From contig OZ244999.1 of the NCBI GenBank assembly GCA_965223265.1, forward strand, positions 5,504,001 to 5,568,000: 64,000 nucleotides of DNA. Reading direction: 5' to 3'. This document shows positions 1 through 64,000 of the stretch, piece by piece. The translations under genes were made by a program, and so were the position numbers. A model generated the notes under the pieces. The model searched no databases and was not told where the DNA came from. It was given only the letters and a program-made list of their open reading frames with translations. How positions within the stretch are numbered: the stretch's first letter is position 1; each line of letters starts with the position of its first letter. The DNA is from Planctomycetota bacterium. GTDB taxonomy: Bacteria; Planctomycetota; UBA8108; SXIK01.

Positions 1-697
1 CAACCGCAGGGAGAAGCTCCGTGTAGAGGTTGTGACGCGGACGGTGCCCGGTCGAGTCGTAGCGCAACATGAAGGCTTTGTCGACGAGTTGAAATCCAGG
101 GACCATGTCATAGCTCGCACGCGTCTGTAGCTCTTTCGTGCCGAGAAGGACGATCCGGTTCGCTGACTCTTCGGTGCGAAAATGCTTCGCCCAAGCGCGC
201 GCTTCGTCGAGAGTCGGAACGCCGAGTTTCGGGCCGTAGAGAAGAAGGTGAACGTGCACAATGCGCTCATCGTCGAGGGAGACGTCGGTGTACTCCTGAA
301 AGTACTCGTCGATCGACCGCAAGTTCTGCTGGGGGGTGAAGCCTTGAAACGAGCCGTAACGGTGAGCTCCGGCAAACGCCTGGCAGGCTGGGCACGACAT
401 ACCGATCGGCTCGATTAGAAGCACTTGACCGCGCAGCGACGAGAGCTGGACGTAGTCTCCGGTGGAAGACTGAAGCACCAGATCGGGGTAACGCTTGCTC
501 AGACGCGGCGGCCACTCCACCTGCCGGTTGATCGCAATCTCGAACGTGAGCGCCGATGTTCCTGGGTTGGCAGCAGCGGCGGCGGCAGACGCGCTCGGCC
601 GCGAATCTCCGCCGTAGCAACCATGCAGCGTCGCGACGATGACCGCCGACCAAACGCACCTCACGATCCACTGTATGATCCCCGCGAAGCTTCGCAT
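1..697 (-). CDS. Thioredoxin-fold (TlpA/redoxin-like) lipoprotein, 3' end cut by window edge; missing from the ORF track
   Basis: Manual translation from ATG at 697 (GAGGAG upstream): MRSFAGIIQWIVRCVWSAVIVATLHGC (lipobox-like) ... YPDLVLQSSTGDYVQLSSLRGQVLLIEPIGMSCPACQ ... MVPGFQLVDK. It has a CxxC motif and the VP cis-Pro motif and stays open to position 1. Confidence 0.75.
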   Translation of the reverse strand, partial: MRSFAGIIQWIVRCVWSAVIVATLHGCYGGDSRPSASAAAAAANPGTSALTFEIAINRQVEWPPRLSKRYPDLVLQSSTGDYVQLSSLRGQVLLIEPIGMSCPACQAFAGAHRYGSFQGFTPQQNLRSIDEYFQEYTDVSLDDERIVHVHLLLYGPKLGVPTLDEARAWAKHFRTEESANRIVLLGTKELQTRASYDMVPGFQLVDKAFMLRYDSTGHRPRHNLYTELLPAV

Positions 698-765
698 GTT
701 TTTCTCCTCAAGCACTCTCATTGGCTCCCAGCGACCGCTCACAACGAAGGAGTGACTCCGGCCGC

Positions 766-1275
766 TCAGTATTTGCCGAAGATGTTACGCTTCTTTCCAG
801 TCGCGTCGAAGGTTGCGAGAAACGGCTCTTCACCTGCGTCGCTCAGTCCGAGCCCAAAGACGATGCGATCGCTGCCCGATCGATCTTTGAAGACGAGGAC
901 CGGCGATTCGTTGCGTCCGGCCAACCGCAAGAGCAGTCGAAGTCTCTCTTTGCCGTCGAATAAACCCATTAGAGGCAGCCCAGCCTCACCCCGAGCGACA
1001 CGGCCGGAGTAAGTTCCGAGCTGCAGCCGACGACCACCGCTTCGCGCGAAGAGTTCCAGCACCTTGCCAGGTGTCGCGATGGTGTCGTCCGTGACGCGCC
1101 GCTGTCGCAGGACTTTGAGAAAGGCCGCGACATCTGCTATGTCCCCAGGAGAGAGCTGTTCAGACTCCGTCGCAGCTTCAGTCCGTGGGGTTTGGCGACC
1201 CACGAAGCCTGACACGACACCGCCGGCGAATCCCCCGACGAGCGCCAGAGTCACAACCATGTAGCTACTTTTCAT
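766..1275 (-). CDS. Hypothetical exported or membrane-anchored protein with short beta-type repeats
   Basis: Start MKSSYMVVTLALVGG (hydrophobic N-terminus). Repeated L-x-x-x-D-x-x-G-x-x-R-like units in the C-terminal half. Overlaps the stop of the upstream gene. Confidence 0.6.
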   Translation of the reverse strand: MKSSYMVVTLALVGGFAGGVVSGFVGRQTPRTEAATESEQLSPGDIADVAAFLKVLRQRRVTDDTIATPGKVLELFARSGGRRLQLGTYSGRVARGEAGLPLMGLFDGKERLRLLLRLAGRNESPVLVFKDRSGSDRIVFGLGLSDAGEEPFLATFDATGKKRNIFGKY

Positions 1276-2170
1276 CGTGTTTCCCCGCTTGCTGGCGGCT
1301 CGCGTCCCGACGCTGGATCGGGTCCTTCGTCGGTGGCGATCGAAGATCTTCCAGCCGTCGCTCAACGTCATCCCGGCGCGGACTTGTCGGAAACCGTTCA
1401 AGAAAGCGACGAAACTCGATCTCAGCGTGTACCCGCACCCCCTCCGACTCAAACGCGCGTGCAAGCCAATATCGTGCGGTCTCGTCACCAGGATCGTTCT
1501 CGAGGATGCGATAGAAATGAACGATGGCTTGGGCGTGACGATCGCTATGGTAATAGGCCAAACCGTGGATCAACTCGGTGGTGCTCGCCGGATCATCATC
1601 GACAGGCAACGCGGGTTTCTCTGCCCCCCTGACTTGGAGATGCTCGACCGCATCGCGCGCCAGATCCCGGCAAAGCTCTCCCAAAGATGAGAGTCTGCCG
1701 TTCACTTCGAAAGCCGCCACTACCGCCGTTGTCTCCGTGTCGTATATCGTCGCAGACACCTCGACGAAGTCTCTGTCGTGAACGCGCAACCGCCCCGACC
1801 GCACACTCCCCGTCAGGACGAACTGGGCTGATGTGACGCCTCTAAACTCATCGATGTCTTCACGAGTTAAGTTCTCCCACCGCAGCCCGATCTCGCGTAT
1901 GGAACGTTCGAGCGACTCTCGATCGACGACCGTGAGAGGTGGGGAATCGGGCTCTGACACTGGAGCAGCGTCACCGGTAGTGTCGCTCAGGAAGACCGTG
2001 ACGAGATCCGGAATCGCGTGGCGCAGCGAACTCAGCGCGGCGTCGCCGCTAGCGTTTTCGAACGGCAAGATGAGCAGAGTCGGCCGCGGCTTTGTCTCTT
2101 CGGAGGCCCGGAGCGTTGACAGAATCGCCATCGCAACGACAGCGACACGGCTCAATAGAAAGTGCTTCAT
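1265..2170 (-). CDS. Exported CsgG/FlgO-like domain + TPR protein
   Basis: Signal peptide MKHFLLSRVAVVAMAIL; LLILPFEN...VVDRESLE...AQFVLTGSV pattern; C-terminal TPR (AQAIVHFYRILENDPGDETARYWLARAFE). ATGA overlap with the upstream gene. Confidence 0.7.
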   Translation of the reverse strand: MKHFLLSRVAVVAMAILSTLRASEETKPRPTLLILPFENASGDAALSSLRHAIPDLVTVFLSDTTGDAAPVSEPDSPPLTVVDRESLERSIREIGLRWENLTREDIDEFRGVTSAQFVLTGSVRSGRLRVHDRDFVEVSATIYDTETTAVVAAFEVNGRLSSLGELCRDLARDAVEHLQVRGAEKPALPVDDDPASTTELIHGLAYYHSDRHAQAIVHFYRILENDPGDETARYWLARAFESEGVRVHAEIEFRRFLERFPTSPRRDDVERRLEDLRSPPTKDPIQRRDASRQQAGKHDEK

Positions 2171-5100
2171 GGCGCCTCCCGCCGTGGCGTGATCTGATAC
2201 AAGCCGTTGAACCAAGTCCCTATCCATACCGTTCGACCATCTGGTTCGACGACCAGAGAGCTCGGCTGACTGAGCACCTCATGCGGCGGATTCAAGACCC
2301 GATGCCGCACGCCGTCGAAGTAGCCGAGCCCGACGCTGCGCTCTTCGGCTGCAGGCAGATACCACACGCCGCTGCGCGGGTCGGGCACAAGACTGCCGAT
2401 CGACCAATAAAGAACCGGCGACGTGTTTGGCGTGTAGTGTCGCCACTCGGGCTGACGGTCGACAGAATTTAGACGCAGCATACCGGTGCCGGACACGCCA
2501 ACCCAAAGGGCACGCTGCGCGTCAAGTGCGATGTCGAGTATGCGCCGACCTGTCGCAACCTTTGGGAGCCTCACGCGCCGAGAATGATCCGGGGTGGTCG
2601 CGTTGAAAACGTGGAGATCGCCTACGTCCGTCGCAACCCAAAGGTCTCGTCGCTCTGCGTCGTATGCAAGAGCGGTCACGGGCGCTCTCACGTTTCGCAC
2701 ACCGTACACCCGCCGGCCGTCAAACTCTGCAACGTCGCCTGCAGTCGTGCCGACAGAGATGCGCCCTTCCGTGCTTCCGAATTCGATGTCGGCGATCGCA
2801 CCACTAAGCTGCGGTACCGTCGTCGAATGAAAGCGTGGCGGCACTCCGGTCGCAAGGGTCGCATCGATCGATCTCGGGTTGTGAATAGACCCGAGTCGCG
2901 GTTGCGGTAAGTGCGTTGACCCAAACCACACCCGGCCGTCACGGCTGGCGGTAATGTGCGTGACGAAATGATGAAAAAACCCCTGCGAGACGTCCGTAGC
3001 CAGGAAGCGGTCCTTATCCTTGTACATGACGCCGCTTTCAATGCCCCACCAGATGCGTCCGCTCGGGTCGATTCCGAGCGATGTAACGTCAGAGACGCGC
3101 ACGCGCGCCTGCGCAAAGATGCGGGTCCAGACGTTGCCGTCAGCGTCAGACTCGGTCTCGCGGTAGATCGGCCAATTGCGAGTATCCTTGTCGATCGGCT
3201 CGCCGCTGACATTGAACTTGCGGTATTGCCTCAAATCGACATGTTCGTCGCCTTTCAAAGCGACAATAAATTCGCCGCCGAGCGCCGCGGCCGCCGCATA
3301 AGGCTCGAGTCCAGCGCGCGTGACGAGATCGAGAACTGGCTCATCTGTGTCCGGATGAAAGTGAGAAAATTGGAGGCCATATTGATTGTCCGAGAGAAGC
3401 AGAAGCAGCTCACCTCGCGCAAGAGGGAAGAGCCGAACGCGGTGGGCTCGCGCGGTGCTCAGCGTCGACTGGTTCCAGAATTTGATCGTGAATTTTCGCC
3501 GCTGCCACCTTTTGGCATCCACGGAGCTCCACAAGTGGACGGTTCCCGCCGTGCCTAGGAAACAGAGTCGAAGGACGCCAGAACTGTCCTCCGCCAAAGA
3601 GATGCCGTACGCAGGGCTTTTGAGTACGATCGACGCGGCGACTTGCCATTCGAAAACACTGCTTGCTTTTAGGACCACGACCTGCCGCTTCGCTAGCGAA
3701 TAGTAAGCGAGAATCCATTGGCCCCGACGATCCTGCAGGATGTCATACTCCAGCAGCTGCGACGGCACGTGGATACGTTCTTCCATCCCGGCGTCTACGA
3801 AACGCTCCAAAGGCACTCGGCGTGGCCGACTCCACCGCGTTTGACTAGCTCCACGGGCACGCATTCGCGGCGCCAGCGATGGCAGGGTGCGCGGCCCCGA
3901 CTCGCTGCGATGTTCATGGACGAGCGGCTTGACGGCAAAGCGCTCGAGAGACGCCATCCACAGCTCCCAGCCGCGGCCACGACGTGTCGAGATCCAGCTG
4001 AGCCACAGACGTCCATCTTCGGAGAGAGACCAGCGCGGGCTGTAGTCCTCGCTTTGTGAGTCGATCTCGAGAGGTGCGAACGTACTCCACCGACGACCAT
4101 CTTGGCTCTGCGCCAACGAGAGCTCTGTCGGACTCGCATCGAGCTGTCCATCCGCCGAGACAAGAAAGAATCCGTGCCGCGGGTGACGGATGAGATCCAA
4201 CTCCTTTTTCGGCTCGTAGTAAGACTCACGCCGACTTCGTGTCGACCCGACGAGCTCGGGTGGCGGCAGGTCGACACTTCCTAACGGCTGTCCTTCCCAA
4301 AAACCTTTGACGCTCTTCCGTTCTGAATCGCGGCGCGGTGATGGGAGGCCGTCATCGGGCCGTAGCTGAACCTCCAAGCGCCAGGAACGAACCTCCGCCT
4401 GGCTCTCCGCAAGCTGTACGGCGAAGACGCCCTGATGCTCGCCGTGAAAGGAGATCTGTTTCTGCAGCGTCGTGAAACGTGCTGTCTGTCCGAAGATGGC
4501 GCCAAACCAGCGGCGCTCGTGATCGCGAGGGAGCGGAAACGGAAGCACGCGCATAGCGTACGAATGATAAGGCCGGCGAACGCGTAGACGACCGGTGACG
4601 CTCAGATCAACTCCGGTCGCGCGATGACCGCGCGGCACAATCACGACGTAAAGTCTCTCGCGCCAACCAGGCTCCTCTCCTTCCGGATCGAAAAGAGACG
4701 CCGTACGATCAAATCGTAGCTCAACGTGGGTCGGATCGGCGGCGCTAAGGACAAGAACACCTCGGGGTGCGGTCAATCCTTCGGCGCTTCGAGTCTGTGG
4801 ATCCAGCTGGCGAAAAATCGTCGCCATACTGGCGATCGACTCACGGAAGAGTGTCAGGGCGTGCTCCCAACCAAAAAAGGTCGAGGCGCGACCTTGCGAT
4901 CGGCGAAGTCGCTCTGGGTCTCGGCGGGCTCGCGAGCAAAAAGTGTCGATCGTGTGGAACTGACGATACGCCTCGACAAGCTCACCACGCGAAAAGAGTA
5001 GTCGGCCGAGACGGAAGGAGGCTTCCAAGGTGTGAGGGCTGGTCGGCCGAAGCTTCACGAGCCGCCGGTAGACGTCGATCGCCTCGGCATCGTCGCCAAG

Positions 5101-5982
5101 TCGATCCTCGAGCACGCGTGCCGCGAAGTAGAGAGCGTCACGCGCTTCAGTGGATTGTGGTCGCCGCTCGTGCAGTCGCAGATGCGAAGCGACGGCGTGG
5201 TCGTACTCGCCGATCGCTTCGAACATTCTCCCTAGCCAGAGCTGCGCCTCGGCAAAACTCGAGTCCTGTCGTAGTGCTTGGAGAAGCTCACCGATCGCTT
5301 CGGGATAACGCCCACGATCGTAGTGGTCCATAGCATGGTAGAACCGCTCGGTTGCCGGCATCGACGACGTCGGCGCGAAGCGAATGTTCCTCTCTTCCTC
5401 ATCCGTAAGAGCCACATGCTCTTCGCGCAAGAGAGTCACGGCGGCCTCAGCTACGAGCGAACGAAGCTCGCCGTAGCTTCCTGTCGTCTTCGAACGCCGT
5501 ACGATCTTCTGGTCCTTCAGATTGAGCAGCGAGACTGTCAGTGAGATCGTCTCACCGTCGAGTCGGTAGTCACCGAAGACGACCTGGTCGACTTTGGCGA
5601 CGCGACCGACGCGAAGAGCTCTCTCCTCGTCTGCGAGTGCGGAATCGCTAAGCGCCACCTCGTCGGTGAACGTCTGCATCCGTTCGCGGTCTAGAACGAC
5701 GATCGAAGCGGCCTGCGAAAAACTCTTGATGAGAAGATCCGCAATCGCCTTACTCAGCCACGTGTTTTTCGCGTGCTCGGCCAGAAGAGGACCAACCGTG
5801 AGTGTGCGCTGACTCTCAGTTGTCGGGATACTTTGAGGCGGCTGCGCCGTGTCGGAGAAGTTCACCACTGCGAGACGACGCGCCACCGGCTCCGTTGCCG
5901 GAGCAACCTGGGTCGCGACGTCGGCGCAGACGGGAGCGCAAATCAGCGCAGCCCACAACAGCTTCGTAGTGCTTTGGCGCAT
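2167..5982 (-). CDS. Large exported protein: CsgG/FlgO-like N-domain, TPR array, C-terminal beta-propeller repeats
   Basis: 1271 aa with signal peptide; VVLDRERMQ...ALRVGRVAKVDQVVFG; several TPR helices; propeller repeats (VTSLGIDPSGRIWWG, ILDIALDAQRALWVG, LVVEPDGRTVWIGT). Confidence 0.75.
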   Translation of the reverse strand: MRQSTTKLLWAALICAPVCADVATQVAPATEPVARRLAVVNFSDTAQPPQSIPTTESQRTLTVGPLLAEHAKNTWLSKAIADLLIKSFSQAASIVVLDRERMQTFTDEVALSDSALADEERALRVGRVAKVDQVVFGDYRLDGETISLTVSLLNLKDQKIVRRSKTTGSYGELRSLVAEAAVTLLREEHVALTDEEERNIRFAPTSSMPATERFYHAMDHYDRGRYPEAIGELLQALRQDSSFAEAQLWLGRMFEAIGEYDHAVASHLRLHERRPQSTEARDALYFAARVLEDRLGDDAEAIDVYRRLVKLRPTSPHTLEASFRLGRLLFSRGELVEAYRQFHTIDTFCSRARRDPERLRRSQGRASTFFGWEHALTLFRESIASMATIFRQLDPQTRSAEGLTAPRGVLVLSAADPTHVELRFDRTASLFDPEGEEPGWRERLYVVIVPRGHRATGVDLSVTGRLRVRRPYHSYAMRVLPFPLPRDHERRWFGAIFGQTARFTTLQKQISFHGEHQGVFAVQLAESQAEVRSWRLEVQLRPDDGLPSPRRDSERKSVKGFWEGQPLGSVDLPPPELVGSTRSRRESYYEPKKELDLIRHPRHGFFLVSADGQLDASPTELSLAQSQDGRRWSTFAPLEIDSQSEDYSPRWSLSEDGRLWLSWISTRRGRGWELWMASLERFAVKPLVHEHRSESGPRTLPSLAPRMRARGASQTRWSRPRRVPLERFVDAGMEERIHVPSQLLEYDILQDRRGQWILAYYSLAKRQVVVLKASSVFEWQVAASIVLKSPAYGISLAEDSSGVLRLCFLGTAGTVHLWSSVDAKRWQRRKFTIKFWNQSTLSTARAHRVRLFPLARGELLLLLSDNQYGLQFSHFHPDTDEPVLDLVTRAGLEPYAAAAALGGEFIVALKGDEHVDLRQYRKFNVSGEPIDKDTRNWPIYRETESDADGNVWTRIFAQARVRVSDVTSLGIDPSGRIWWGIESGVMYKDKDRFLATDVSQGFFHHFVTHITASRDGRVWFGSTHLPQPRLGSIHNPRSIDATLATGVPPRFHSTTVPQLSGAIADIEFGSTEGRISVGTTAGDVAEFDGRRVYGVRNVRAPVTALAYDAERRDLWVATDVGDLHVFNATTPDHSRRVRLPKVATGRRILDIALDAQRALWVGVSGTGMLRLNSVDRQPEWRHYTPNTSPVLYWSIGSLVPDPRSGVWYLPAAEERSVGLGYFDGVRHRVLNPPHEVLSQPSSLVVEPDGRTVWIGTWFNGLYQITPRREAP

Positions 5983-6025
5983 CGAGCTCAGCGAAATGGC
6001 GACAACCGCGAACGAACGACCGACA

Positions 6026-7039
6026 CTATTTGTCGAGGTCCTTTAGGATACGCAGCGCTGTTCGCTCGGCGATCTTGGCGGCGGCCTTCTGGATCGCAGT
6101 TTTCCCCGCGATCTGTTCCGAGACGTCGACCGCGACCTCAGTTTGGCGATCGACAGCGATGATTCTCCCTGTATCCCGTTCGATAGCCTTCACTTCGACG
6201 CGCCCCTTGCAGGAGACCAAGTTGCCCTTGCGCAGCGCGAACTCACTGAAAGCTTCTCCCGTTATTTCCACGTCGGGTTGTTTGACTGTGGTTTCGGCGT
6301 CAACCAGATCGAATCCGAGAGTTTGAAAGAGGAAACTGATTTCGGTCTCAGCGGCTGGATCGAGTGTTTCGGAGCGAATATGTCGTTCAGCGACGACAAC
6401 TGAGACTGTGGGAAGGTTCTTCCCTTCAACCATGATCTTCAGGCTTTCAAGCAAGCTCTCCTCTTTCGATGCGGCAGGGGCGACGAGTAACCGCCCCTTG
6501 TTTGCAATGGTTTTCGCGACTTTGTCTGCCAACTTGCGGCTGGCCTCTGCGTGAGACTTCCGAACGGAGAAGGATACGAATTCTCCGAAGACCTTACTGG
6601 TCTCAACGCCGACGATTTTTGCCGCGATATAGAGCTCATTCTGAACTGCGAAGATCCTCCCGGTAACAAGGATCTTCGCGCCGGTGATCTGTCCGATTTT
6701 CGCCGCTGTCTCATTCGACACCGTCCCTGAGAGACCCAGCTCCATCTCACTGACGATCTTGTCGAGCTCGTCTCGCTCGACGAGAGACATCCCGTCCGCA
6801 GCCGAGAGGTGCGTGACGATGAGCTGCGTGACCGGCGCCTCCAATTCCTTGAGTGGAGCGCTCGCAGCGTGAAACGGCAACACTGCAACGGAGGTCGCCG
6901 CGGCGGATGTATCGCTCTCGGATTCCTGCGTTGTGTTGAGTTCCTCTTCTGCAAACAACGCCGTTGGCGTCGCGATCGCGCACATCGCTGCGACAAACAT
7001 CACGGGGACGAGCAAGTGGGTTGGATCTTTGAGCTGCAT
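6026..7039 (-). CDS. CsgG/HfaB-family (curli assembly/transport-like) exported protein
   Basis: Signal peptide; VAVLPF...LVERDELDKIVSEMELGLSG...AAKIGQITGAKILVTG is the typical CsgG-family signature; a second alpha/beta domain follows. Confidence 0.8.
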   Translation of the reverse strand: MQLKDPTHLLVPVMFVAAMCAIATPTALFAEEELNTTQESESDTSAAATSVAVLPFHAASAPLKELEAPVTQLIVTHLSAADGMSLVERDELDKIVSEMELGLSGTVSNETAAKIGQITGAKILVTGRIFAVQNELYIAAKIVGVETSKVFGEFVSFSVRKSHAEASRKLADKVAKTIANKGRLLVAPAASKEESLLESLKIMVEGKNLPTVSVVVAERHIRSETLDPAAETEISFLFQTLGFDLVDAETTVKQPDVEITGEAFSEFALRKGNLVSCKGRVEVKAIERDTGRIIAVDRQTEVAVDVSEQIAGKTAIQKAAAKIAERTALRILKDLDK

Positions 7040-7054
7040 GCCTAAACCTCAGTT

Positions 7055-7915
7055 CTACGAGTCAAGAACGTTCGACATCTGAAAGATTTCCAGAAGCAAT
7101 TTGCTGGCGCGTGGATCGCTGTCTAAATCGTCAAGAAACTTCATATCGACGACCGTCGAAACCGACGCTTGCTCACGCGTGACGACAATTTTCGGAAAGG
7201 TGGTGAAACCTTCGTTCAAGACGATGACCGCGCCCCGCGAGCGCATAGTCCCCTGTGACAATGCGAGTTCTGACGGTGTCACGAGGACCGTCACTGCTGG
7301 GACGCGAGGATCGAGGGCGCCAGCCTTTAGGTCGACGACGCGGACGTCGCGCTCTGTCAGAAACCGAGCCAGTTTCCCGTTCGTGTCGAGGCGAAGATGG
7401 ACGCGCCTCGACCAGCGCGAGAGCGGTGCCAATAGATCGTCAGGGTAGACCCGGAGACGGGCGGTCTCGACGTCTTGCCAGGCGTCCTCGCGAGCTCGTT
7501 TCGCTTCGAGAGCAACCATAATCGTCGTCTCCGACTCGACGTCGGGGAGTGATACGACGACTTCCACGTCGCGGGGTTGGCCGCCCGCGAGAGGCTCGCG
7601 CGACAGGACAGTAACTCTGTCACCGATCGGTGCTGCCGTTGCGAACGTGGTCTGCAGCATCTGGAGCCGCACATCGACCACTTCGTCTGAAGAAGCCTCG
7701 AGCCTGACCGTCATCTTGACGTCGCGGCCGCCGAAGACGTGGCGTGCAGCACGGCCGACCGGCAACGGTGTCGCGCTCTTCGGCTGTGCCGGCAGCAGTG
7801 TGACCGTCACCGGAGCGACTACTTCCTCACTGTCGTCCTGAGCGGCGCTAGCAGCGGCAAGAAGACAAGGTAGGAGAAGACACGCGATCCCAAGCTCGTG
7901 CAGTTTCAAATCCAT
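7055..7915 (-). CDS. Hypothetical exported protein, first gene of the CsgG-like operon
   Basis: Likely start MDLKLHELGIACLLLPCLLAAASAAQ (signal peptide with AxA site), then a beta-rich Ig-like region; 15 bp from the next gene. Confidence 0.6.
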   Translation of the reverse strand: MDLKLHELGIACLLLPCLLAAASAAQDDSEEVVAPVTVTLLPAQPKSATPLPVGRAARHVFGGRDVKMTVRLEASSDEVVDVRLQMLQTTFATAAPIGDRVTVLSREPLAGGQPRDVEVVVSLPDVESETTIMVALEAKRAREDAWQDVETARLRVYPDDLLAPLSRWSRRVHLRLDTNGKLARFLTERDVRVVDLKAGALDPRVPAVTVLVTPSELALSQGTMRSRGAVIVLNEGFTTFPKIVVTREQASVSTVVDMKFLDDLDSDPRASKLLLEIFQMSNVLDS

Positions 7916-8100
7916 CGGCAGGCTCCCGGTCGGAGAAAGCGGTGTGGAAGTATACAACAGACGTGAACACGCCCCCGACTCACACGCGCGCGAGTTCCAA
8001 GAACTTCGACGTTGGAGGTTTATCGACTCACCGGTGCCTGGTAAAATTCGCGTTCTACCTGCCGCTGACTCGAATGAACGATTCCTGTACTTCTCGCCGG

Positions 8101-8117
8101 CTGGTGGAACCTTTGCG
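8101..8117 (+). promoter_or_regulatory. Possible sigma54-type -24/-12 element
   Basis: CTGGTGGAACCTTTGCG has GG-N10-GC spacing with TTGC, ~90 bp upstream of the likely ATG at 8206. The match to TGGCACG-N4-TTGC is only partial. Confidence 0.25.
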
Positions 8118-8205
8118 AAGAGCTCTGCGTTCGAAGAATGTTGGTCCAAATTTGACCAAACCAACCGCAGCGATCGAGTCGCCCAGGCTATGGAGACGGG
8201 AATGC

Positions 8206-11200
8206 ATGGGGCGTAAGCTTGCCTCGAACTTTCCAAAACGGCGCGCCGTTTTGTATTTCGTGGTCGCTCTGTTGTCGCGGCCGCTCGATGCGTTGGTGAT
8301 CTCCGAAATCCACTACAACCCGATCGAGGGTCGCCAGCTCGAATTCATCGAACTCACCAACGATGAGCCAACGCCTGAGGATGTTTCCGGGTGGTCGTTT
8401 ACTGAAGGTGTACGCTACACGTTCCCTCCTGGCACCGTCGTATTTGGCGGCGACGTTTTGGTGGTTTGCGCAGATGTTGAGTCCGTCCGTTCGACCTACG
8501 GGATCAACAACGTCGTTGGCAACTTCGACGGCCGCCTCGACGGCAGCGGCGAGCGTCTGACTCTCGTCAATCACGCCGGAGCCGTCATACAAAGCCTTCG
8601 ATACCAGACAGACGGCAAATGGCCTGTAGGCCCCGACGGCGGCGGACACTCCCTCATACTTCGAAGTTTGCACGTCGACACCTCAGAGCCTGAGAGCTGG
8701 ACCCAAAGTCCGGAGCTAGGCGGCAGTCCGGGATTCGTCAACGACCCCGAAGTTCGTATTCAATTCGATGAGGAGGTGCTGATCGAAATCGGCGACGAAT
8801 GGCGGTTTCGCAAAGGCACGTCTCCTTTCTCCGATCCAGAAAACGCGTGGCAGCTGCCCGAGTTCGACGACTCAGACTGGGAGATCGGCCCATCCGGCTT
8901 CGGGTTTTCGGACGACGATGATGCGACCGTCTGGGACGATATGCAGGGGCAGTACGTGTCGGGGGTTGTGCGCCGGACGTTTGAGCTCTCCGAGGAGCAG
9001 TTCGGCGAGCTCGACGCGGTGTTTCTCGACATCAATTTCGACGACGGCTTCTGCGCCTTCATTAACGGTGTCGAGTTCGCCCGCACGAATTGCCCAGAAG
9101 AGCCCTTGTGGAATGAAACAGCACGTGGGTTTCACGAAGCGACGTCGCGCGGCTTCGAGCTCCATGAAATGCAGCGCGAGGACCTCCGCGTGGGGACGAA
9201 CGTGCTCGCCATCATTGGATACAACCGCAGAGTGAACGACGGCGACTTCAGCCTGCTGCCGCGAGTTTTACATCGCCGTTCGATCGTTCCGCAGCTCGGC
9301 CCTACACGCGCGCTGTTTTTCAACGAGCTGTATCGTGGAAGCGAAGCTGAAGCCGGCTGGATCGAGATCTACAACGCTGAGAGTGTCGCCAGAGATCTCT
9401 CGGGTTGGAGCTTGGCAGCCGATCCCCAGCAACTCGAACGGTTCGTGTTCGGCGAAGGGAACGCAATTCCGGCGCTAGGATACCTCGTTGTCGACGCAAA
9501 CATCGCGAATGTCGCCCTGACCGCCAACGAACCGGTACAGCTATTCCTCTTCTCTCCGGATGGATTTGTTGGCGCGGCCGCAACCTTCGATCGGCTCGTT
9601 CCCGACGGGATGGCCCCTGAGCTCTTTTCTGAAGCGCGATTTCCCGACGGCAACGGGCGCAGCTGGCTCACGCCGACACGAACGCCGGGAGCGACCAACG
9701 ACGTCCCTCGCGTGACGGACGTCGTCATCAATGAAATCCACTATCATCCGCCGGAAGAGCGGGCTGGCGAGTTTCTCGAACTGTACAACCGTGGCCAGGC
9801 CGCTATTGATCTCAGCGGGTTTCGTTTCACAAGAGGCATCGACGTCACTTTCGCGGGCGGGACGGTTCTAGCACCCGGTGGTTACCTGGTGTTAGCAGAG
9901 GATCCAAGACTGTTACAGCAGACTTACGGCGTCGCCGGTGCCATCGAGTACGAAGGCACGCTTGCCAACGGCGGCGAAAACGTCCGACTTGTCGACACGC
10001 TTGGAAACCTTGTGGATGAAGTGAGGTACTTCGACGGTGGCACGTGGCCCCTATGGGCTGATGGGCGTGGATCAAGTCTGGAGTTGATCGACCCGCACCA
10101 AGACAATGACTTTGCCGCAGCATGGGAAGCGAGCGACGAGACCGGCAAGGCACCGTGGGAACAGCATTCGTTCCACGTGCCACGTCTCGGCAGCTCGAGT
10201 GAGACCGAACTGCAGATCATGCTTGCTGAGCGTGGCATCTGCCACATTGACGACGTCTCTATAACTGGCGACGCGTTCGTCGAATCGCCCCTCCTGCCGG
10301 CGGGCGCTGAGTGGCGGTTTCGCAAAGGTACCGGCCCGTTCTCTGATCCGGCCAACGCGTGGATGATGAGCGAGTTCGACGACTCATCGTGGGAGACTGC
10401 CGTTGCCGGGTTTGGATACGGCGATGAAGGTCTTGGAACGATTCTCGACGACATGCAAGAGAACTACAACACGCTTGCCATCCGAGCGCGCTTTGAAATG
10501 ACGCAGGAGCAGCTAAGCAACGAACGGCTCGAATTCTACTTCGGAATCTATTACGACGACGGATACTGCGCTTTCTTAAACGGCGAGCTACTCGATCGTC
10601 GCGGCTGTTCACGCAATCCGGCTTGGGATGACACCGCTCGCATTGGGCACGAGGCCGACGAGGAGATTACGATCCGAATTCCGGAGGAACGACTGCGAGT
10701 TGGAGAGAACGTCCTCGCAGTTCTCGGTGTCAATCGAGTCGCTCGCGTCGCCCCAGGATCCCCGGAATTCGCAGCCGACGACGATTTCACACTTCACCCA
10801 CGAGTCTTCGTGCTACGCCCCGAAGGGCGCAGCCAAAACCTCCTCGCCAACCCCGGTTTTGAGGAAGACACTGCGACGTGGCGATTTGAAGGGACCCACT
10901 CGCGTAGCCGCCGAGTGCAGGACGATGCAAACGGCGGCAGTGCATGTCTTGAGATGATCGCGACTGGGAAGGGCGACATGACATGCAATCGGATCGAGAC
11001 CGACACCGAGCCACGATTGACAGCTGACCGGCGGTACGACATCTCGCTGGCGACACGATGGGTGCGCGGCTCCAGCCTGCTCCTCGTGCATGGCACCTTT
11101 TCGCCAGGCGAGTGGCCTGGGACGCGCGACTCCAACCTCTCCGGCAACGAGATCGCACAAGCCATCCGCATGGCCATACCCGACGATCTCGGCACCCCCG

Positions 11201-13215
11201 GCGCTGAGAACAGTGTGCGTCGACTGCTGCGAGAGTTCACCGAAAACGGCAACCTCGGCCCGCTGATTGCTGATGTCGAACATGAACCGATTAATCCGAC
11301 GCCTGGTGCAACAGTAACGGTTCGCGCCCGTGTGGTCGACTCCGATGGCATCGGTAGCGTCCGCATCCTGTACCGTGAAGACATCGATTCAGAGGAACCG
11401 TTGGATTTTCTATCCATCGAGATGTCCGAAGTCGCCGGCAGCCGCGACCCGTTGACAGGCGTTGCTACCTACGAAGGCCAGATTCAGCCGATAGAAACGA
11501 GTCAAGTGATCTTCTTCGTCGAAGCAGAAGACGCGTTTGGCACGCAAGGCACTTTCCCGTTCGATGCTCCGGAGAAGACACTCGTCTATCGCTACGCGGA
11601 TCCGTTCCCACACCGGATTGAGGTTCTATTGCCCTTAGCGGAGTGGAGCGAGCTTCGCACGCGGAGACTCCACTCCAATGACTTGGTCGACGGAACAGTC
11701 ACCTACGCGGGCGAGCAAATCTTCTACAACGTGGGCGTACGCTATCGCGGCAGCCCGTGGGGACGTGGCACGCTCGAAAGTATTCGTGTTCGTTTCCCGG
11801 ACGATCGCCTCTACAAGGGAACGCGCCGCGACATCAACATTTCGAATCGCGACAGGACGGATGGTGCCGCGTACCCGGTCGTCGGCCGTAGTGGCAACCG
11901 TGACTCTCCGGTGCCAGTAGCGGACTACAAGTACGTCGCTACTCGGTTCAACGGACGATCGTTCGGTACGCCGGGTGTTTTCGAGCCGTATGATCGCACG
12001 CTCCTTGACAAATGGTATGGACGAGATGTCACGCGCGACGCGGTACTTCTCAAAAGCATCGGCCGACTTCTGTTCAGCGACGGGTGCTCCCGCACCGCTT
12101 GGGACGAAGCCACGATGGCGCATCGCAATGAGAACGCAGAGAACTACCGATTCTACTGGTTTCATAGCATTCATCAGACGCGCGACAACTGGCAACCATT
12201 CATCGACGCGACGCGAATAGCTGACGGACGCGTCACATCAGACGAGGACTTCGACGCGGAGTTCGAGAGCGTCATTGACGTAGAAACCTTTATTCGTGGG
12301 CTGATGCCACGAATCCTCATGTCCGATGGCGACGGACTCTTCGTCGGCAATGGGCACAACGGATATCTGTTCTGGGATCCGTCCGATGGTCGGTGGGAGT
12401 ACTTTCCGTTCGACATGGGCCTCGGATGGGGAGGCACACCGACAAGTCTATTCTCCGTTCGAGATCGTGTCGTGCGCAGGGTGCTCGCGCATCCCCGCTC
12501 ACAGCGTACGTACTACCGAGTGCTCAACGAGTACTTGAACAATTACTGGTCGGAAGAACGAGCCGGTCCCTTTCTCGATGCGCTGCAGGAGCAATCCAAC
12601 AGCGTAGGAACGCAGCAGAAGGCGTTCATACGAGCAAGCAATCCTCGTCTCTTTCGCCTCATAGAACCCTTCGTGAATGCGGAGCTGCGCATCTTGACGA
12701 ACCAGGGCGAAGACTTCAGCGTTGGCACGCCGACGGTCACGCTTTCTGGCGAAGCGTCGACCCTGATGACTCTATTCACCATTCGGCTGAACGGTGGTGC
12801 GCCGCAGGCGTTCGTGCCTGTGTGGACCTCGGCCCTTCAGTGGACGACGACCCTGCCCATGAGTGGCGACTCACTGATGGTTCAGATCGATGGATTCGGG
12901 GTGGACGGCGTTGCGCTGGGGAGCGCTGGAATCACCATTCGGCGGGGCCCGCTGCGCGAGTTCATCCGCGGTGACGTCAACGACGACAACTCGCTCAACA
13001 TCTCTGACGCGATCGAGGCGCTGCTGCATCTCTTTCGCGGTTTCCCGATTGCCTGCCCTGATGCTGCTGACTTCGATGACAGCGGCAACGTTGATCTCAG
13101 CGACGCACTTGGCGTATTGGGGTACGCGTTTCGAGACGGGGACCCACCGGCCTCTCCTTTCCCGGAGCGTGGCGTCGACATCACGGACGACCCGCTGGAG
13201 TGTCGGAGCGAGTAG
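8206..13215 (+). CDS. Secreted lamin-tail-domain (LTD) / CotH-kinase-like / dockerin-type surface protein
   Basis: Signal peptide; three LTD motifs (ISEIHYNP..EFIELTN, FFNELY..WIEIYN, INEIHYHP..EFLELYN); two copies of a WRFRKGTxPFSDPxNAW domain; CotH-like region (VGVRYRG...HNGYLFWD...WEYFPFDM); C-terminal FIRGDVNDDNSLNISD...DFDDSGNVDLSD EF-hand/dockerin. Start moved to the MGRKL ATG. Confidence 0.85.
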   Translation: MGRKLASNFPKRRAVLYFVVALLSRPLDALVISEIHYNPIEGRQLEFIELTNDEPTPEDVSGWSFTEGVRYTFPPGTVVFGGDVLVVCADVESVRSTYGINNVVGNFDGRLDGSGERLTLVNHAGAVIQSLRYQTDGKWPVGPDGGGHSLILRSLHVDTSEPESWTQSPELGGSPGFVNDPEVRIQFDEEVLIEIGDEWRFRKGTSPFSDPENAWQLPEFDDSDWEIGPSGFGFSDDDDATVWDDMQGQYVSGVVRRTFELSEEQFGELDAVFLDINFDDGFCAFINGVEFARTNCPEEPLWNETARGFHEATSRGFELHEMQREDLRVGTNVLAIIGYNRRVNDGDFSLLPRVLHRRSIVPQLGPTRALFFNELYRGSEAEAGWIEIYNAESVARDLSGWSLAADPQQLERFVFGEGNAIPALGYLVVDANIANVALTANEPVQLFLFSPDGFVGAAATFDRLVPDGMAPELFSEARFPDGNGRSWLTPTRTPGATNDVPRVTDVVINEIHYHPPEERAGEFLELYNRGQAAIDLSGFRFTRGIDVTFAGGTVLAPGGYLVLAEDPRLLQQTYGVAGAIEYEGTLANGGENVRLVDTLGNLVDEVRYFDGGTWPLWADGRGSSLELIDPHQDNDFAAAWEASDETGKAPWEQHSFHVPRLGSSSETELQIMLAERGICHIDDVSITGDAFVESPLLPAGAEWRFRKGTGPFSDPANAWMMSEFDDSSWETAVAGFGYGDEGLGTILDDMQENYNTLAIRARFEMTQEQLSNERLEFYFGIYYDDGYCAFLNGELLDRRGCSRNPAWDDTARIGHEADEEITIRIPEERLRVGENVLAVLGVNRVARVAPGSPEFAADDDFTLHPRVFVLRPEGRSQNLLANPGFEEDTATWRFEGTHSRSRRVQDDANGGSACLEMIATGKGDMTCNRIETDTEPRLTADRRYDISLATRWVRGSSLLLVHGTFSPGEWPGTRDSNLSGNEIAQAIRMAIPDDLGTPGAENSVRRLLREFTENGNLGPLIADVEHEPINPTPGATVTVRARVVDSDGIGSVRILYREDIDSEEPLDFLSIEMSEVAGSRDPLTGVATYEGQIQPIETSQVIFFVEAEDAFGTQGTFPFDAPEKTLVYRYADPFPHRIEVLLPLAEWSELRTRRLHSNDLVDGTVTYAGEQIFYNVGVRYRGSPWGRGTLESIRVRFPDDRLYKGTRRDINISNRDRTDGAAYPVVGRSGNRDSPVPVADYKYVATRFNGRSFGTPGVFEPYDRTLLDKWYGRDVTRDAVLLKSIGRLLFSDGCSRTAWDEATMAHRNENAENYRFYWFHSIHQTRDNWQPFIDATRIADGRVTSDEDFDAEFESVIDVETFIRGLMPRILMSDGDGLFVGNGHNGYLFWDPSDGRWEYFPFDMGLGWGGTPTSLFSVRDRVVRRVLAHPRSQRTYYRVLNEYLNNYWSEERAGPFLDALQEQSNSVGTQQKAFIRASNPRLFRLIEPFVNAELRILTNQGEDFSVGTPTVTLSGEASTLMTLFTIRLNGGAPQAFVPVWTSALQWTTTLPMSGDSLMVQIDGFGVDGVALGSAGITIRRGPLREFIRGDVNDDNSLNISDAIEALLHLFRGFPIACPDAADFDDSGNVDLSDALGVLGYAFRDGDPPASPFPERGVDITDDPLECRSE

Positions 13216-13506
13216 CCTCTTTCGTCGCCGCGCCGCGCAAGCCGCATGGACCAGGTAGTCGCGGACGCCGAGGACTTAGAGAGAACGCTTCGGCAAGAGA
13301 GTTTGGCCGTGCGTCGTTGACGCCAAGCTCGACCGCGTCGATACTCAACGGTCTTGCAGATGACGCGCGTTCGTGGTGGTCGAACTGGGCGCGGAGAGAC
13401 GAGTTTTCGGCTCGAAGCACGGATTCAAACGAGCCTGTCTAGCAATGGCTGAGTGGCCAGACCGAGGCGGCCTGGAGTTGCGGTCGGTCACGCATCAGAG
13501 GTGCGC

Positions 13507-13821
13507 ATGATTCTTACAAATGTCGAAAGCGTTCCGGGGCGATCTATCGTCCAGTCCTTCGGATTGGTGCAGGGCAGCACGATACGAGCGAAGCATGTGG
13601 GACGAGATCTCATGGCTGGGCTGAAGAATATCGTTGGTGGCGAGTTGTCCGGCTATACCGAGCTGTTGCGCGAATCGCGTAGGCAGGCGACGGACCGCAT
13701 GATTTCGGAGGCTCAAGATTTGGGCGCCAATGCGATCGTCAATGTTCGCTACTCCACTGCAGCGGTCACTCAGGGTGCGGCGGAAATTCTGGCGTACGGC
13801 ACGGCAGTTTTGGTGGAATAA
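13507..13821 (+). CDS. YbjQ/UPF0145 family (putative heavy-metal-binding) protein
   Basis: MILTNVESVPG...AKHVGRDLMAGLKNIVGGELSGYTELL...GANAIVNVRY...EILAYGTAV is the classic UPF0145 sequence. Confidence 0.92.
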   Translation: MILTNVESVPGRSIVQSFGLVQGSTIRAKHVGRDLMAGLKNIVGGELSGYTELLRESRRQATDRMISEAQDLGANAIVNVRYSTAAVTQGAAEILAYGTAVLVE

Positions 13822-13822
13822 G

Positions 13823-13868
13823 TGCTAAGTCCCACAGTATCTGGCGCGGAAATCCCAGATTAAATGGC
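13823..13868 (+). repeat. Left transposon end: terminal inverted repeat plus two 19-bp end motifs
   Basis: TGCTAAGTCCCACAGTATCTGGCGCG. Motifs AAGTCCCACAGTATCTGGC (13827-13845) and AAATCCCAGATTAAATGGC (13850-13868), period 23 bp. Confidence 0.85.
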
Positions 13869-13956
13869 ATGGTGCTGATTCGCGGGTGCGAGATGCGATT
13901 TGCGAGGCGAGAAGGCGCGGGTCGTCGTGTCCCGGACGGCACGACGACCCGGGGAA

Positions 13957-14274
13957 TCACGAAGGGCGAGGCGTGGCGCGAGCGTCACCGCGACGATCGC
14001 GGAGCTCGGCGAGGAACTCGACGGCGTCGACGAAATTCAGCCGCTTGACGATCATGACCAGGTCGATCGGGTTGAAGTTCGTCTCGCAGCGAAAGCAACG
14101 CGCGAGGTTGGTGGACGCCTTCGTCGCGGTGTTGAATTCGCGACACCGCGGACAGAGGAAGCGCACGTAGCCCTCGGAGATTTTCGCGGGGACGCCGAGC
14201 AGATCGAGGAGCCACGCGATCGGTATATCGTTTCTCAACGACCGCAGGAGCTTGCCGGAGAATCGTCCTGTCAT
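13957..14274 (-). CDS. Stand-alone primase-type (CHC2-like, here C4) zinc-finger protein
   Basis: LRNDIPIAWLL...FLCPRC...ARCFRCETNFNPIDLVMIVKRLNFVDAVEFL matches the DnaG zinc-binding-domain pattern (CFxC..G/NxIDLV...F.EAV..L). No TOPRIM domain follows. Confidence 0.75.
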   Translation of the reverse strand: MTGRFSGKLLRSLRNDIPIAWLLDLLGVPAKISEGYVRFLCPRCREFNTATKASTNLARCFRCETNFNPIDLVMIVKRLNFVDAVEFLAELRDRRGDARATPRPS

Positions 14275-14564
14275 GCGACGCCACCTCCACCGCTCGGCGC
14301 CTTCAAATATCGGATTCGTTGCAGGCTCTCGAGATACTCTTCGAGGACGATCTGGAGCGCTCGCAGCTGAGCGCCCAAGGCGGCGAGATAGGCGTCTTGC
14401 TCGGTGTAGGAGGAGCGTTGCGTGTAGTCGAAGTCGAGATCGGGGTACGCGGCGTTCAGAGCGAACAGGGCGATCTCGAGGTTCGTCGCGAGGGTCATCA
14501 AAACGGCGAGCTCAGGATACTCGGCGAAGTCGTTGACTCGAGGCATCAGGGTCTTGTGGAACAT
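14271..14564 (-). CDS. Small helical hypothetical protein (transposon gene 4)
   Basis: 97 aa, GGAG upstream of the start, ATGA overlap with the downstream gene, operonic position. Confidence 0.65.
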   Translation of the reverse strand: MFHKTLMPRVNDFAEYPELAVLMTLATNLEIALFALNAAYPDLDFDYTQRSSYTEQDAYLAALGAQLRALQIVLEEYLESLQRIRYLKAPSGGGGVA

Positions 14565-14583
14565 GGCGCGTCAGTCTCCGTTC

Positions 14584-15375
14584 TCAGGGCAGATGGAACT
14601 CGGGGGCGGTGTCGTTGACGAGCGCCTCGGAGATCTTCTGGACGTTCTTGCTCGCGGCCTGAATGAGGCAGGCGGTGGCGATGTTGTTGATGCGCCGCGG
14701 CACGCCGCTTGAGTAGTCGTGGATGAGCGACTTCGCTTCAGGCTCGAAGACTTTCTGCGAGGCGCCGGCTGCGCGCATCTGAAAGTCGATGTACTCGACC
14801 GTCTGCTCCTTGCTGAGCGGCGGCACGTGGTAGCGCACGCTGAGCCGATGCGTGAGATCGGCGTGGCGCGCTCGGGTAAGCTCCTTTCTCAGGGTCTCTT
14901 GTCCGCTGAGGAGGATCTTCAATGGCGGGCCGTCCTCGAGTCCGGAGCTGACCAGAAGTCTCAGATCGGTGAGCGACTCCGAAGGAAGCAGGTGCGCTTC
15001 ATCGATGACGAGGATTGTCGTGTGCTCGTTCGCCCCGACGCGATCCAGGATCTGGAGGAAGAGCCGCTCCTTGCCACGGCGGGGCTGCTCGCCGAGGCTG
15101 GAAACCAGGAGCTTCAGAATGCCGTTTGCCCCGACGTAGGTCAGCGAGAGATAGATCGGGTCGTAGAGGTTGCGGCTCAGCGAGCGCACGAAGAGCTTCA
15201 CCAGAGACGACTTCCCCACCCCGGTGAGTCCGGTCACCAGGCCGATCGAGCCCGACTTGGCGAGGTACTCCAGTCGAGCGAGTCCCTGGGTGATGCGCTC
15301 GTCGGAAAGAATCTGCTCGACGGGCGCGCGCTCGAGAAAGGGCTGCGTCGTCATCTTGAAATGGGTGGTGAACAT
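14584..15375 (-). CDS. ExeA/TnsC/MuB-like AAA+ ATPase (transposition regulator)
   Basis: Start MFTTHFKM; Walker A GLTGVGKS; Walker B ILVIDEAH; ILLSGQ; SSGVPRRINN. TGATG coupling to the transposase stop. Confidence 0.9.
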   Translation of the reverse strand: MFTTHFKMTTQPFLERAPVEQILSDERITQGLARLEYLAKSGSIGLVTGLTGVGKSSLVKLFVRSLSRNLYDPIYLSLTYVGANGILKLLVSSLGEQPRRGKERLFLQILDRVGANEHTTILVIDEAHLLPSESLTDLRLLVSSGLEDGPPLKILLSGQETLRKELTRARHADLTHRLSVRYHVPPLSKEQTVEYIDFQMRAAGASQKVFEPEAKSLIHDYSSGVPRRINNIATACLIQAASKNVQKISEALVNDTAPEFHLP

Positions 15376-16937
15376 CAGTCCTCCTTTCTGCCTGCGAGTC
15401 GTTGAAGCTCGTAGGCGATGTAGGGAATGGATTTCTCCGGAGCCTTCTCGAAGGCCCTCAGCAAGAGGACTTCGGTGAGGCTGGGAGTACGGTTGTAGAA
15501 CTTCTTGAGTTCCTCGAGCTCCTCGGCGGTGAAGCTCGAGAGGGCGCCCTTGCGCCCCATGAGCCGGCCGAGAAGGCATGCGAAGTCGGTGAAGGGCCAC
15601 TGGCGAGAGGCGATGACACGACGGTAGTCGATCCCCTGGGCGCGCTTCTTGAGCTCCTCGTCGTGCTCACGGCGAAGAAGCTCCAGATAGTTGTGCTTCG
15701 CTTTGGCGGGAGGGGCGGGAGCACCGGCGTCCTCGCCCTCTTCGCGCTCGTGAAGGACGCCCTTTCCGAGGTACTCTTCGTTGCTGGAGTAGATGAGAAC
15801 CGTGTCGGGCGCGGAGAAGGGATCGTAGCGGACTTCGACCTTGTCACCGCGCAGACTCTTGTCGACGCGATAGAAGCGGCGATCGAGCTGGACGTCGGAG
15901 AAGTCCGGGTGAACGCGCCGCGTCTCGCGGCACATGAAGAACTCGGTGACGCGCTGAATGTCGACGTGTCGGATAGGCCGTTTGAGGCCGGCCTCGGCTC
16001 GTGCCTCGGGTGTTTCGCCGGTCTCGGTGTTGACCTGGCGGTGGTAGGCCACGGTCTTCCAGGAATCGAAGCTTCCGTTGAGCGAGTCGAGAGTGAGGAT
16101 CTCGCCGGCTCTGACCTCGGCCTCGAACTGGCCCTGTATCGTCTCGATGAGTCGTTCGACGAGACCACCCGGTGGCGGATCGCCCTTGCCGCGATGGATG
16201 AGCCGGGTGACAACGGCAAGGCATGCCGCCTTGAGCGCTTTGGAGATATAGACCTTCGCCTGATCGACATAGAGCTCGTCCGAAGCGCCGTGCTTGGCCC
16301 ACGCCCGCAGCAAGCAGTCGATCAAGACCTCGAGATTTTGCCGAAGGTAGTAGCGCCCCTCGACGAGCGAGCGGCTGTAGCAGTCGATGAGAACACAGAG
16401 GAAGGTGGGGACGACTTCGCCGTCGTGCAGCACGTAGGGTCCATCGGCGAAGTCGCCGACCCAGAGGGCATGGGTGGAGTCACGAGTCCAGCGTTTCCGG
16501 ACTTTCCTCCTCTCGACACCGAGCTTCAGCCGCGTCGCGCCGGCGATCTTGAGGTAGCGGAAGAGGGTCGAACGCGGAATGGTCTTTCCGTGCTGAGCCT
16601 GGAGGAACTTGTTGATGGCGAAGTGGGAGCGCAGTGGCTGATCACGCTTCAGCTCGACGGCTTTCTCGACGAGCTCTTTGCCGTGGGCACGCGGTTTCCC
16701 GCGATCGCTTCGCGGCCTGCGGGCAAGACCCTCGAAGCCCTCCTCGCGATAGATGCGAAGCTTCCGCCTCAGGGTCGAAAGAGCCGGCTTGCGTCGCGAT
16801 CCGTCGGGAAAGATGCGCTCTTCTTTGGCGAGCTCGCGGAGAAATCGCGCGGCTTCCTCCTCCGGCACCTCGCCGATGACGACGGGCTGGAGAAGAGCCG
16901 CCCAGAAGATAGCCCAATCGAGATCTTTCGCTTTCAT
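15375..16937 (-). CDS. DDE transposase/integrase (rve core, Mu-transposase C-terminal-like, N-terminal HTH)
   Basis: Start MKAKDLDW after GAGGTG; HTH-like STLRRKLRIYREEGFEGL and IPRSTLFRYL; catalytic WVGD, LYVDQ and GLVERL; C-terminal GDKVEVRYDP. Confidence 0.9.
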   Translation of the reverse strand: MKAKDLDWAIFWAALLQPVVIGEVPEEEAARFLRELAKEERIFPDGSRRKPALSTLRRKLRIYREEGFEGLARRPRSDRGKPRAHGKELVEKAVELKRDQPLRSHFAINKFLQAQHGKTIPRSTLFRYLKIAGATRLKLGVERRKVRKRWTRDSTHALWVGDFADGPYVLHDGEVVPTFLCVLIDCYSRSLVEGRYYLRQNLEVLIDCLLRAWAKHGASDELYVDQAKVYISKALKAACLAVVTRLIHRGKGDPPPGGLVERLIETIQGQFEAEVRAGEILTLDSLNGSFDSWKTVAYHRQVNTETGETPEARAEAGLKRPIRHVDIQRVTEFFMCRETRRVHPDFSDVQLDRRFYRVDKSLRGDKVEVRYDPFSAPDTVLIYSSNEEYLGKGVLHEREEGEDAGAPAPPAKAKHNYLELLRREHDEELKKRAQGIDYRRVIASRQWPFTDFACLLGRLMGRKGALSSFTAEELEELKKFYNRTPSLTEVLLLRAFEKAPEKSIPYIAYELQRLAGRKED

Positions 16938-16977
16938 GATCACACCTCGCATGGGGCGAGCGAGGCGTGATTCTCGC

Positions 16978-17646
16978 TCACGCCCAGGCTGCGGAGGTTG
17001 CCAAGTCGGGGAAGATCGATCGGCCGAAGAGGGAACGGAACACCTGGTCGATCGAGAGAGCTCGAAGTGCCGCGACGAGAGTGTCCCGCCGTGATTCGCT
17101 TCGGTACTTGGCTGGACGGACGGCGAAGACCTTGCGGAAGATGTCGGACCTCGCCGAGCGCTCTCGGATGAGGCGGAGAGCCTCCAGGAGCGTGGCGTTG
17201 AGAGAGCGAAAGAACGAAAGCCAACGATGAAGTGTTGAGTGCGCGAGGCTGCGCTCGTCGATCGCTCCCCTGTCGTCACCCTCGTGGAAGACGGGCATGT
17301 GTTCGACCTTGACGGCTTCGCGATACGAAAGCTCGTCGATCTGGAGGTAGCGCCGAGCGTGATCGAAAACGCAGTCGCGAACGTAGCGTTTCCCCGGCAG
17401 CGCGAAGGGCGGGTAGAGCGTGAAGGAGCGCTTACACAGAGGACACTTCCAGCGACTCAGAAGCGACAGGACAGGTTCGACCAGACGCCTGACGATAACG
17501 AGGAACACGCGCTCTCGGTGACCGCGGTAGCGGAACCGATCTGGCTCCCCGCTGCAATTCGGGCAGCGGTTACAGGTCGGCTGGATCTCACGGCGGCGAA
17601 CAGCTTCGCCATAGCTCTGTATCGCGTTGACCAAATGGGGTAGCAT
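16978..17646 (-). CDS. Zn-ribbon + HTH protein (DUF6431-like), first gene of the transposon
   Basis: CPNC...RWKCPLCKRSFTLYPPFALPGKRY zinc ribbon; LSYREAV...LAHSTLHRWL HTH-like region; GGAGAG upstream of the ATG. Confidence 0.7.
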   Translation of the reverse strand: MLPHLVNAIQSYGEAVRRREIQPTCNRCPNCSGEPDRFRYRGHRERVFLVIVRRLVEPVLSLLSRWKCPLCKRSFTLYPPFALPGKRYVRDCVFDHARRYLQIDELSYREAVKVEHMPVFHEGDDRGAIDERSLAHSTLHRWLSFFRSLNATLLEALRLIRERSARSDIFRKVFAVRPAKYRSESRRDTLVAALRALSIDQVFRSLFGRSIFPDLATSAAWA

Positions 17647-17831
17647 CGCTCTCTCCGTACGGGGACTTGCGGAGAGAAGTGCACCAACACCGGTCTCTCC
17701 GCTCCCCTCTTTACTCGAGGTGAGGCGAGGAGTCGAGCGAAGGTCCAGGGCGCAGCGTCGAACGGGGGGCGCGGGGTAGGCGGGGTATGATCGGACGGTC
17801 GGTTCGGCGGGGTATGCCGGGGCGTTTCCGG

Positions 17832-17887
17832 GTCAGTGAATCTGAGACTCGTCGCTGCTCACGAGCCAGAGTTTGTGGGACTCAGCA
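17832..17887 (-). repeat. Right transposon end: terminal inverted repeat plus two 19-bp end motifs
   Basis: Reverse complement reads TGCTGAGTCCCACAAACTCTGGCTCG. Motifs GAGTCCCACAAACTCTGGC (17883-17865) and GAGTCTCAGATTCACTGAC (17850-17832), period 33 bp. Confidence 0.85.
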
Positions 17888-17903
17888 AATAAGGGAGCTC
17901 ACG

Positions 17904-18365
17904 ATGACAATGTTCCAGATCCTCGTGAACCTATGGCCTGTGCATCTGCTCGTGCTGGCTTGGTTTACCGGCCGGATGCTCGAGCGCCATCACTACCAAA
18001 GTATTCAGGACCGCGAGATGGAGTCGGCGGAACGGCCCGCGACATCGATGCGATCGCTGCCGCTGGAGCGGTGTGCAGGGACGACCGATCTGGCTGTGGG
18101 CTCAGTGGTCATTTCCGTCGATCACTTCAAGCGTTTCCTCGGCTCTTGGCGCAAGATCTTCGGCGGCGAACTTCGGGCGCATGTTTCGGTGATCGATCGC
18201 GGCCGGCGCGAGGCGATCCTCAGGATGAAGGAATCTCACCCCGACGCAGACATGTTCATCAACCTGCGGCTTTACACGTCGTCGATCGTCAACCGGCGTC
18301 AGAACGCCAGTTCGGCTGTTGAGGTCGTCGCGGTCGCGACGGCGATTCGTTTCGAGCGATCGTGA
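17904..18365 (+). CDS. YbjQ/UPF0145 family protein with N-terminal membrane anchor
   Basis: GSVVISVDHFKRFLGSWRKIFGGELRAHVSVIDRGRREAILRMKE is the typical second gene of ybjQ pairs; SD TAAGGGAG upstream. Confidence 0.85.
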   Translation: MTMFQILVNLWPVHLLVLAWFTGRMLERHHYQSIQDREMESAERPATSMRSLPLERCAGTTDLAVGSVVISVDHFKRFLGSWRKIFGGELRAHVSVIDRGRREAILRMKESHPDADMFINLRLYTSSIVNRRQNASSAVEVVAVATAIRFERS

Positions 18366-18454
18366 TCCTGCCCTCTTCCGTCCCACCCCAGGGTCGTCCC
18401 TCCGCGTCGTCCGCTCCCAGGGTTGTCAGCCGAGCAGCCGAGCCGAAGCGGATA

Positions 18455-18475
18455 GCCGATCGCCGATCGCCGATC
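18455..18475 (+). repeat. Heptamer tandem repeat (GCCGATC)x3
   Basis: Directly visible, preceded by degenerate AGCCG units. Confidence 0.7.
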
Positions 18476-18807
18476 GTCGGTTCCCCAGGATTCGCTCGCG
18501 GCTCGCGCTTTCGCCTTTCATCAAGCGTTTCCCTTGTCAGGATCCCGTCGCAGCGGCCCAGCTAGTCAGTCGACCTAATGCGCCTATACAGAGTGCCCTT
18601 AGTTTGTTCTGTTTCGAAGGTTGCGACGGCATCTGCGTCGCTTCCGCTACACTGTCCGAATCCGGACGTCCGATTTTGACATCCGACCACCGACGACCGA
18701 AAGGGTTTCGTCGCGGCAGGCAGGAAGCACGCACGATGAGAACGACTTACGCACAATTCTGCGCGTACCGCAGTTCGTGGAACGCGGTTTGCCCAGAAGT
18801 GCCGCTG

Positions 18808-19719
18808 ATGACAGCCCCACGACAAGTTATCCCCGGAACTACTTACATGGTCACGAGACGCTGCTCACAGCGTCAATTCCTCCTTCGCCCTTCGAAAGAG
18901 GTGAACCAAGTCTTTCTTTATCTTCTCGCCTACTCCTCAAACCGCTTTTCCGTGGACGTCCATGCATACTGTGTTCTGAGCAATCACTACCACTTGATCG
19001 TTACAGACCGCCTCGGCAATCTGCCGGCGTTCATGCAACTCTTGAATTGTCTAGTTGCACGAGCCTTAAACGCTTACTATCGACGCTCGGAAAATATGTG
19101 GTCCCCTGGCTCTTACAACGCGGTAGCGCTCGTGGGAGAAGAAGACGTGATCGACAAGCTCATTTATGTCCTATCCAATCCGGTTGAAGCAGGTTTGGTC
19201 TCGCATGGTGAGCATTGGCCCGGGCTTCGTTCGTCGCCGCGCGACTTCGGAAGCCATCGTGCGGTAGAACAACCGTCCTTCTTTTTTCAACCCGACGGCG
19301 ACGCGCCTGATAGGGCAATCCTGAGTATTTCTTCGCCGCCGCGCCACGAGGGTTCCTCAGAAGACGAATTCATGAATTCGATTGAGGAAAAGCTCGACGC
19401 GAGGGAAGCCGAACTCCGAATTCGACAAACACGAAAGGGAAGAGAATTCCTCGGAGCCAAATCTGTCCTGAAGCAAAGCATCCAGACGCAAGCACGGAGT
19501 ACAGACGCCGGTTCTCGGAGAAAACAAATAGTTCCTCGGTTCGCCTGTCGAGAAAAGCAGAAGCGCGTCGAAGCGCTTGCCAGATATCGGCAATTTCTTA
19601 GAGAGTACCGCGACGCGCTCAGAGATTTCTGCGGAGGTCTACGGAACGTTGTATTTCCATACGGAACGTACTGGATGCGCGTTCAATTTGCGGTCCAATG
19701 CGCGTCGATGCCGCCGTAG
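18808..19719 (+). CDS. REP-associated tyrosine transposase (RAYT, Y1 HUH endonuclease, IS200/IS605 TnpA superfamily)
   Basis: MTAPRQVIPGTTYMVTRRC; HUH motif HAYCVLSNHYHLIV; YVLSNPVEAGLV..W motif with the catalytic Tyr. Visibly more AT-rich than the flanks. Confidence 0.9.
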   Translation: MTAPRQVIPGTTYMVTRRCSQRQFLLRPSKEVNQVFLYLLAYSSNRFSVDVHAYCVLSNHYHLIVTDRLGNLPAFMQLLNCLVARALNAYYRRSENMWSPGSYNAVALVGEEDVIDKLIYVLSNPVEAGLVSHGEHWPGLRSSPRDFGSHRAVEQPSFFFQPDGDAPDRAILSISSPPRHEGSSEDEFMNSIEEKLDAREAELRIRQTRKGREFLGAKSVLKQSIQTQARSTDAGSRRKQIVPRFACREKQKRVEALARYRQFLREYRDALRDFCGGLRNVVFPYGTYWMRVQFAVQCASMPP

Positions 19720-19884
19720 AAATACAGCGTCATCAGCTAAGAGCTTGGCGACTGTGGGAGAAGAGGAGAGACGATATGGCTCTAAGTCCCCAAAATCGCT
19801 TTAAACGACCGCTACGGGTCTCAGTTTCAGCGCCGGAACTGTCAATCGGAGAGAGTTGATCGGTCTTCGGCCGTCTTTGTGAAA

Positions 19885-20300
19885 GAAAAGAACCTCGGAC
19901 TCTCCTCGAACGAGAACTGGGGACCGATTAACCCTCGGACGGGCGACGGGCGAGACGGGCGACGGGCGGACGGGCGACGCGACGGGCGACGGGCGACGGG
20001 CGACGGGCGACGGGCGGGACGGGCGGGACGGGCGGCGGGTTCCGGCAAGGAAACCTCGGACCGGTTGGCGTGGGCGGACGGGCGGACGGGCGACGGGCGG
20101 GGAAACCTCGGACGGGTTCGGGCGACGCGGACCGGTTGGCGTGGGCGGCGGGGAGAACCTCGGGCGCTTTCGGGTTCCGGCGGGTTCCGGCGAGGAAACC
20201 TCGGACCGGTTGGCGTGGACCGGTTGGCGTGGGCGGACGGGCGACGGGGACGGGCGACGCGACGGGCGACGGGCGGGGAAACCTCGGACGGGTTCGGGAG
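19885..20300 (+). repeat. Mosaic repeat array: AACCTCGGAC-type REP-like units interspersed with GACGGGC heptamer runs
   Basis: AACCTCGGAC at 19891, 20052, 20104, 20197 and 20280, with variants at 19930 and 20156; perfect (GACGGGC)x5 at 19981-20015; a ~90-bp block at 20033-20120 recurs in expanded form at 20178-20298. Confidence 0.9.
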
Positions 20301-20317
20301 GGAGGATTCTCTGGTGC

Positions 20318-21619
20318 TCAGGCACTCGGCGGGCTTCCCGGCGCGAAAGGCCAGCTGCTCGCACCGTAGGCGAAATCGAGCGCCTTCGTCTCAACGAGCT
20401 TGCCACCCTCGGAGAGACTCCGCATCAGCGCGTCGAGGACGCACGTCGTCACGACTGTCCGCTCGACCGGGTAGGCGGGCACTCCGGTGTGAACCATCGA
20501 GACGATCGCGCGCAGCAGCCACTCGAAATGCCCCCACGGAGGTCTCTCCTCAACGGCGAACCTTGTCGTGCGCGGCGCCGCCTCGCCCTTCACCCGCGCC
20601 GCGAACGTCCGCGCGGCGACGCCATTGAGCATGGCCACACTCGCCTTCAACCCGTCTCGATAGTCGATCAAATAGAACGTGCTCTTCGAGATAAGCTTGC
20701 TCAAGGTCGACGCGGGTGGCTTCGACAACGCCCCGAGCGCGGACTTGAAAAGCTCGTGCGACCAATACCCGTCTCGCTCAGCGCGGCGAATCTCGTCGCC
20801 CCGCACCGCGCGCACCGCTCGAACACCGGTCTCACCTCCCCGGCGACGTTCAACCATGCACTGGAGGCCTTCCAACGCGTGAAAACCATACGACTCAAGC
20901 CCTCCGTGACCGAGGAACATCGCGCCGTCAAGCTCACACTCCAGCGGCAACTCCAACGCTGGCACACGCCACGCCACGGGCACGGAAGATCCAGCCATCA
21001 ACGGCATCTTTAGTTCACGGGCGGTGCGGTACATCTCGAGCGCCTCATCGCTTCGATGCGACAGGTGTTTGTCACTGAAGACAGGAACTACGCGCCCGCC
21101 ACGCTTCAATGCCGCAACGATCGCGTCGAAGAATCGCTTGCGGGGATACATGTGCTGATGGGTCTTCGGGTGATGCGGATAGTCGCCATGTTCGCCAATC
21201 GAGAGAACCCCGTCGACAACGACCCGATCGCCACCGAGGGTCACCGCTTCGTCGATCGTCCGCGCCAGACGAACGCCATGCTTTTTCGCCAGCTCACGAC
21301 TCATATCGTTCTCGGGCACCTGATCGACGAAGAGCGATACGAGCCGTAGCGCAGGTCCCGGACCGCCGTCCTGGCGATATCCCTCGAGAATCTTGCCGAG
21401 AATTACATCCGCATGCGAATGGCGCCGATACACGGTCGTCACTCCAGCGACAGGAAGCGGCTTCGCGGGCGCAGACTCCTCCGCTGCAAGGAGCCGTGCC
21501 ATAGCGCCAGCCACCGTGCCGCACGTCACCGTGCCGCACGTCACCGCGCGCAGGAACTCACGCCGGTGAAACCTACGGTCTTGCGGCGCGAACCTCACCG
21601 GCTCAAGGACTCTACACAC
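20318..21619 (-). CDS. Tat-exported hypothetical protein (Gfo/Idh/MocA oxidoreductase-like fold, common in planctomycetes)
   Basis: HRREFL twin-arginine signal; SHADVI...SLFVDQ...DGVLSIGEHGDYP...PVFSDKHL...MAGSS...ESYGFHALE. Confidence 0.7.
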   Translation of the reverse strand: MCRVLEPVRFAPQDRRFHRREFLRAVTCGTVTCGTVAGAMARLLAAEESAPAKPLPVAGVTTVYRRHSHADVILGKILEGYRQDGGPGPALRLVSLFVDQVPENDMSRELAKKHGVRLARTIDEAVTLGGDRVVVDGVLSIGEHGDYPHHPKTHQHMYPRKRFFDAIVAALKRGGRVVPVFSDKHLSHRSDEALEMYRTARELKMPLMAGSSVPVAWRVPALELPLECELDGAMFLGHGGLESYGFHALEGLQCMVERRRGGETGVRAVRAVRGDEIRRAERDGYWSHELFKSALGALSKPPASTLSKLISKSTFYLIDYRDGLKASVAMLNGVAARTFAARVKGEAAPRTTRFAVEERPPWGHFEWLLRAIVSMVHTGVPAYPVERTVVTTCVLDALMRSLSEGGKLVETKALDFAYGASSWPFAPGSPPSA

Positions 21620-21627
21620 TCACCGCC

Positions 21628-23061
21628 TCACGTGAGAATGTCGTGAAGCACGCGACCGTAAACGTCGGTCAGGCGAAAGTCGCGGCCACCATGACGATAG
21701 GTCAAACGCTCGTGATCGAGCCCCAGCAGATGCAAAATCGTGGCGTGAACGTCGTGGAAAGTCACGACGTTCTCAGTCGCCTCCATCCCATACTCGTCGG
21801 TTGCTCCGTAGGCAACGCCGCCTCGCACTCCACCTCCGGCCATCCAGAGGCTGAATCCGTTCGGGTGATGATCACGACCGTCGGTGCCTCCTGAATGCGG
21901 CGTCCGACCAAACTCTCCCGACCACAGGACGACTGTCTCGTCGAGGAGACCTCGCGCCTTCAAGTCTCTCAAGAGCGCAGCGATCGCCTCATCGACAATC
22001 GCCGCATTGCCCTCATGGCCTTTACGAAGATTGCCATGTTGGTCCCAAGTGCCGTTCGTCTGATAGACCATCGGGCACGTGACTTCGACGAACCGAACTC
22101 CGGCCTCCACCAACCGGCGCGCGCGTAGGCACTGCATACCGTAGCGACGCTTGTTGACATCGGTCGCTTCGAGACCGTAGAGCCGCCGTGTCGCACGGCT
22201 TTCGCGCTGTAAATCGAGAACATCCGGAACGAGCGACTGCATGCGATAGGCGAGTTCGTAGTTCGTGATCGCCGACTCAATCGCGTCCGCGCCACCCTGC
22301 TCCGCCGCAAAGGCGCTGTCCTGCCGTCGCAGAAAGGCCAGCTTTGCGCGCTGGACGCGTGGGTCGACATCAGCGGGCGCCAGGTTGTCGATCGGCACAC
22401 CTTGAGTCCGCACGAGGGTCGCCTGGTGACTCGCTGGCAGGAACCCACTGGAAAAATTATCCAGACCGCTCGGCAAGCTGAGTCCGTTGTGCAGCACCAC
22501 ATAGCCAGGAAGATTCTGGTTCTCGCTCCCAAGCCCGTAGCTCACCCATGATCCCAGGCTCGGTCGTCCGGCCAAACTCAGGCCGGTATGAGCTAGCAGA
22601 TTACCGCGCGAGTGAAGTGGAAACTCAGCCTGCATTGATCGAACGACGGCCAAGTCATCGATGCAGCTTCCAATGAACGGAAAGAGATCACTCACCGGCA
22701 AGCCGCATCGGCCTCGACGATGGAACTTCCACGGGCTTCCGAGCCACTTGCGGATGCCGGCACGGTTCGCGTTCTGCTTTTTCGTGACCCTGATCTTCTC
22801 GCCGTGATCTCGAAACAAGTGCGGCTTCGGATCAAACGAGTCAACGTGCGACACGCCCCCGTCCATGAACAAGAAGATGACGCTCCTGGCACGAGGACGA
22901 AAGTGAGGGCGTTTCTGCACCGCGCTAAAAGAACGGTCTGCCATGAGCGCCGAAAGCGCCAGCAGCCCGAACCCGTTGCCCGTCTGGCGGAGGAGTTCGC
23001 GACGTGAGGGCCAAACTCGATCGAGAGCGCCAGGCAACGATCTCTCCGTGACGACGTTCAT
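21628..23061 (-). CDS. DUF1501 domain protein (Tat signal)
   Basis: SRRELL signal; ARSVIFLFMDGGVSHVDSFDPKP; ARRLVEAGVRFVE; WDQH; GEFGRTP; GRDH; HATILHLLG. Confidence 0.92.
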   Translation of the reverse strand: MNVVTERSLPGALDRVWPSRRELLRQTGNGFGLLALSALMADRSFSAVQKRPHFRPRARSVIFLFMDGGVSHVDSFDPKPHLFRDHGEKIRVTKKQNANRAGIRKWLGSPWKFHRRGRCGLPVSDLFPFIGSCIDDLAVVRSMQAEFPLHSRGNLLAHTGLSLAGRPSLGSWVSYGLGSENQNLPGYVVLHNGLSLPSGLDNFSSGFLPASHQATLVRTQGVPIDNLAPADVDPRVQRAKLAFLRRQDSAFAAEQGGADAIESAITNYELAYRMQSLVPDVLDLQRESRATRRLYGLEATDVNKRRYGMQCLRARRLVEAGVRFVEVTCPMVYQTNGTWDQHGNLRKGHEGNAAIVDEAIAALLRDLKARGLLDETVVLWSGEFGRTPHSGGTDGRDHHPNGFSLWMAGGGVRGGVAYGATDEYGMEATENVVTFHDVHATILHLLGLDHERLTYRHGGRDFRLTDVYGRVLHDILT

Positions 23062-23386
23062 TCCAGCGTTCTGCGCCTCGCGACTCAAAGATGCTGCGGT
23101 GACCAATGCTTGCGACGAACGGCAAGCTGAAGGCCCGAAGTCCGCTGCCGGTTCAATCTTCGTCGGCCAGCGATGCACTCGGAACAGCGCTCGAAACCAC
23201 ACAGCGAGCACGAGCCGACGAATTCGCGGCCTGCGTCTAGCGTGCGGTCCAAGCAAAGCGCCTTGCCGCCAGCGGGTCATAGTTTAACGCAGCCCGCCGG
23301 CGGATTTGAACCAAATCTTGTCGCACAGAGGGCCAACTCGACGGCAAATCCTGCCGCCGAATGACTCTTCCACGGCTAGCCGCGAC

Positions 23387-24694
23387 TCATGTCGTGGTGT
23401 CGGAGAAATAGCCACGCCAAGCAATATCGATCGTCGACTCAGTCAACACCGGCTCTCTCTCGTGGAAACGGCAGACGTCGACGACCCGTTCGAGAAGATC
23501 GCGCGGATCGCAGCAGCGCATCGGGCGACGCTCGGCCTTGTAGCGTGTCACGAGCGCGGCGAGAAGCCCTGTTGGGATCTCGAGGTCGAGGCGCTTCGCG
23601 TAACGCTCAAAGATTTCGATGAATCGTCCGTCGTTGGGCGTATCAAGATGTGCGCGGTATCCCATACGGCGGAGGAACGCAGAATCGGCAACCTGGCGCG
23701 GTTCAAGATTCGTCGCAACCACAAGAAGCGGTCGAAACGGCACCTGAATCTGCTGCCCAGTCCGAAGAGTCAGATGGTCGACGCCGTACTCCAGCGGCAC
23801 GATCCATCGGTTGAGTAGATCCTTTGCCGCGACGCGCTGACGACCGAGATCGTCGATGAGAAAGAGACCGCCGTTCGCCTTGACGTGGAGCGGCGCCTCG
23901 TAAACCCCAGTCTTGGCGTGGAACGAAAGATCCAGCGTCTCCATCGTCAGCTCGCCACCGACGACGACGAGCGGCCGCCGAATCCGCACCCATCTCTTGT
24001 CTTGACTCCAAAGCATCTCAGAGTCGTCATCGACGAGCTCATGGCAAAGCGGGTCGTAGAGTCTGACGATACTCTTGTCGACCGCGAGACAACGTGGAAT
24101 CCACAGGTCGCCTGGTAGACAGCTGTGCAGAAGACGTCCCAGCGTCGTCTTGCCACTGCCCGGCGGCCCGAAGAGGAATAAGCTGCGGCCGGACGATACG
24201 GCAAGTCCAGCAACGCGAACAACGTTTTCTTCGACGACGAGTTGATTGCAGACCGAAGCGACCTCTCGCGGCTTCAGTTCTGGGAATGACTGAATTTGAG
24301 CCTCAAGTTGTTCGTGGTAGAGCTCGAGCGGCACAGGAGCCGCACCGACGTAGCTGCAAACCTCCATGGCTCTTGCCGCCTCAGCACGACCGCGCCCAGA
24401 GGCGGTGTAGCGATGCGTGAACGGAGACTCCTCGCCGAGAATCTCCAGAAACGCCTCGTCGACGAGCTCGTGTAAAAGATCTTCAACGATCTGAACCGGC
24501 AGGTGGAGCCGCTCGGCAGCCCACTCCGTCGTGAAACTATACGTTGTACTCGAAAGTTTGAGCACAAGTTCATTGAGGAGGGAACGGTCAAGACCGGTGT
24601 CTTCCACTTTGGCCGGTGCTTGCGGAGTGAAACTTGGCCTTGAAGACGACTCGGGAGCTTCGTTGAGCGGTAGTGGTTGGGTGTTGGTGATCAT
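23387..24694 (-). CDS. AAA+ ATPase with N-terminal winged-helix-like region, downstream of tadG
   Basis: Start MITNTQ; Walker A GPPGSGKT; APLHVKANGG; Walker B LFLIDDLGRQ; LLNRWIVPLE; ATNL; AFLRR. Confidence 0.85.
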   Translation of the reverse strand: MITNTQPLPLNEAPESSSRPSFTPQAPAKVEDTGLDRSLLNELVLKLSSTTYSFTTEWAAERLHLPVQIVEDLLHELVDEAFLEILGEESPFTHRYTASGRGRAEAARAMEVCSYVGAAPVPLELYHEQLEAQIQSFPELKPREVASVCNQLVVEENVVRVAGLAVSSGRSLFLFGPPGSGKTTLGRLLHSCLPGDLWIPRCLAVDKSIVRLYDPLCHELVDDDSEMLWSQDKRWVRIRRPLVVVGGELTMETLDLSFHAKTGVYEAPLHVKANGGLFLIDDLGRQRVAAKDLLNRWIVPLEYGVDHLTLRTGQQIQVPFRPLLVVATNLEPRQVADSAFLRRMGYRAHLDTPNDGRFIEIFERYAKRLDLEIPTGLLAALVTRYKAERRPMRCCDPRDLLERVVDVCRFHEREPVLTESTIDIAWRGYFSDTTT

Positions 24695-24758
24695 CACTGC
24701 CTCTTGTGGCGGGAGGTTGCAGGGGTTGCCTTCACGGGAGCGAAGGAACTGGCGTAAC

Positions 24759-24793
24759 GAGGAAGGAAGAAGGGAAGGAAGGAGGGGAAGAAG
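24759..24793. repeat. 35-nt homopurine tract containing an 11-bp mirror repeat
   Basis: GAGGAAGGAAG-AAGG-GAAGGAAGGAG (24759-24784), followed by GGGAAGAAG. Confidence 0.6.
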
Positions 24794-24842
24794 CTGCCGA
24801 CGGCGACGACACAGTCTCGCCGCCGTCGGTAGGTGTAGAAGT

Positions 24843-26204
24843 CTATTCGACCAGGAAGACGATGCGCGGCTGCACGCCGAACTGACCTTCATAGTTGATA
24901 TTCAATTCACCGTCGCCATGGGCGAAGATCGTATCAGCGATCAAGCCGTTGGCGAAGTTGTCGCTCGTCCCACCGATCTCGAGCTCAGCGGCCGGGAAGT
25001 AGAGCGTTCCCGTGATACTGAAATTTGCAGTGCCGAGAATCCGCGAATCGTTGGTGTTATCGCGAGCCTGGAAAATCGGCACACCGACGTACGGAAAGAG
25101 TGGATCGCCGGAGACGGTCGGGTCAGCAACCGTAGCCGCGTCGATGCGGATCTCGCCGTTACCGCGGATGTCGACGTTGCCGGAGCCGACGATGTAAAAG
25201 AGCACGCCATCCTGAGCGAGAAGGTTGCCGCCGTTGACGTCGAGCCCTTCCCCGTCGAGGATATACACACCGCGGCCCACCGTGAGAGTGCCGTTTTCGA
25301 CACGAAAGCCGCCGCTGTAATAGCCAGGGATGTTCACCTCGACTGCAGCGCCGCCGTTGACTAAGACGGTTCCCAGGTCATTGGCGGGGTCGTAAGGCGG
25401 ATCCGGGAGTCCCGCAAGCGGATCAGGAATGGGAGCCAACGGGCTTTCTTCGACAAGCGTACCGTCAAAGTTGACCTGATCGTCGAAGTTGCGATCAGTT
25501 CCTCCCTCGAGGTGGAGCTCATCAGCCGAAACCGTCGGCTGGCCAGAATGGCAAGCGGCATCCGGATGGGTAGAGTTGACGTAGATCGCTCCGTCATTGA
25601 CGATGATCTCTCCGGTCGTGCCGCGGACATCGAAGGAACACGAGACCGTCGGGTTGAGCGCGATCACGCCAGCACCGACGCCGCCGATCAGCATGGCGAT
25701 CGCATCCCTCTGAACGCTGACTTCGGTCACACCTGCAAGTGAACCGAAAAAGAGCGGCACCGCGCCGTTGGGCGACGCAGCGGTTCGCCGCGCATTCACT
25801 TGTACAGCGTTGATCGGGTCGAGCTGCGGCGTGAACGTACCGTCGGAGCGATCAAACTGCCCCACCACGACGTCTCCACCCGCCGCATTGGCGTCGTTGC
25901 GCTCTAGCGTGATCGAAACGTTGGTCGAAGTGTTGGCCAAGCCGATCGCAGTCGCTTGGTCGCGTGCCGCGCTCACCGTGTTGCGGATCTCGTGGACGCC
26001 AGCCAACGCTGAAGCGTCAGCGCAGTTCTGCAGCTGGTGCGCGGCGTAGTAACACCACGCGGTGTCGATCGTCAAACCGACAACCGAAATCATGAGACCG
26101 ATCGTCATCACGGTCCAGATCAACGTCGCACCGCGACAGCGTCGCTCGCCGGACGCGTGCGAGTGAGTAACCGAATTGAGAAAAACTGAACGCAACATGG
26201 GCAT
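24843..26204 (-). CDS. TadG-like pilus assembly protein / adhesin
   Basis: RRCRG|ATLIW pilin-like N-terminus; GLTIDTAWCYYAAHQLQNCADASALAG TadG motif; NAVQV...VPLFFG; Gly/Asn-rich beta C-terminal domain. Confidence 0.85.
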   Translation of the reverse strand: MPMLRSVFLNSVTHSHASGERRCRGATLIWTVMTIGLMISVVGLTIDTAWCYYAAHQLQNCADASALAGVHEIRNTVSAARDQATAIGLANTSTNVSITLERNDANAAGGDVVVGQFDRSDGTFTPQLDPINAVQVNARRTAASPNGAVPLFFGSLAGVTEVSVQRDAIAMLIGGVGAGVIALNPTVSCSFDVRGTTGEIIVNDGAIYVNSTHPDAACHSGQPTVSADELHLEGGTDRNFDDQVNFDGTLVEESPLAPIPDPLAGLPDPPYDPANDLGTVLVNGGAAVEVNIPGYYSGGFRVENGTLTVGRGVYILDGEGLDVNGGNLLAQDGVLFYIVGSGNVDIRGNGEIRIDAATVADPTVSGDPLFPYVGVPIFQARDNTNDSRILGTANFSITGTLYFPAAELEIGGTSDNFANGLIADTIFAHGDGELNINYEGQFGVQPRIVFLVE

Positions 26205-26873
26205 TTCCTCCGCGCCAGGCGAACTGAACAATGTAGCTATTGAATGGATAATCTACGCTGGGCAGAAAGGGGAACGTCTCTCCTGCCGCAACCTTTGCAC
26301 CGGCTGAGCGACGCTCAATCATCGTGGACGAATCCACGAGGACACATTCGAGTTTACCGCTTGACTTCGCTGGGCGGAATCCCTGCTCTGGGAATGTTGC
26401 TGTGGAGTTTGGCATGATTCTCGAAGGGAACAACACAAACTCGCGATTGACGCGATTCCAAGTTCACGAAGTTGTCAAGATCGTCTTTGTTTCGTGCGTT
26501 TTTACGCTAGCAAAACACTCTGGAAGGCCAGAGAAAAAAATCGAATCGTCGCCCCCTTGACAGCTCGCAAAGACACCCCAATACTTGAGTCCGCACCTCG
26601 ATTGATTGCGTCCTGCACTCGATCGCAACTCCCACACAAACACCTGCTCCCCACCTAATTCGCACTGCTGACGCAGTTCGCGATACTTTTCCCAAACGCC
26701 CCCAAGAGTTTTCCTTCCGTCCTGCAGATCGAATCTCAGCCGGAATGGGCAGTTCGTTCGCTTCGACACACGAAGTCGCTCGCTTGGCGCGAAAGGATCT
26801 GTCTGTCCGCCTGTGCATTTCGTCTGCAGATTTGCTCTCTTTCCGTAGGTCGCTTCTTTCAAAGGAGATCACA

Positions 26874-27041
26874 ATGAAGAAGCTTCTCAAAAAGTTCGCT
26901 CGCGACGACAAGGGTCTCGAGACTGTCGAATACGCCATCATCCTGGGCCTCATCGTTGCTGGCACGATCGCCATCATCGTCGCCATCGGCAACTGGGTGA
27001 ACACTCAGTTCTCGAACACGCAGACGGAGCTCATGGCGTAG
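26874..27041 (+). CDS. flp: Flp family type IVc major pilin
   Basis: MKKLLKKFARDDKG|LETVEYAIILGLI carries the G-x4-EY Flp motif; strong SD AAGGAG. Confidence 0.93.
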   Translation: MKKLLKKFARDDKGLETVEYAIILGLIVAGTIAIIVAIGNWVNTQFSNTQTELMA

Positions 27042-27045
27042 TCCA

Positions 27046-27606
27046 TTGGAAACCAGTGTCATTGACACACTGCAGCTTCAGTGGGGCGTCGCAATCGGCG
27101 CCTCACTGATTGCCGCAGTTACCGACCTGATCTCCCGGCGGATCCCGAACGTCCTGACGTTCACGGTTCTCGCCGTCGGCCTGGTGTTCGCATTCGCGAC
27201 TCAGGGCTTTCTGGGCCTTGGCAACGCCTTCGCCGCCTGCCTCATTCTCGCCTTCCCGTTCGTCGTTCTCTTCGCCTTCGCCGGAGGCGGGGCAGGCGAC
27301 GCGAAGCTCATGGGAGCGGTGGGAGCATGGCTTGGTGTCACACACGGTGTGATTGCTCTTGCCACGGTCTGCATCACCGGCATCTTTCTTGCTATCTTCT
27401 TCGCGCTGCGGAGCAGCCGTCTCAAGGACGCTCTCCAACGCGTCTCAGACATCCTCAAAGGATTCTTTTTCGTTCTCGCCTCGCGCAGTCGCCTGAGCGA
27501 CCTGAAAACCTTCGTTCCCGAGACTACAGAAATGCAAAAGATCCCGTACGGGATCTCCATCTTTCTCGGAGTCACCCTCGCAGCAGTTGGGACATTCGCA
27601 TGGTAA
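27046..27606 (+). CDS. cpaA: Prepilin peptidase A24 (CpaA/TadV)
   Basis: AAVTDLISRRIPN; GGAGDAKL; KIPYGISI. Confidence 0.92.
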   Translation: METSVIDTLQLQWGVAIGASLIAAVTDLISRRIPNVLTFTVLAVGLVFAFATQGFLGLGNAFAACLILAFPFVVLFAFAGGGAGDAKLMGAVGAWLGVTHGVIALATVCITGIFLAIFFALRSSRLKDALQRVSDILKGFFFVLASRSRLSDLKTFVPETTEMQKIPYGISIFLGVTLAAVGTFAW

Positions 27607-28004
27607 GAAATCATAAGACTCATCGCGGACGTGGCCTCGCGCTCACCGAGATGGCGCTGGTGCTTCCTCTCCTACTCTGGCTGACGCTCGGCGCCATCGA
27701 GTACGGCTGGATTTTTCTGAAGATGCAGCAAGTCACAGGTGCATCGAGGGAAGGCGCCCGCGTCGGCGCTACTCCTGACGCCGTCGGCGCTGACGTAACC
27801 AACGCAGTAAACGATGTCATGACCGCCGCAAACATTAGCGGCCACTCGACGACGGTCGCCCCAGGCGTTGGGATCGCGACGGGCGCGACCCTGACCGTGA
27901 CAGTTACTGTGCCGTACACCAACGTCCAGCTGATCGCGACTCCTTTCCTTCCGACTCCGACAAATCTCACCGCCTCAACGAGCATGGCCAAAGAGGGACC
28001 GTAA
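27600..28004 (+). CDS. tadE: TadE-like minor pilin
   Basis: RGRG|LALTEMALVLPLLLWL...IEYG...ASREGARVG. Confidence 0.88.
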   Translation: MVRNHKTHRGRGLALTEMALVLPLLLWLTLGAIEYGWIFLKMQQVTGASREGARVGATPDAVGADVTNAVNDVMTAANISGHSTTVAPGVGIATGATLTVTVTVPYTNVQLIATPFLPTPTNLTASTSMAKEGP

Positions 28005-28160
28005 CCTCCCTCCCTTTCCCCTTCGCCCCCCAATGCCATGCCTGGGCGAAATCCGCCCGCCTCGCCTTCGAAGAAATTCCCCTTCTCCCCACTGTTTCTT
28101 TCGGTCCATCCCTCCGCCGTGCTACCGCTCGGTGCCAACTTTCGTTAGGAGACCTTACTC

Positions 28161-29165
28161 ATGAAGTGGCCTGTCATCGCCCTCGTCGCTGTGGGTATCA
28201 TTGCAGCGGTCTCGGCCTCCGCCGTCGTTGCCACGTTCGGATCGTCGAAAGCTACCGCGCCGACGAAATTTCAAATTGTCGTCGCCGCGAGCGATCTCCC
28301 AGCCATGACGGTCGTCAAAGCCGACATGCTGACGACTAAGACCGTGCTCAGCACGGAAGCTCCTGAGAAGTTCCTGACCAATCCGGTGCAGGCCGTCGGT
28401 CGAGTCCTCTCGATCCCGGTGACAAAGGGCCAGGCAGTCACCCACGGGACGTTCTCCGCCGAAGGCTCCGGAATCCAGCTCGCCTCAGCGCTTGAGGATG
28501 GGATGCGAGCGGTCAGCGTCTCGCTCATGGACTACTCGGGCCTCTACGGTCTCCTCTACCCGGGAAGCGTCGTCGACGTCATGGCCTATCTGAAAGTTCG
28601 AGGCAAAGAACAGGATTCCGCCTCTGTAACGATCATGAAAGCTGTCCAGGTGTTGGGCGTTGAGGACCAAACCGTCGTCTCTGCCAACAAAGGCGAAGAT
28701 CCAAAGAGCCCTGAAGGATCTCGTGGTGGCAGCAAGCGCTGGATGATCACGCTCATGGTCACTCCGAAGCAGGCACAGGCATTGCAACTGGCTATGGAAA
28801 ACGGCCGGATCTCTCTCGCCATGCGAAACCCTCTCGACACTAACTCCGGAGAAGAAGCCAAGAGCACCTACCTCAGCGACATCCTTCACGAAGCCACGAA
28901 GGGACGCCGCGGAGGTTGGAACTTGGGGAAACTCTTCACGCGCTGGGGACCGACCGACGCGGACGCTCTCCACAATTCGCGACGCGCAGTCGGTTCGACG
29001 GCCGCCGTTCAGGCTCGTTACGCGCGCGGTCAGACTCGCCGGGCAGGTAACGCTGCATTCCACGGCAAGACCTGGGAAGTCGAAGTCCTGCGTGGTGGAG
29101 ACTCCGAGAAAGTCTACTTCCCGGTCAAAGAGCCGCAGGCAAAAACCTCGAAAGAAGTCCACTAA
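28161..29165 (+). CDS. cpaB: Flp pilus assembly protein CpaB/RcpC
   Basis: SAF domain IVVAASDLPA; GMRAVSV...LYPGSVVDV; ITLMVTPKQA...ISLAMRN. Confidence 0.92.
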   Translation: MKWPVIALVAVGIIAAVSASAVVATFGSSKATAPTKFQIVVAASDLPAMTVVKADMLTTKTVLSTEAPEKFLTNPVQAVGRVLSIPVTKGQAVTHGTFSAEGSGIQLASALEDGMRAVSVSLMDYSGLYGLLYPGSVVDVMAYLKVRGKEQDSASVTIMKAVQVLGVEDQTVVSANKGEDPKSPEGSRGGSKRWMITLMVTPKQAQALQLAMENGRISLAMRNPLDTNSGEEAKSTYLSDILHEATKGRRGGWNLGKLFTRWGPTDADALHNSRRAVGSTAAVQARYARGQTRRAGNAAFHGKTWEVEVLRGGDSEKVYFPVKEPQAKTSKEVH

Positions 29166-29203
29166 GAGAAATCACCGAACGGAGCCAAATCGTGAGACGT
29201 ACG

Positions 29204-30691
29204 ATGTTCAAATCACACCTTCACCTGACAACACTTCTGCTCTTCGCAGCCGTCACCCCCTGCGCGATGGCACAGGCCGACGGGTCGGCGCCAAGCACAC
29301 TCAATCTTCGCACCGGCGGTTCGCAGATCTTCAAGACGCCGTGGCAAGTCAAGCGCGTCTCGATTACTCAGCCCAACATCGCGGCGGTCAAGGTCCTCGA
29401 TCCAGGCAGCATCCTCGTCTCGGGGACAGCCGTCGGCTCGACTGACCTGTTTCTCTGGAACGAGGATGAAGAGAGTCTTCAGATCCAGGTCAACGTTACG
29501 GCTGATCTTCGCGAACTGAAGAAGACGCTTGGTCAACTCTTCCCCGGGTCCCAACTCGAAGTCTCTCAGTCCGGGGAGGTCGTGATCGTTCGCGGAACTC
29601 TTGCACGTGCTCACGATGCCAAGCAGCTTCCTACGTTCTTGGAGACTTCCGGTCTCAAATTTGTGGACCAAACATCTGTGGCCGGCGTCCAGCAGGTTCA
29701 GATTCAGGTGCGCGTCGCTGAGGCAAGCCGCACGGCGATCAAAGCACTAGGAGTCAACGCGTTTCAGGTTGGCGAAGACGCGTTCGGCGCCACTCAGATT
29801 GGCCCCTCCGCTGGCGGCCCCCTCAACCCGATCGACATCGGCGTCCCAGGTGGCTCGCTCGCCCGCCCCGACCTTCCTTTCTTCTTTCCGAGTGACGTCA
29901 CGACCGCTTCCGGCGTGACCATCTTCGGCGGACTCGTCGACGAAAACCTGATGGCGTTTGTCCAGGCGCTGGCCGAGAACCAGTACCTGCGCATTCTCGC
30001 CGAGCCGACCTTGGTTGCTCTCAGCGGCGAGCCGGCCAGCTTCCTCGCTGGCGGTGAGTTTCCGATTCCTGTCGTCCAAGGCGGCTCGGGTGGTGGATCG
30101 ACGTCGATCCAGATCATTTACAAGGAGTTCGGCGTTCGCCTCAACTTCATGCCGACCGTTCTCGGCGAAGGACTGATTCGCTTGCGCGTCGAGCCCGAGG
30201 TCAGTGAGCTCACGGACACTGGTGCCGTCGAAATCGAGGGTTTCCGCGTTCCTGGTATCGTCACCCGTCGTGCCAAGACGACACTCGAATTGAAGAGTGG
30301 CGAGACATTCGCCATGGCCGGACTTCTCAACAGCCGCCGCGAAGCACGCAACTCCAGCCTGCCGATCCTCGGCGACATCCCGATCCTCGGCGCGCTCTTC
30401 CGCTCCGTCCGCTACACACGCGGCGAGACCGAACTCGTGGTCATGGTCACAGCGTCACTCGTCACGCCGATGTCCCCGTCGGACGCTCCTCCACTTCCAG
30501 GAACTCTCGAACAACCAGAGAACGACTGGGAGATTTTTGTTGAGGCCGACTTTGACGGCACCATTCCTGTCGTCGCTTCGAAGTCCAGTCCGTCCAGTCT
30601 GAAGCGCCTCGGTCTCGACCGTCTCCGCGGTCCCGGCGCGTGGGCGACACATGACAACGACGCCTCTCATTCCGTCGGTCGCGAAGACTAG
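29204..30691 (+). CDS. cpaC: Secretin CpaC/RcpA
   Basis: QQVQIQVRVAE; ILAEPTLVALSGEPASFLAGGEFPIP; KEFGVRL; LPILGDIPILGALFRS. Confidence 0.93.
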   Translation: MFKSHLHLTTLLLFAAVTPCAMAQADGSAPSTLNLRTGGSQIFKTPWQVKRVSITQPNIAAVKVLDPGSILVSGTAVGSTDLFLWNEDEESLQIQVNVTADLRELKKTLGQLFPGSQLEVSQSGEVVIVRGTLARAHDAKQLPTFLETSGLKFVDQTSVAGVQQVQIQVRVAEASRTAIKALGVNAFQVGEDAFGATQIGPSAGGPLNPIDIGVPGGSLARPDLPFFFPSDVTTASGVTIFGGLVDENLMAFVQALAENQYLRILAEPTLVALSGEPASFLAGGEFPIPVVQGGSGGGSTSIQIIYKEFGVRLNFMPTVLGEGLIRLRVEPEVSELTDTGAVEIEGFRVPGIVTRRAKTTLELKSGETFAMAGLLNSRREARNSSLPILGDIPILGALFRSVRYTRGETELVVMVTASLVTPMSPSDAPPLPGTLEQPENDWEIFVEADFDGTIPVVASKSSPSSLKRLGLDRLRGPGAWATHDNDASHSVGRED

Positions 30692-30714
30692 TTCCTGAGG
30701 AGGCACACAGCCCC

Positions 30715-31854
30715 ATGTCGAAGAACCAGTTCGTCCTCGTCACAAACGACACCAGCGTTCAAAGTTCTGTCGAATCAGTCATTGGCAAGCACCCGAGACA
30801 TCAAATGTCACATGTCTGCCAAGGACTCGACGAACTCCTGCAGCGCCTTGACAACGGATCTGTGAACGCGGCCTTCGTCGACATCGATCCGCAGCCAGAG
30901 GAAATGATGGCTGCGCTCGACAAGATCGTTCCGAAGTTCTCCGCGACCAAGTTCGTCGTCCTCTCGAGTGCACTCAACGACGACCTCGTGATCCAAGCGA
31001 TGCAGGTTGGCGCTCGAAACTTCATTCGCAAAGATTCCATCGCGACGAAGATCGAGAATGTACTCGACCGACTGGTGCCCGAGGATTCGAACCCTGCAGC
31101 CGGCCGTTTGACGACAGTCATGTCAGTAAGCGGCGGCTGCGGTTCGACGACGGTGGCCGTGAACCTCGCTCACGAATTAGAGACTGCGACCGAAGAACCG
31201 GTCTTGCTGGTCGACCTTGACGGTATGTACGGAGCAGTCGCAGGATACCTTGACCTGAGCGGGCGCTATAGCGTCACCGACGTGCTTTCAAGCACGAACG
31301 GAGTCGACCCGGAACTCGTGCGTTCCACCGCGCTACACTACTCGGATCACCTGGACGTCCTGATTAGCCCGGCAAGCGTCAATCTCGTCGAGCCTGAGGC
31401 GATCGATTTCTCGAAGCTGGAGCCGACCCTGACGAGCTTTCGGGAGGCGTACAGCCATACTGTGATCGACGCACCGCGCGTCTCGTTGGACACGGCCACA
31501 ACACTGTCTGAGGCGAGCACCTTGACTTACATCGTCTTTCAGTTGTCGGTCAAAGACGTGCGCCTGGCGAGCACTCTCTGCACTGCACTCGTCGACCGTG
31601 GTATTGCGAGTGATCGCATCGTAGGGATCGCCAATCGATTCCGGCGACGACATCACATGGTCAACTTGACGGAGGCACGCTCGGCGCTTCGCGGCATCCG
31701 TGTCGAGCCGATCAGCAACGACTTCCGGGCATCCAGCTTGGCCATCAACTATGGACAACCGCTTGCGAAGGTGGCCCCAAAGTCACCTCTGCGACGTGAT
31801 CTCGAAAAACAGAGCTTACAACTCGCGGGAACGGATCACCAACTCACCCGTTGA
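30715..31854 (+). CDS. cpaE: CpaE/TadZ (REC-like domain + MinD-like ATPase)
   Basis: N-terminal REC-like domain; degenerate P-loop SVSGGCGSTTVAVNLA; VLLVDLD; VIDAP. Confidence 0.88.
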   Translation: MSKNQFVLVTNDTSVQSSVESVIGKHPRHQMSHVCQGLDELLQRLDNGSVNAAFVDIDPQPEEMMAALDKIVPKFSATKFVVLSSALNDDLVIQAMQVGARNFIRKDSIATKIENVLDRLVPEDSNPAAGRLTTVMSVSGGCGSTTVAVNLAHELETATEEPVLLVDLDGMYGAVAGYLDLSGRYSVTDVLSSTNGVDPELVRSTALHYSDHLDVLISPASVNLVEPEAIDFSKLEPTLTSFREAYSHTVIDAPRVSLDTATTLSEASTLTYIVFQLSVKDVRLASTLCTALVDRGIASDRIVGIANRFRRRHHMVNLTEARSALRGIRVEPISNDFRASSLAINYGQPLAKVAPKSPLRRDLEKQSLQLAGTDHQLTR

Positions 31855-31905
31855 GCCTCCACGACGCGAAGGTCGCAACTAACTTAGAAGAAGCAGAACC
31901 TGACA

Positions 31906-33234
31906 ATGAAAGACCAGACGGATAGACCCAACCAGTCCGGCGAAGACATCAAAACCACAGTCCACCGTCGCCTCTTGGAGACGATTGATCTCGCCGAGGC
32001 CAAACGCATCCCTCGAGAGCAACTGCAGAGAGAATGCTCACGGCGTGTCGACGCCCTGCTCAACGAGCAAGGCCGCCCCCTTTCGGCACCTGAGAAGCAA
32101 CACCTGTTGCGACAAGTCATGGACGAGGTGTTCGGTCTCGGTCCGCTCGAAGATCTCCTTCGGGACGATACGGTCACAGACATCCTCGTCAACGGATCAG
32201 GGCAAGTCTACGTAGAACGATTCGGCCAGCTCGAAGCGACGGACGCCAAGTTCCGCGACGACGCCCACGTCGTCACAGTAATTCAGCGTATCGCAGGCCG
32301 AATCGGGCGCCGCATCGACGAAAGTTCGCCGATGCTCGATGCACGCCTGGCAGACGGCTCGCGCGTCAACGCGATTATTCCACCGCTCGCCCTCGACGGA
32401 CCCGCGATGAGTATCCGTCGCTTCGGTGTCCAACCGATCGGTGTGCAAGATCTCTTGCGCCTCGAATCGATCGTTGACCCAGTCGTTCAATTCCTCGAGG
32501 CATGTGTACATTCGAAACTCAACGTCCTGATGTCCGGAGGAACTGGTTCAGGAAAGACGACGATGTTGAACGTGCTTTCGCGCTGGATCCCACTCGGCGA
32601 ACGCGTTGTTACGATCGAAGACGCCGCCGAGCTGAAGCTACAACGAGACCACGTCGTCCGCCTCGAAACTCGCCCCGCGAACGTCGAAGGCAAAGGACAA
32701 GTGACTCAGCGCGATCTTTTACGCAACTCGCTGCGTATGCGTCCGGACCGAATCATCATCGGTGAAGTTCGCGGCGCCGAAGCACTCGACATGCTTCAGG
32801 CGATGAATACTGGCCATGAAGGTTCAATGACAACCGTTCACGCAAACAACACAAGAGACGCCGTCAGACGCATCGAGAACATGGTCAGCATGGCCGGGCT
32901 CAACTTTCCGGTTCGCGCCATTCGCGAACAGATCGCCTCGGCGCTCAACATTGTGGTGCAACTCAATCGCCTCACTGGCGGTCGCCGAAAATTGATCAGC
33001 GTCGCCGAAGTCACCGGTATGGAAGGCGAGACCGTCTGCCTCCAAGACATCTTCCGTTTCGAGCAGACCGGGCTCGATGAAGATGGTCGAGCCAAAGGCG
33101 AATTCGTTGCCTGCGGCGTCAGGCCTCAGATCCTGGACCGAATCGAGGCTGAAGGGATCGAACTCCCTGAGAACCTCTTCCATCGGCGAATCATTCCAAC
33201 CTCCTCTCACCAAGCACAGGAGCAACGAAAATGA
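31906..33234 (+). CDS. cpaF: Tad pilus ATPase CpaF/TadA
   Basis: GGTGSGKTT; TIEDAAEL; LRMRPDRIIIGEVRG; AMNTGHEGS. Confidence 0.96.
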   Translation: MKDQTDRPNQSGEDIKTTVHRRLLETIDLAEAKRIPREQLQRECSRRVDALLNEQGRPLSAPEKQHLLRQVMDEVFGLGPLEDLLRDDTVTDILVNGSGQVYVERFGQLEATDAKFRDDAHVVTVIQRIAGRIGRRIDESSPMLDARLADGSRVNAIIPPLALDGPAMSIRRFGVQPIGVQDLLRLESIVDPVVQFLEACVHSKLNVLMSGGTGSGKTTMLNVLSRWIPLGERVVTIEDAAELKLQRDHVVRLETRPANVEGKGQVTQRDLLRNSLRMRPDRIIIGEVRGAEALDMLQAMNTGHEGSMTTVHANNTRDAVRRIENMVSMAGLNFPVRAIREQIASALNIVVQLNRLTGGRRKLISVAEVTGMEGETVCLQDIFRFEQTGLDEDGRAKGEFVACGVRPQILDRIEAEGIELPENLFHRRIIPTSSHQAQEQRK

Positions 33235-34217
33235 ATTCCGACTCACAGGAATTCCTCCACCTCATTACGATCGCAGGCGTATTCTTCTTCGTCTTTGCGA
33301 TCTGGATCATGGGCCTTCTCATCGCGATGATGAGGCGCTCGGCTCGGGCCGGGAAGATAGAGCAGCGTCTAGGCCTCTACGAAACCGACGGCTCAGACGC
33401 ACGAACTCTCTCGCTTTGGCATGAAGAGAAGGAAATCAGGACGAAAGTCGCAACGCGTGGACGCAAGCTCGGCTTCGTCCAGCGCTTCGATGCTCTCTTG
33501 TCCGAGGCCGGGTGGCACGTTCCTGCTTCTGCAGTCGGACTCGGCCTACTGGGCATCGTTGTGCTCTGTGAGGTCGTACTGTACCTCCTGACCGGCAACG
33601 TCTTCGCCGGCCTTTGTCTCGCAGGCGTGATTGTCACGGGATTCTGGTTCTTCCTGCTCAAACGCGCCGCAAGTCGACGTGCACTCTACGAGATGCAACT
33701 GGTCGACGCTCTCGACCTCGCAGCCCGCTCACTCCGGGCGGGGCACCCTCTTCTGGGATCCTTCCAGCTCATATCAGAGGAAATCGGTGCACCGGTCTCC
33801 GACACGTTCGCCGAGATCTGCGGACACCACTCTCTCGGTCTGAACCTGGAAACAGCCCTCGACAAGGTCGCTGAGCAGTCAACGAGCGATGACATGCGTC
33901 TGTTCTCGACTTCAGTCATCATTCAGCGCCGCACAGGAGGCAACCTTGCGGAGATGATGGAGCGGCTGGCCGAGGTCATCAGAGAACGCATGCGGCTGAA
34001 TCGCCGTGTCCGCGTCTTGACCGCTCAAACACAATTCTCCAAGCGTGTTCTCCTTGCGCTACCAATCGTCGTATTCTTCGTTCTCAACTTGCTCAGCCCA
34101 CAGTACATGGAGCCCCTCTACACGACCCGTGCAGGAAACATGCTGCTAGGCGTCGGTGTCTTACAGCTCTTGGCCGGTGCTTGGGTGATGAACAAGATGG
34201 TCAAAGTCATCGGGTAA
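33231..34217 (+). CDS. tadB: TadB inner-membrane platform protein
   Basis: DALDLAARSLRAGH; IQRRTGGNLAE; three TM segments. Confidence 0.92.
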   Translation: MNSDSQEFLHLITIAGVFFFVFAIWIMGLLIAMMRRSARAGKIEQRLGLYETDGSDARTLSLWHEEKEIRTKVATRGRKLGFVQRFDALLSEAGWHVPASAVGLGLLGIVVLCEVVLYLLTGNVFAGLCLAGVIVTGFWFFLLKRAASRRALYEMQLVDALDLAARSLRAGHPLLGSFQLISEEIGAPVSDTFAEICGHHSLGLNLETALDKVAEQSTSDDMRLFSTSVIIQRRTGGNLAEMMERLAEVIRERMRLNRRVRVLTAQTQFSKRVLLALPIVVFFVLNLLSPQYMEPLYTTRAGNMLLGVGVLQLLAGAWVMNKMVKVIG

Positions 34218-34236
34218 GAGTTTCGGAGCAAGTGAA

Positions 34237-35154
34237 ATGACCACCGAATTCGTCCTAGCCGTCCTTAGCTTTCTCGCGATCTTCGCGTTAGGCGCGGCCT
34301 ACGTCGTCACTGTGGCGGCACATCGCCGACGCGTCCAGAGTCGACTGACGGAGAAACAGAAAAGCGATTCGCTGATTGAGAGAGATCAAAAGACAGCGAA
34401 GAGTGACGGATTGAACCCACTCGCTCGCTTCGCCAGTCGAGTCAACAAATCAAAGCCGTCCGAAGGGCTCAAAGCGCGCCTCGCCAGCTCAGGTTTCCAC
34501 CACCCCGGAGCGCCCGCTGTCTTTCTCGGCTCCAAGATGGTCCTCCTGCTGGTCGGCACCATCGGTGCGACGCTTCTGACCCTGCCGTTTGAGTTCGCGC
34601 TCTACAATCGAGTCCTCCTGATCGTGGGCGCTGGGTCATGCCTGTCCCTGATTCCGGACCTGGTCGTCGCGCGCCGCAGATCTCACCGCAGATTCGAAGT
34701 GCAAACGAATCTGGCACACGCCGTTGATCTCTTGGAGATCTGTGTGTCGTCCGGAATGGGTCTCGACATGGCCTGGAACTCTGTAGCCGACGAGATTCGC
34801 CCTGTGAGTCTCACCCTGGCGGATGAAATGGCACTCACCAATTTGGAGATGCAGCTCGGCGTCACGCGTACCGACGCGATGCGCCACATGGTCGATCGCA
34901 CTGGAGCCGATGAACTTGGCTCTCTGGTCGCCGTCCTCGTCCAGTGCGAACGATTCGGCACGAGCATTGCAGACTCATTGAAAACGTTCGCCGGTACGCT
35001 CCGCGAGATTCGGAGTCAGAAGGCGCACGAAGCCGCTGAGAAAATGGCAGTCAAACTGCTCTTTCCCCTCGTTCTCTTTATCTTCCCAGTCATGTTCATC
35101 GCCGTTGCGGGTCCAGCTGGGATCCGAATCGTGGACATTATCGCTGGAAATTGA
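34237..35154 (+). CDS. tadC: TadC inner-membrane platform protein
   Basis: DLLEICVSSGMGLD; QCERFGTSIADSL; AEKMAVKLLFPLVLFIFP. Confidence 0.92.
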   Translation: MTTEFVLAVLSFLAIFALGAAYVVTVAAHRRRVQSRLTEKQKSDSLIERDQKTAKSDGLNPLARFASRVNKSKPSEGLKARLASSGFHHPGAPAVFLGSKMVLLLVGTIGATLLTLPFEFALYNRVLLIVGAGSCLSLIPDLVVARRRSHRRFEVQTNLAHAVDLLEICVSSGMGLDMAWNSVADEIRPVSLTLADEMALTNLEMQLGVTRTDAMRHMVDRTGADELGSLVAVLVQCERFGTSIADSLKTFAGTLREIRSQKAHEAAEKMAVKLLFPLVLFIFPVMFIAVAGPAGIRIVDIIAGN

Positions 35155-35212
35155 TCTCCCCCCAAACGTGTTTACCCCCCACCAGAATCCCTTCCAACCT
35201 ACTCAAGGACGC

Positions 35213-35710
35213 ATGATGACATTCTCACCTCGCCTCCTGATCCTGCCTCTTTTCGTGGCGCTCGGCTGCGCACACGAACCCGAAACTGTTGACGACACGC
35301 CCGCGCTCAACCGCTGGATGGTCGAAACGTACCAGGCCAACGCGATCGAAAACGCGATCCTCGAAGACCGGACACTCTACCCCTATCACTTCGTCTCGGG
35401 GTCGGAGCAACTGAACCAACTCGGATCCGCCCGACTCGACGTTCTCGGCAACCATTTCATCCGCACCGGTCGCGAGCACGAACTCAACGTGAGGCGCGGT
35501 AGCACCTCGGACGATCTGTACCACGCACGGCGCGACGCCGTCGTTCGCCGCCTTGGCGAGCTGGGAGTGGAAGTCAGCAAGGTGTCACTGAAGGATGGAC
35601 TTCCCGGCGGAGACGGCGCGCCGTCTACTGATGTACGAGACACTTTGACTGCGCAGCAAGAAGCACGCGCGGTGCGGGCAGCCGCTGCCGCCACGACTGA
35701 AGAGGAGTAA
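35213..35710 (+). CDS. Tad-associated lipoprotein (possibly CpaD-like)
   Basis: Lipobox ALGC; degenerate OmpA-like region (HF..GS..LN..G..RL...ARRDAV...L); position within the tad operon. Confidence 0.6.
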   Translation: MMTFSPRLLILPLFVALGCAHEPETVDDTPALNRWMVETYQANAIENAILEDRTLYPYHFVSGSEQLNQLGSARLDVLGNHFIRTGREHELNVRRGSTSDDLYHARRDAVVRRLGELGVEVSKVSLKDGLPGGDGAPSTDVRDTLTAQQEARAVRAAAAATTEEE

Positions 35711-35716
35711 TAACAA

Positions 35717-36367
35717 ATGAGAGTTTCACTCTTTCCCGCGATCATCGCCGCCACCATGATCGGTGGCTGCGCCTCGAGCCCCGACCACAGCTACGACACC
35801 CCCGAAACCACAGTCGACGACGAATTCTCACGCAATGCGGATCAGCCTCCGAAAGCGAAAACTCTCTATGCGCTGTCGCGGTTGCTATCGAGTCAAGGTC
35901 GTGCCGTCGAAGGTCACTACGTATTCCTACGCGCTATCAAGGAATTCCCCAACTATATTCCTGCATACAACGGGCTAGCGGAGTTCTACATGCGTCGCGG
36001 TCAAGTCGGCGATGCATTGTCGACCCTTCACGCTGCTCAGCGGCGCTCGCCAGACGATGCGGTCGTGCTGAATAACATCGGCATGTGTCACGTCTTGAAG
36101 GGCGAGCACGACACAGCTCTCCTGAATTTCACCAAGGCAGTTGATCGAGCTCCGCGCGTTCAGAAGTACGTAGCTAATAAGGCTGTCGCGCTTGGTATGC
36201 TTGGTCGCTACGACGAAGCTCTCGACGTCTACAAGAGTTTTCTCTCTGAATCTGTCGCGCACCTCAACGTCGCCATGATCTGCGAAGCTCGCAACGATCA
36301 TGAAAGAGCGTCGATTGAATACGCGGTTGCCCGCCGTAAGAAGCACCAAGAAGACCGCGGCAGCTAA
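35717..36367 (+). CDS. tadD: TadD-like TPR lipoprotein (pilotin)
   Basis: Lipobox IGGC; TPR repeats (AYNGLAEFY, VLNNIGMC, NKAVALGMLGRYDEAL, AHLNVA). Confidence 0.8.
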   Translation: MRVSLFPAIIAATMIGGCASSPDHSYDTPETTVDDEFSRNADQPPKAKTLYALSRLLSSQGRAVEGHYVFLRAIKEFPNYIPAYNGLAEFYMRRGQVGDALSTLHAAQRRSPDDAVVLNNIGMCHVLKGEHDTALLNFTKAVDRAPRVQKYVANKAVALGMLGRYDEALDVYKSFLSESVAHLNVAMICEARNDHERASIEYAVARRKKHQEDRGS

Positions 36368-36389
36368 AGACGACGACTGCATCACCTCA

Positions 36390-37973
36390 ATGCACGTAGA
36401 TTCAACCGCCGACAACGATTCCAGCCCCGTCGCTCTCGCTGAGCAGTCGATGGAGCGAACCGCTGTCGGCGGTTTTCCATCCAGCCGCACGGCGTTGAAG
36501 TTCTCCGTCGCGCTAGGGCTGACAGCTCTCTTCACACTTCATATCAGCCGCAGCAATGCCATTGATCCCGACGTTTTCCATCAAATGGCGCTCTACCGGC
36601 AGACGCTGATCGAAGGGTCTGTCCCCCAAGCTGACCGCTTCGCGTTCACACCGACGGTCAGCCCTTCAGTGCACCATGAGTGGGGACATGGCGTGTTTCT
36701 CTACTATCTGGCCTCGGCGGGCACCTCAGCTGTCGTCGTCGCCAAATATCTGCTCGCCATCGGCGTAGCTTTCGTCTGCATCCTCGCGGCAGCACGACGC
36801 GGCGCCAATCTCGCCACGATCGCGATGTGTGTCCCGCTTGCCATCGTTCTCGGCGAGGCAGGCTTTACGACGATCCGAGCGCAAGTCTGGACGCTCTTGT
36901 TTACGGCTGCCGTGGTCCTGTTTCTCCACGAGGATCGACAAGGCAGACGGAAGTGGATCGCCGTTTGGCTGCCCATGTACGTGCTTTGGATCAATCTGCA
37001 CGCTGGTTTCGTCGTCGGGGTCGGACTCATCGCTCTTCATGGCATCGAACTCATCTTACGGAGAAAAAGCGTCACTCACTTGCTCTTGGTCGCCGCCGCA
37101 ATGGTGCCTCTATCGTTCGTCAACCCCTACGGAGTGACCTATTTCAGCGGCATCGCCCACAGCATCTTTCATGACCGCTCGCTCATCTCCGAATGGGTGC
37201 CAATTCTGCAAAGCCACAATACGACTGGCATTTTTATCTTCCTGTTTGCCGTCCTCATTGCCGCTTACGCGCTCCTTCGCCTCGGTTGGCGCCAATGCCC
37301 GGGACTCCTTGGACTGGCCGCATGTACCTATCAAGCGTTCAAGCACGAACGTCTCGTATTTATCTTTGCTGTGGTGTGGCTTTGCCTCGTCCCGGCGTAC
37401 CTGGTCAAGACGCCTCTAGGACGCCTGCTCGGGAGCAGGCTCACGCGCCATCAAAACTCTGTCGCCGTCGTGTGCCTCCTGCTCGCGGTCGCGCTCTTCG
37501 GAACCTGGGGGGCGCGTCAACCTTTACGCCTTGACGTCCCGTGCCACGCTCAGGAGCAGCCTCACGCTCCAGTCATCTACCCAGTAGGCGCCGTAGATTT
37601 TCTCGAAGCAGAGGAGTTCAAGGGCAAGATCGTGACTCCCTTCGTCGTCGGGCAGTACGTCAGCTGGCGACTTCACCCACGCGTCCTCGTCAGCCTCGAC
37701 GGCCGCTACGAAGCGGCCTATCCCCGCCATCTCTTGCCTGAGCACATCGACTTCTACGCAGCCAAGCCCGGCTGGCAAGAATTCCTCACGCGCTATCGAC
37801 CCGACGCCGTGCTTGTCAAACGAAGCAGCTCAGTCGGATCATCGCTCCGCTCGCTCGTCGGTTGGACTCTGCACTACCAAGACGACTCCTACCTTGTCTT
37901 CATGCGCGACGGCGTCCGCGAGGAATCACCCGTCGACCATCGCGGACGCAGACTGTCGCCACGGTTTCCGTAG
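36390..37973 (+). CDS. Polytopic membrane protein, putative GT-C-fold glycosyltransferase
   Basis: About 11 TM segments; DPDVFHQ after TM1; HHEW; RAQ; LWINLHAGF; NPYG; ISEW; C-terminal periplasmic SLDGRYE domain. Start position uncertain. Confidence 0.65.
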   Translation: MHVDSTADNDSSPVALAEQSMERTAVGGFPSSRTALKFSVALGLTALFTLHISRSNAIDPDVFHQMALYRQTLIEGSVPQADRFAFTPTVSPSVHHEWGHGVFLYYLASAGTSAVVVAKYLLAIGVAFVCILAAARRGANLATIAMCVPLAIVLGEAGFTTIRAQVWTLLFTAAVVLFLHEDRQGRRKWIAVWLPMYVLWINLHAGFVVGVGLIALHGIELILRRKSVTHLLLVAAAMVPLSFVNPYGVTYFSGIAHSIFHDRSLISEWVPILQSHNTTGIFIFLFAVLIAAYALLRLGWRQCPGLLGLAACTYQAFKHERLVFIFAVVWLCLVPAYLVKTPLGRLLGSRLTRHQNSVAVVCLLLAVALFGTWGARQPLRLDVPCHAQEQPHAPVIYPVGAVDFLEAEEFKGKIVTPFVVGQYVSWRLHPRVLVSLDGRYEAAYPRHLLPEHIDFYAAKPGWQEFLTRYRPDAVLVKRSSSVGSSLRSLVGWTLHYQDDSYLVFMRDGVREESPVDHRGRRLSPRFP

Positions 37974-37999
37974 AGCGTTCGCGGTGAACACCACGTGCG

Positions 38000-40348
38000 T
38001 CACTCTCCGGGCCGAAACTCTTCCTTAGGCCGAACGCGGAGATTCTCGGTGTACCCGTACTTGCTGACGAGTTGGCTAAGATAGTGAGGGTACTCGACGA
38101 TTGGTCGATCATCCGTGATCACCAGGCGCCCATCACCCCATGGCAACTGCCTCTCGTCGACGATGGCCGCGATCTTCGCCGCCCCTTCATCACCACCGTA
38201 GGTACGAACCCAGTCCCAGAACGTGTTGCCTCGATGGAGAGAGGCTTTACTTGCGACGGCTTCGACCGAAAGATCGATCGGTTCGTCAGAAAGCAGCACC
38301 AAATAGCCACCGTAGCAAACGACTCCGTGGTCGAACACTTGACGAGCGGTCTGACGTACCGCGAACGCCTGCTCATCCGTGCCGTACGCGTAGAGACACA
38401 GGACACCTCCCGGCTTCAGTCGAGCACTGAGCTGGCGGTAGAACTCGATCGAGTTCAAGAGCGCAGCACCCGCTTGTCGCAAGTACAGCGGAGCTGTGGT
38501 GATGACGTCATATTTCTGCTCGTTGAGAGCCAATCCAGTTCTCGCGTCCTGCCAGATGAGGTTCAGCCGTGGCGTGTCCGCAACGTGGAGCGTCCCCTCC
38601 GGGTAGAGTGCGTGGACACGCTTGAGCGTATGGTTAATCTCGTAGGCGTCGACGCGCTCGACTGCCGGCAGCTGTGCCAGGGTCGCAGCAGTGACTCCAA
38701 CCCCCGCTCCGATGACGCAGACGTCTCGGACCTCGCCGCTGTGCGCGAGAACGGGAGATACAGCCATCCACCAATTGCTGTCTCCCACATGATCACCGGG
38801 ACTTTGCGACACCTTTGAGTGCCAGAGCCCGTCCCAGAACATGTGTCCTTCTCTCGAGACACCGATAACACCGTCACGTCCGAAGAAGACGCGCATCGAG
38901 GGGAACCATCTCGACGTATCCACAAACAGAGGGGTGAGCAGCAAGGCACCAGCCAGGCCGACCGTGCACACAGCTCGTGACCACACGCTCCGACCCTCGA
39001 CAAGCGAATCGTTGTGAAGCGCCCAAAGGCTAAACGTCAAAAGAGCAAGCGCCGGGACGACGATCGCAACATGCAGCTCGTACCCCACGAGCGTAATCGC
39101 AAGAATCCCCAGGCAGCTGCCGACGGTATTCCAAGCATAGACGCGACCGACATCTCTGCCCCATGCCGATGCCGCCATGCTCGTTACCCGCGCAAAGAGG
39201 AATCCGAACAGAGCGCACGGTAGGAAGTAGTGAGACCGCGACAGAATGAAGCCAAGCATGGACCACGGCCCGTCGATCACAAGCGACGTCTTCGATTCAA
39301 GAAACATGGTGCAAGCGAGGAGCTGCAGGAGAGAACACCACACCAGCGCCGGAGAGAGGCGAAAACGCGTGCGCGCGGCGACTGCCGCGCCGAGACTCCA
39401 AAAGAGAAGAAAGCCAGTCAGGACCATCGAGAACGTATACGGAAGCGGTTCGTGGACCAGAGCACACAGACGAAACAAGAGCATCTGGTAAGCCAGGGAG
39501 CAAAAACCAAGTCCGAGGGCGAGAACATGCGCCAGTGGTAGCCTGGTGTTCGACTCGTTGCTCGACGTCTTGACCGCTGGTGTCCGTTCGGCGGTGCCTG
39601 AAGGGGATACATCGGACGCCGCGACAGATATCGGTGTAGGCGGTGGTAAGAGAAAGCGAAGCACCCAGAGCGCCAACCCTGCGAACAGATTCAGCCCGAC
39701 TGCAATGATCAGTGACTTAGCAATTCCAACGCGCGGCATGAGCCACGCGCTACCGACAACACAGCCGACAACACTCCCGACCGTATTGATGAAGAAGAGC
39801 AGCCCGATCACACGTGCGTCTCGCAGTCCCAAGCGCCGCTGGAGCACTTCAGAGGCGAGGGGCATGGTGGCTCCCATGAGCAGGCATGGGAGAGCCAAGA
39901 TCAGTACCGCCGTCACCGCATAGAGCATTCCCAGCGGCACACCTAGGGCGACGGCGGCGCGCTGAAAAGCAAATACCGACTGCGAGATGCCGGACGCAAG
40001 GATCCAGCAAACACAGAGGTTGACAACGGCAAGGAACGCTTCAACGAGCAAGAACGCGCGCAGCGGATCAACAATCCTGCGCGTATACCGCCCCATCTGC
40101 ATCGCCCCAACACCCAGGCCACCGATAAAAACGAGAACCACGATGGTCGAGCTAATCGACTCGCTTCCACCGAGGAAGCGCTTGAGCGAGCGCTGCCAAA
40201 AGACTTCGTTCAGCAACCCGGCCGCACCTGACGCAAGAAGTGCGACGGCCATCAAGCTGACAATCACCGCAGGATGAGGTAAGGCGCGGTCGCGCTCGCT
40301 GCTCGTTAGCGGAGACGGTTGTAGTTCGGCGACACTGGATGACACCAC
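38000..40348 (-). CDS. Fused membrane (MFS-like) / spermidine-synthase-type SAM-fold protein
   Basis: SGAAGLLNEVFWQR; LMGATMP; NTVGS twice; ~13 TM segments; C-terminal VCVIGAGVG...YEIN...DAR...EFY...LKPGG...ITDDRPIVEY. Confidence 0.85.
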   Translation of the reverse strand: MVSSSVAELQPSPLTSSERDRALPHPAVIVSLMAVALLASGAAGLLNEVFWQRSLKRFLGGSESISSTIVVLVFIGGLGVGAMQMGRYTRRIVDPLRAFLLVEAFLAVVNLCVCWILASGISQSVFAFQRAAVALGVPLGMLYAVTAVLILALPCLLMGATMPLASEVLQRRLGLRDARVIGLLFFINTVGSVVGCVVGSAWLMPRVGIAKSLIIAVGLNLFAGLALWVLRFLLPPPTPISVAASDVSPSGTAERTPAVKTSSNESNTRLPLAHVLALGLGFCSLAYQMLLFRLCALVHEPLPYTFSMVLTGFLLFWSLGAAVAARTRFRLSPALVWCSLLQLLACTMFLESKTSLVIDGPWSMLGFILSRSHYFLPCALFGFLFARVTSMAASAWGRDVGRVYAWNTVGSCLGILAITLVGYELHVAIVVPALALLTFSLWALHNDSLVEGRSVWSRAVCTVGLAGALLLTPLFVDTSRWFPSMRVFFGRDGVIGVSREGHMFWDGLWHSKVSQSPGDHVGDSNWWMAVSPVLAHSGEVRDVCVIGAGVGVTAATLAQLPAVERVDAYEINHTLKRVHALYPEGTLHVADTPRLNLIWQDARTGLALNEQKYDVITTAPLYLRQAGAALLNSIEFYRQLSARLKPGGVLCLYAYGTDEQAFAVRQTARQVFDHGVVCYGGYLVLLSDEPIDLSVEAVASKASLHRGNTFWDWVRTYGGDEGAAKIAAIVDERQLPWGDGRLVITDDRPIVEYPHYLSQLVSKYGYTENLRVRPKEEFRPGE

Positions 40349-40625
40349 GAGCGACTTCTCCTCGACCGAAAAACATAGCAGCCTCGATGGGCCGCAAAAG
40401 TGGCGACTTCACGTGCCGTCACGGCGAAGTATACCCTGGCATTCCAGGGCTGTCGCAACGAGCGCGGTGGAGAAGCGTGCACAGTACCATCACCGTGGAT
40501 TCTTTGGGGAGCGTGCATGGACTGCAGCGATCCTCATTACCGGTCGCGGCAAATCTCTCCATGCAGAGAGCGGTTACAACTACAGCGCAGCGGAGAACGC
40601 TTATCGGCAGCGTTTCCAAGAATCG

Positions 40626-42209
40626 TCAGTTAGCGCCCCTGCAAGAAATCTTACAGACGACGCTCCGCGTTGCCGGTGGCCTTGGCTCGGCGTGAGGCAA
40701 AATTGGGCGAACGACTTGTTCGAGCTGAAGCGTCACGACAGGGTCGTCACCTTGCACCTGCGACGAAGCCCCATCGATCTCCCCGCAAAGCCAGCGCAGA
40801 TAGTGTGACTGCAGAGCCTCGTGCCGCGGATCGCGCAGCAGTCGCTCCAGGTAATACTTGAAACGATAGGATGCGTGGAGCTGCGACAACTCGGAAGAAT
40901 CGCTCAGCGAAAAAAGTTCGGCCGCGTCTCCGACTACGACACCGCTCTCCCGGCGCCCAGAGATCTCAAATGAAACGTCCTCCTGCGGAGGTCGCGCATA
41001 CATCTGCCAGCGTTGCTTGATGAGTGACAACTCCTCGAACTGAGTCAAGAAGCTAGGAGTAGGGATCAGCCCGAGGTTGGTGAGATTCTGAAAAACCATT
41101 AGAAGCATCAGAATCGCTACGACCGCGGTGCCGAACCTACCGCGCGACCGAGCGGTCACCGCAGACGTCCCAGTACCGCCAAGCTCGTTCGTGTCGTCTG
41201 TGAGGTGCTCTGCATGGCGAGCACGTTCGAGCTCCCGACCCGTTCTCGCAGAAGTCTCCCCGTCGTTGGCACCGTCACGTCGTGGCCACCAGAGCCTCTC
41301 CCAGAACCACGTGGGGATAAGAAACAGCGTAGTCAGCGTAGAGATGAACGGAAAGAGATTGAGTTGAATCGTACTTCCAAGGCTCAGTTGAAAGATCCAG
41401 AACGAAAGGATTGTCAGCATCCGGATCGGGCCGTGCCAGACGGGAACAAGAAGTAACAACGGGCCGAGCAGCTCGAATATGATCGTCGCCGGAGTCAAGA
41501 CGCGAAGCAGGGCGGGAGACTCACTCAATACGTTACCGAGCGGGCGATTCCAGTACTCGTTCTGAAAAACAAGCTCTAGGGCGTTTCCGGTTGACGTCCA
41601 TTCTGGTCCCGATTTGCAGAGCCCCCCACCCCAGTAGAAGAGGATGAACTGCAGAGTCAACGCCACGGTGGCAAGAGAATAGCAGCGCGTCCCCGTGGCG
41701 TGCTCGCGAGATTGAAATCGCCCCAATCGAAGCGACCAGCGAGCCCCCAAAGGCAAAAAGACCCCCCAGAGAAGCAGCAATCGCACGAGTGCATCGCCAC
41801 CGTCGAGTAGCAAAGGGTTGCGCGCATGTAGCGACGTCATCAGGAGCCAACACCCGAAGCTCGCGACGCGAGCGTACACGCCCACGAGAAGAAACGCGGC
41901 GAACACGCCTGTGGTGCAAAACAGGAGGAGCTCAGTGACGTAGGATCCACCGAGAGCGTGGAAAGAAAGAGCGACGCCGGAAAGTGCGTCGCGTGGAAGG
42001 ACTCCCGCGTCGGTATAGTGAGCTGTCAGATGACGACTTCGGAGAACTAAATCGATGAGTATCAGCGACGCGAGAGCAATGCGAAAGAGCGATACAGACC
42101 TCAGGTCAGCGCCAAAGAGCTTGGAGAACGTGTCTCCCGCGGTAGTACGAGCCGATGCCCGCGTTGCTTCGACTTGCTGCTTGTGATCCGACGTTGTCGG
42201 AGGACTCAT
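40626..42209 (-). CDS. HTTM-domain membrane protein (vitamin K-dependent carboxylase-related)
   Basis: DLRSVSLFRIAL; HYTDAGVLPR; SLHARNPLLLDGGD; FLPLGARWS; QRWQMYA. Confidence 0.85.
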   Translation of the reverse strand: MSPPTTSDHKQQVEATRASARTTAGDTFSKLFGADLRSVSLFRIALASLILIDLVLRSRHLTAHYTDAGVLPRDALSGVALSFHALGGSYVTELLLFCTTGVFAAFLLVGVYARVASFGCWLLMTSLHARNPLLLDGGDALVRLLLLWGVFLPLGARWSLRLGRFQSREHATGTRCYSLATVALTLQFILFYWGGGLCKSGPEWTSTGNALELVFQNEYWNRPLGNVLSESPALLRVLTPATIIFELLGPLLLLVPVWHGPIRMLTILSFWIFQLSLGSTIQLNLFPFISTLTTLFLIPTWFWERLWWPRRDGANDGETSARTGRELERARHAEHLTDDTNELGGTGTSAVTARSRGRFGTAVVAILMLLMVFQNLTNLGLIPTPSFLTQFEELSLIKQRWQMYARPPQEDVSFEISGRRESGVVVGDAAELFSLSDSSELSQLHASYRFKYYLERLLRDPRHEALQSHYLRWLCGEIDGASSQVQGDDPVVTLQLEQVVRPILPHAEPRPPATRSVVCKISCRGAN

Positions 42210-42370
42210 TTGAATTCGGGACTTCCTTGATGCGCCGTCGGCGTCAGATGCGACGAAATCACACGACAGATGAGTCGACTACGGACGAAGCTCAGCTACA
42301 GCCACATCCGAGTGGTGGTGATAAACCCGGCGTCGTCGATCGATACGCGCGTTCGCAAACGGTCTACGAT

Positions 42371-45300
42371 TTAGCGTGGATAGACGAATTCCTTGAGGTT
42401 GAAGACGGCGTGGGCGACATCTCGCCACAATCGCTCGTCAGTCATGACGTCTGGCGGACTGGTATCATAGAGCGCCAGCAGTTCGGCGATCATCGACTCG
42501 AAGCGGTCAATCTCTTCAGGCGACGCCAATCGCCCAACGCCAGAGAGAAATACGGCGCCAAGACGGTCCCGCACGTTCGTGCTCCCATCCTTTACCAGCC
42601 GACTGGCCCAGTATCCAGCCTGCTGTAGCACAAACGGATCGTTGAGAAGCGTCAGCGCTTGAGATGGCACGTTGGTCACGTCGCGCCGACCGTTCGCGTG
42701 CTTTGGATCAGGCAGATTGAACACCGCAAGGAATGGCGGTTCCTCGGTGAGCGTCACGCGAATGTAGAGGCTCCGTCGCCCGTTCGCATCCAACGGTCCC
42801 GAAAACAGCTTTCGCGTAGGGCGCTCCTCCAAGCGAAAGGGATGAATGCTACGGCCGTAGAGCGAGCGATTGAGCTGCCGCGAGATCGTCAACATCGCGT
42901 CGCGGATCACCTCGCCCTCAAGACGACGTACAGCGTAGTGATGGAGAAGGCGATTTCCTGCGTCGGCTTCCATATTCCCACGAGTAGCGCGACTCGACAA
43001 TTGAAACGCCTCGGTCAACAGGAGCGAACGGACGAGCTTCTTGAGCGACCAACCATTCTCGATAAAGTCTCGCGCTAAGTAGTCAAGGAGCTCTGGATGG
43101 CTGGGTCGCTCGCCGAGCTGCCCAAAGTCGTCGCTTGTCGCCACGAGACCCGTTCCGAAGACGTGCTGCCAGACGCGATTGACAAAAACGCGTGCGGTGA
43201 GCGGGTTGTCCGGGCTGGCCACGAACTCAGCAAGCTCGCGACGTCCGCTGCCCGGCGCCAAAACGGTGGCGCTTGTGCCAGTTATCGACTCAACGTAGCC
43301 GCGAGCCACAAGCTCACCTGGCTGATGAGCCTCACCAGCAACTCGAAGCGGCACGTCGAACCCGCGGTCGAAGTCCGCCACTCCGGCTACAAGCCGCGGC
43401 GCTCCCAACGACGATTCGACCGCACGGTATCGAGCCACCAATTCCGCAACCGCAGCCGATGCGTCGAGGTGATTCGGCACCAGGTCGGCTTGCACCATCC
43501 AGTCCACCCAGATAGCGTCTCGATCAGTGGCGACGCCGTCGGCCCAGGCGTCGACGGCATTCGCCAAAACCTTCGCATACCGCTCGCCGACATCCGCCAA
43601 CGTCTGCGGCACGGTGCCGTCAAAGAGATCCAGCATGTAGGCGAGATCGACGCGAGGCGGCTCCTTGTCATCATGGAGGACCACGCGGCGAACACTGAAC
43701 TGCGAGCGGATGTCGTCGTGATCAACTCGCTTATCGTAAAAGATGCCAGGGTAGCCGTAGTCGTCGAACTTGGTCACAAATTCGACGAAAGCCGGAACGA
43801 ACGGCTCCTCCGCGGCGGTCTCCATCGTGCGCCATTCGAACCTTGTCGAAGAGAGCGGATGGGACGCGCCGTTGGTGACGGCGCAGTTCTCATAGACATT
43901 TCTCCAGGCAGCACGGCGGCCACCAGCCACCTCGAAGCTAACGAAACGTTTTTCCTTCGGGAGAAGTGGCGAACGCAGCGACGCGTTCAGGCGATTTGAA
44001 AGTCGGTGCGTATGGAATCCAGGTTGCAAAATCGAATGCACTACGCGGTCACCGTCGCAAGCAACGACAAAATCCACGCTCTCCGAAACACCATCGCTCG
44101 TCGCCAGACCGCTGCGATCCCACGCCGTCGTATTCCCGGAACGAAAATCGGCAAACAAATCGAAACGACTTTCGTTGAACGATGATCGCTGGCGCTGTTC
44201 GCTCCCGTAGAGTTCGCCGACCCGAGTCCAGGTGGCCGCGACGCTCACTTCCTCGAGCTGCACCTCGGCTGCAACCAGCGTCGCGCCGCGTTCGCCTTGC
44301 GCAACGGCGACAACTTCCAGCCAAGGCAACAGAAACAAGTCGAACTGCGGAGAACTCCTCGCGCCGTCAGATTCCTTTGTCTTCTTGTCCACCTTCTGCC
44401 GCGTGGTGTCGAGAGCCGCCACCCACTTGGCGAGCCGCTCCGAGTCGAGATCACCGTTCGCCGCCGCAGCGCCGTCTATCTTCGCCTGAGCGGCCGCGAG
44501 ATAGCGCCCCACCTTCGCGACCTCCTGCCGCCAAAGTGAGGCGATCGCAGAACGAATGCGTGGCTTTAGCGCGCGGAGTTGCCGCTTTTGCGCGTCGTAC
44601 AGATCGGGACGGTCGATGGTGTGTACGACCTGACGAGAGCTCGCAAAGATGCCACTGAGTGCATAGTACTCACGGAGCGACACCGCATCGAACTTGTGGT
44701 CGTGACAGCGCGCACACGCCAGAGTCGTTGCTTGGAAAGCTTTCGAAAACGTATCGATCTGGTGATCGATCACATCGAGGTTATTCTCGGGGAACTTCCG
44801 GCAGTCGTCGTGATCCACTTCGCCGAATCGAAAAAAAGCCGTTCCGATGCGCGACTCGTTGACCGCCGCAGACTCATTCCAGCGTGGCTCCTCGAGTAGA
44901 TCCCCGGCGATGTGCTCACGGACAAACATGTCGTAAGGCACGTCAGCGTTCAACGCGCGCACGACGTAGTCTCGGTATCGCCAAGCTCCCCGCAGGTCCA
45001 CGTTCCACTCGTGGCCGTGCGACTCACCGTAGCCGACGACGTCCATCCAATGCCGAGCCCACCGTTCGCCGAAGTGAGGCGACGCCAGCAACCGATCGAC
45101 GACGCGCTCAAAAGCTCGCGGATCGCGGTCGGAGATGAACGACTCGATTTCGACGCCGCTCGGAGGCAAGCCAGTAAGCACGAAATGAGTTCGTCGCAGA
45201 AGCGAGTAGCGATCTGCGGGCTCGCTTCGCGATAGACCTTCTTGCCGCAGCGCGGCAAGAAGAAACCTGTCGATGGGCTGTGCGCCCTGGTCCGCTGCTG

Positions 45301-45859
45301 AAGTCGGCGGCTTGGCGGCGGCGAGCGCTCGTCGGCTCCACCAGTTCTCGCCCCCGGCGCTGCCGGCGTCGGTCGTCGCGGCCTGTGTACTCAACTCCTC
45401 GCGTGGGTCGTACGCGCCGCTTCGAATCCAGATGGAGAAATCTCTGACGACATTCTCAGGCAACTTCTCCTTCGGCGGCATGGCTGGCCCATCGTGACGG
45501 AGGGCCTTCACGAGCAAACTCGCCTCGACGTCCCCGGGGACCACTGCAGGCCCAGAGTCACCCCCGCGGCGAATGGCAATGCGGGAGTCAAGGAGCAGCC
45601 CCGCCTTTGGCTCACTCGTTCGACGTGAGTGACAGCTGTAGCACTTAGAAACCAGCACCGGTCGAATTCTTCGCTCGAAGAACTCAGCGTCAGCCGCGGC
45701 GCGCGGCTCTTCGCTTCGACCGGCCAGCCCCTGCGGCACCAAGAAAAGCCAGACGAACGCGACGATCAGGCAGGCACGAGCGCCGAACAGCCAAGCAGGC
45801 GGCCTGTATCCGCTGGACACAGCGACCTGACGTTTTAGCTGTTGACTGATCACTAGCAT
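42371..45859 (-). CDS. Planctomycete cytochrome c + DUF1549 (PSCyt2) + DUF1553 (PSD1) protein
   Basis: FFERRIRPVL..CYSCH; VDRLLASPHFGERWARHWMD; CARCHDHKFD; NPLTARVFVNRVWQHVFG; PSHPELLDYLA; QALTLLN. Confidence 0.93.
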   Translation of the reverse strand: MLVISQQLKRQVAVSSGYRPPAWLFGARACLIVAFVWLFLVPQGLAGRSEEPRAAADAEFFERRIRPVLVSKCYSCHSRRTSEPKAGLLLDSRIAIRRGGDSGPAVVPGDVEASLLVKALRHDGPAMPPKEKLPENVVRDFSIWIRSGAYDPREELSTQAATTDAGSAGGENWWSRRALAAAKPPTSAADQGAQPIDRFLLAALRQEGLSRSEPADRYSLLRRTHFVLTGLPPSGVEIESFISDRDPRAFERVVDRLLASPHFGERWARHWMDVVGYGESHGHEWNVDLRGAWRYRDYVVRALNADVPYDMFVREHIAGDLLEEPRWNESAAVNESRIGTAFFRFGEVDHDDCRKFPENNLDVIDHQIDTFSKAFQATTLACARCHDHKFDAVSLREYYALSGIFASSRQVVHTIDRPDLYDAQKRQLRALKPRIRSAIASLWRQEVAKVGRYLAAAQAKIDGAAAANGDLDSERLAKWVAALDTTRQKVDKKTKESDGARSSPQFDLFLLPWLEVVAVAQGERGATLVAAEVQLEEVSVAATWTRVGELYGSEQRQRSSFNESRFDLFADFRSGNTTAWDRSGLATSDGVSESVDFVVACDGDRVVHSILQPGFHTHRLSNRLNASLRSPLLPKEKRFVSFEVAGGRRAAWRNVYENCAVTNGASHPLSSTRFEWRTMETAAEEPFVPAFVEFVTKFDDYGYPGIFYDKRVDHDDIRSQFSVRRVVLHDDKEPPRVDLAYMLDLFDGTVPQTLADVGERYAKVLANAVDAWADGVATDRDAIWVDWMVQADLVPNHLDASAAVAELVARYRAVESSLGAPRLVAGVADFDRGFDVPLRVAGEAHQPGELVARGYVESITGTSATVLAPGSGRRELAEFVASPDNPLTARVFVNRVWQHVFGTGLVATSDDFGQLGERPSHPELLDYLARDFIENGWSLKKLVRSLLLTEAFQLSSRATRGNMEADAGNRLLHHYAVRRLEGEVIRDAMLTISRQLNRSLYGRSIHPFRLEERPTRKLFSGPLDANGRRSLYIRVTLTEEPPFLAVFNLPDPKHANGRRDVTNVPSQALTLLNDPFVLQQAGYWASRLVKDGSTNVRDRLGAVFLSGVGRLASPEEIDRFESMIAELLALYDTSPPDVMTDERLWRDVAHAVFNLKEFVYPR

Positions 45860-46159
45860 TCCCGGGCCAAGGGCTTCGAGACAAGTTCCTCGCTGAGTGG
45901 CGTCGCGACCTGTTCAGATCGCTAACCATGCTCACCGCCACCTGAAAACCACCCGCCGGCGGCGGGCAAAGATCGTGGTGGTCTCGCGGCCCTATTAGAC
46001 AGTGGCGCGCCAGTCTACACAACATCGATCCGGCCGTCGCAGCCGGGCCGTCTGTGCGGCTGGATGCAAGCTGGCGCGACGTCGGTAGCGACAGCCGTCG
46101 GCCGTGTCTCCCACGCTTCCCGATGATCGCACGGCGACGTCGGGCGTCACGTAGTCAGC

Positions 46160-46693
46160 CTATGGCCACAAATCGACATTCCCAGGAATCGTTTCGCGTT
46201 CGCGACCCTTTCCAACTTCGTCACGCGATCTCGCCTCCTCGAGAAGGAATCGGTCGATACGGAGGCCAGCGGCAGGAAGAGGAAACACCTCGTCGCCCGA
46301 AAAAATCTCGAACGAGTAGAAAGGCTGATCCCAAGTACTGATGTGTCGCACGATGTGGGCAGTGTGCTTTTTCAAGACGCGCTCCAGCGCGGACTTCTCC
46401 ACCAGCCCCTTCGCGACCAGCAGCACTCCAAGTGGCTGCCGTGGAACCGACTCCGCCTGTTCCCGAAGAGCAGAGTTTAGGTCGACCAGAGAGATGAGCC
46501 CGTCTTCGACGAGCACATACCCAAGTCGCTTCTGAGTGTCGGCGGTCGCATAGACGATGCGATGATTCTGCACGAAAATGCGACCTGATCCGTGCAGACC
46601 GCCCACGTAGAGCGTTCCTGAACGGGCCGAGGCGTTGATCATCTGAAGCAGTTCCGATAGTGAGAGACCATCGAGTCGTCCGATGAGGTTCAT
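46160..46693 (-). CDS. DUF4388 (PatA-N) protein with tandem MshEN-like c-di-GMP motifs
   Basis: MNLIGRLDGLSLSELLQMI..SARSGTL; RLGYVLVEDGLISLVDLNSALREQ followed by PLGVLLVAKGLV. Confidence 0.8.
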   Translation of the reverse strand: MNLIGRLDGLSLSELLQMINASARSGTLYVGGLHGSGRIFVQNHRIVYATADTQKRLGYVLVEDGLISLVDLNSALREQAESVPRQPLGVLLVAKGLVEKSALERVLKKHTAHIVRHISTWDQPFYSFEIFSGDEVFPLPAAGLRIDRFLLEEARSRDEVGKGRERETIPGNVDLWP

Positions 46694-46720
46694 GCTTGTC
46701 CTTCTTGCTCCGCTAACGGC

Positions 46721-47350
46721 CTACCGGCCTGATTCTTTCGGGTCCATGATCAAAGTCGTGTCGTCCTCCGGAAGAGGCGGATTCTTCGGCTCGTCCGGAG
46801 CGTACTGTCCCATCAAAAAGTCGACCTGAAACTTCCAAGCGTCGACCTCTCTCCGGCTCTTCTGGTAATCGGTGTCTAGTGCGTCGAGTTTGGTACGCGT
46901 CAGCTCAAGCGCCTCTTCGGTCTGCGCGAGCTTCGCTCTTAGGCCTGTGACTTCGCTCTCAAGCGTTTGCGCTTTCGCCACTGCATCGGTTGAGTCTTGA
47001 CACGCCTTCGTGAGCTCTTCGATGCTCTCCGTATGCTCTGCAAGGCTCCGCTGTGAGGCATCGAGCTGTTCGCAAAGCTGAACATACTCTTCGCTCTCGG
47101 CTTCGAGTTGTTTCTCGAGGTCTTGAACCTTTCGCTCCAGCGACTCCGCGCGCTCACCGGTGCTGGCGAGGCGCCCCTCGAGCTCGGCGATTTTCGTCCC
47201 GTCGGATGCCTGCATCTTCGACTGACTCAGGAGCATGTCCTTCAGCTTCGCGTTCTCGGCGGCGAGATCTGCGTTACGCTCCTCGGCAGCATCGAGCGCT
47301 GAGCTGAGCTGGCGGATTTCTTCTTGATAGATAACGGATTGATCGTCCAC
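46721..47350 (-). CDS. Coiled-coil protein
   Basis: Continuous E/K/L/A-rich heptad pattern over ~170 aa with an acidic Pro-rich tail; co-oriented with the DUF4388 gene. Confidence 0.7.
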   Translation of the reverse strand: MDDQSVIYQEEIRQLSSALDAAEERNADLAAENAKLKDMLLSQSKMQASDGTKIAELEGRLASTGERAESLERKVQDLEKQLEAESEEYVQLCEQLDASQRSLAEHTESIEELTKACQDSTDAVAKAQTLESEVTGLRAKLAQTEEALELTRTKLDALDTDYQKSRREVDAWKFQVDFLMGQYAPDEPKNPPLPEDDTTLIMDPKESGR

Positions 47351-47913
47351 GTTTCGTCGGATCTGTGGCTATACGCTGATAGGCTATCGAGCGAAGAACA
47401 AGTGAGTTTTCCGATCTGAGTCGCCACCGCCGCAACTCCAGACCGAAAGGGTTCGCTGCTCTCTCACCGCTGAAATCAGTCAACCTTGAGGCCGTTCGTT
47501 CCACGAGCTGGCGCGACCCAGTAGAGACTGCGCCAACGAGGGCACGTTCCGAAGACTCTGCTATCTAGATTCAAGAGCACAACGAAGTATGAAACGGAGA
47601 GCGAAGAACGGCAAACAACCGAGACATAACCTCCCATCATCGACCCAGCGAAGTACCGAAAACGGCTCTCTGCTCAGGAAAGAAAAAATAGCCGTCGATA
47701 AGAGTACACATGCCTCCAAATTGGAGACGTCGCGTACGCGGTTCGTAGTATGGCTGCATGCGATCGTGGCTAGCTTCGCGCGCAAATGCAGCGAAGTTCA
47801 TGCAGATGGCGAGGAGCCCTATGAACCCTCCGCGACGACTACAACGTCCCATCCAAGACGAACACACAGCGGAGTCGTCTGTTCGCGAGGACAGCGACCG
47901 AACAGCGAAGACA

Positions 47914-49317
47914 GTGACCACACCGAAAACGCTGATCCTCGTCATCGACGACAGCGCCACCGTACGCAAGTTCGCTCAAAAGTGCCTGCAGGAAGGACCG
48001 TACCAGGTCACGGTCGTCGCAAGCGGAGACGAGGGAGTTGCCGCCGCACGAAACGAAGCCCCTGGTCTTGTTCTGCTTGACTACACGCTCCAAGAAGGCT
48101 TGGGCACGGAGGTGTGCGAACGCCTGTCAGAGAATCCAGAGCTCGCAGACATCCCGATTATCCTCATGTCCGGGAAGGGAGAGCAGGTCTCGGACTGCTC
48201 TCACGACTACCCTTCGATCGTTTCAGTACTGACAAAGCCATTCACAAAATCTGTGCTCCTATCTGCGGTCGAGAGCGCCTTAGAGAAAGTCGACGCAGCC
48301 AAGAAAGCTGCCGCGTCGCTCGACGACATTCGCGATCGTCTCGACAGTCTGGTTACAAAAGCCGCCGAAGTGGCGGACCAAGGACCACGACGCATCGTCG
48401 TCGAGCAAGTCAAAGCATTGGTTACAAGCCGGCTGTGTGAACGGGTTCTGCGCGCAATCGAGGCTACAGGCGAGCAGCCGCGAGACGCTGCGGTGAATGC
48501 ACTCGTCAGCTCCGTCACGGAAAGCAGCTTTATCGCCGCTTTGAGCTCCGAGGTGCATGACAAGTATGAACGCCTTCGAAAAGCTGAGTTTGCTGCCAGC
48601 GGCGGAGTCCTCAGCCTCTCTGACGTTCTTCAGGCTCTGGCCAACAAATCACTCACGGGAGTGCTCGAAGTTGCCTGCGACAATAGGGAGATCGACATTT
48701 GCGTCAGCGACGGGAAAGTCTGCTTCCTCAACCCTCGCAGAATTCCGCTCTACGAAGTGCAGTCGTTGTGCTTTCGTGGGTTTCGGGTACCGAAAGAGTA
48801 TGTGCACGACCACCTTCGAACTGCGACGCGAAATGAAGAATCGATCTTCGTCCGCATGGTCGAAGATGGAGTGCTCGATCACAAGAAAGGGCTCCGTGTC
48901 ATGCGAGCCCTTGGCGTAGAAATCCTCCGGTCGTGCGTAGACAAGAACAAAAACTACCGGATGGAGTACTTCGCGAAGCCGCGGATTCCTGATGCATTCC
49001 TCGACTTTGACCTGCGGATCCCAGCCGAGCAATTCTTGCTCGAACTTTGCACCCGCATCGACGAATGGGAGCTTCTCGAGCCAGAGAGTAAAGACACCGA
49101 AGCCATCTTCGCCGTCACGGGAAGCTCGTTGACGACCAGTATCCGTGACGATCAGCTTCTGCGAGTTCTGAGTGCCATCAACGGACGCCGCAGAATTCCA
49201 GAAATCTCCGAGACGTGTCGCGTCAGCACTTTCGAAGTATGTCAGTCACTCTCAAGGCTGCTGCGAATGGGGATGATACGCGTCGAGCTACCCACGGCGG
49301 CCGGACAAACCGTGTGA
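47914..49317 (+). CDS. Response regulator REC + DUF4388 + C-terminal winged helix
   Basis: ILVIDDS...VLLDY...MSG...KPF; LSLSDVLQALANKSLTGVL; RIDEW; TFEVCQSLSRLLRMGMI. Start uncertain (GTG 47914 or an upstream ATG). Confidence 0.85.
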   Translation: MTTPKTLILVIDDSATVRKFAQKCLQEGPYQVTVVASGDEGVAAARNEAPGLVLLDYTLQEGLGTEVCERLSENPELADIPIILMSGKGEQVSDCSHDYPSIVSVLTKPFTKSVLLSAVESALEKVDAAKKAAASLDDIRDRLDSLVTKAAEVADQGPRRIVVEQVKALVTSRLCERVLRAIEATGEQPRDAAVNALVSSVTESSFIAALSSEVHDKYERLRKAEFAASGGVLSLSDVLQALANKSLTGVLEVACDNREIDICVSDGKVCFLNPRRIPLYEVQSLCFRGFRVPKEYVHDHLRTATRNEESIFVRMVEDGVLDHKKGLRVMRALGVEILRSCVDKNKNYRMEYFAKPRIPDAFLDFDLRIPAEQFLLELCTRIDEWELLEPESKDTEAIFAVTGSSLTTSIRDDQLLRVLSAINGRRRIPEISETCRVSTFEVCQSLSRLLRMGMIRVELPTAAGQTV

Positions 49318-49354
49318 ATCCACCTTCGCCAAGCAACCGGAGCGCTGAAGACGA

Positions 49355-50077
49355 TCAACTGCGACGCTCTTGGTCCGCGCTTTCCAATCGGCTGATGATC
49401 AGTCCGAGTAAATCTCGAAACGAGCCCGGGTCGCGAGCTTTTGGCGTCTGCTCCGCCGGACGTTGCGTGTCGCCGGTTGGAGCTCGACACCCACGACGCC
49501 TGTGAAGTTCTTCTCGGAATGACACTCGCTCTTCGTCTGAGAGCTCAATCGGAACGATGCGGACGCCCAAGAGGCGCCCCAGATCGTCGATTTGCTCCGG
49601 ACTCAAACTGCGCTCGGCAGTCATCAGGACACCACGCGTGTCACCTTGGGCGAGGAACAGAAGCACACCGTGCTCCTCGGCCAGCGTCTCCGGAACCTTG
49701 TCGAGAAGCCGGAAATACACCCGGAGCTTGCTGACGTCCACGTCTGGCGGTGCATCGCTCGCGATCTCCGCCGTCGATGTCCCCGTGTGAGAGAGCGCAT
49801 CAACGAGAGTCTCTAGTTCGCTCTCTTGAAGAAGCCCGAGCCTCTTCAAGACGCTCGCCAGTCGCCCCCCGTTCGCGTCGCAATACTCGAGAGCTGCTTT
49901 GAGATGGGCGGAAGAGACAATCTCACGCCGTGACAGCTCTGCAACGAGCTCGTCGTCGGTGAGATCGGCAAGCTTTGTTCCGGCGTCAGCGTCGACCGGA
50001 TTGTGATGCACGTGCGGTACCTCGGTATGCGCCCTGACTATTGGAGGTAGGAAAGAGGGCAGAAGTCGAATCGCCAC
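49355..50077 (-). CDS. Stand-alone MshEN/GspE-N-like protein (no ATPase domain)
   Basis: IVSSAHLKAALEY...GGRLASVLKRLGLL, then LLDKVPETLAEEHGVL...IDDLGRLLG, resembling the T2SSE_N/MshEN region. Start uncertain. Confidence 0.55.
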   Translation of the reverse strand: MAIRLLPSFLPPIVRAHTEVPHVHHNPVDADAGTKLADLTDDELVAELSRREIVSSAHLKAALEYCDANGGRLASVLKRLGLLQESELETLVDALSHTGTSTAEIASDAPPDVDVSKLRVYFRLLDKVPETLAEEHGVLLFLAQGDTRGVLMTAERSLSPEQIDDLGRLLGVRIVPIELSDEERVSFREELHRRRGCRAPTGDTQRPAEQTPKARDPGSFRDLLGLIISRLESADQERRS

Positions 50078-50586
50078 TCTGACTCGGCGGGCGAGTGTTG
50101 ATCGAGACCAACCCAGCGACGTGTGAAGTCTACGACGGAGAGCTTCGCGCGAGCAACTCGAGTTCCCGGAATCTAGTTCTTACGTACAAACTACGACGTT
50201 CTCCGTGTTCCAAGTGAGGCGCCACGCCCTCTTGCGGCCACGGACGCCGCTAGTAGACCTAGTCCGAAGCACGCTTGCTTCACGCCGGAGTTTTTCCGCA
50301 CCCTACGCTCCGAGAACATGCCTGGAGTTCCGCTTTGCCAAGCGAGCGTCCCACAACCGCCTGCGCTTCACTCAGTCGCGCCCCTAGAAACCGGCTCTCA
50401 AGTCGCATGCGGGCGTCAGTCTCGGAAGTTGGCTCATGAGAAAGAATTAATTCATTTGTTGACAACGCCATCCTACCTGGCCCCGGCGTAGAGAAGAGCT
50501 TCAGATTTGCCATCTCACCGACCGACGAAAACAGTCCTGGTGATCTGTAACTCAATTCTTTTCTTTTCGATTCGAGGGCAACTCTC

Positions 50587-53175
50587 ATGAGTAACACGAA
50601 GTTTTGGCAGCTACAAAACCTTCGTATTCGCGGCAAACTCATCCTCGCTACGGTACTGCTTGGTGTGTTCGCTGTCGGTCTAGTCGGGAGCATCAGCTAC
50701 TGGCAGAGTTCGAATGCTCTTCGCAACCAAGCGTTCGCGCAGCTGTCGTCTGTGCGAAGCGTTCTGCAAGACAGTATCGAATCCTACTACCAGCAAGCGC
50801 GATACGATTTGGCCACTCATGCAGAAAGTCTCACGGTCAAAAACACGCTGAAGGATCTCTCGGCGGCTCGCAAGTCACTTCTCAGCGAGCTCGAAATGGC
50901 GGGCCAGCCCGTCGACAACAATTTGATCCGTACAGTCAACGAGACGAATCGTGAGTACTATCAAAACGTACTGATCCACAACCTCAGCCAGGTTCGTAGC
51001 GGCAACCCGGGAACGCCTGAAGAGTTCCTGCACCCGGATCCGGAAGTGAACATCCTTCAGTATGTCTACACGACGAAGAACCCGGCGCCGGTTGGAAGCA
51101 AAGAGACTCTGAACAGCCTCGAGGACATCGCGGCCAACACCGAGATTCCAACGAAGTTTCGTAACGCCTTGACGGAGACGTCGTACGTCAAGTCGCACTC
51201 GATCTACCACCCGATCCTCAGCCAACTCGTATCTCGCTTCGGATACTACGACGTGTTCATCTGCGACGACGAAGGTTACGTCGTGTACTCGGTGTTCAAG
51301 GAGCTGGACTTCAACGGCAATCTGCGGACCGGTCCGCAGAAGGACACGGGAATCGGTAAAGCCTTCGCCCTGGCGTGGGAAGCTGAGCGCGACGGTTCCC
51401 TCGATGGACACGTTAAGAGCACCGACATCGAGCCCTATCCGATCTCCTACGACGCGCCTGCCACATTCCTCGGCTGTCCGATCTACGACGAGGACGGAAC
51501 GAAGCAGGGCGTGATGATCTACCAGCTACCGATCGACAAAATCAACGGCGTCACGACGATGGGCGGTCGTCAGGAAGAGGTTGGATTGGGCGCATCGGGT
51601 GAGAGCTACATCGTCGGCCCGGACTTCCGGCAACGCACAAACTCCCGATTCATCTCAGACCTCGAGGAAGGCTCGGCCAAGCGTAAGGTCATCTCTGCAG
51701 ACGGCAAGGAGATCAGCTTCACGTCGATCGGCATGCTTGAGGTGCCGACCGACGGCGCGAAGAGAATCTTTTCGCCCAGTGTGTCTGATCGAATCGGCGT
51801 CGACGTCTACCCAGACTACCGCGGCATTCCGGTTCTCGGATCCTATGGTCCCCTCGAAATCGCAGGTATGACCTACGGACTTCTGACAGAGATTGATGCC
51901 GCGGAAGCCTTCGCCGCAGCCCGAGCTCAGCGCAACGCGGCGCTCGGCGTTGGAACATTCACCCTGGCGATTTTCGTGCTTGTTTCTGTTCTCTTTGCGC
52001 GTCAGATCTCACGCCCAATCGCCAGCCTCGTCGAAACCGCCAACAAAGTCGCTGCCGGTGACGACACCGCTCGAGCCGAAGTGATGAGCTCCGACGAGAT
52101 CGGAGAACTCGCAGAACAGTTCAATGAAATGGTCGACTCTCGCGTCAAGGCTCAGCAAGAAATCGCGGCGGAGAACAGGCGCCTTCAGAGCGATATCCGC
52201 GGTCTGCTCGAGGTCGTGAGCGACGCTTCGGACGGAGACCTTTCGGTGCGTGCCACCGTCACCGAAGGTGCGCTCGGAAACGTCGCAGACGCTCTCAACC
52301 TCATGTTCGAGAACGTCGGCGAGCTGATCCAAGAGGTCCAGGCCGCGTCGCTGCGCGTCGCGTCGGCTTCGAGCGAGATTCAAGTCGCCTCCGAGCAGTT
52401 GGCCGACGGCGCTCGCAAGCAGGCTGAAGAGGTCGTTAACACAACTGCCGCCGTCCAGGAGATGTCCTCCAATATTGAATCGGTGGCGAACAATGCCTCC
52501 GTCGCCGCAGAGGCAGGTCAAAAGACGAAAGAGGCCTCGGACGTCGGTAACGAGGCGGTGTCGAAGGTCATCCACGGCATGGATCGCATTCGCGAGAACG
52601 TGCTCGCGGGAGCGAAGAAGATCAAGCGCCTCGGCGATCGCTCGATGGAGATTTCTACGATCGTCAACACGATCGAAGAGATCTCGGCGCAGACGGACAT
52701 GCTGGCGCTCAACGCGGCGATCGAAGCTGCGCGTGCCGGGGAACATGGCCGTGGGTTCTCAGTTGTCGCCGAGGAGGTGAGGAAGCTCGCCGAACGTACC
52801 GCTGGTGCGACTCGCGAGATCGAGAAGCTCATCGGAGGCATCCAAGCGGAGACCAACGAAGCGGTCTCGAGCATGGAAGAGCAGACCAGCGACGTGGAGA
52901 ACGAAAGCCGCGTGGTCGGTAGCGCCGGTGAATCACTCACTCACATCGGTCAAGCGACAGATCAGGCTGCGGAGTTGATCAACGAGATCAGTCTGTCGGC
53001 AAAGCAGCAAGTCCGCGGCGCGGCAGGCGTCGTCCAGGCGATGGAATTCGTCGCCGACATCGCCAAGCAAGCCCAGGCCGGCGCCGAGCAGACCAAGAAG
53101 TCGACGGAGGAGGTCGCAGCACTGGCAAACGACCTCACTTCGAAGATCGGTCAGTTCAAAGTCACGGCCAACTGA
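50587..53175 (+). CDS. Methyl-accepting chemotaxis protein (PilJ-like; Cache-type sensor, HAMP domains)
   Basis: Two TM segments; FGYYDVF; DYRGIPVLGSY; SSDEIGELAEQFN; QTDMLALNAAIEAARAGEHGRGFSVVAEEVRKLAE. Confidence 0.95.
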   Translation: MSNTKFWQLQNLRIRGKLILATVLLGVFAVGLVGSISYWQSSNALRNQAFAQLSSVRSVLQDSIESYYQQARYDLATHAESLTVKNTLKDLSAARKSLLSELEMAGQPVDNNLIRTVNETNREYYQNVLIHNLSQVRSGNPGTPEEFLHPDPEVNILQYVYTTKNPAPVGSKETLNSLEDIAANTEIPTKFRNALTETSYVKSHSIYHPILSQLVSRFGYYDVFICDDEGYVVYSVFKELDFNGNLRTGPQKDTGIGKAFALAWEAERDGSLDGHVKSTDIEPYPISYDAPATFLGCPIYDEDGTKQGVMIYQLPIDKINGVTTMGGRQEEVGLGASGESYIVGPDFRQRTNSRFISDLEEGSAKRKVISADGKEISFTSIGMLEVPTDGAKRIFSPSVSDRIGVDVYPDYRGIPVLGSYGPLEIAGMTYGLLTEIDAAEAFAAARAQRNAALGVGTFTLAIFVLVSVLFARQISRPIASLVETANKVAAGDDTARAEVMSSDEIGELAEQFNEMVDSRVKAQQEIAAENRRLQSDIRGLLEVVSDASDGDLSVRATVTEGALGNVADALNLMFENVGELIQEVQAASLRVASASSEIQVASEQLADGARKQAEEVVNTTAAVQEMSSNIESVANNASVAAEAGQKTKEASDVGNEAVSKVIHGMDRIRENVLAGAKKIKRLGDRSMEISTIVNTIEEISAQTDMLALNAAIEAARAGEHGRGFSVVAEEVRKLAERTAGATREIEKLIGGIQAETNEAVSSMEEQTSDVENESRVVGSAGESLTHIGQATDQAAELINEISLSAKQQVRGAAGVVQAMEFVADIAKQAQAGAEQTKKSTEEVAALANDLTSKIGQFKVTAN

Positions 53176-53204
53176 GGATTCTGACTAGGGGATCATGTCA
53201 CAGT

Positions 53205-54449
53205 ATGTGGAACTGCACACGAATCTTTCAGTTGCGGTGGAACACGCTCATTGTTGTCGCACTGGTGACGACGATCCCTTGCGGTTGCGTCAGCACGCAC
53301 CGGGCGTCGCGATCGGTTCACTCTCGGCAGGTCGCTGCCGAGAGCGGACCGGACGCGGCTGACCAGGTTCTCGTTCAGGGCGATCAGCGCGAGGGACTCG
53401 AAACAGAACCAACAGGCGATCTCGTCGGATCAACTGTCCCGGAATCGGATCCGTCGACTTCGGATGGATCGAACTTAGCGGATCCCGAGAGTGACCCATC
53501 GGAATCGACCGAGCCCGAGATCCCTACTTGGGACTCGAAGCCGGAAGAGAATGAAATCTCAACTCCCGGCGATCTACCGGAGACGGGGCTTCACGGTGAC
53601 GTCGCGTTCGAGACCCCCGTCGAGCAGGATGAGTCCGTCGCCTCCGAGTTTCAGCCGTTGGATTTTGCGAGCGACGACTCGCCAGATGGAAACTCTGTCT
53701 GGCTCGAAAACGATGTCCCAACATCGTCCGCGGGCATACCCAGCACCGAGATTCAATCTGAGGATCTCACCGGTTCGACGACTTCTCGTTCAGACTCTGA
53801 TGAAGTCCATGTCTCCCCCACTGACACGATGCTCGAAACGTTGCCCGTTTCGGATGTCGAGACCTCCTCGCCCGCCGCAGCTGAGAAAGCAGAAAACACT
53901 GAATCAGTCGTCCACGACACCTCAGTGGTCGAAAGCCACAGAATCGCGTCGCGAGCGGCCGACTCGGAACCACGCGTCGAACTGCGTACGAAAGAGGGGA
54001 CGATCCTCCTCCGGCTTCATCCTGAGGCCGCCCCTAAGCACGTCGAACGATTCGTGCGGCTCGTGCAGGACGGCCACTGGAAGTCGTGGCGCTTCTATCG
54101 CGTGTTGAAAGGCAACCTCGCCGAATTCGGCGACGTCGGTACAGTCTCGGCAGACGTCGAGAGCGTCGACGCAGAGGTAGCTCTCCCAAACCGTCGGGGA
54201 GCACTGGGTGCCGTTCGCGCACCGCTATTCGGCAATCCGACGAAGAGCTCTGCGGCCAACCGCTTTTACATCTGCCTCGATTCGAAACCACAGCTGGACG
54301 CTGGCTTTACGGTCTTCGGATCGGTCGAGTCTGGCTGGGAAACCATCGAAAAACTCAGAACCGGACCTGACCACCTGAACGGCCAAATCCTACCGTTCGA
54401 ATCGTCCGACGGCCTCGTCGAGGTTCGCGTCGTACACGCCGGTGAGTAG
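53205..54449 (+). CDS. Exported cyclophilin-type PPIase-like protein with long acidic low-complexity linker
   Basis: Signal or lipobox-like IPCGC; ~210-aa S/E/D/P/T-rich linker; C-terminal TKEGTILLRLHPEAAPKHVERF...FYRV...FYICL...FTVFGSV. Confidence 0.8.
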   Translation: MWNCTRIFQLRWNTLIVVALVTTIPCGCVSTHRASRSVHSRQVAAESGPDAADQVLVQGDQREGLETEPTGDLVGSTVPESDPSTSDGSNLADPESDPSESTEPEIPTWDSKPEENEISTPGDLPETGLHGDVAFETPVEQDESVASEFQPLDFASDDSPDGNSVWLENDVPTSSAGIPSTEIQSEDLTGSTTSRSDSDEVHVSPTDTMLETLPVSDVETSSPAAAEKAENTESVVHDTSVVESHRIASRAADSEPRVELRTKEGTILLRLHPEAAPKHVERFVRLVQDGHWKSWRFYRVLKGNLAEFGDVGTVSADVESVDAEVALPNRRGALGAVRAPLFGNPTKSSAANRFYICLDSKPQLDAGFTVFGSVESGWETIEKLRTGPDHLNGQILPFESSDGLVEVRVVHAGE

Positions 54450-54473
54450 GCCGAGTCAACACAGGAGAACACA

Positions 54474-54833
54474 ATGAGAGCACTCATCATCGACGACAGC
54501 ATGTCAGAGATCAAGCTGATGACCGCCGCTTTGGAAGATCACGGATTCGTCTGTGAATACGCCAGCGACGGCGTGGCTGGCGAAGAAAAAGCAAAGAGTA
54601 TGCAACCCGACATCATTTTGATGGACGTCGTGATGCCGAACCGAAATGGTTTTCAAACATGCCGCAAGCTGAAGAAGTGCGACGAAACCAAGGATATCCC
54701 AGTCATTCTGGTCACGTCCAAAGGCGAAGATTCCGACAGGGCGTGGGGCCTGAAACAAGGCGCGTCCGACTACCTCGTTAAGCCGTTCGACCCAGATGAG
54801 CTCGTTCGGACTGTCAGAAAAGTCCTCGGCTGA
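54474..54833 (+). CDS. Single-domain response regulator (PilH-like)
   Basis: IIDDS; ILMDVVMP..NGFQTCR; VTSK.EDSDRAWGLKQGA..YLVKP. Confidence 0.92.
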   Translation: MRALIIDDSMSEIKLMTAALEDHGFVCEYASDGVAGEEKAKSMQPDIILMDVVMPNRNGFQTCRKLKKCDETKDIPVILVTSKGEDSDRAWGLKQGASDYLVKPFDPDELVRTVRKVLG

Positions 54834-54856
54834 ACCGAACCGATCAGGAGTCGTTC

Positions 54857-55324
54857 ATGTCTACCAACACGCCAACCGAGCGAACAATGATTCACGCTTG
54901 CGTGTTCGAGCGCGGCGGCGACCTCTTCGGGGTCGAAGCCAAGGCCGTGGTGCAAATCATGTTTCGCCCGCAGTTGACGACCGTTCCTGCTGCGCCCAGT
55001 TTCGTGCGCGGCGCCATGAACCTGCGCGGAGAAATCGTTCCCGTTGTAGCTATTGACGCAGAGATCGGCGTCGAATCGGATCTGCCGTTTCCCGCGAGGC
55101 ATCCAGTTCTGGTTCTTCAGACCGAGTTTGACCTCGTTGCGATACCCGTAGAGCGCGTGCTTTCGGTGACACGGATTCCGATCAGTGTGCGCGAAGAGCA
55201 GGTTGAGAGCCGAAGCGAAGCGCAGTATGTGCGTGCAGTGTGTGAATCACACGGACGCGTCGTCGCAATGCTCGACTACGAGCAGATGTTCCGAGATCTT
55301 CAACAGAGAGTCCATTCCACTTGA
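54857..55324 (+). CDS. cheW: CheW (PilI-like) adaptor
   Basis: TTVPAAPSFVRGAMNLRGEIVPVV. Confidence 0.88.
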   Translation: MSTNTPTERTMIHACVFERGGDLFGVEAKAVVQIMFRPQLTTVPAAPSFVRGAMNLRGEIVPVVAIDAEIGVESDLPFPARHPVLVLQTEFDLVAIPVERVLSVTRIPISVREEQVESRSEAQYVRAVCESHGRVVAMLDYEQMFRDLQQRVHST

Positions 55325-55521
55325 GTCGTCTTCGCGCAGCTTTGCGCAAGTGACGACCTTTTTCGAAAATATCGACCTCGTCAGACACGACGCTCGCGGG
55401 CTCAATAGGACCGCAACGGTCACAGAATCCGCTGAGCTCTCACCTTCCGCTCGAAGGATTCGACGACGAAGTAACAAACAACCGAAACCAAAAACGAGAC
55501 GCCTCAAGGAGACCAACTGTC

Positions 55522-58500
55522 ATGGCGCAACGTGACTACCAGAGCGAGATGGCGCCCTATTTCATTGAGGACGCGCGACAGTTCCTGGCCGACGCGCGTG
55601 ACGCCCTGGCCAACGTTGGGCAAGGCGCTGACGACAAGAAACTTCTCGAAGACAGCATACGAGCTGTTCACGCCCTTAAAGGCGCTGCTGGCCTCTTCAA
55701 GCAAAACGAAATCCATCTCATCTGCTCGGACCTGGAGCGCCTGCTCGAGGTCGGAAGATCTCTGGTTCACGTCGACACGGACGGCTTTTCGCGCCTTGCC
55801 GAGTTCGCCGTCGAGTCTCTCGCGCTCGTCGAGCAGCTCGTCGACACGATCGGCAACGACACGAGCGGCAATGCCGACATCCTTGAGGAGTTCCAAGCGA
55901 GCGCCAACGCCAACTACGGTGGATTCCTCGAGAGCTTCGGCTCGGGAACGTCCAACGGCGGGACACTCGAGCTTGGTGACGCTGTCGACCCAGAGATCCT
56001 CGAGTGCTTCAAGGAAGAAGCGCAGGACATTTTCGAAGGCATCCACGATTGCCTCGATCAACTGAATGGCGACCCAAGCGATCTCGAGTCGATCCGCCAA
56101 CTTGCGCGACTCTTTCACACCCTCAAGGGGTCTTCCGGCCTCGCCGGTCTGCAGGGCGTGCAAGCTCTCGCAAAGACCGTGCAGGACACCCTTGAGCAGG
56201 CTGCGGATGCTGGCGAGTCGTTGGACGAAGACCAAATCGCTCGGGTCACTGAGACGGCTGACCGCATAGAGGAGGAGCTCTGGGGAGGCCGAGCGGTCGG
56301 AGTCAGTACGCCCGTCTCTGCTGCGCCGCTGGCCGCGGAGTCCGTCGACGAAGAACTCGTCGAAGTTTTCTTGGAAGAGGCAGGCGCCTACCTCGAAGAG
56401 ATCGACGCAGCAATCGATAGTTTCATCGACGAGTTCTCCCCCGCCGCCGTCGAACGACTCGCAAAGCTGTTCCACACGATCAAAGGGTCCGCCGGTGTCG
56501 TCAACCTCTCTGAGGCCAGCAGTCTTGCCAGGGAGGCAAACGACTTCCTCGAATCCCTTGTCAGCGACGGGTCCAGCGGCGACGCGGATGTATGCGCATT
56601 TGTCGCAGAAAGAGTCGCAGGTATCAAAGCTGCCGTTGGACTTTCGACAACAGCCGTCGACGTCGAAAGCGAAGCCGCGATCGACGACGAAGACGAGGAC
56701 CTGGCGTTCTTCGTGGTCGACTCCCGCGAAAATCTCGAAAGTTTCACGCGCTGCGTGCTTGCATACGAGAAGAGCCCCTCGGACGACCTCGTCGAGGAGA
56801 TGTTTCGGGCAGTCCATACAATCAAAGGCGCCTCGACACTCGTTGGTCTACGAGACATGGTCGAAGCCGCGGGTATCCTCGAAGACTTTCTCGAGCGCAT
56901 CGTCGATGGTTCTCTCGCCGACGTTGAGACTGTAAACCTGGTCGACGCTCTGTTCACCGGAGCCGACACGCTGACAGCGATTCTCCAACGTGCAGTGGGA
57001 GAGGAGTACGACCACGAGCAAGCGGATCGCAACCTGGCTGCCGTCGTCGCTGAACTCGTGGAAGCGGTGAGCAGAAAGCAGGCAGTCGTGCTCGAGACCG
57101 CCGGCCCAGATCTCTCCGCAGTCGACGCGGACGACGAAATCGATGACCTTCTGGTTGTTGATCCACAGGCAATCGCCGAAGTCCGTCCGGAGCTGCCCGC
57201 CGCGTCGCTCGATACGCCGACCCCCAAGAAGGCTCGTCGACTCGCCGAAGCTGCGGAGAAGACCCCGGCGGATAAGGAGCGCAAGGACCGCCAGACGATC
57301 AGGATTGACTCGAATCGCCTCAATCAGGTGATGAACCTGGTCGGCGAGCTGATCACGAGTCGCACGCGTCTCTCTAGCCGCGTCAGTGGCTTAGGGGGAA
57401 TTCGCGAAGAGCTCGGCGCACGGAAGGACCGTCTCCTCGAGCTCGTCAATGACTTCCAGATAAAGTATGAGTTCGGACAGACGCTTGGCCGTCTGGGCGG
57501 AATGTTCGGCGACGACTCAGAATCGGAATTCTCCGAGCTGGAATTCGATCGCTACGACGACTTCAACATTCTCAGCCGCGGTCTCATGGAGATCACCTCA
57601 GATGTCTCCGAGATCATGAGCCAACTCGACCGACTGTTTCGCGAGGTAGCCGAAGAAGCGAACAACGTTTCCAAGGTCACCTCCAACATGCAGTACGAGA
57701 TCACACAACTACGGATGGTCCCGGCCGCGACACTCTTCGATCGGCTACGCCGACCGATTCGAGACGCCGCGCGCAAAGAGGGGAAACAGGTCGAACTCAC
57801 CTGCCTCGGCGAAGAGACTGAGCTCGACAAGGCGATCATCGACGACCTGTTCAGTCCCTTCCTCCATCTGGTACGAAACGCCGTCAGCCACGGTATTGAG
57901 AGTACGGACGTCCGCCGCTCCCAGTCGAAGGTCGCGGCCGGCACGATTGCACTGAAAGCCTACCAAGAAGGAAACAACGTCGTCATCGAAGTACACGACG
58001 ACGGCGCGGGAATCGACCTCGACGCAGTGAAGGAGCGTGGCCGCGACCTCGGCATTCTCCATCCGACCGAAGAGCCGACGGAAGAGGAGCTTCTTTCGCT
58101 CATCTTCCGCTCTGGATTCTCAACACGCTCGCAAGTATCAGACGTATCGGGCCGCGGCGTCGGCATGGATGCCGTCGCCGACACGATCAACCGTCTCAAC
58201 GGTTCGATCTCTGTTCAGTCGCTGCAGGGCGTGGGAACCAAGGTCGTGGTACGCCTGCCACTCACACTTGCGATCAATCAAGCACTCATCGTGTCGGTGT
58301 GCCAGCAGACCTTCGCGATACCTCTGAACTACGTCGAGGAAGCCATCAGCATCGACCTGAACGACGTCGAAACGCTCTCGGGCGCCGAGGTCATCCGCAT
58401 CCGCGGCACAGTCGTGCCGCTGGTGAGGATTGGACGACGCTTCGGCCTCCAGTCGCCCGACGGGGAGAAAGCAAACACCGCGGTGGTTGTGACGATGGAT

Positions 58501-59130
58501 GGAAGACGCGTAGCGTTGCTTGTGGACCGCGTTCTTCGGCGCCAGGAGATCGTCGTGAAGAGCTCGGGTGAGTTCCTCCGCCAACTGAGACACATTGGTG
58601 GCGGAACGATCGGGGGCGACGGCGGAGTCTATTTCATCGTGGACGTGCCAACCGTCATTGCACAGCCAGATGAAAGCGGCTCGAGCATCAACACCGATGA
58701 ACGCTCGTTCCAATCGGCGGAACCGACAAAGAAGCTAAAGCGACAGGGCCGATGGGTTCTTGTCGTCGATGACTCGATCTCGGTGCGAAAGGTCGCGAGC
58801 AAGCTCCTGGTTGCCGCTGGATTCAAGGTCGATCTGGCTGTCGACGGCTTGGACGCGCTCGAGTATTTGCGGCAAAACAAGTACGAAGCTGTATTGACAG
58901 ATCTTGAGATGCCACAGATGCACGGCTACGAACTCATCGCTGAGATTCGCCGCCTCAAAGAGACCCGTGACCTGCCGATCGTTGTCGTTACGTCTCGCAC
59001 CGGCCAGAAGCATGTGCAGAAGGCCCTTGATTTGGGAGCCAATGCATATCTCGGCAAGCCGTTCACGCAGAACGATCTGATCTCGAACATCGAGAAAGTG
59101 ATCCGGCAAGCGGCGATGACGACCGTGTAG
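55522..59130 (+). CDS. cheA: Hybrid CheA/ChpA-like kinase: 4 Hpt, dimerisation, HATPase, CheW, REC
   Basis: HALKG, HTLKG, HTIKG, HTIKG; LVRNAVSHGIE; DDGAG; SGRGVGMD; LPLTL; C-terminal VVDDS..TDLEMP..KP. Confidence 0.95.
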   Translation: MAQRDYQSEMAPYFIEDARQFLADARDALANVGQGADDKKLLEDSIRAVHALKGAAGLFKQNEIHLICSDLERLLEVGRSLVHVDTDGFSRLAEFAVESLALVEQLVDTIGNDTSGNADILEEFQASANANYGGFLESFGSGTSNGGTLELGDAVDPEILECFKEEAQDIFEGIHDCLDQLNGDPSDLESIRQLARLFHTLKGSSGLAGLQGVQALAKTVQDTLEQAADAGESLDEDQIARVTETADRIEEELWGGRAVGVSTPVSAAPLAAESVDEELVEVFLEEAGAYLEEIDAAIDSFIDEFSPAAVERLAKLFHTIKGSAGVVNLSEASSLAREANDFLESLVSDGSSGDADVCAFVAERVAGIKAAVGLSTTAVDVESEAAIDDEDEDLAFFVVDSRENLESFTRCVLAYEKSPSDDLVEEMFRAVHTIKGASTLVGLRDMVEAAGILEDFLERIVDGSLADVETVNLVDALFTGADTLTAILQRAVGEEYDHEQADRNLAAVVAELVEAVSRKQAVVLETAGPDLSAVDADDEIDDLLVVDPQAIAEVRPELPAASLDTPTPKKARRLAEAAEKTPADKERKDRQTIRIDSNRLNQVMNLVGELITSRTRLSSRVSGLGGIREELGARKDRLLELVNDFQIKYEFGQTLGRLGGMFGDDSESEFSELEFDRYDDFNILSRGLMEITSDVSEIMSQLDRLFREVAEEANNVSKVTSNMQYEITQLRMVPAATLFDRLRRPIRDAARKEGKQVELTCLGEETELDKAIIDDLFSPFLHLVRNAVSHGIESTDVRRSQSKVAAGTIALKAYQEGNNVVIEVHDDGAGIDLDAVKERGRDLGILHPTEEPTEEELLSLIFRSGFSTRSQVSDVSGRGVGMDAVADTINRLNGSISVQSLQGVGTKVVVRLPLTLAINQALIVSVCQQTFAIPLNYVEEAISIDLNDVETLSGAEVIRIRGTVVPLVRIGRRFGLQSPDGEKANTAVVVTMDGRRVALLVDRVLRRQEIVVKSSGEFLRQLRHIGGGTIGGDGGVYFIVDVPTVIAQPDESGSSINTDERSFQSAEPTKKLKRQGRWVLVVDDSISVRKVASKLLVAAGFKVDLAVDGLDALEYLRQNKYEAVLTDLEMPQMHGYELIAEIRRLKETRDLPIVVVTSRTGQKHVQKALDLGANAYLGKPFTQNDLISNIEKVIRQAAMTTV

Positions 59131-59143
59131 GGCGAACTGAAAA

Positions 59144-60241
59144 GTGATCGACGTGTTGGTAGTAGACGACTCACTGTACATGCAGAAACGCATCTGTGAG
59201 ATGTTGACTCGTGACGGTGACATTCGAGTCGTCGGCAAGGCGGTCGATGGCATTCAGGCCGTGGGAATGGCTCGTGACCTGCAGCCGGATGTCATCACGA
59301 TGGACCTCCGTATGCCACGCATGGGTGGCCTCGAGGCTACGCAGGAAATCATGGCCTCGAATCCGAAGCCCATCGTCATTTTCAGCTCATATTCGAAAAG
59401 GGACGGAGCCGACGGTGTTACCGCGTTGGATCTCGGCGCCATCGACATCGTTGAAAAGCCGAACGGCGCCGTCAGTCTCGAGCTGGGAGAAATCGGTGAG
59501 GAACTGGTCGAGAAGGTCCGAATCGCCGCACGCGTACGGGTGGTACGGAACGTCACGGCTGGCGAAAAGCCTACACTGTCAACACCTCCAGCTCCTCCCC
59601 GTCCACGTGCAGCGCCCCCGGTTAGACAGCCGAGCAGGCAATCGCCCGATCGGGGCGAAAGGCAGATCATCTGCTTCGCGAGCTCGACGGGCGGCCCGGG
59701 TGTGCTCGGCACGATCTTGGCCTCGCTGCCGCAGCGATTCCCTCTACCGATCGTGATCGCACAGCACATGCCAGGGCAATTCACGCGTTCATTCTCGGAA
59801 CAACTGGACCGTAAGTGTGCCCTGCGGGTGAAAGAAGCCGAAGAACGTGAAGCCCTCGTCCCGGGTGTCGTGTACGTCGCTCCGGGGTTTCGGCATCTAA
59901 ACGTTTCACCTGGAGGTCACGCTGAGATTCTGAGTCCTGACGCTGTGACGGGTCCGTCCCCATCGGCGAACACGCTCTTCGAAAGCGCAGTCGAATACTA
60001 CGGCGCTGGAGTCGTTGCGATAGTTCTTAGCGGCATGGGAGGAGATGGCGCTCGTGGTGTCAAATGCGTGTACGACGCGGGTGGCCAGACCGTGGCCCAA
60101 GAAGAGGCGAGCTGTGCAGTCTTCGGAATGCCGAAAGCTGCCATCGAAACGGGTTGCGTACGCAGGATTCTGTCAATCGAACAAATCATTTCTGAACTCC
60201 GACGCACTACGGTCTTTTGCGGCAATGGAGGCGCACTGTGA
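59144..60241 (+). CDS. cheB: Chemotaxis methylesterase CheB (REC + esterase)
   Basis: ASSTGGP, QHMP and GMGGDGA catalytic motifs; FGMPKAA. Confidence 0.94.
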   Translation: MIDVLVVDDSLYMQKRICEMLTRDGDIRVVGKAVDGIQAVGMARDLQPDVITMDLRMPRMGGLEATQEIMASNPKPIVIFSSYSKRDGADGVTALDLGAIDIVEKPNGAVSLELGEIGEELVEKVRIAARVRVVRNVTAGEKPTLSTPPAPPRPRAAPPVRQPSRQSPDRGERQIICFASSTGGPGVLGTILASLPQRFPLPIVIAQHMPGQFTRSFSEQLDRKCALRVKEAEEREALVPGVVYVAPGFRHLNVSPGGHAEILSPDAVTGPSPSANTLFESAVEYYGAGVVAIVLSGMGGDGARGVKCVYDAGGQTVAQEEASCAVFGMPKAAIETGCVRRILSIEQIISELRRTTVFCGNGGAL

Positions 60242-60813
60242 ATCTTGTCATCCGGAACAACGTCGAACGAAGTCGGAAATCGTCAACAGATGACGTCACC
60301 GAGTATCTGATTCTGGAGGCGAGTGACACGTTCTACGCACTTTCAATCTCCGAAGTGGAACATGTCTTCTCCGCGAAGCACTCTGGTATGGATCGAGTGC
60401 AATCCAACTACACTCCGCTGCTCGGTTTTCTCGCCTGGAACGGCGCCTCGACTCCGGTACTCGACCTGCAGACACATCTCGAAGCGTCCGCATCGCCGCA
60501 AGCTTCGACAAAGGTCGAGTCCATAAGAATCCAGACTGGCTCCATCATTCTGGCGACACACGGTGGGACGACGTGCGGACTATTGGTCGATCGCATCATG
60601 GACATAACTCGAGTCGCCTCGACCCAGCTGCAGCCCTATCCAAAGGGAAGCCTCGCTTGCCCCAGGCGGCTCTACCGCGCAACGCTAGTGATGGATCACG
60701 GCATCGCGGCAGTATTAAACCGGCCGGGCATACTGTCTCAATCGGTGCGAGATTTCCTCGGCACCGCAACGGCGGATTACGAATCTTCTGCTGTTTCTAA
60801 CAACGACGATTAG
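60238..60813 (+). CDS. CheW-like protein
   Basis: YALSISEVEHV...LLGFLAWNGASTPVLDL...GLLVDRIMDI; GTG overlaps the cheB stop. Confidence 0.75.
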   Translation: MNLVIRNNVERSRKSSTDDVTEYLILEASDTFYALSISEVEHVFSAKHSGMDRVQSNYTPLLGFLAWNGASTPVLDLQTHLEASASPQASTKVESIRIQTGSIILATHGGTTCGLLVDRIMDITRVASTQLQPYPKGSLACPRRLYRATLVMDHGIAAVLNRPGILSQSVRDFLGTATADYESSAVSNNDD

Positions 60814-60822
60814 GAGCGCACG

Positions 60823-61260
60823 ATGTCAATAGCTGTCGGAGAGAGCAGCACCCAACTCGCCGCGGGCACGCAGCTCGTGCTCGTGCGCACTGAAAGAGAC
60901 CGCTTCGCCGTTCCGGCTAGTGACGTCATTGAATACGTCCCTTGTGGTCCTCTTTTTTGTCCCCCCGCAATGCACACACATATCAAGGGCTTCGGAAAGC
61001 ACCGAGATCGTGCACTTCCGATCGTCGACCTCGACGCGTTAGGTGACGACCCTGCTCAAGGAGATCGCCACATGATTCGCTGGCTCATCGTTCAGCGGCG
61101 CGACGGCCCGATGATTCTCGGGGTTCGAGTCGTCATCGGACTCAGTGCCTTGGGCTCTTCGGGGGCGGACCGCGTTCCCGACCGCCCCACTGCGATCGAG
61201 ACGCGCTTTGTCGTGGACGATGAACCCTACTGGATTGTCGATTGCAACCTTCTCTTCTAG
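60823..61260 (+). CDS. Divergent CheW-like protein
   Basis: FAVPASDVIE...IKGFGKHRDRALPIVDL; SD AGGAG. Confidence 0.65.
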   Translation: MSIAVGESSTQLAAGTQLVLVRTERDRFAVPASDVIEYVPCGPLFCPPAMHTHIKGFGKHRDRALPIVDLDALGDDPAQGDRHMIRWLIVQRRDGPMILGVRVVIGLSALGSSGADRVPDRPTAIETRFVVDDEPYWIVDCNLLF

Positions 61261-61309
61261 CCAATCAACCGAAATTCATTGCCATAACTCTCACGAGAAA
61301 GGAACTACG

Positions 61310-61669
61310 ATGGCCAAGATTCTAATCGCCGATGATGTCGAGTCTGAGCGTAGGCTCGTTCAAAGTGTCCTCGAAGATGCGGGGCACAATGTGATCGCTG
61401 TTGAAGACGGCAAGCGAGCCCTGGAAGTGATCGACGACGTCGACCCAGACCTTGTCGTCCTCGACGTCGTCATGCCGGGAAAGAGCGGTTTCGATGTCTG
61501 CCGAGCGATTCGTAAGAGCGACGATTTCGGCAAGACTCCGGTGATTCTTCTCACCTCGAAGGATCAGGAAAGCGATAAGTTTTGGGGGGAGAAACAAGGC
61601 GCCAGCCAGTATCTCACCAAACCGTTCGAGCCGGCGGCGCTCGTCGCTGCGGTTGCTAGGTTTGCATAG
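61310..61669 (+). CDS. Second PilH-like single-domain response regulator
   Basis: MAKILIADD; VLDVVMPGKSGFDVCR; LTSKDQESDKFWGEKQGA..YLTKP. Confidence 0.92.
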   Translation: MAKILIADDVESERRLVQSVLEDAGHNVIAVEDGKRALEVIDDVDPDLVVLDVVMPGKSGFDVCRAIRKSDDFGKTPVILLTSKDQESDKFWGEKQGASQYLTKPFEPAALVAAVARFA

Positions 61670-61995
61670 AAGGCGAGATGAAACGAGCCTCGCCCGAAGG
61701 CATCCCCAACGCACCTCGGTCAAAGCTCTCGACCCGGAAAGAAGCTCGAGCTCCTTGCGCCAGATCGGCCAGGTCATCCAAGCGATCGAAGAATGTTCGA
61801 CACCGATGACCCAGTCGACCCAGGCGCAAGGCGCGCCGCTTTCACGTAAACGACTCGTCGAGTGAACGACGTGACAGACATCGACGCGAGGAGCATTCCT
61901 GCAGGCAGTTTGACCACGTGCTCCAGTGGAAAAAGATTGCTGGCCCAGCAATCACTGAATCCGATACCGCCGGGCCAGTCATGGAGGCATGAGTT

Positions 61996-63402
61996 GTGGA
62001 ACCGGCATCCAACGAAAGCATAGTTCTCGTAGTTGACGACAGTCCAACAGTGCGGAAATTCGTGCACAAGTGTCTGAAACCTCATGACTACCGGGTGAAC
62101 CTGGCGGCCAACGGCACGCAGGCGGTTGCCTCTGCACGCACCGAACATCCGAGCATCGCTCTAGTCGATCTGACGATGGGAGAAGAGTGTGGAATCGACG
62201 TCATCCGTCGCTTCGATGAAGAACTGGGACAGTGTGACTTCCCGATCGTGCTCATGTCGGGAAAAGGAGAAGCAGCGTGGGAGATCGGTAAGGGATCCAA
62301 AGGAGTTGTCGCCGCGATCTCGAAGCCTTTCGACAGTGCTTCACTGATCTCAATCATTGAGACGCAATTGCGTAGACGAACGCGGGAACGAGAAGAACGT
62401 GAACTGATTGAACAACTCAGTCACGACCTCATTCATGGCACTTCGTTCGATCCGGACGAAGAGACTCTTCGATCCGCCCACGTCGTCCGCGACGTCTCGG
62501 CGTTGCTTGCCGATCGTTTGAAGCAAACTCTTTCGGAATCGATCCGCGCATCGGCTCACCTCGGCCGTGAGCATTTCGTCCGCTCGGTGACGGACTCTCT
62601 ACTCAGCGCCGCATTTCTCGAGGCGTTTTCCATGCAGGTGGATGAGCTTTACCGACAAATCCAAGGTCAGTTCACTGCAACGGCGGACACTCTCAATTTC
62701 GCGGACGCACTGCAGTCGATTTGCAACAAAAACGTGACTGGCGTTCTGCGAGTCAGCGGCCGTGACGCGGAGGTAGAACTTCACGTTCAAGACCGATTGA
62801 TTCGTGTCGTGAACCCGACACGTGTGCCAGTTTCCGAAAATGAAACCGCCCTTTACTGCACCGGGGTCGAGATCCCCGCCAGCATTCTCGTGTGTGGAAC
62901 CAGCACAGCGCCGGCGGACACCACCGCGCTCCTCGAATGGACGCGCCAAAGCGGAGTCGACCCTGAGCAAGCCCCGAGGATCCTTCTTTCCATCGGCATT
63001 GACGTCTTACGGTCGTGCCTTGAGACACCTCAAGAATGTAGCTTTAAGTTCTTCCACCGCGGCCGGTTCTGGCAGGGCATCGACGTCCTCGATCTCCACC
63101 TGCCGGCGGAGCGGTTCTTGTTGAAGTTGTTTTCCAGAATCGATGAGTGGGCGGCCCTGGAGAACGCGCTGGCGAATGGCGATATGACCTTTCGCCGCCG
63201 CAGCGACCTCGCAAGCAATGACGAAGAGTTGTTGAGTCCGATGCAGCGTGAGTTACTTGCACAAGTCGACGAGTCTGAAAGCGTTGGAGACCTGTGCAGT
63301 CGCACGAAGCTGAGCGCCTTCGAGGTGTGTCACAACCTCCATACGCTCGAGCGGATGGGTCTAGTCGAATCGAACCGAGTCGTTTCATGTCTGCAACCGT
63401 AG
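61996..63402 (+). CDS. Response regulator REC + DUF4388 + winged helix (paralogue of 47914-49317)
   Basis: VVDDSPTVRKF; LVDL; MSGKGE; KPF; FADALQSICNKNVTGVL; RIDEW; AFEVCHNL. Confidence 0.85.
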   Translation: MEPASNESIVLVVDDSPTVRKFVHKCLKPHDYRVNLAANGTQAVASARTEHPSIALVDLTMGEECGIDVIRRFDEELGQCDFPIVLMSGKGEAAWEIGKGSKGVVAAISKPFDSASLISIIETQLRRRTREREERELIEQLSHDLIHGTSFDPDEETLRSAHVVRDVSALLADRLKQTLSESIRASAHLGREHFVRSVTDSLLSAAFLEAFSMQVDELYRQIQGQFTATADTLNFADALQSICNKNVTGVLRVSGRDAEVELHVQDRLIRVVNPTRVPVSENETALYCTGVEIPASILVCGTSTAPADTTALLEWTRQSGVDPEQAPRILLSIGIDVLRSCLETPQECSFKFFHRGRFWQGIDVLDLHLPAERFLLKLFSRIDEWAALENALANGDMTFRRRSDLASNDEELLSPMQRELLAQVDESESVGDLCSRTKLSAFEVCHNLHTLERMGLVESNRVVSCLQP

Positions 63403-64000
63403 TGATCATCGACGACAGTCTCACTGTTCGCAAAGTCGCCGAACGCCAGCTGAGAAGCGCAGGATTTGCCGTTATCGGAGCTGCGACCGGGCAGGAAGGC
63501 ATAGACGCAGCACGCCAGCATCGGCCAGACCTTTTGCTTCTGGACTTCATGTTGCCGGATATGAAGGGGACCGATGTTTGCGCCAGCCTCTCACGAAGCG
63601 ACGTGACGTCTGGCATCCCAATTATCGTGCTCTCAGGGCGCGACGCCGGCCAGCTTCGCAACGAATTCAGCTCAGTTGCGGCGGTCAAGGCGTGCATCGA
63701 AAAGCCCTTCGGTGCAGATCTAGCCGCACAAGTCCGAAGCGTCATTACCGGCATCCCGAAAACATCCCCGATGACGCACACCGGCGCGCAGGCACCGTCC
63801 GAGGTTGCCGCAGCGACGACCGCTTCTTCACCGATGCGTGAGGCCTCTGCCAGAGCTCGAGAGCGCCAAGCTTCCTTCTCGGTCGGGGCGCCGCGGAAGG
63901 CCTCTACGACTACGAACGATCAAGTCGGAAAGATCGTCGACGAGATTCTCTCGGTGCTCGACAGAAGTCCTGAGTCGCGCCGAGTCATGCTCCGAATCAT
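63387..64000 (+). CDS. REC-domain protein cut by window edge; missing from the ORF track
   Basis: Manual translation: MSATVVIIDDSLTVRKVAERQLRSAGFAV...PDLLLLDFMLPDMKGTDVC...IPIIVLSG...IEKPF, then an Ala/Ser/Thr-rich linker; open to the end of the window. Confidence 0.85.
   Translation, partial: MSATVVIIDDSLTVRKVAERQLRSAGFAVIGAATGQEGIDAARQHRPDLLLLDFMLPDMKGTDVCASLSRSDVTSGIPIIVLSGRDAGQLRNEFSSVAAVKACIEKPFGADLAAQVRSVITGIPKTSPMTHTGAQAPSEVAAATTASSPMREASARARERQASFSVGAPRKASTTTNDQVGKIVDEILSVLDRSPESRRVMLRI

Follow-up and report, generated by a model that had tools for sequence, protein, structure and literature searches.

A compact multi-copy element pairing a Mu/Tn7-type transposase and an ATPase with small zinc-binding proteins in a Planctomycetota genome

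A block of five genes in a Planctomycetota genome, analysed within a 64-kb window (the whole stretch of DNA studied, 64,000 nucleotides), raises the question of whether it is an active transposon, to which lineage it belongs and what the small proteins encoded beside its transposase and ATPase contribute. Our best reading is that positions 13823–17887 very probably form an autonomous insertion-sequence-like transposon, active now or until very recently, of a widespread, unnamed Mu/Tn7/Tn552-type lineage of DDE transposases with AAA+ partners, operating by the mechanism proposed below.

The element starts at 13823 with TGCTAAGT... and finishes at 17887 with ...ACTCAGCA, giving TG...CA termini (Table 1). 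These ends, the 26-nt inverted repeats (81% complementary, 21/26) and the AATAAG duplication described in the original prediction are all present in the sequence. Two copies of a 19-bp motif had also been described at each end, spaced 23 and 33 bp, and the pattern RARTCYCASA-N5-TGRC has exactly four matches in the 64-kb window, at 13827 and 13850 on the plus strand and at 17850 and 17883 on the minus strand. The expected number is 0.06 and four matches were reached in none of 100 shuffles, in a post hoc test whose pattern was built from the same four sites. Independent support comes from relatives of the element: each of their ends has two repeats containing GTC(C/T)CA, spaced by ~24 bp. By analogy with the end architecture of Tn7, Tn552 and Mu described in Benler 2021 (PMC8649781), the 19-bp repeats would be bound by the transposase. 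Inside the element, the direct repeats in the gene A leader are possible regulatory sites, and the hairpin 3′ of gene E (fold z-score −3.15) may be a transcript-end or stability element. A scan limited to promoters of the sigma-70 type found none.

Table 1 Features of the element. Coordinates are positions within the 64-kb window; the left end is termed gene-E-distal and the right end gene-A-proximal.
Feature	Position	Strand	Remarks
Whole element	13823..17887	- (genes on minus strand)	4065 bp; 10 genomic copies, 4/4 runs, empty site in G401
Target-site duplication, left copy AATAAG	13817..13822		Includes TAA stop of upstream YbjQ gene
Terminal inverted repeat, gene-E-distal end, start TGCTAAGTCCCACA	13823..13848		26 nt; terminus conserved in relatives
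Two 19-bp subterminal repeats, 13827-13845 and 13850-13868, spacing 23	13827..13868	+	Presumed transposase-binding sites
Hairpin, 12-bp perfect stem	13918..13951	-	Right after gene E stop; without U-tract
Gene E, 105 aa, stand-alone DnaG-primase-type zinc-binding domain	13957..14274	-	CxxC...CxxC zinc site
Gene D, 97 aa, no family assignment	14271..14564	-	Small real family; close relatives only
Gene C, 264 aa, MuB/TnsC-type AAA+ ATPase	14584..15378	-	AAA_22 at 1.7e-17
Gene B, 520 aa, DDE transposase	15375..16937	-	HTH_32, rve and Mu-transpos_C matches
Gene A, 222 aa, DUF6431 zinc-ribbon protein	16978..17646	-	C28, C31, C68, C71; helical C-terminal half
Two direct repeats, GGCGGGGTATG core, spacing 27	17774..17816		In 241-nt leader upstream of gene A
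Two 19-bp subterminal repeats, 17832-17850 and 17865-17883, spacing 33	17832..17883	-	Gene-A-proximal end
Terminal inverted repeat, gene-A-proximal end, finish ...GGGACTCAGCA	17862..17887		Paired with 13823-13848
Target-site duplication, right copy AATAAG	17888..17893		Direct repeat of left copy

The host genome contains ten full-length copies, each spanning element positions 1–4065, with one variable base in 4065, a level of identity that implies very recent spread. A perfect 6-bp direct repeat flanks all ten copies, the ten repeats are all different and homology among the copies ends exactly at the inverted repeats. In the related genome G401 the site is uninterrupted, with both flanking YbjQ genes adjacent and 194 nt between the anchor points, versus 199 nt here with the element removed. 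All four sequencing runs yielded one 4065/4066-nt contig with exactly these ends, at a depth of 23–122 versus 2–11.5 for the flanks (~6–23x flank depth), while no joints were seen among the assembled contigs of the four runs. The boundaries of the element are proven beyond chance. Other copies and an empty site, both proposed as checks on the original prediction, were found, and ten near-identical copies with their own target duplications bear out its description of a compact, precisely bounded and recently active element.

The same observations bear on whether this is a repeat dispersed by recombination or segmental duplication, or an element that can no longer move, rather than an active transposon. 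Some relatives would suit such an account: 11 of 30 copies lack a matching duplication by a strict test (16 have a perfect 6-bp duplication and 7 bp fits 3 more), and in genome G132, where the element occurs at least 11 times, the same +1 frame break interrupts the transposase in all three copies examined. In the host genome, however, all five reading frames of the copy described here are intact, and the ten different perfect duplications, the single nucleotide difference and the exact end of homology at the inverted repeats make this explanation scarcely credible.

The five genes are co-oriented on the minus strand, confirming the predicted operon of a zinc-ribbon protein, a DDE transposase, an AAA ATPase, a 97-aa protein and a primase-type zinc finger, with ATGA start/stop overlaps in the B/C and D/E gene pairs. 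The transposase, which most likely starts at 16937 (MKAKDLDW...) rather than at 16940, consists of an N-terminal helix-turn-helix (HTH), an rve core containing the DDE residues, a Mu-transposase C-terminal barrel and a C-terminal extension of ~90 aa. Its D163, D226 and E262 (in the numbering of a 521-aa query with one extra N-terminal residue) are invariant in 42 sequences. Compared with solved structures, the transposase family profile matched TnsB of type V-K (ShCAST) best (1e-18, residues 50–395), a likeness to Tn7-type TnsB at the superfamily level only, and IS21 IstA at 3e-6; the alignment to MuA was weak (hhalign 26.5%). In the ATPase, Walker A (G50–K56) and Walker B (D126–E127) are present and the Walker residues are invariant. 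The top structural match of its profile was MuB (8xvb, 1.5e-9), better than ShTnsC (4.8e-6) or VchTnsC (4.6e-4), and alignment to phage Mu B (hhalign probability 96.6%, E 6.2e-10) covered 234 of 264 columns, indicating by sequence comparison nearly full-length homology of the ATPase to MuB.

Relatives were sought in contigs from one genome per species, where 129 of 145 candidate stretches encoded relatives and 80 loci were kept, representing 60 distinct elements from many phyla. Gene A is present in 57 of these 60 elements, including 53/53 with room upstream, gene C in 58/60 and gene E in 52 of the 55 that leave space for it downstream; the A-B-C-E order is thus a conserved core across many phyla. 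Gene D is present in 1/60 and on one metagenome contig, at varying positions, which makes it a lineage-specific add-on. The five-gene unit originally proposed therefore holds for this element, but the family core comprises four genes, and of the accessory genes it is the DUF6431 protein and the primase-type zinc finger, not the 97-aa gene, that are kept beside homologous transposases. Four other genomes contain relatives in multiple copies. The element described here shares with these relatives the termini T(G/C)CTA(A/C)GTCCCA and a 6-bp duplication, and belongs to a subgroup in which a DnaG-type domain of ~95–120 aa directly follows the ATPase.

More broadly, the element has the make-up of an unnamed DUF6431-DDE-AAA element, with A, then B, then C in a multi-copy unit. 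Distant relatives, whose transposases are ~30% identical, carry the trio on Streptomyces, Cupriavidus and Thermobacillus plasmids, and a preprint (bioRxiv 10.64898/2026.08.16.744336) reports it 15 times in Clostridium sp. JS66. The Clostridium, Streptomyces and Cupriavidus cassettes are alike in A-B-C gene order and multi-copy behaviour, but they are distant and most lack the primase-type zinc-finger gene, which among 21 distant trio loci was found at L014, L025 and L028. Literature searches returned no paper treating DUF6431 + DDE + AAA cassettes as a transposon family.

The accessory proteins differ in how well they can be characterised. A DUF6431 match was found in 31 of 32 gene A family members and the gene A cysteines are conserved, while the structure model is poor (pLDDT 57). 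Gene E gave a Zn_ribbon_DnaG match at 1.5e-4, with C41, C44, C60 and C63 invariant, and its model (pLDDT 88), which resembles 1d0q_A (E 3.1e-4, TM 0.64/0.66), predicts the fold of a DnaG zinc-binding domain. Homologues of E are numerous (1314 matches among 1319 candidates), many of them on contigs of ~4.0–4.5 kb. E-like genes also directly follow IstB-type ATPases, in two cases in the host genome and in one in G377, which ties E to the ATPase; one E-like gene follows an AAA_25 ATPase. The protein encoded by gene D would be expected to be helical. Pfam and NCBIfam searches found no family for it, although it had been called an orphan too strictly, as matches at E≤1e-3 were found to 19 cluster representatives.

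Assignment to curated insertion sequence (IS) families relied on the NCBIfam IS models, which derive from ISfinder, as a proxy for ISfinder/TnCentral. The best transposase match was IS481 (7.9e-30), with 104.3 bits versus a cut-off of 224, while transpos_IS21 scored 21.8 bits versus 160 and the IstB helper model IS21_help_AAA 13.2 versus 200. With no curated model reaching its cut-off, the close match to a characterised IS or Tn family that would have spoken against the original prediction was not found; its view of a poorly described family holds. IS481 elements, at ~1 kb, carry a single gene and lack an ATPase, whereas this element has 4065 bp, five genes, a Mu-type barrel and a C-terminal extension. 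IS21 elements have a DDE transposase, an AAA+ helper and TG...CA ends with repeated terminal motifs, and the likeness extends to compact size, detectable IstA similarity and E-like zinc-finger genes following IstB; the differences lie in the ATPase, the transposase score and two extra conserved genes here. The IS481 match, the IS21-like pairing and ends and the seemingly optional gene D might suggest a member of one of these families with A, D and E as passenger cargo. We regard this as very unlikely, given that all three scores fall below cut-off, that the ATPase is MuB-like over its length rather than IstB-like, that the transposase has a Mu-type C-terminal barrel and that A and E, unlike passenger genes, keep their order and position across phyla. 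In addition, NCBI annotation gives the plasmid relatives the generic name 'DDE-type integrase/transposase/recombinase' alone.

Tn7-like, Tn5053-type and type V-K CAST elements have a transposase of the same HTH, rve and Mu-type barrel layout, with ShCAST TnsB as the nearest solved relative, and Tn5053 and V-K elements, as here, are without TnsA. TniQ proteins bind zinc and are partners of TnsC. The closeness of V-K TnsB, the presence of TnsC among the ATPase matches and the position of E after the ATPase gene could accordingly point to a stripped-down Tn7-like or Tn5053-like transposon, with A or E as a divergent TniQ/TnsD-type selector for specific sites. Several results make this unlikely. 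As originally predicted, TnsA, TniQ/TnsD, resolvase and phage genes have no family match among the five proteins (Pfam, E≤0.1 for TnsA and TniQ, with A compared by sequence families alone), and 32 A-family members gave no TniQ/TnsA match at E≤0.01. The duplication is 6 bp in 10/10 copies and 6–7 bp in relatives, not 5 bp. The ten insertion targets show a weak A/T-rich centre preference with no common sequence and no common neighbour, lie within genes as well as between them, some in long ORFs (1260 and 905 aa), and point to no selector protein. Tn7-like and V-K elements have, as here, arrays of ~20-bp transposase-binding repeats at TG...CA ends (PMC8649781); their AAA+ partner TnsC is matched by the ATPase here, though less well than MuB. 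Of Tn7-like elements, 96% carry cargo (PMC8649781), unlike the dispersed ~4-kb element here, which has no TniQ/TnsD, resolvase, CRISPR module or cargo and whose accessory slots hold a DUF6431 protein and a primase-type zinc-binding domain.

Phage Mu is alike in its MuB-homologous ATPase, Mu-transposase C-terminal domain and TG...CA ends, and unlike in its phage structural genes, its MuA, which the transposase here matches weakly, and its 5-bp duplication; no internal enhancer was identified in the element. Tn552 generates a 6–7-bp target duplication, comparable to that observed here and in relatives, and has long inverted repeats. Compared by description, Tn552 (p480 transposase, p271 ATPase and BinL resolvase) has transposase and ATPase of similar size and subterminal repeat arrays (PMC8649781), whereas the element here has short 26-bp inverted repeats, no resistance cargo and no resolvase or res site.

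For the preferred reading of an autonomous transposon, we propose that B would use its N-terminal HTH region to bind the pair of 19-bp repeats at each end and pair the ends, nick at the terminal CA-3′ and join the 3′-OH ends to target DNA at positions staggered by 6 bp, occasionally by 7 bp. The MuB-like C, with ATP and target DNA bound, would capture the target and activate B, probably via the family-specific C-terminal extension of B, by analogy with the action of MuB on MuA and of TnsC on TnsB. Target immunity is expected of MuB/TnsC-type ATPases, and was not evident in one relative with two copies ~2.9 kb apart. Since there is neither a TnsA-type second nuclease nor a resolvase, the strand-transfer product would probably be finished by host replication or repair, in a nick-join reaction like that of Mu rather than by double-strand excision.

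The original prediction suggested that the three small proteins may replace target-selection or replication-coupling functions. Such roles would be hypothetical: the ten insertion sites show no more than the weak A/T-centred preference, and the element genes are co-directional with replication in 7/10 copies, which is not significant by our own arithmetic. The two conserved zinc proteins may serve as cofactors. A would most likely bind DNA as a partner of the transposase or the ends. E, encoded directly after the ATPase gene, would most likely work on DNA together with the ATPase, serving as an adaptor for the target or for DNA structure or providing a connection to the replication machinery; D would be a dispensable, lineage-specific modulator or passenger. 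The family is widespread in environmental bacteria yet unstudied, and places two small zinc-binding helpers beside a Mu/Tn7-type transposase and ATPase.

The element spans 4065 bp, opening with TGCTAAGTCCCACA and closing with TGTGGGACTCAGCA between two copies of AATAAG. The 6-bp target duplication of the original prediction was read directly in the sequence, and the terminal inverted repeat was recovered by a repeat finder (26 nt, 81% complementary). The 19-bp end consensus also stood, with four matches across the 64 kb of the window, a pair at each end spaced 23 and 33 bp apart, against 0.06 expected, a test that is post hoc because the consensus was derived from these same four sites; the 10-bp core by itself was not significant in the window (5 matches vs 2.1 expected). 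Support for the end motif that is independent of the four window sites is provided by relatives in four other species, whose termini read T(G/C)CTA(A/C)GTC(C/T)CA, with another repeat that contains GTC(C/T)CA located ~24 bp inward from either end. A consistent asymmetry between ends was observed in three species (loci L038–L044 and L058–L067), in which the terminus proximal to gene A begins with TCC, not TGC, and the opposite terminus retains TGC...GCA. Direct repeats with a GGCGGGGTATG core in the leader of the element could represent putative operator or cofactor sites. Coordinates of these and other features are collected in the table.

Ten full matches were found in the host genome (9.18 Mb, one contig, 60.8% G+C), each spanning element positions 1–4065 and none extending beyond. 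A perfect 6-bp direct repeat brackets every copy, and no two of the ten repeats are alike; compared with the window copy, one copy is identical and eight carry one base change (element position 2465). These near-identical copies, each with its own duplication, uphold the view of a recently active element. The search for other copies and empty sites also yielded an empty site in G401, a genome of the same taxonomic family, in which the YbjQ-type genes on either side of the insertion lie next to each other and the anchor-to-anchor distance is 194 nt, vs 199 nt here after subtraction of the element plus one copy of the duplication. The element entered the first YbjQ gene at its stop codon and thereby parts it from the second (whose N-terminus looks hydrophobic by eye), and since only a few bases separate the pair in G401, the insertion probably disrupts an operon. 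In four short-read runs, examined as contigs, the element assembles on its own into one contig of 4065/4066 nt whose ends coincide exactly with those above, at a depth of 23–122 vs 2–11.5 for the flanks; no joints were recorded in these contigs, and the predominant base at window position 16287 is the variant found in eight of the ten genomic copies; the four runs are not independent of the assembly, because all come from one study. The gene just upstream of the insertion encodes a 1757-aa protein in which a CotH kinase domain is combined with three lamin-tail domains. An open reading frame on the other side weakly matches IS200-like Y1 transposases (E 0.0018, short of the cut-off); DNA copies of ~73% identity recur at four other places in the host genome, and the set may represent a family of REP-associated tyrosine transposases.

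Target choice looks nearly random. The duplications of the ten host copies share an A/T-rich centre, with A at position 4 in eight, several insertions lie within long open reading frames, and site-specific targeting was rejected because the ten sites are unrelated. Cumulative GC skew is lowest near 7.95 Mb and highest near 3.55 Mb, positions that we read as origin and terminus; on this reading seven of ten copies are co-directional with fork movement, a 7:3 ratio that is not significant and thus does not support a strict, TnsE-like orientation rule. Two copies lying 2.9 kb apart in one relative argue against strong target immunity there. In the related genome G132, the transposase gene is broken by an identical +1 frame break, not at a slippery run, in all three copies examined, and the element is nevertheless present at least 11 times, its E gene recurring unchanged 11 times. 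Its persistence despite the broken frame could possibly reflect trans-mobilisation, recoding or gene conversion.

Five genes are present on the minus strand, as originally predicted, encoding a zinc-ribbon protein (A), a DDE transposase (B), an AAA+ ATPase (C), a 97-aa protein (D) and a stand-alone primase-type zinc-binding domain (E); the family core comprises four of these, D having been found in one of 60 distinct elements. B and C, and likewise D and E, overlap by ATGA, and gaps of 40 and 19 nt separate A from B and C from D. A promoter scan found no sigma-70-like sites, and the sole terminator-like site falls within gene D, a count below that in shuffled sequences. The absence of the usual extras was confirmed, with no TnsA, TniQ, resolvase or phage domain in any of the five proteins. 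Protein A (222 aa) belongs to a family with two conserved CxxC pairs, 31 of 32 members of which match Pfam DUF6431 (best 2.8e-9) and 8 of 32 of which also touch the ISL3 transposase zinc-ribbon model; its predicted structure is poor (pLDDT 57), its profile matched no solved structure below E 0.48, and a search for longer, fused versions, weak evidence in itself, returned none. Protein B comprises HTH_32, rve and Mu-transpos_C domains, a DDE triad invariant across 42 sequences and a C-terminal extension of ~90 residues that is lacking in two more distant relatives (L016 and L017). We place its start at position 16937, which yields a conserved MxxKxxxW N-terminus with a GAGG motif upstream. Walker A and B residues are invariant in C.

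Mu, Tn7, CRISPR-associated transposons (CASTs) and IS21, which combine a transposase with an AAA+ ATPase, are the best-understood regulated transposons, and such systems underlie programmable DNA-insertion tools. The general kind to which the element belongs, a DDE transposase with an AAA+ ATPase, is already known. Scores fell short of the curated IS models (IS481, 104 bits vs a cut-off of 224; IS21, 21.8 vs 160; IstB, 13.2 vs 200). The best match of the transposase profile (42 sequences) among solved structures was type V-K CAST TnsB (1e-18, residues 50–395), followed by other TnsB proteins, retroviral integrases and IS21 IstA (3e-6), and the ATPase profile (39 sequences) matched MuB first (1.5e-9) and then ShTnsC (4.8e-6). 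Against phage Mu, C aligns to MuB over 234 of 264 columns with 96.6% probability, whereas the alignment of B to MuA is weak (26.5%). These matches indicate that the element combines a TnsB/IS481-like transposase with a MuB-like ATPase. Literature searches for related systems returned Tn7, CAST and IS21 work only, with no description, in the papers covered, of this lineage with its two zinc cofactors (an ISfinder or TnCentral entry may exist) and only incidental mentions of DUF6431, in two papers.

Two transposase peptide patterns, searched against one genome for each prokaryote species, picked out 145 stretches, 129 of which encode relatives; the best 80 of these (49–61% identity) were retained and collapse to 60 distinct elements, a sample conditioned by these patterns and by the cut to the 80 best matches. 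Hosts include Planctomycetota, Thermodesulfobacteriota (among them the isolate Desulfoferrobacter suflitae), Oligoflexia, Anaerolineae, Victivallales, Cloacimonadaceae, Acidobacteriia and others, together with one archaeal bin that may be a binning error. The expectation that accessory genes are conserved beside homologous transposases held for A, present in 57 of 60 distinct elements (53/53 with ≥700 nt upstream), and for E, present in 52 of 55 with room after C, and failed for D. The ATPase gene was found in 58 of 60, both exceptions being cut contigs. The three elements lacking E (L046, L051 and L070) constitute a family subgroup; the L051 contig is one 4446-bp element with an unrelated 95-aa open reading frame after the ATPase gene instead of E. 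Multi-copy sets in four genomes gave element lengths of 3693–4321 bp, and among 30 relative copies with both ends and flanks, a perfect 6-bp duplication was found in 16 and a 7-bp fit in 3 more, with duplication absent by the strict test in 11. A large protein collection returned 1314 matches to E among 1319 candidates, typically at 60–88% identity, many on contigs of ~4.0–4.5 kb, the signature of a repeat assembling alone. Both B and C were found at 17 of 21 more distant loci examined (26–35% transposase identity), most of the others being short or broken contigs, and A or E was detectable at some. The order DUF6431-DDE-AAA is also annotated on Streptomyces and Cupriavidus plasmids, and was found on a Thermobacillus plasmid with our own profile.

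Protein D matched no family (best Protein Atlas score 0.79), and a word-indexed protein search returned three matches, including D itself. Homologues were nonetheless recovered as 19 cluster representatives at E ≤ 1e-3 among 1.84 billion; they are ~86–119 aa long and share the motifs PELA...L(x)A(x)YPDL...AYA...Q..AL...EY, so the D family is real but narrow. A closer relative on metagenome contig L115 has the same order A-B-C-D-E, at identities of 64% (A), 74% (B), 90.5% (C), 52% (D) and 71% (E), and at locus L035 the order is A-B-C-E-D. A further locus, L117, gave the same scores and was not counted separately, and a metagenome scan with the D family yielded just one locus among 88 pattern matches. 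This narrow distribution and varying position indicate that D is a movable, lineage-specific add-on outside the core.

The structure of E (105 aa) was predicted confidently (pLDDT 88), with the Bacillus DnaG primase zinc-binding domain as best structural match (E 3.1e-4, TM 0.64/0.66, 91 columns) and a CxxC-15-CxxC zinc site. Three further E-like genes (48–65% identity) occur in the host genome, directly after a full IstB-type ATPase gene (207 bits vs a cut-off of 200), an IstB fragment and an AAA_25 ATPase gene, respectively, and in genome G377 an E-like gene likewise follows an IstB gene. The gene upstream of the full IstB matched no family, and this gene set may perhaps be an unrecognised three-gene IS21-like element. 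At the same host locus (L124), three tandem tyrosine-recombinase genes precede the AAA_25 gene and its E-like neighbour, a trio that we take to resemble the 'recombinase in trio' element, and a large serine recombinase is encoded upstream of them. In a phylum sample, E-like genes were found in 15 of 401 genomes at E ≤ 1e-8, the weakest being true primases of ~600 aa, and a C-type ATPase lies directly upstream in 6 of 15 non-primase loci examined in genomes other than the host and G132. The predicted complex of C and E scored 0.30 vs a mark of 0.32, a value that favours neither binding nor its absence. E repeatedly neighbours a DNA-binding oligomeric ATPase belonging to a mobile element and was for this reason assigned to the ATPase/target side. 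A role as target or DNA-structure adaptor of the ATPase is tentatively suggested, with a probability somewhat short of even; a link to the primosome or replication is unlikely, and a regulatory function slightly more so.

Coordinates of features in the window and at comparison loci
Feature	Sequence	Position	Strand	Basis or context
AATAAG target duplication	window	13817-13822, 17888-17893		read in sequence
Terminal inverted repeat	window	13823-13848 / 17862-17887		repeat finder
Two GGCGGGGTATG-core direct repeats, 27 bp apart	window	17774-17816		leader upstream of gene A, within element
YbjQ-family gene pair split by element	window	13453-13821, 17904-18365	+	domain matches
1757-aa protein gene	window	7942-13215	+	lamin-tail and CotH kinase domains
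Possible REP-associated transposase	window	18319-19719	+	weak Y1 match
Transposase frame break	L032 (G132:C1:80000-92000)	transposase 5353-6913, break near 5795-5805
E-like gene directly 3' of IstB-type gene	L124, host (G000:C1:2462000-2481500)	10406-11480 (gene pair)
E-like gene directly 3' of IstB-type gene	L125, host (G000:C1:805000-813000)	4071-4762 (gene pair)
E-like gene directly 3' of IstB-type gene	L130 (G377:C19)
Gene upstream of full IstB	L124	9250-10377		375 aa
Recombinase trio, AAA_25 ATPase, E-like gene	L124	11774-16809
Large serine recombinase	L124	6234-8309	-	upstream of recombinase trio

The mechanisms of Mu and Tn7 are established. For the present element, the data demonstrate its boundaries, its copies and their duplications, the conserved gene set and the intact catalytic motifs; beyond these, we infer its mechanism from Mu, Tn7 and other named homologues, drawing on published work on IS21 (PMC11208146) and on end architecture (PMC8649781). 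Protein B would bind the four 19-bp repeats, bring the ends together, nick the CA-3' termini and join these to target DNA at positions staggered by 6 bp. Protein C, bound to ATP and seated on the target DNA, would recruit and activate B, probably via the C-terminal extension of B, with A and E as putative DNA-binding cofactors, and as neither TnsA nor a resolvase is encoded, host replication or repair would finish the event. A more far-reaching proposal, which we consider improbable as a whole, is that these elements form a distinct, widespread and minimal IS class of the Mu/Tn7 superfamily in which two zinc proteins replace TniQ/TnsD/TnsE. Under this proposal, E would pair generally with the AAA+ ATPases of transposition, whether MuB-like or IstB-like, and would couple target capture to replication-fork or primosome DNA structures such as single-stranded template or primer-template junctions, thereby recruiting host replication to complete the resolvase-free nick-join product; DUF6431 would serve the transposase as a DNA-binding subunit acting in trans.

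The element is a natural, demonstrably active and very compact member of the superfamily, measuring ~4 kb with short ends and a core of four genes, and its family, with two conserved, putative zinc-binding cofactors, is common in environmental bacteria of many phyla. Current annotation pipelines give this family generic labels only, and it fragments metagenome assemblies, as many relatives stand alone on ~4 kb contigs. Work on the role of a free primase zinc-binding domain beside a MuB- or IstB-like ATPase could expose a new mode of target choice or processing, and the same work would assign DUF6431 a function.
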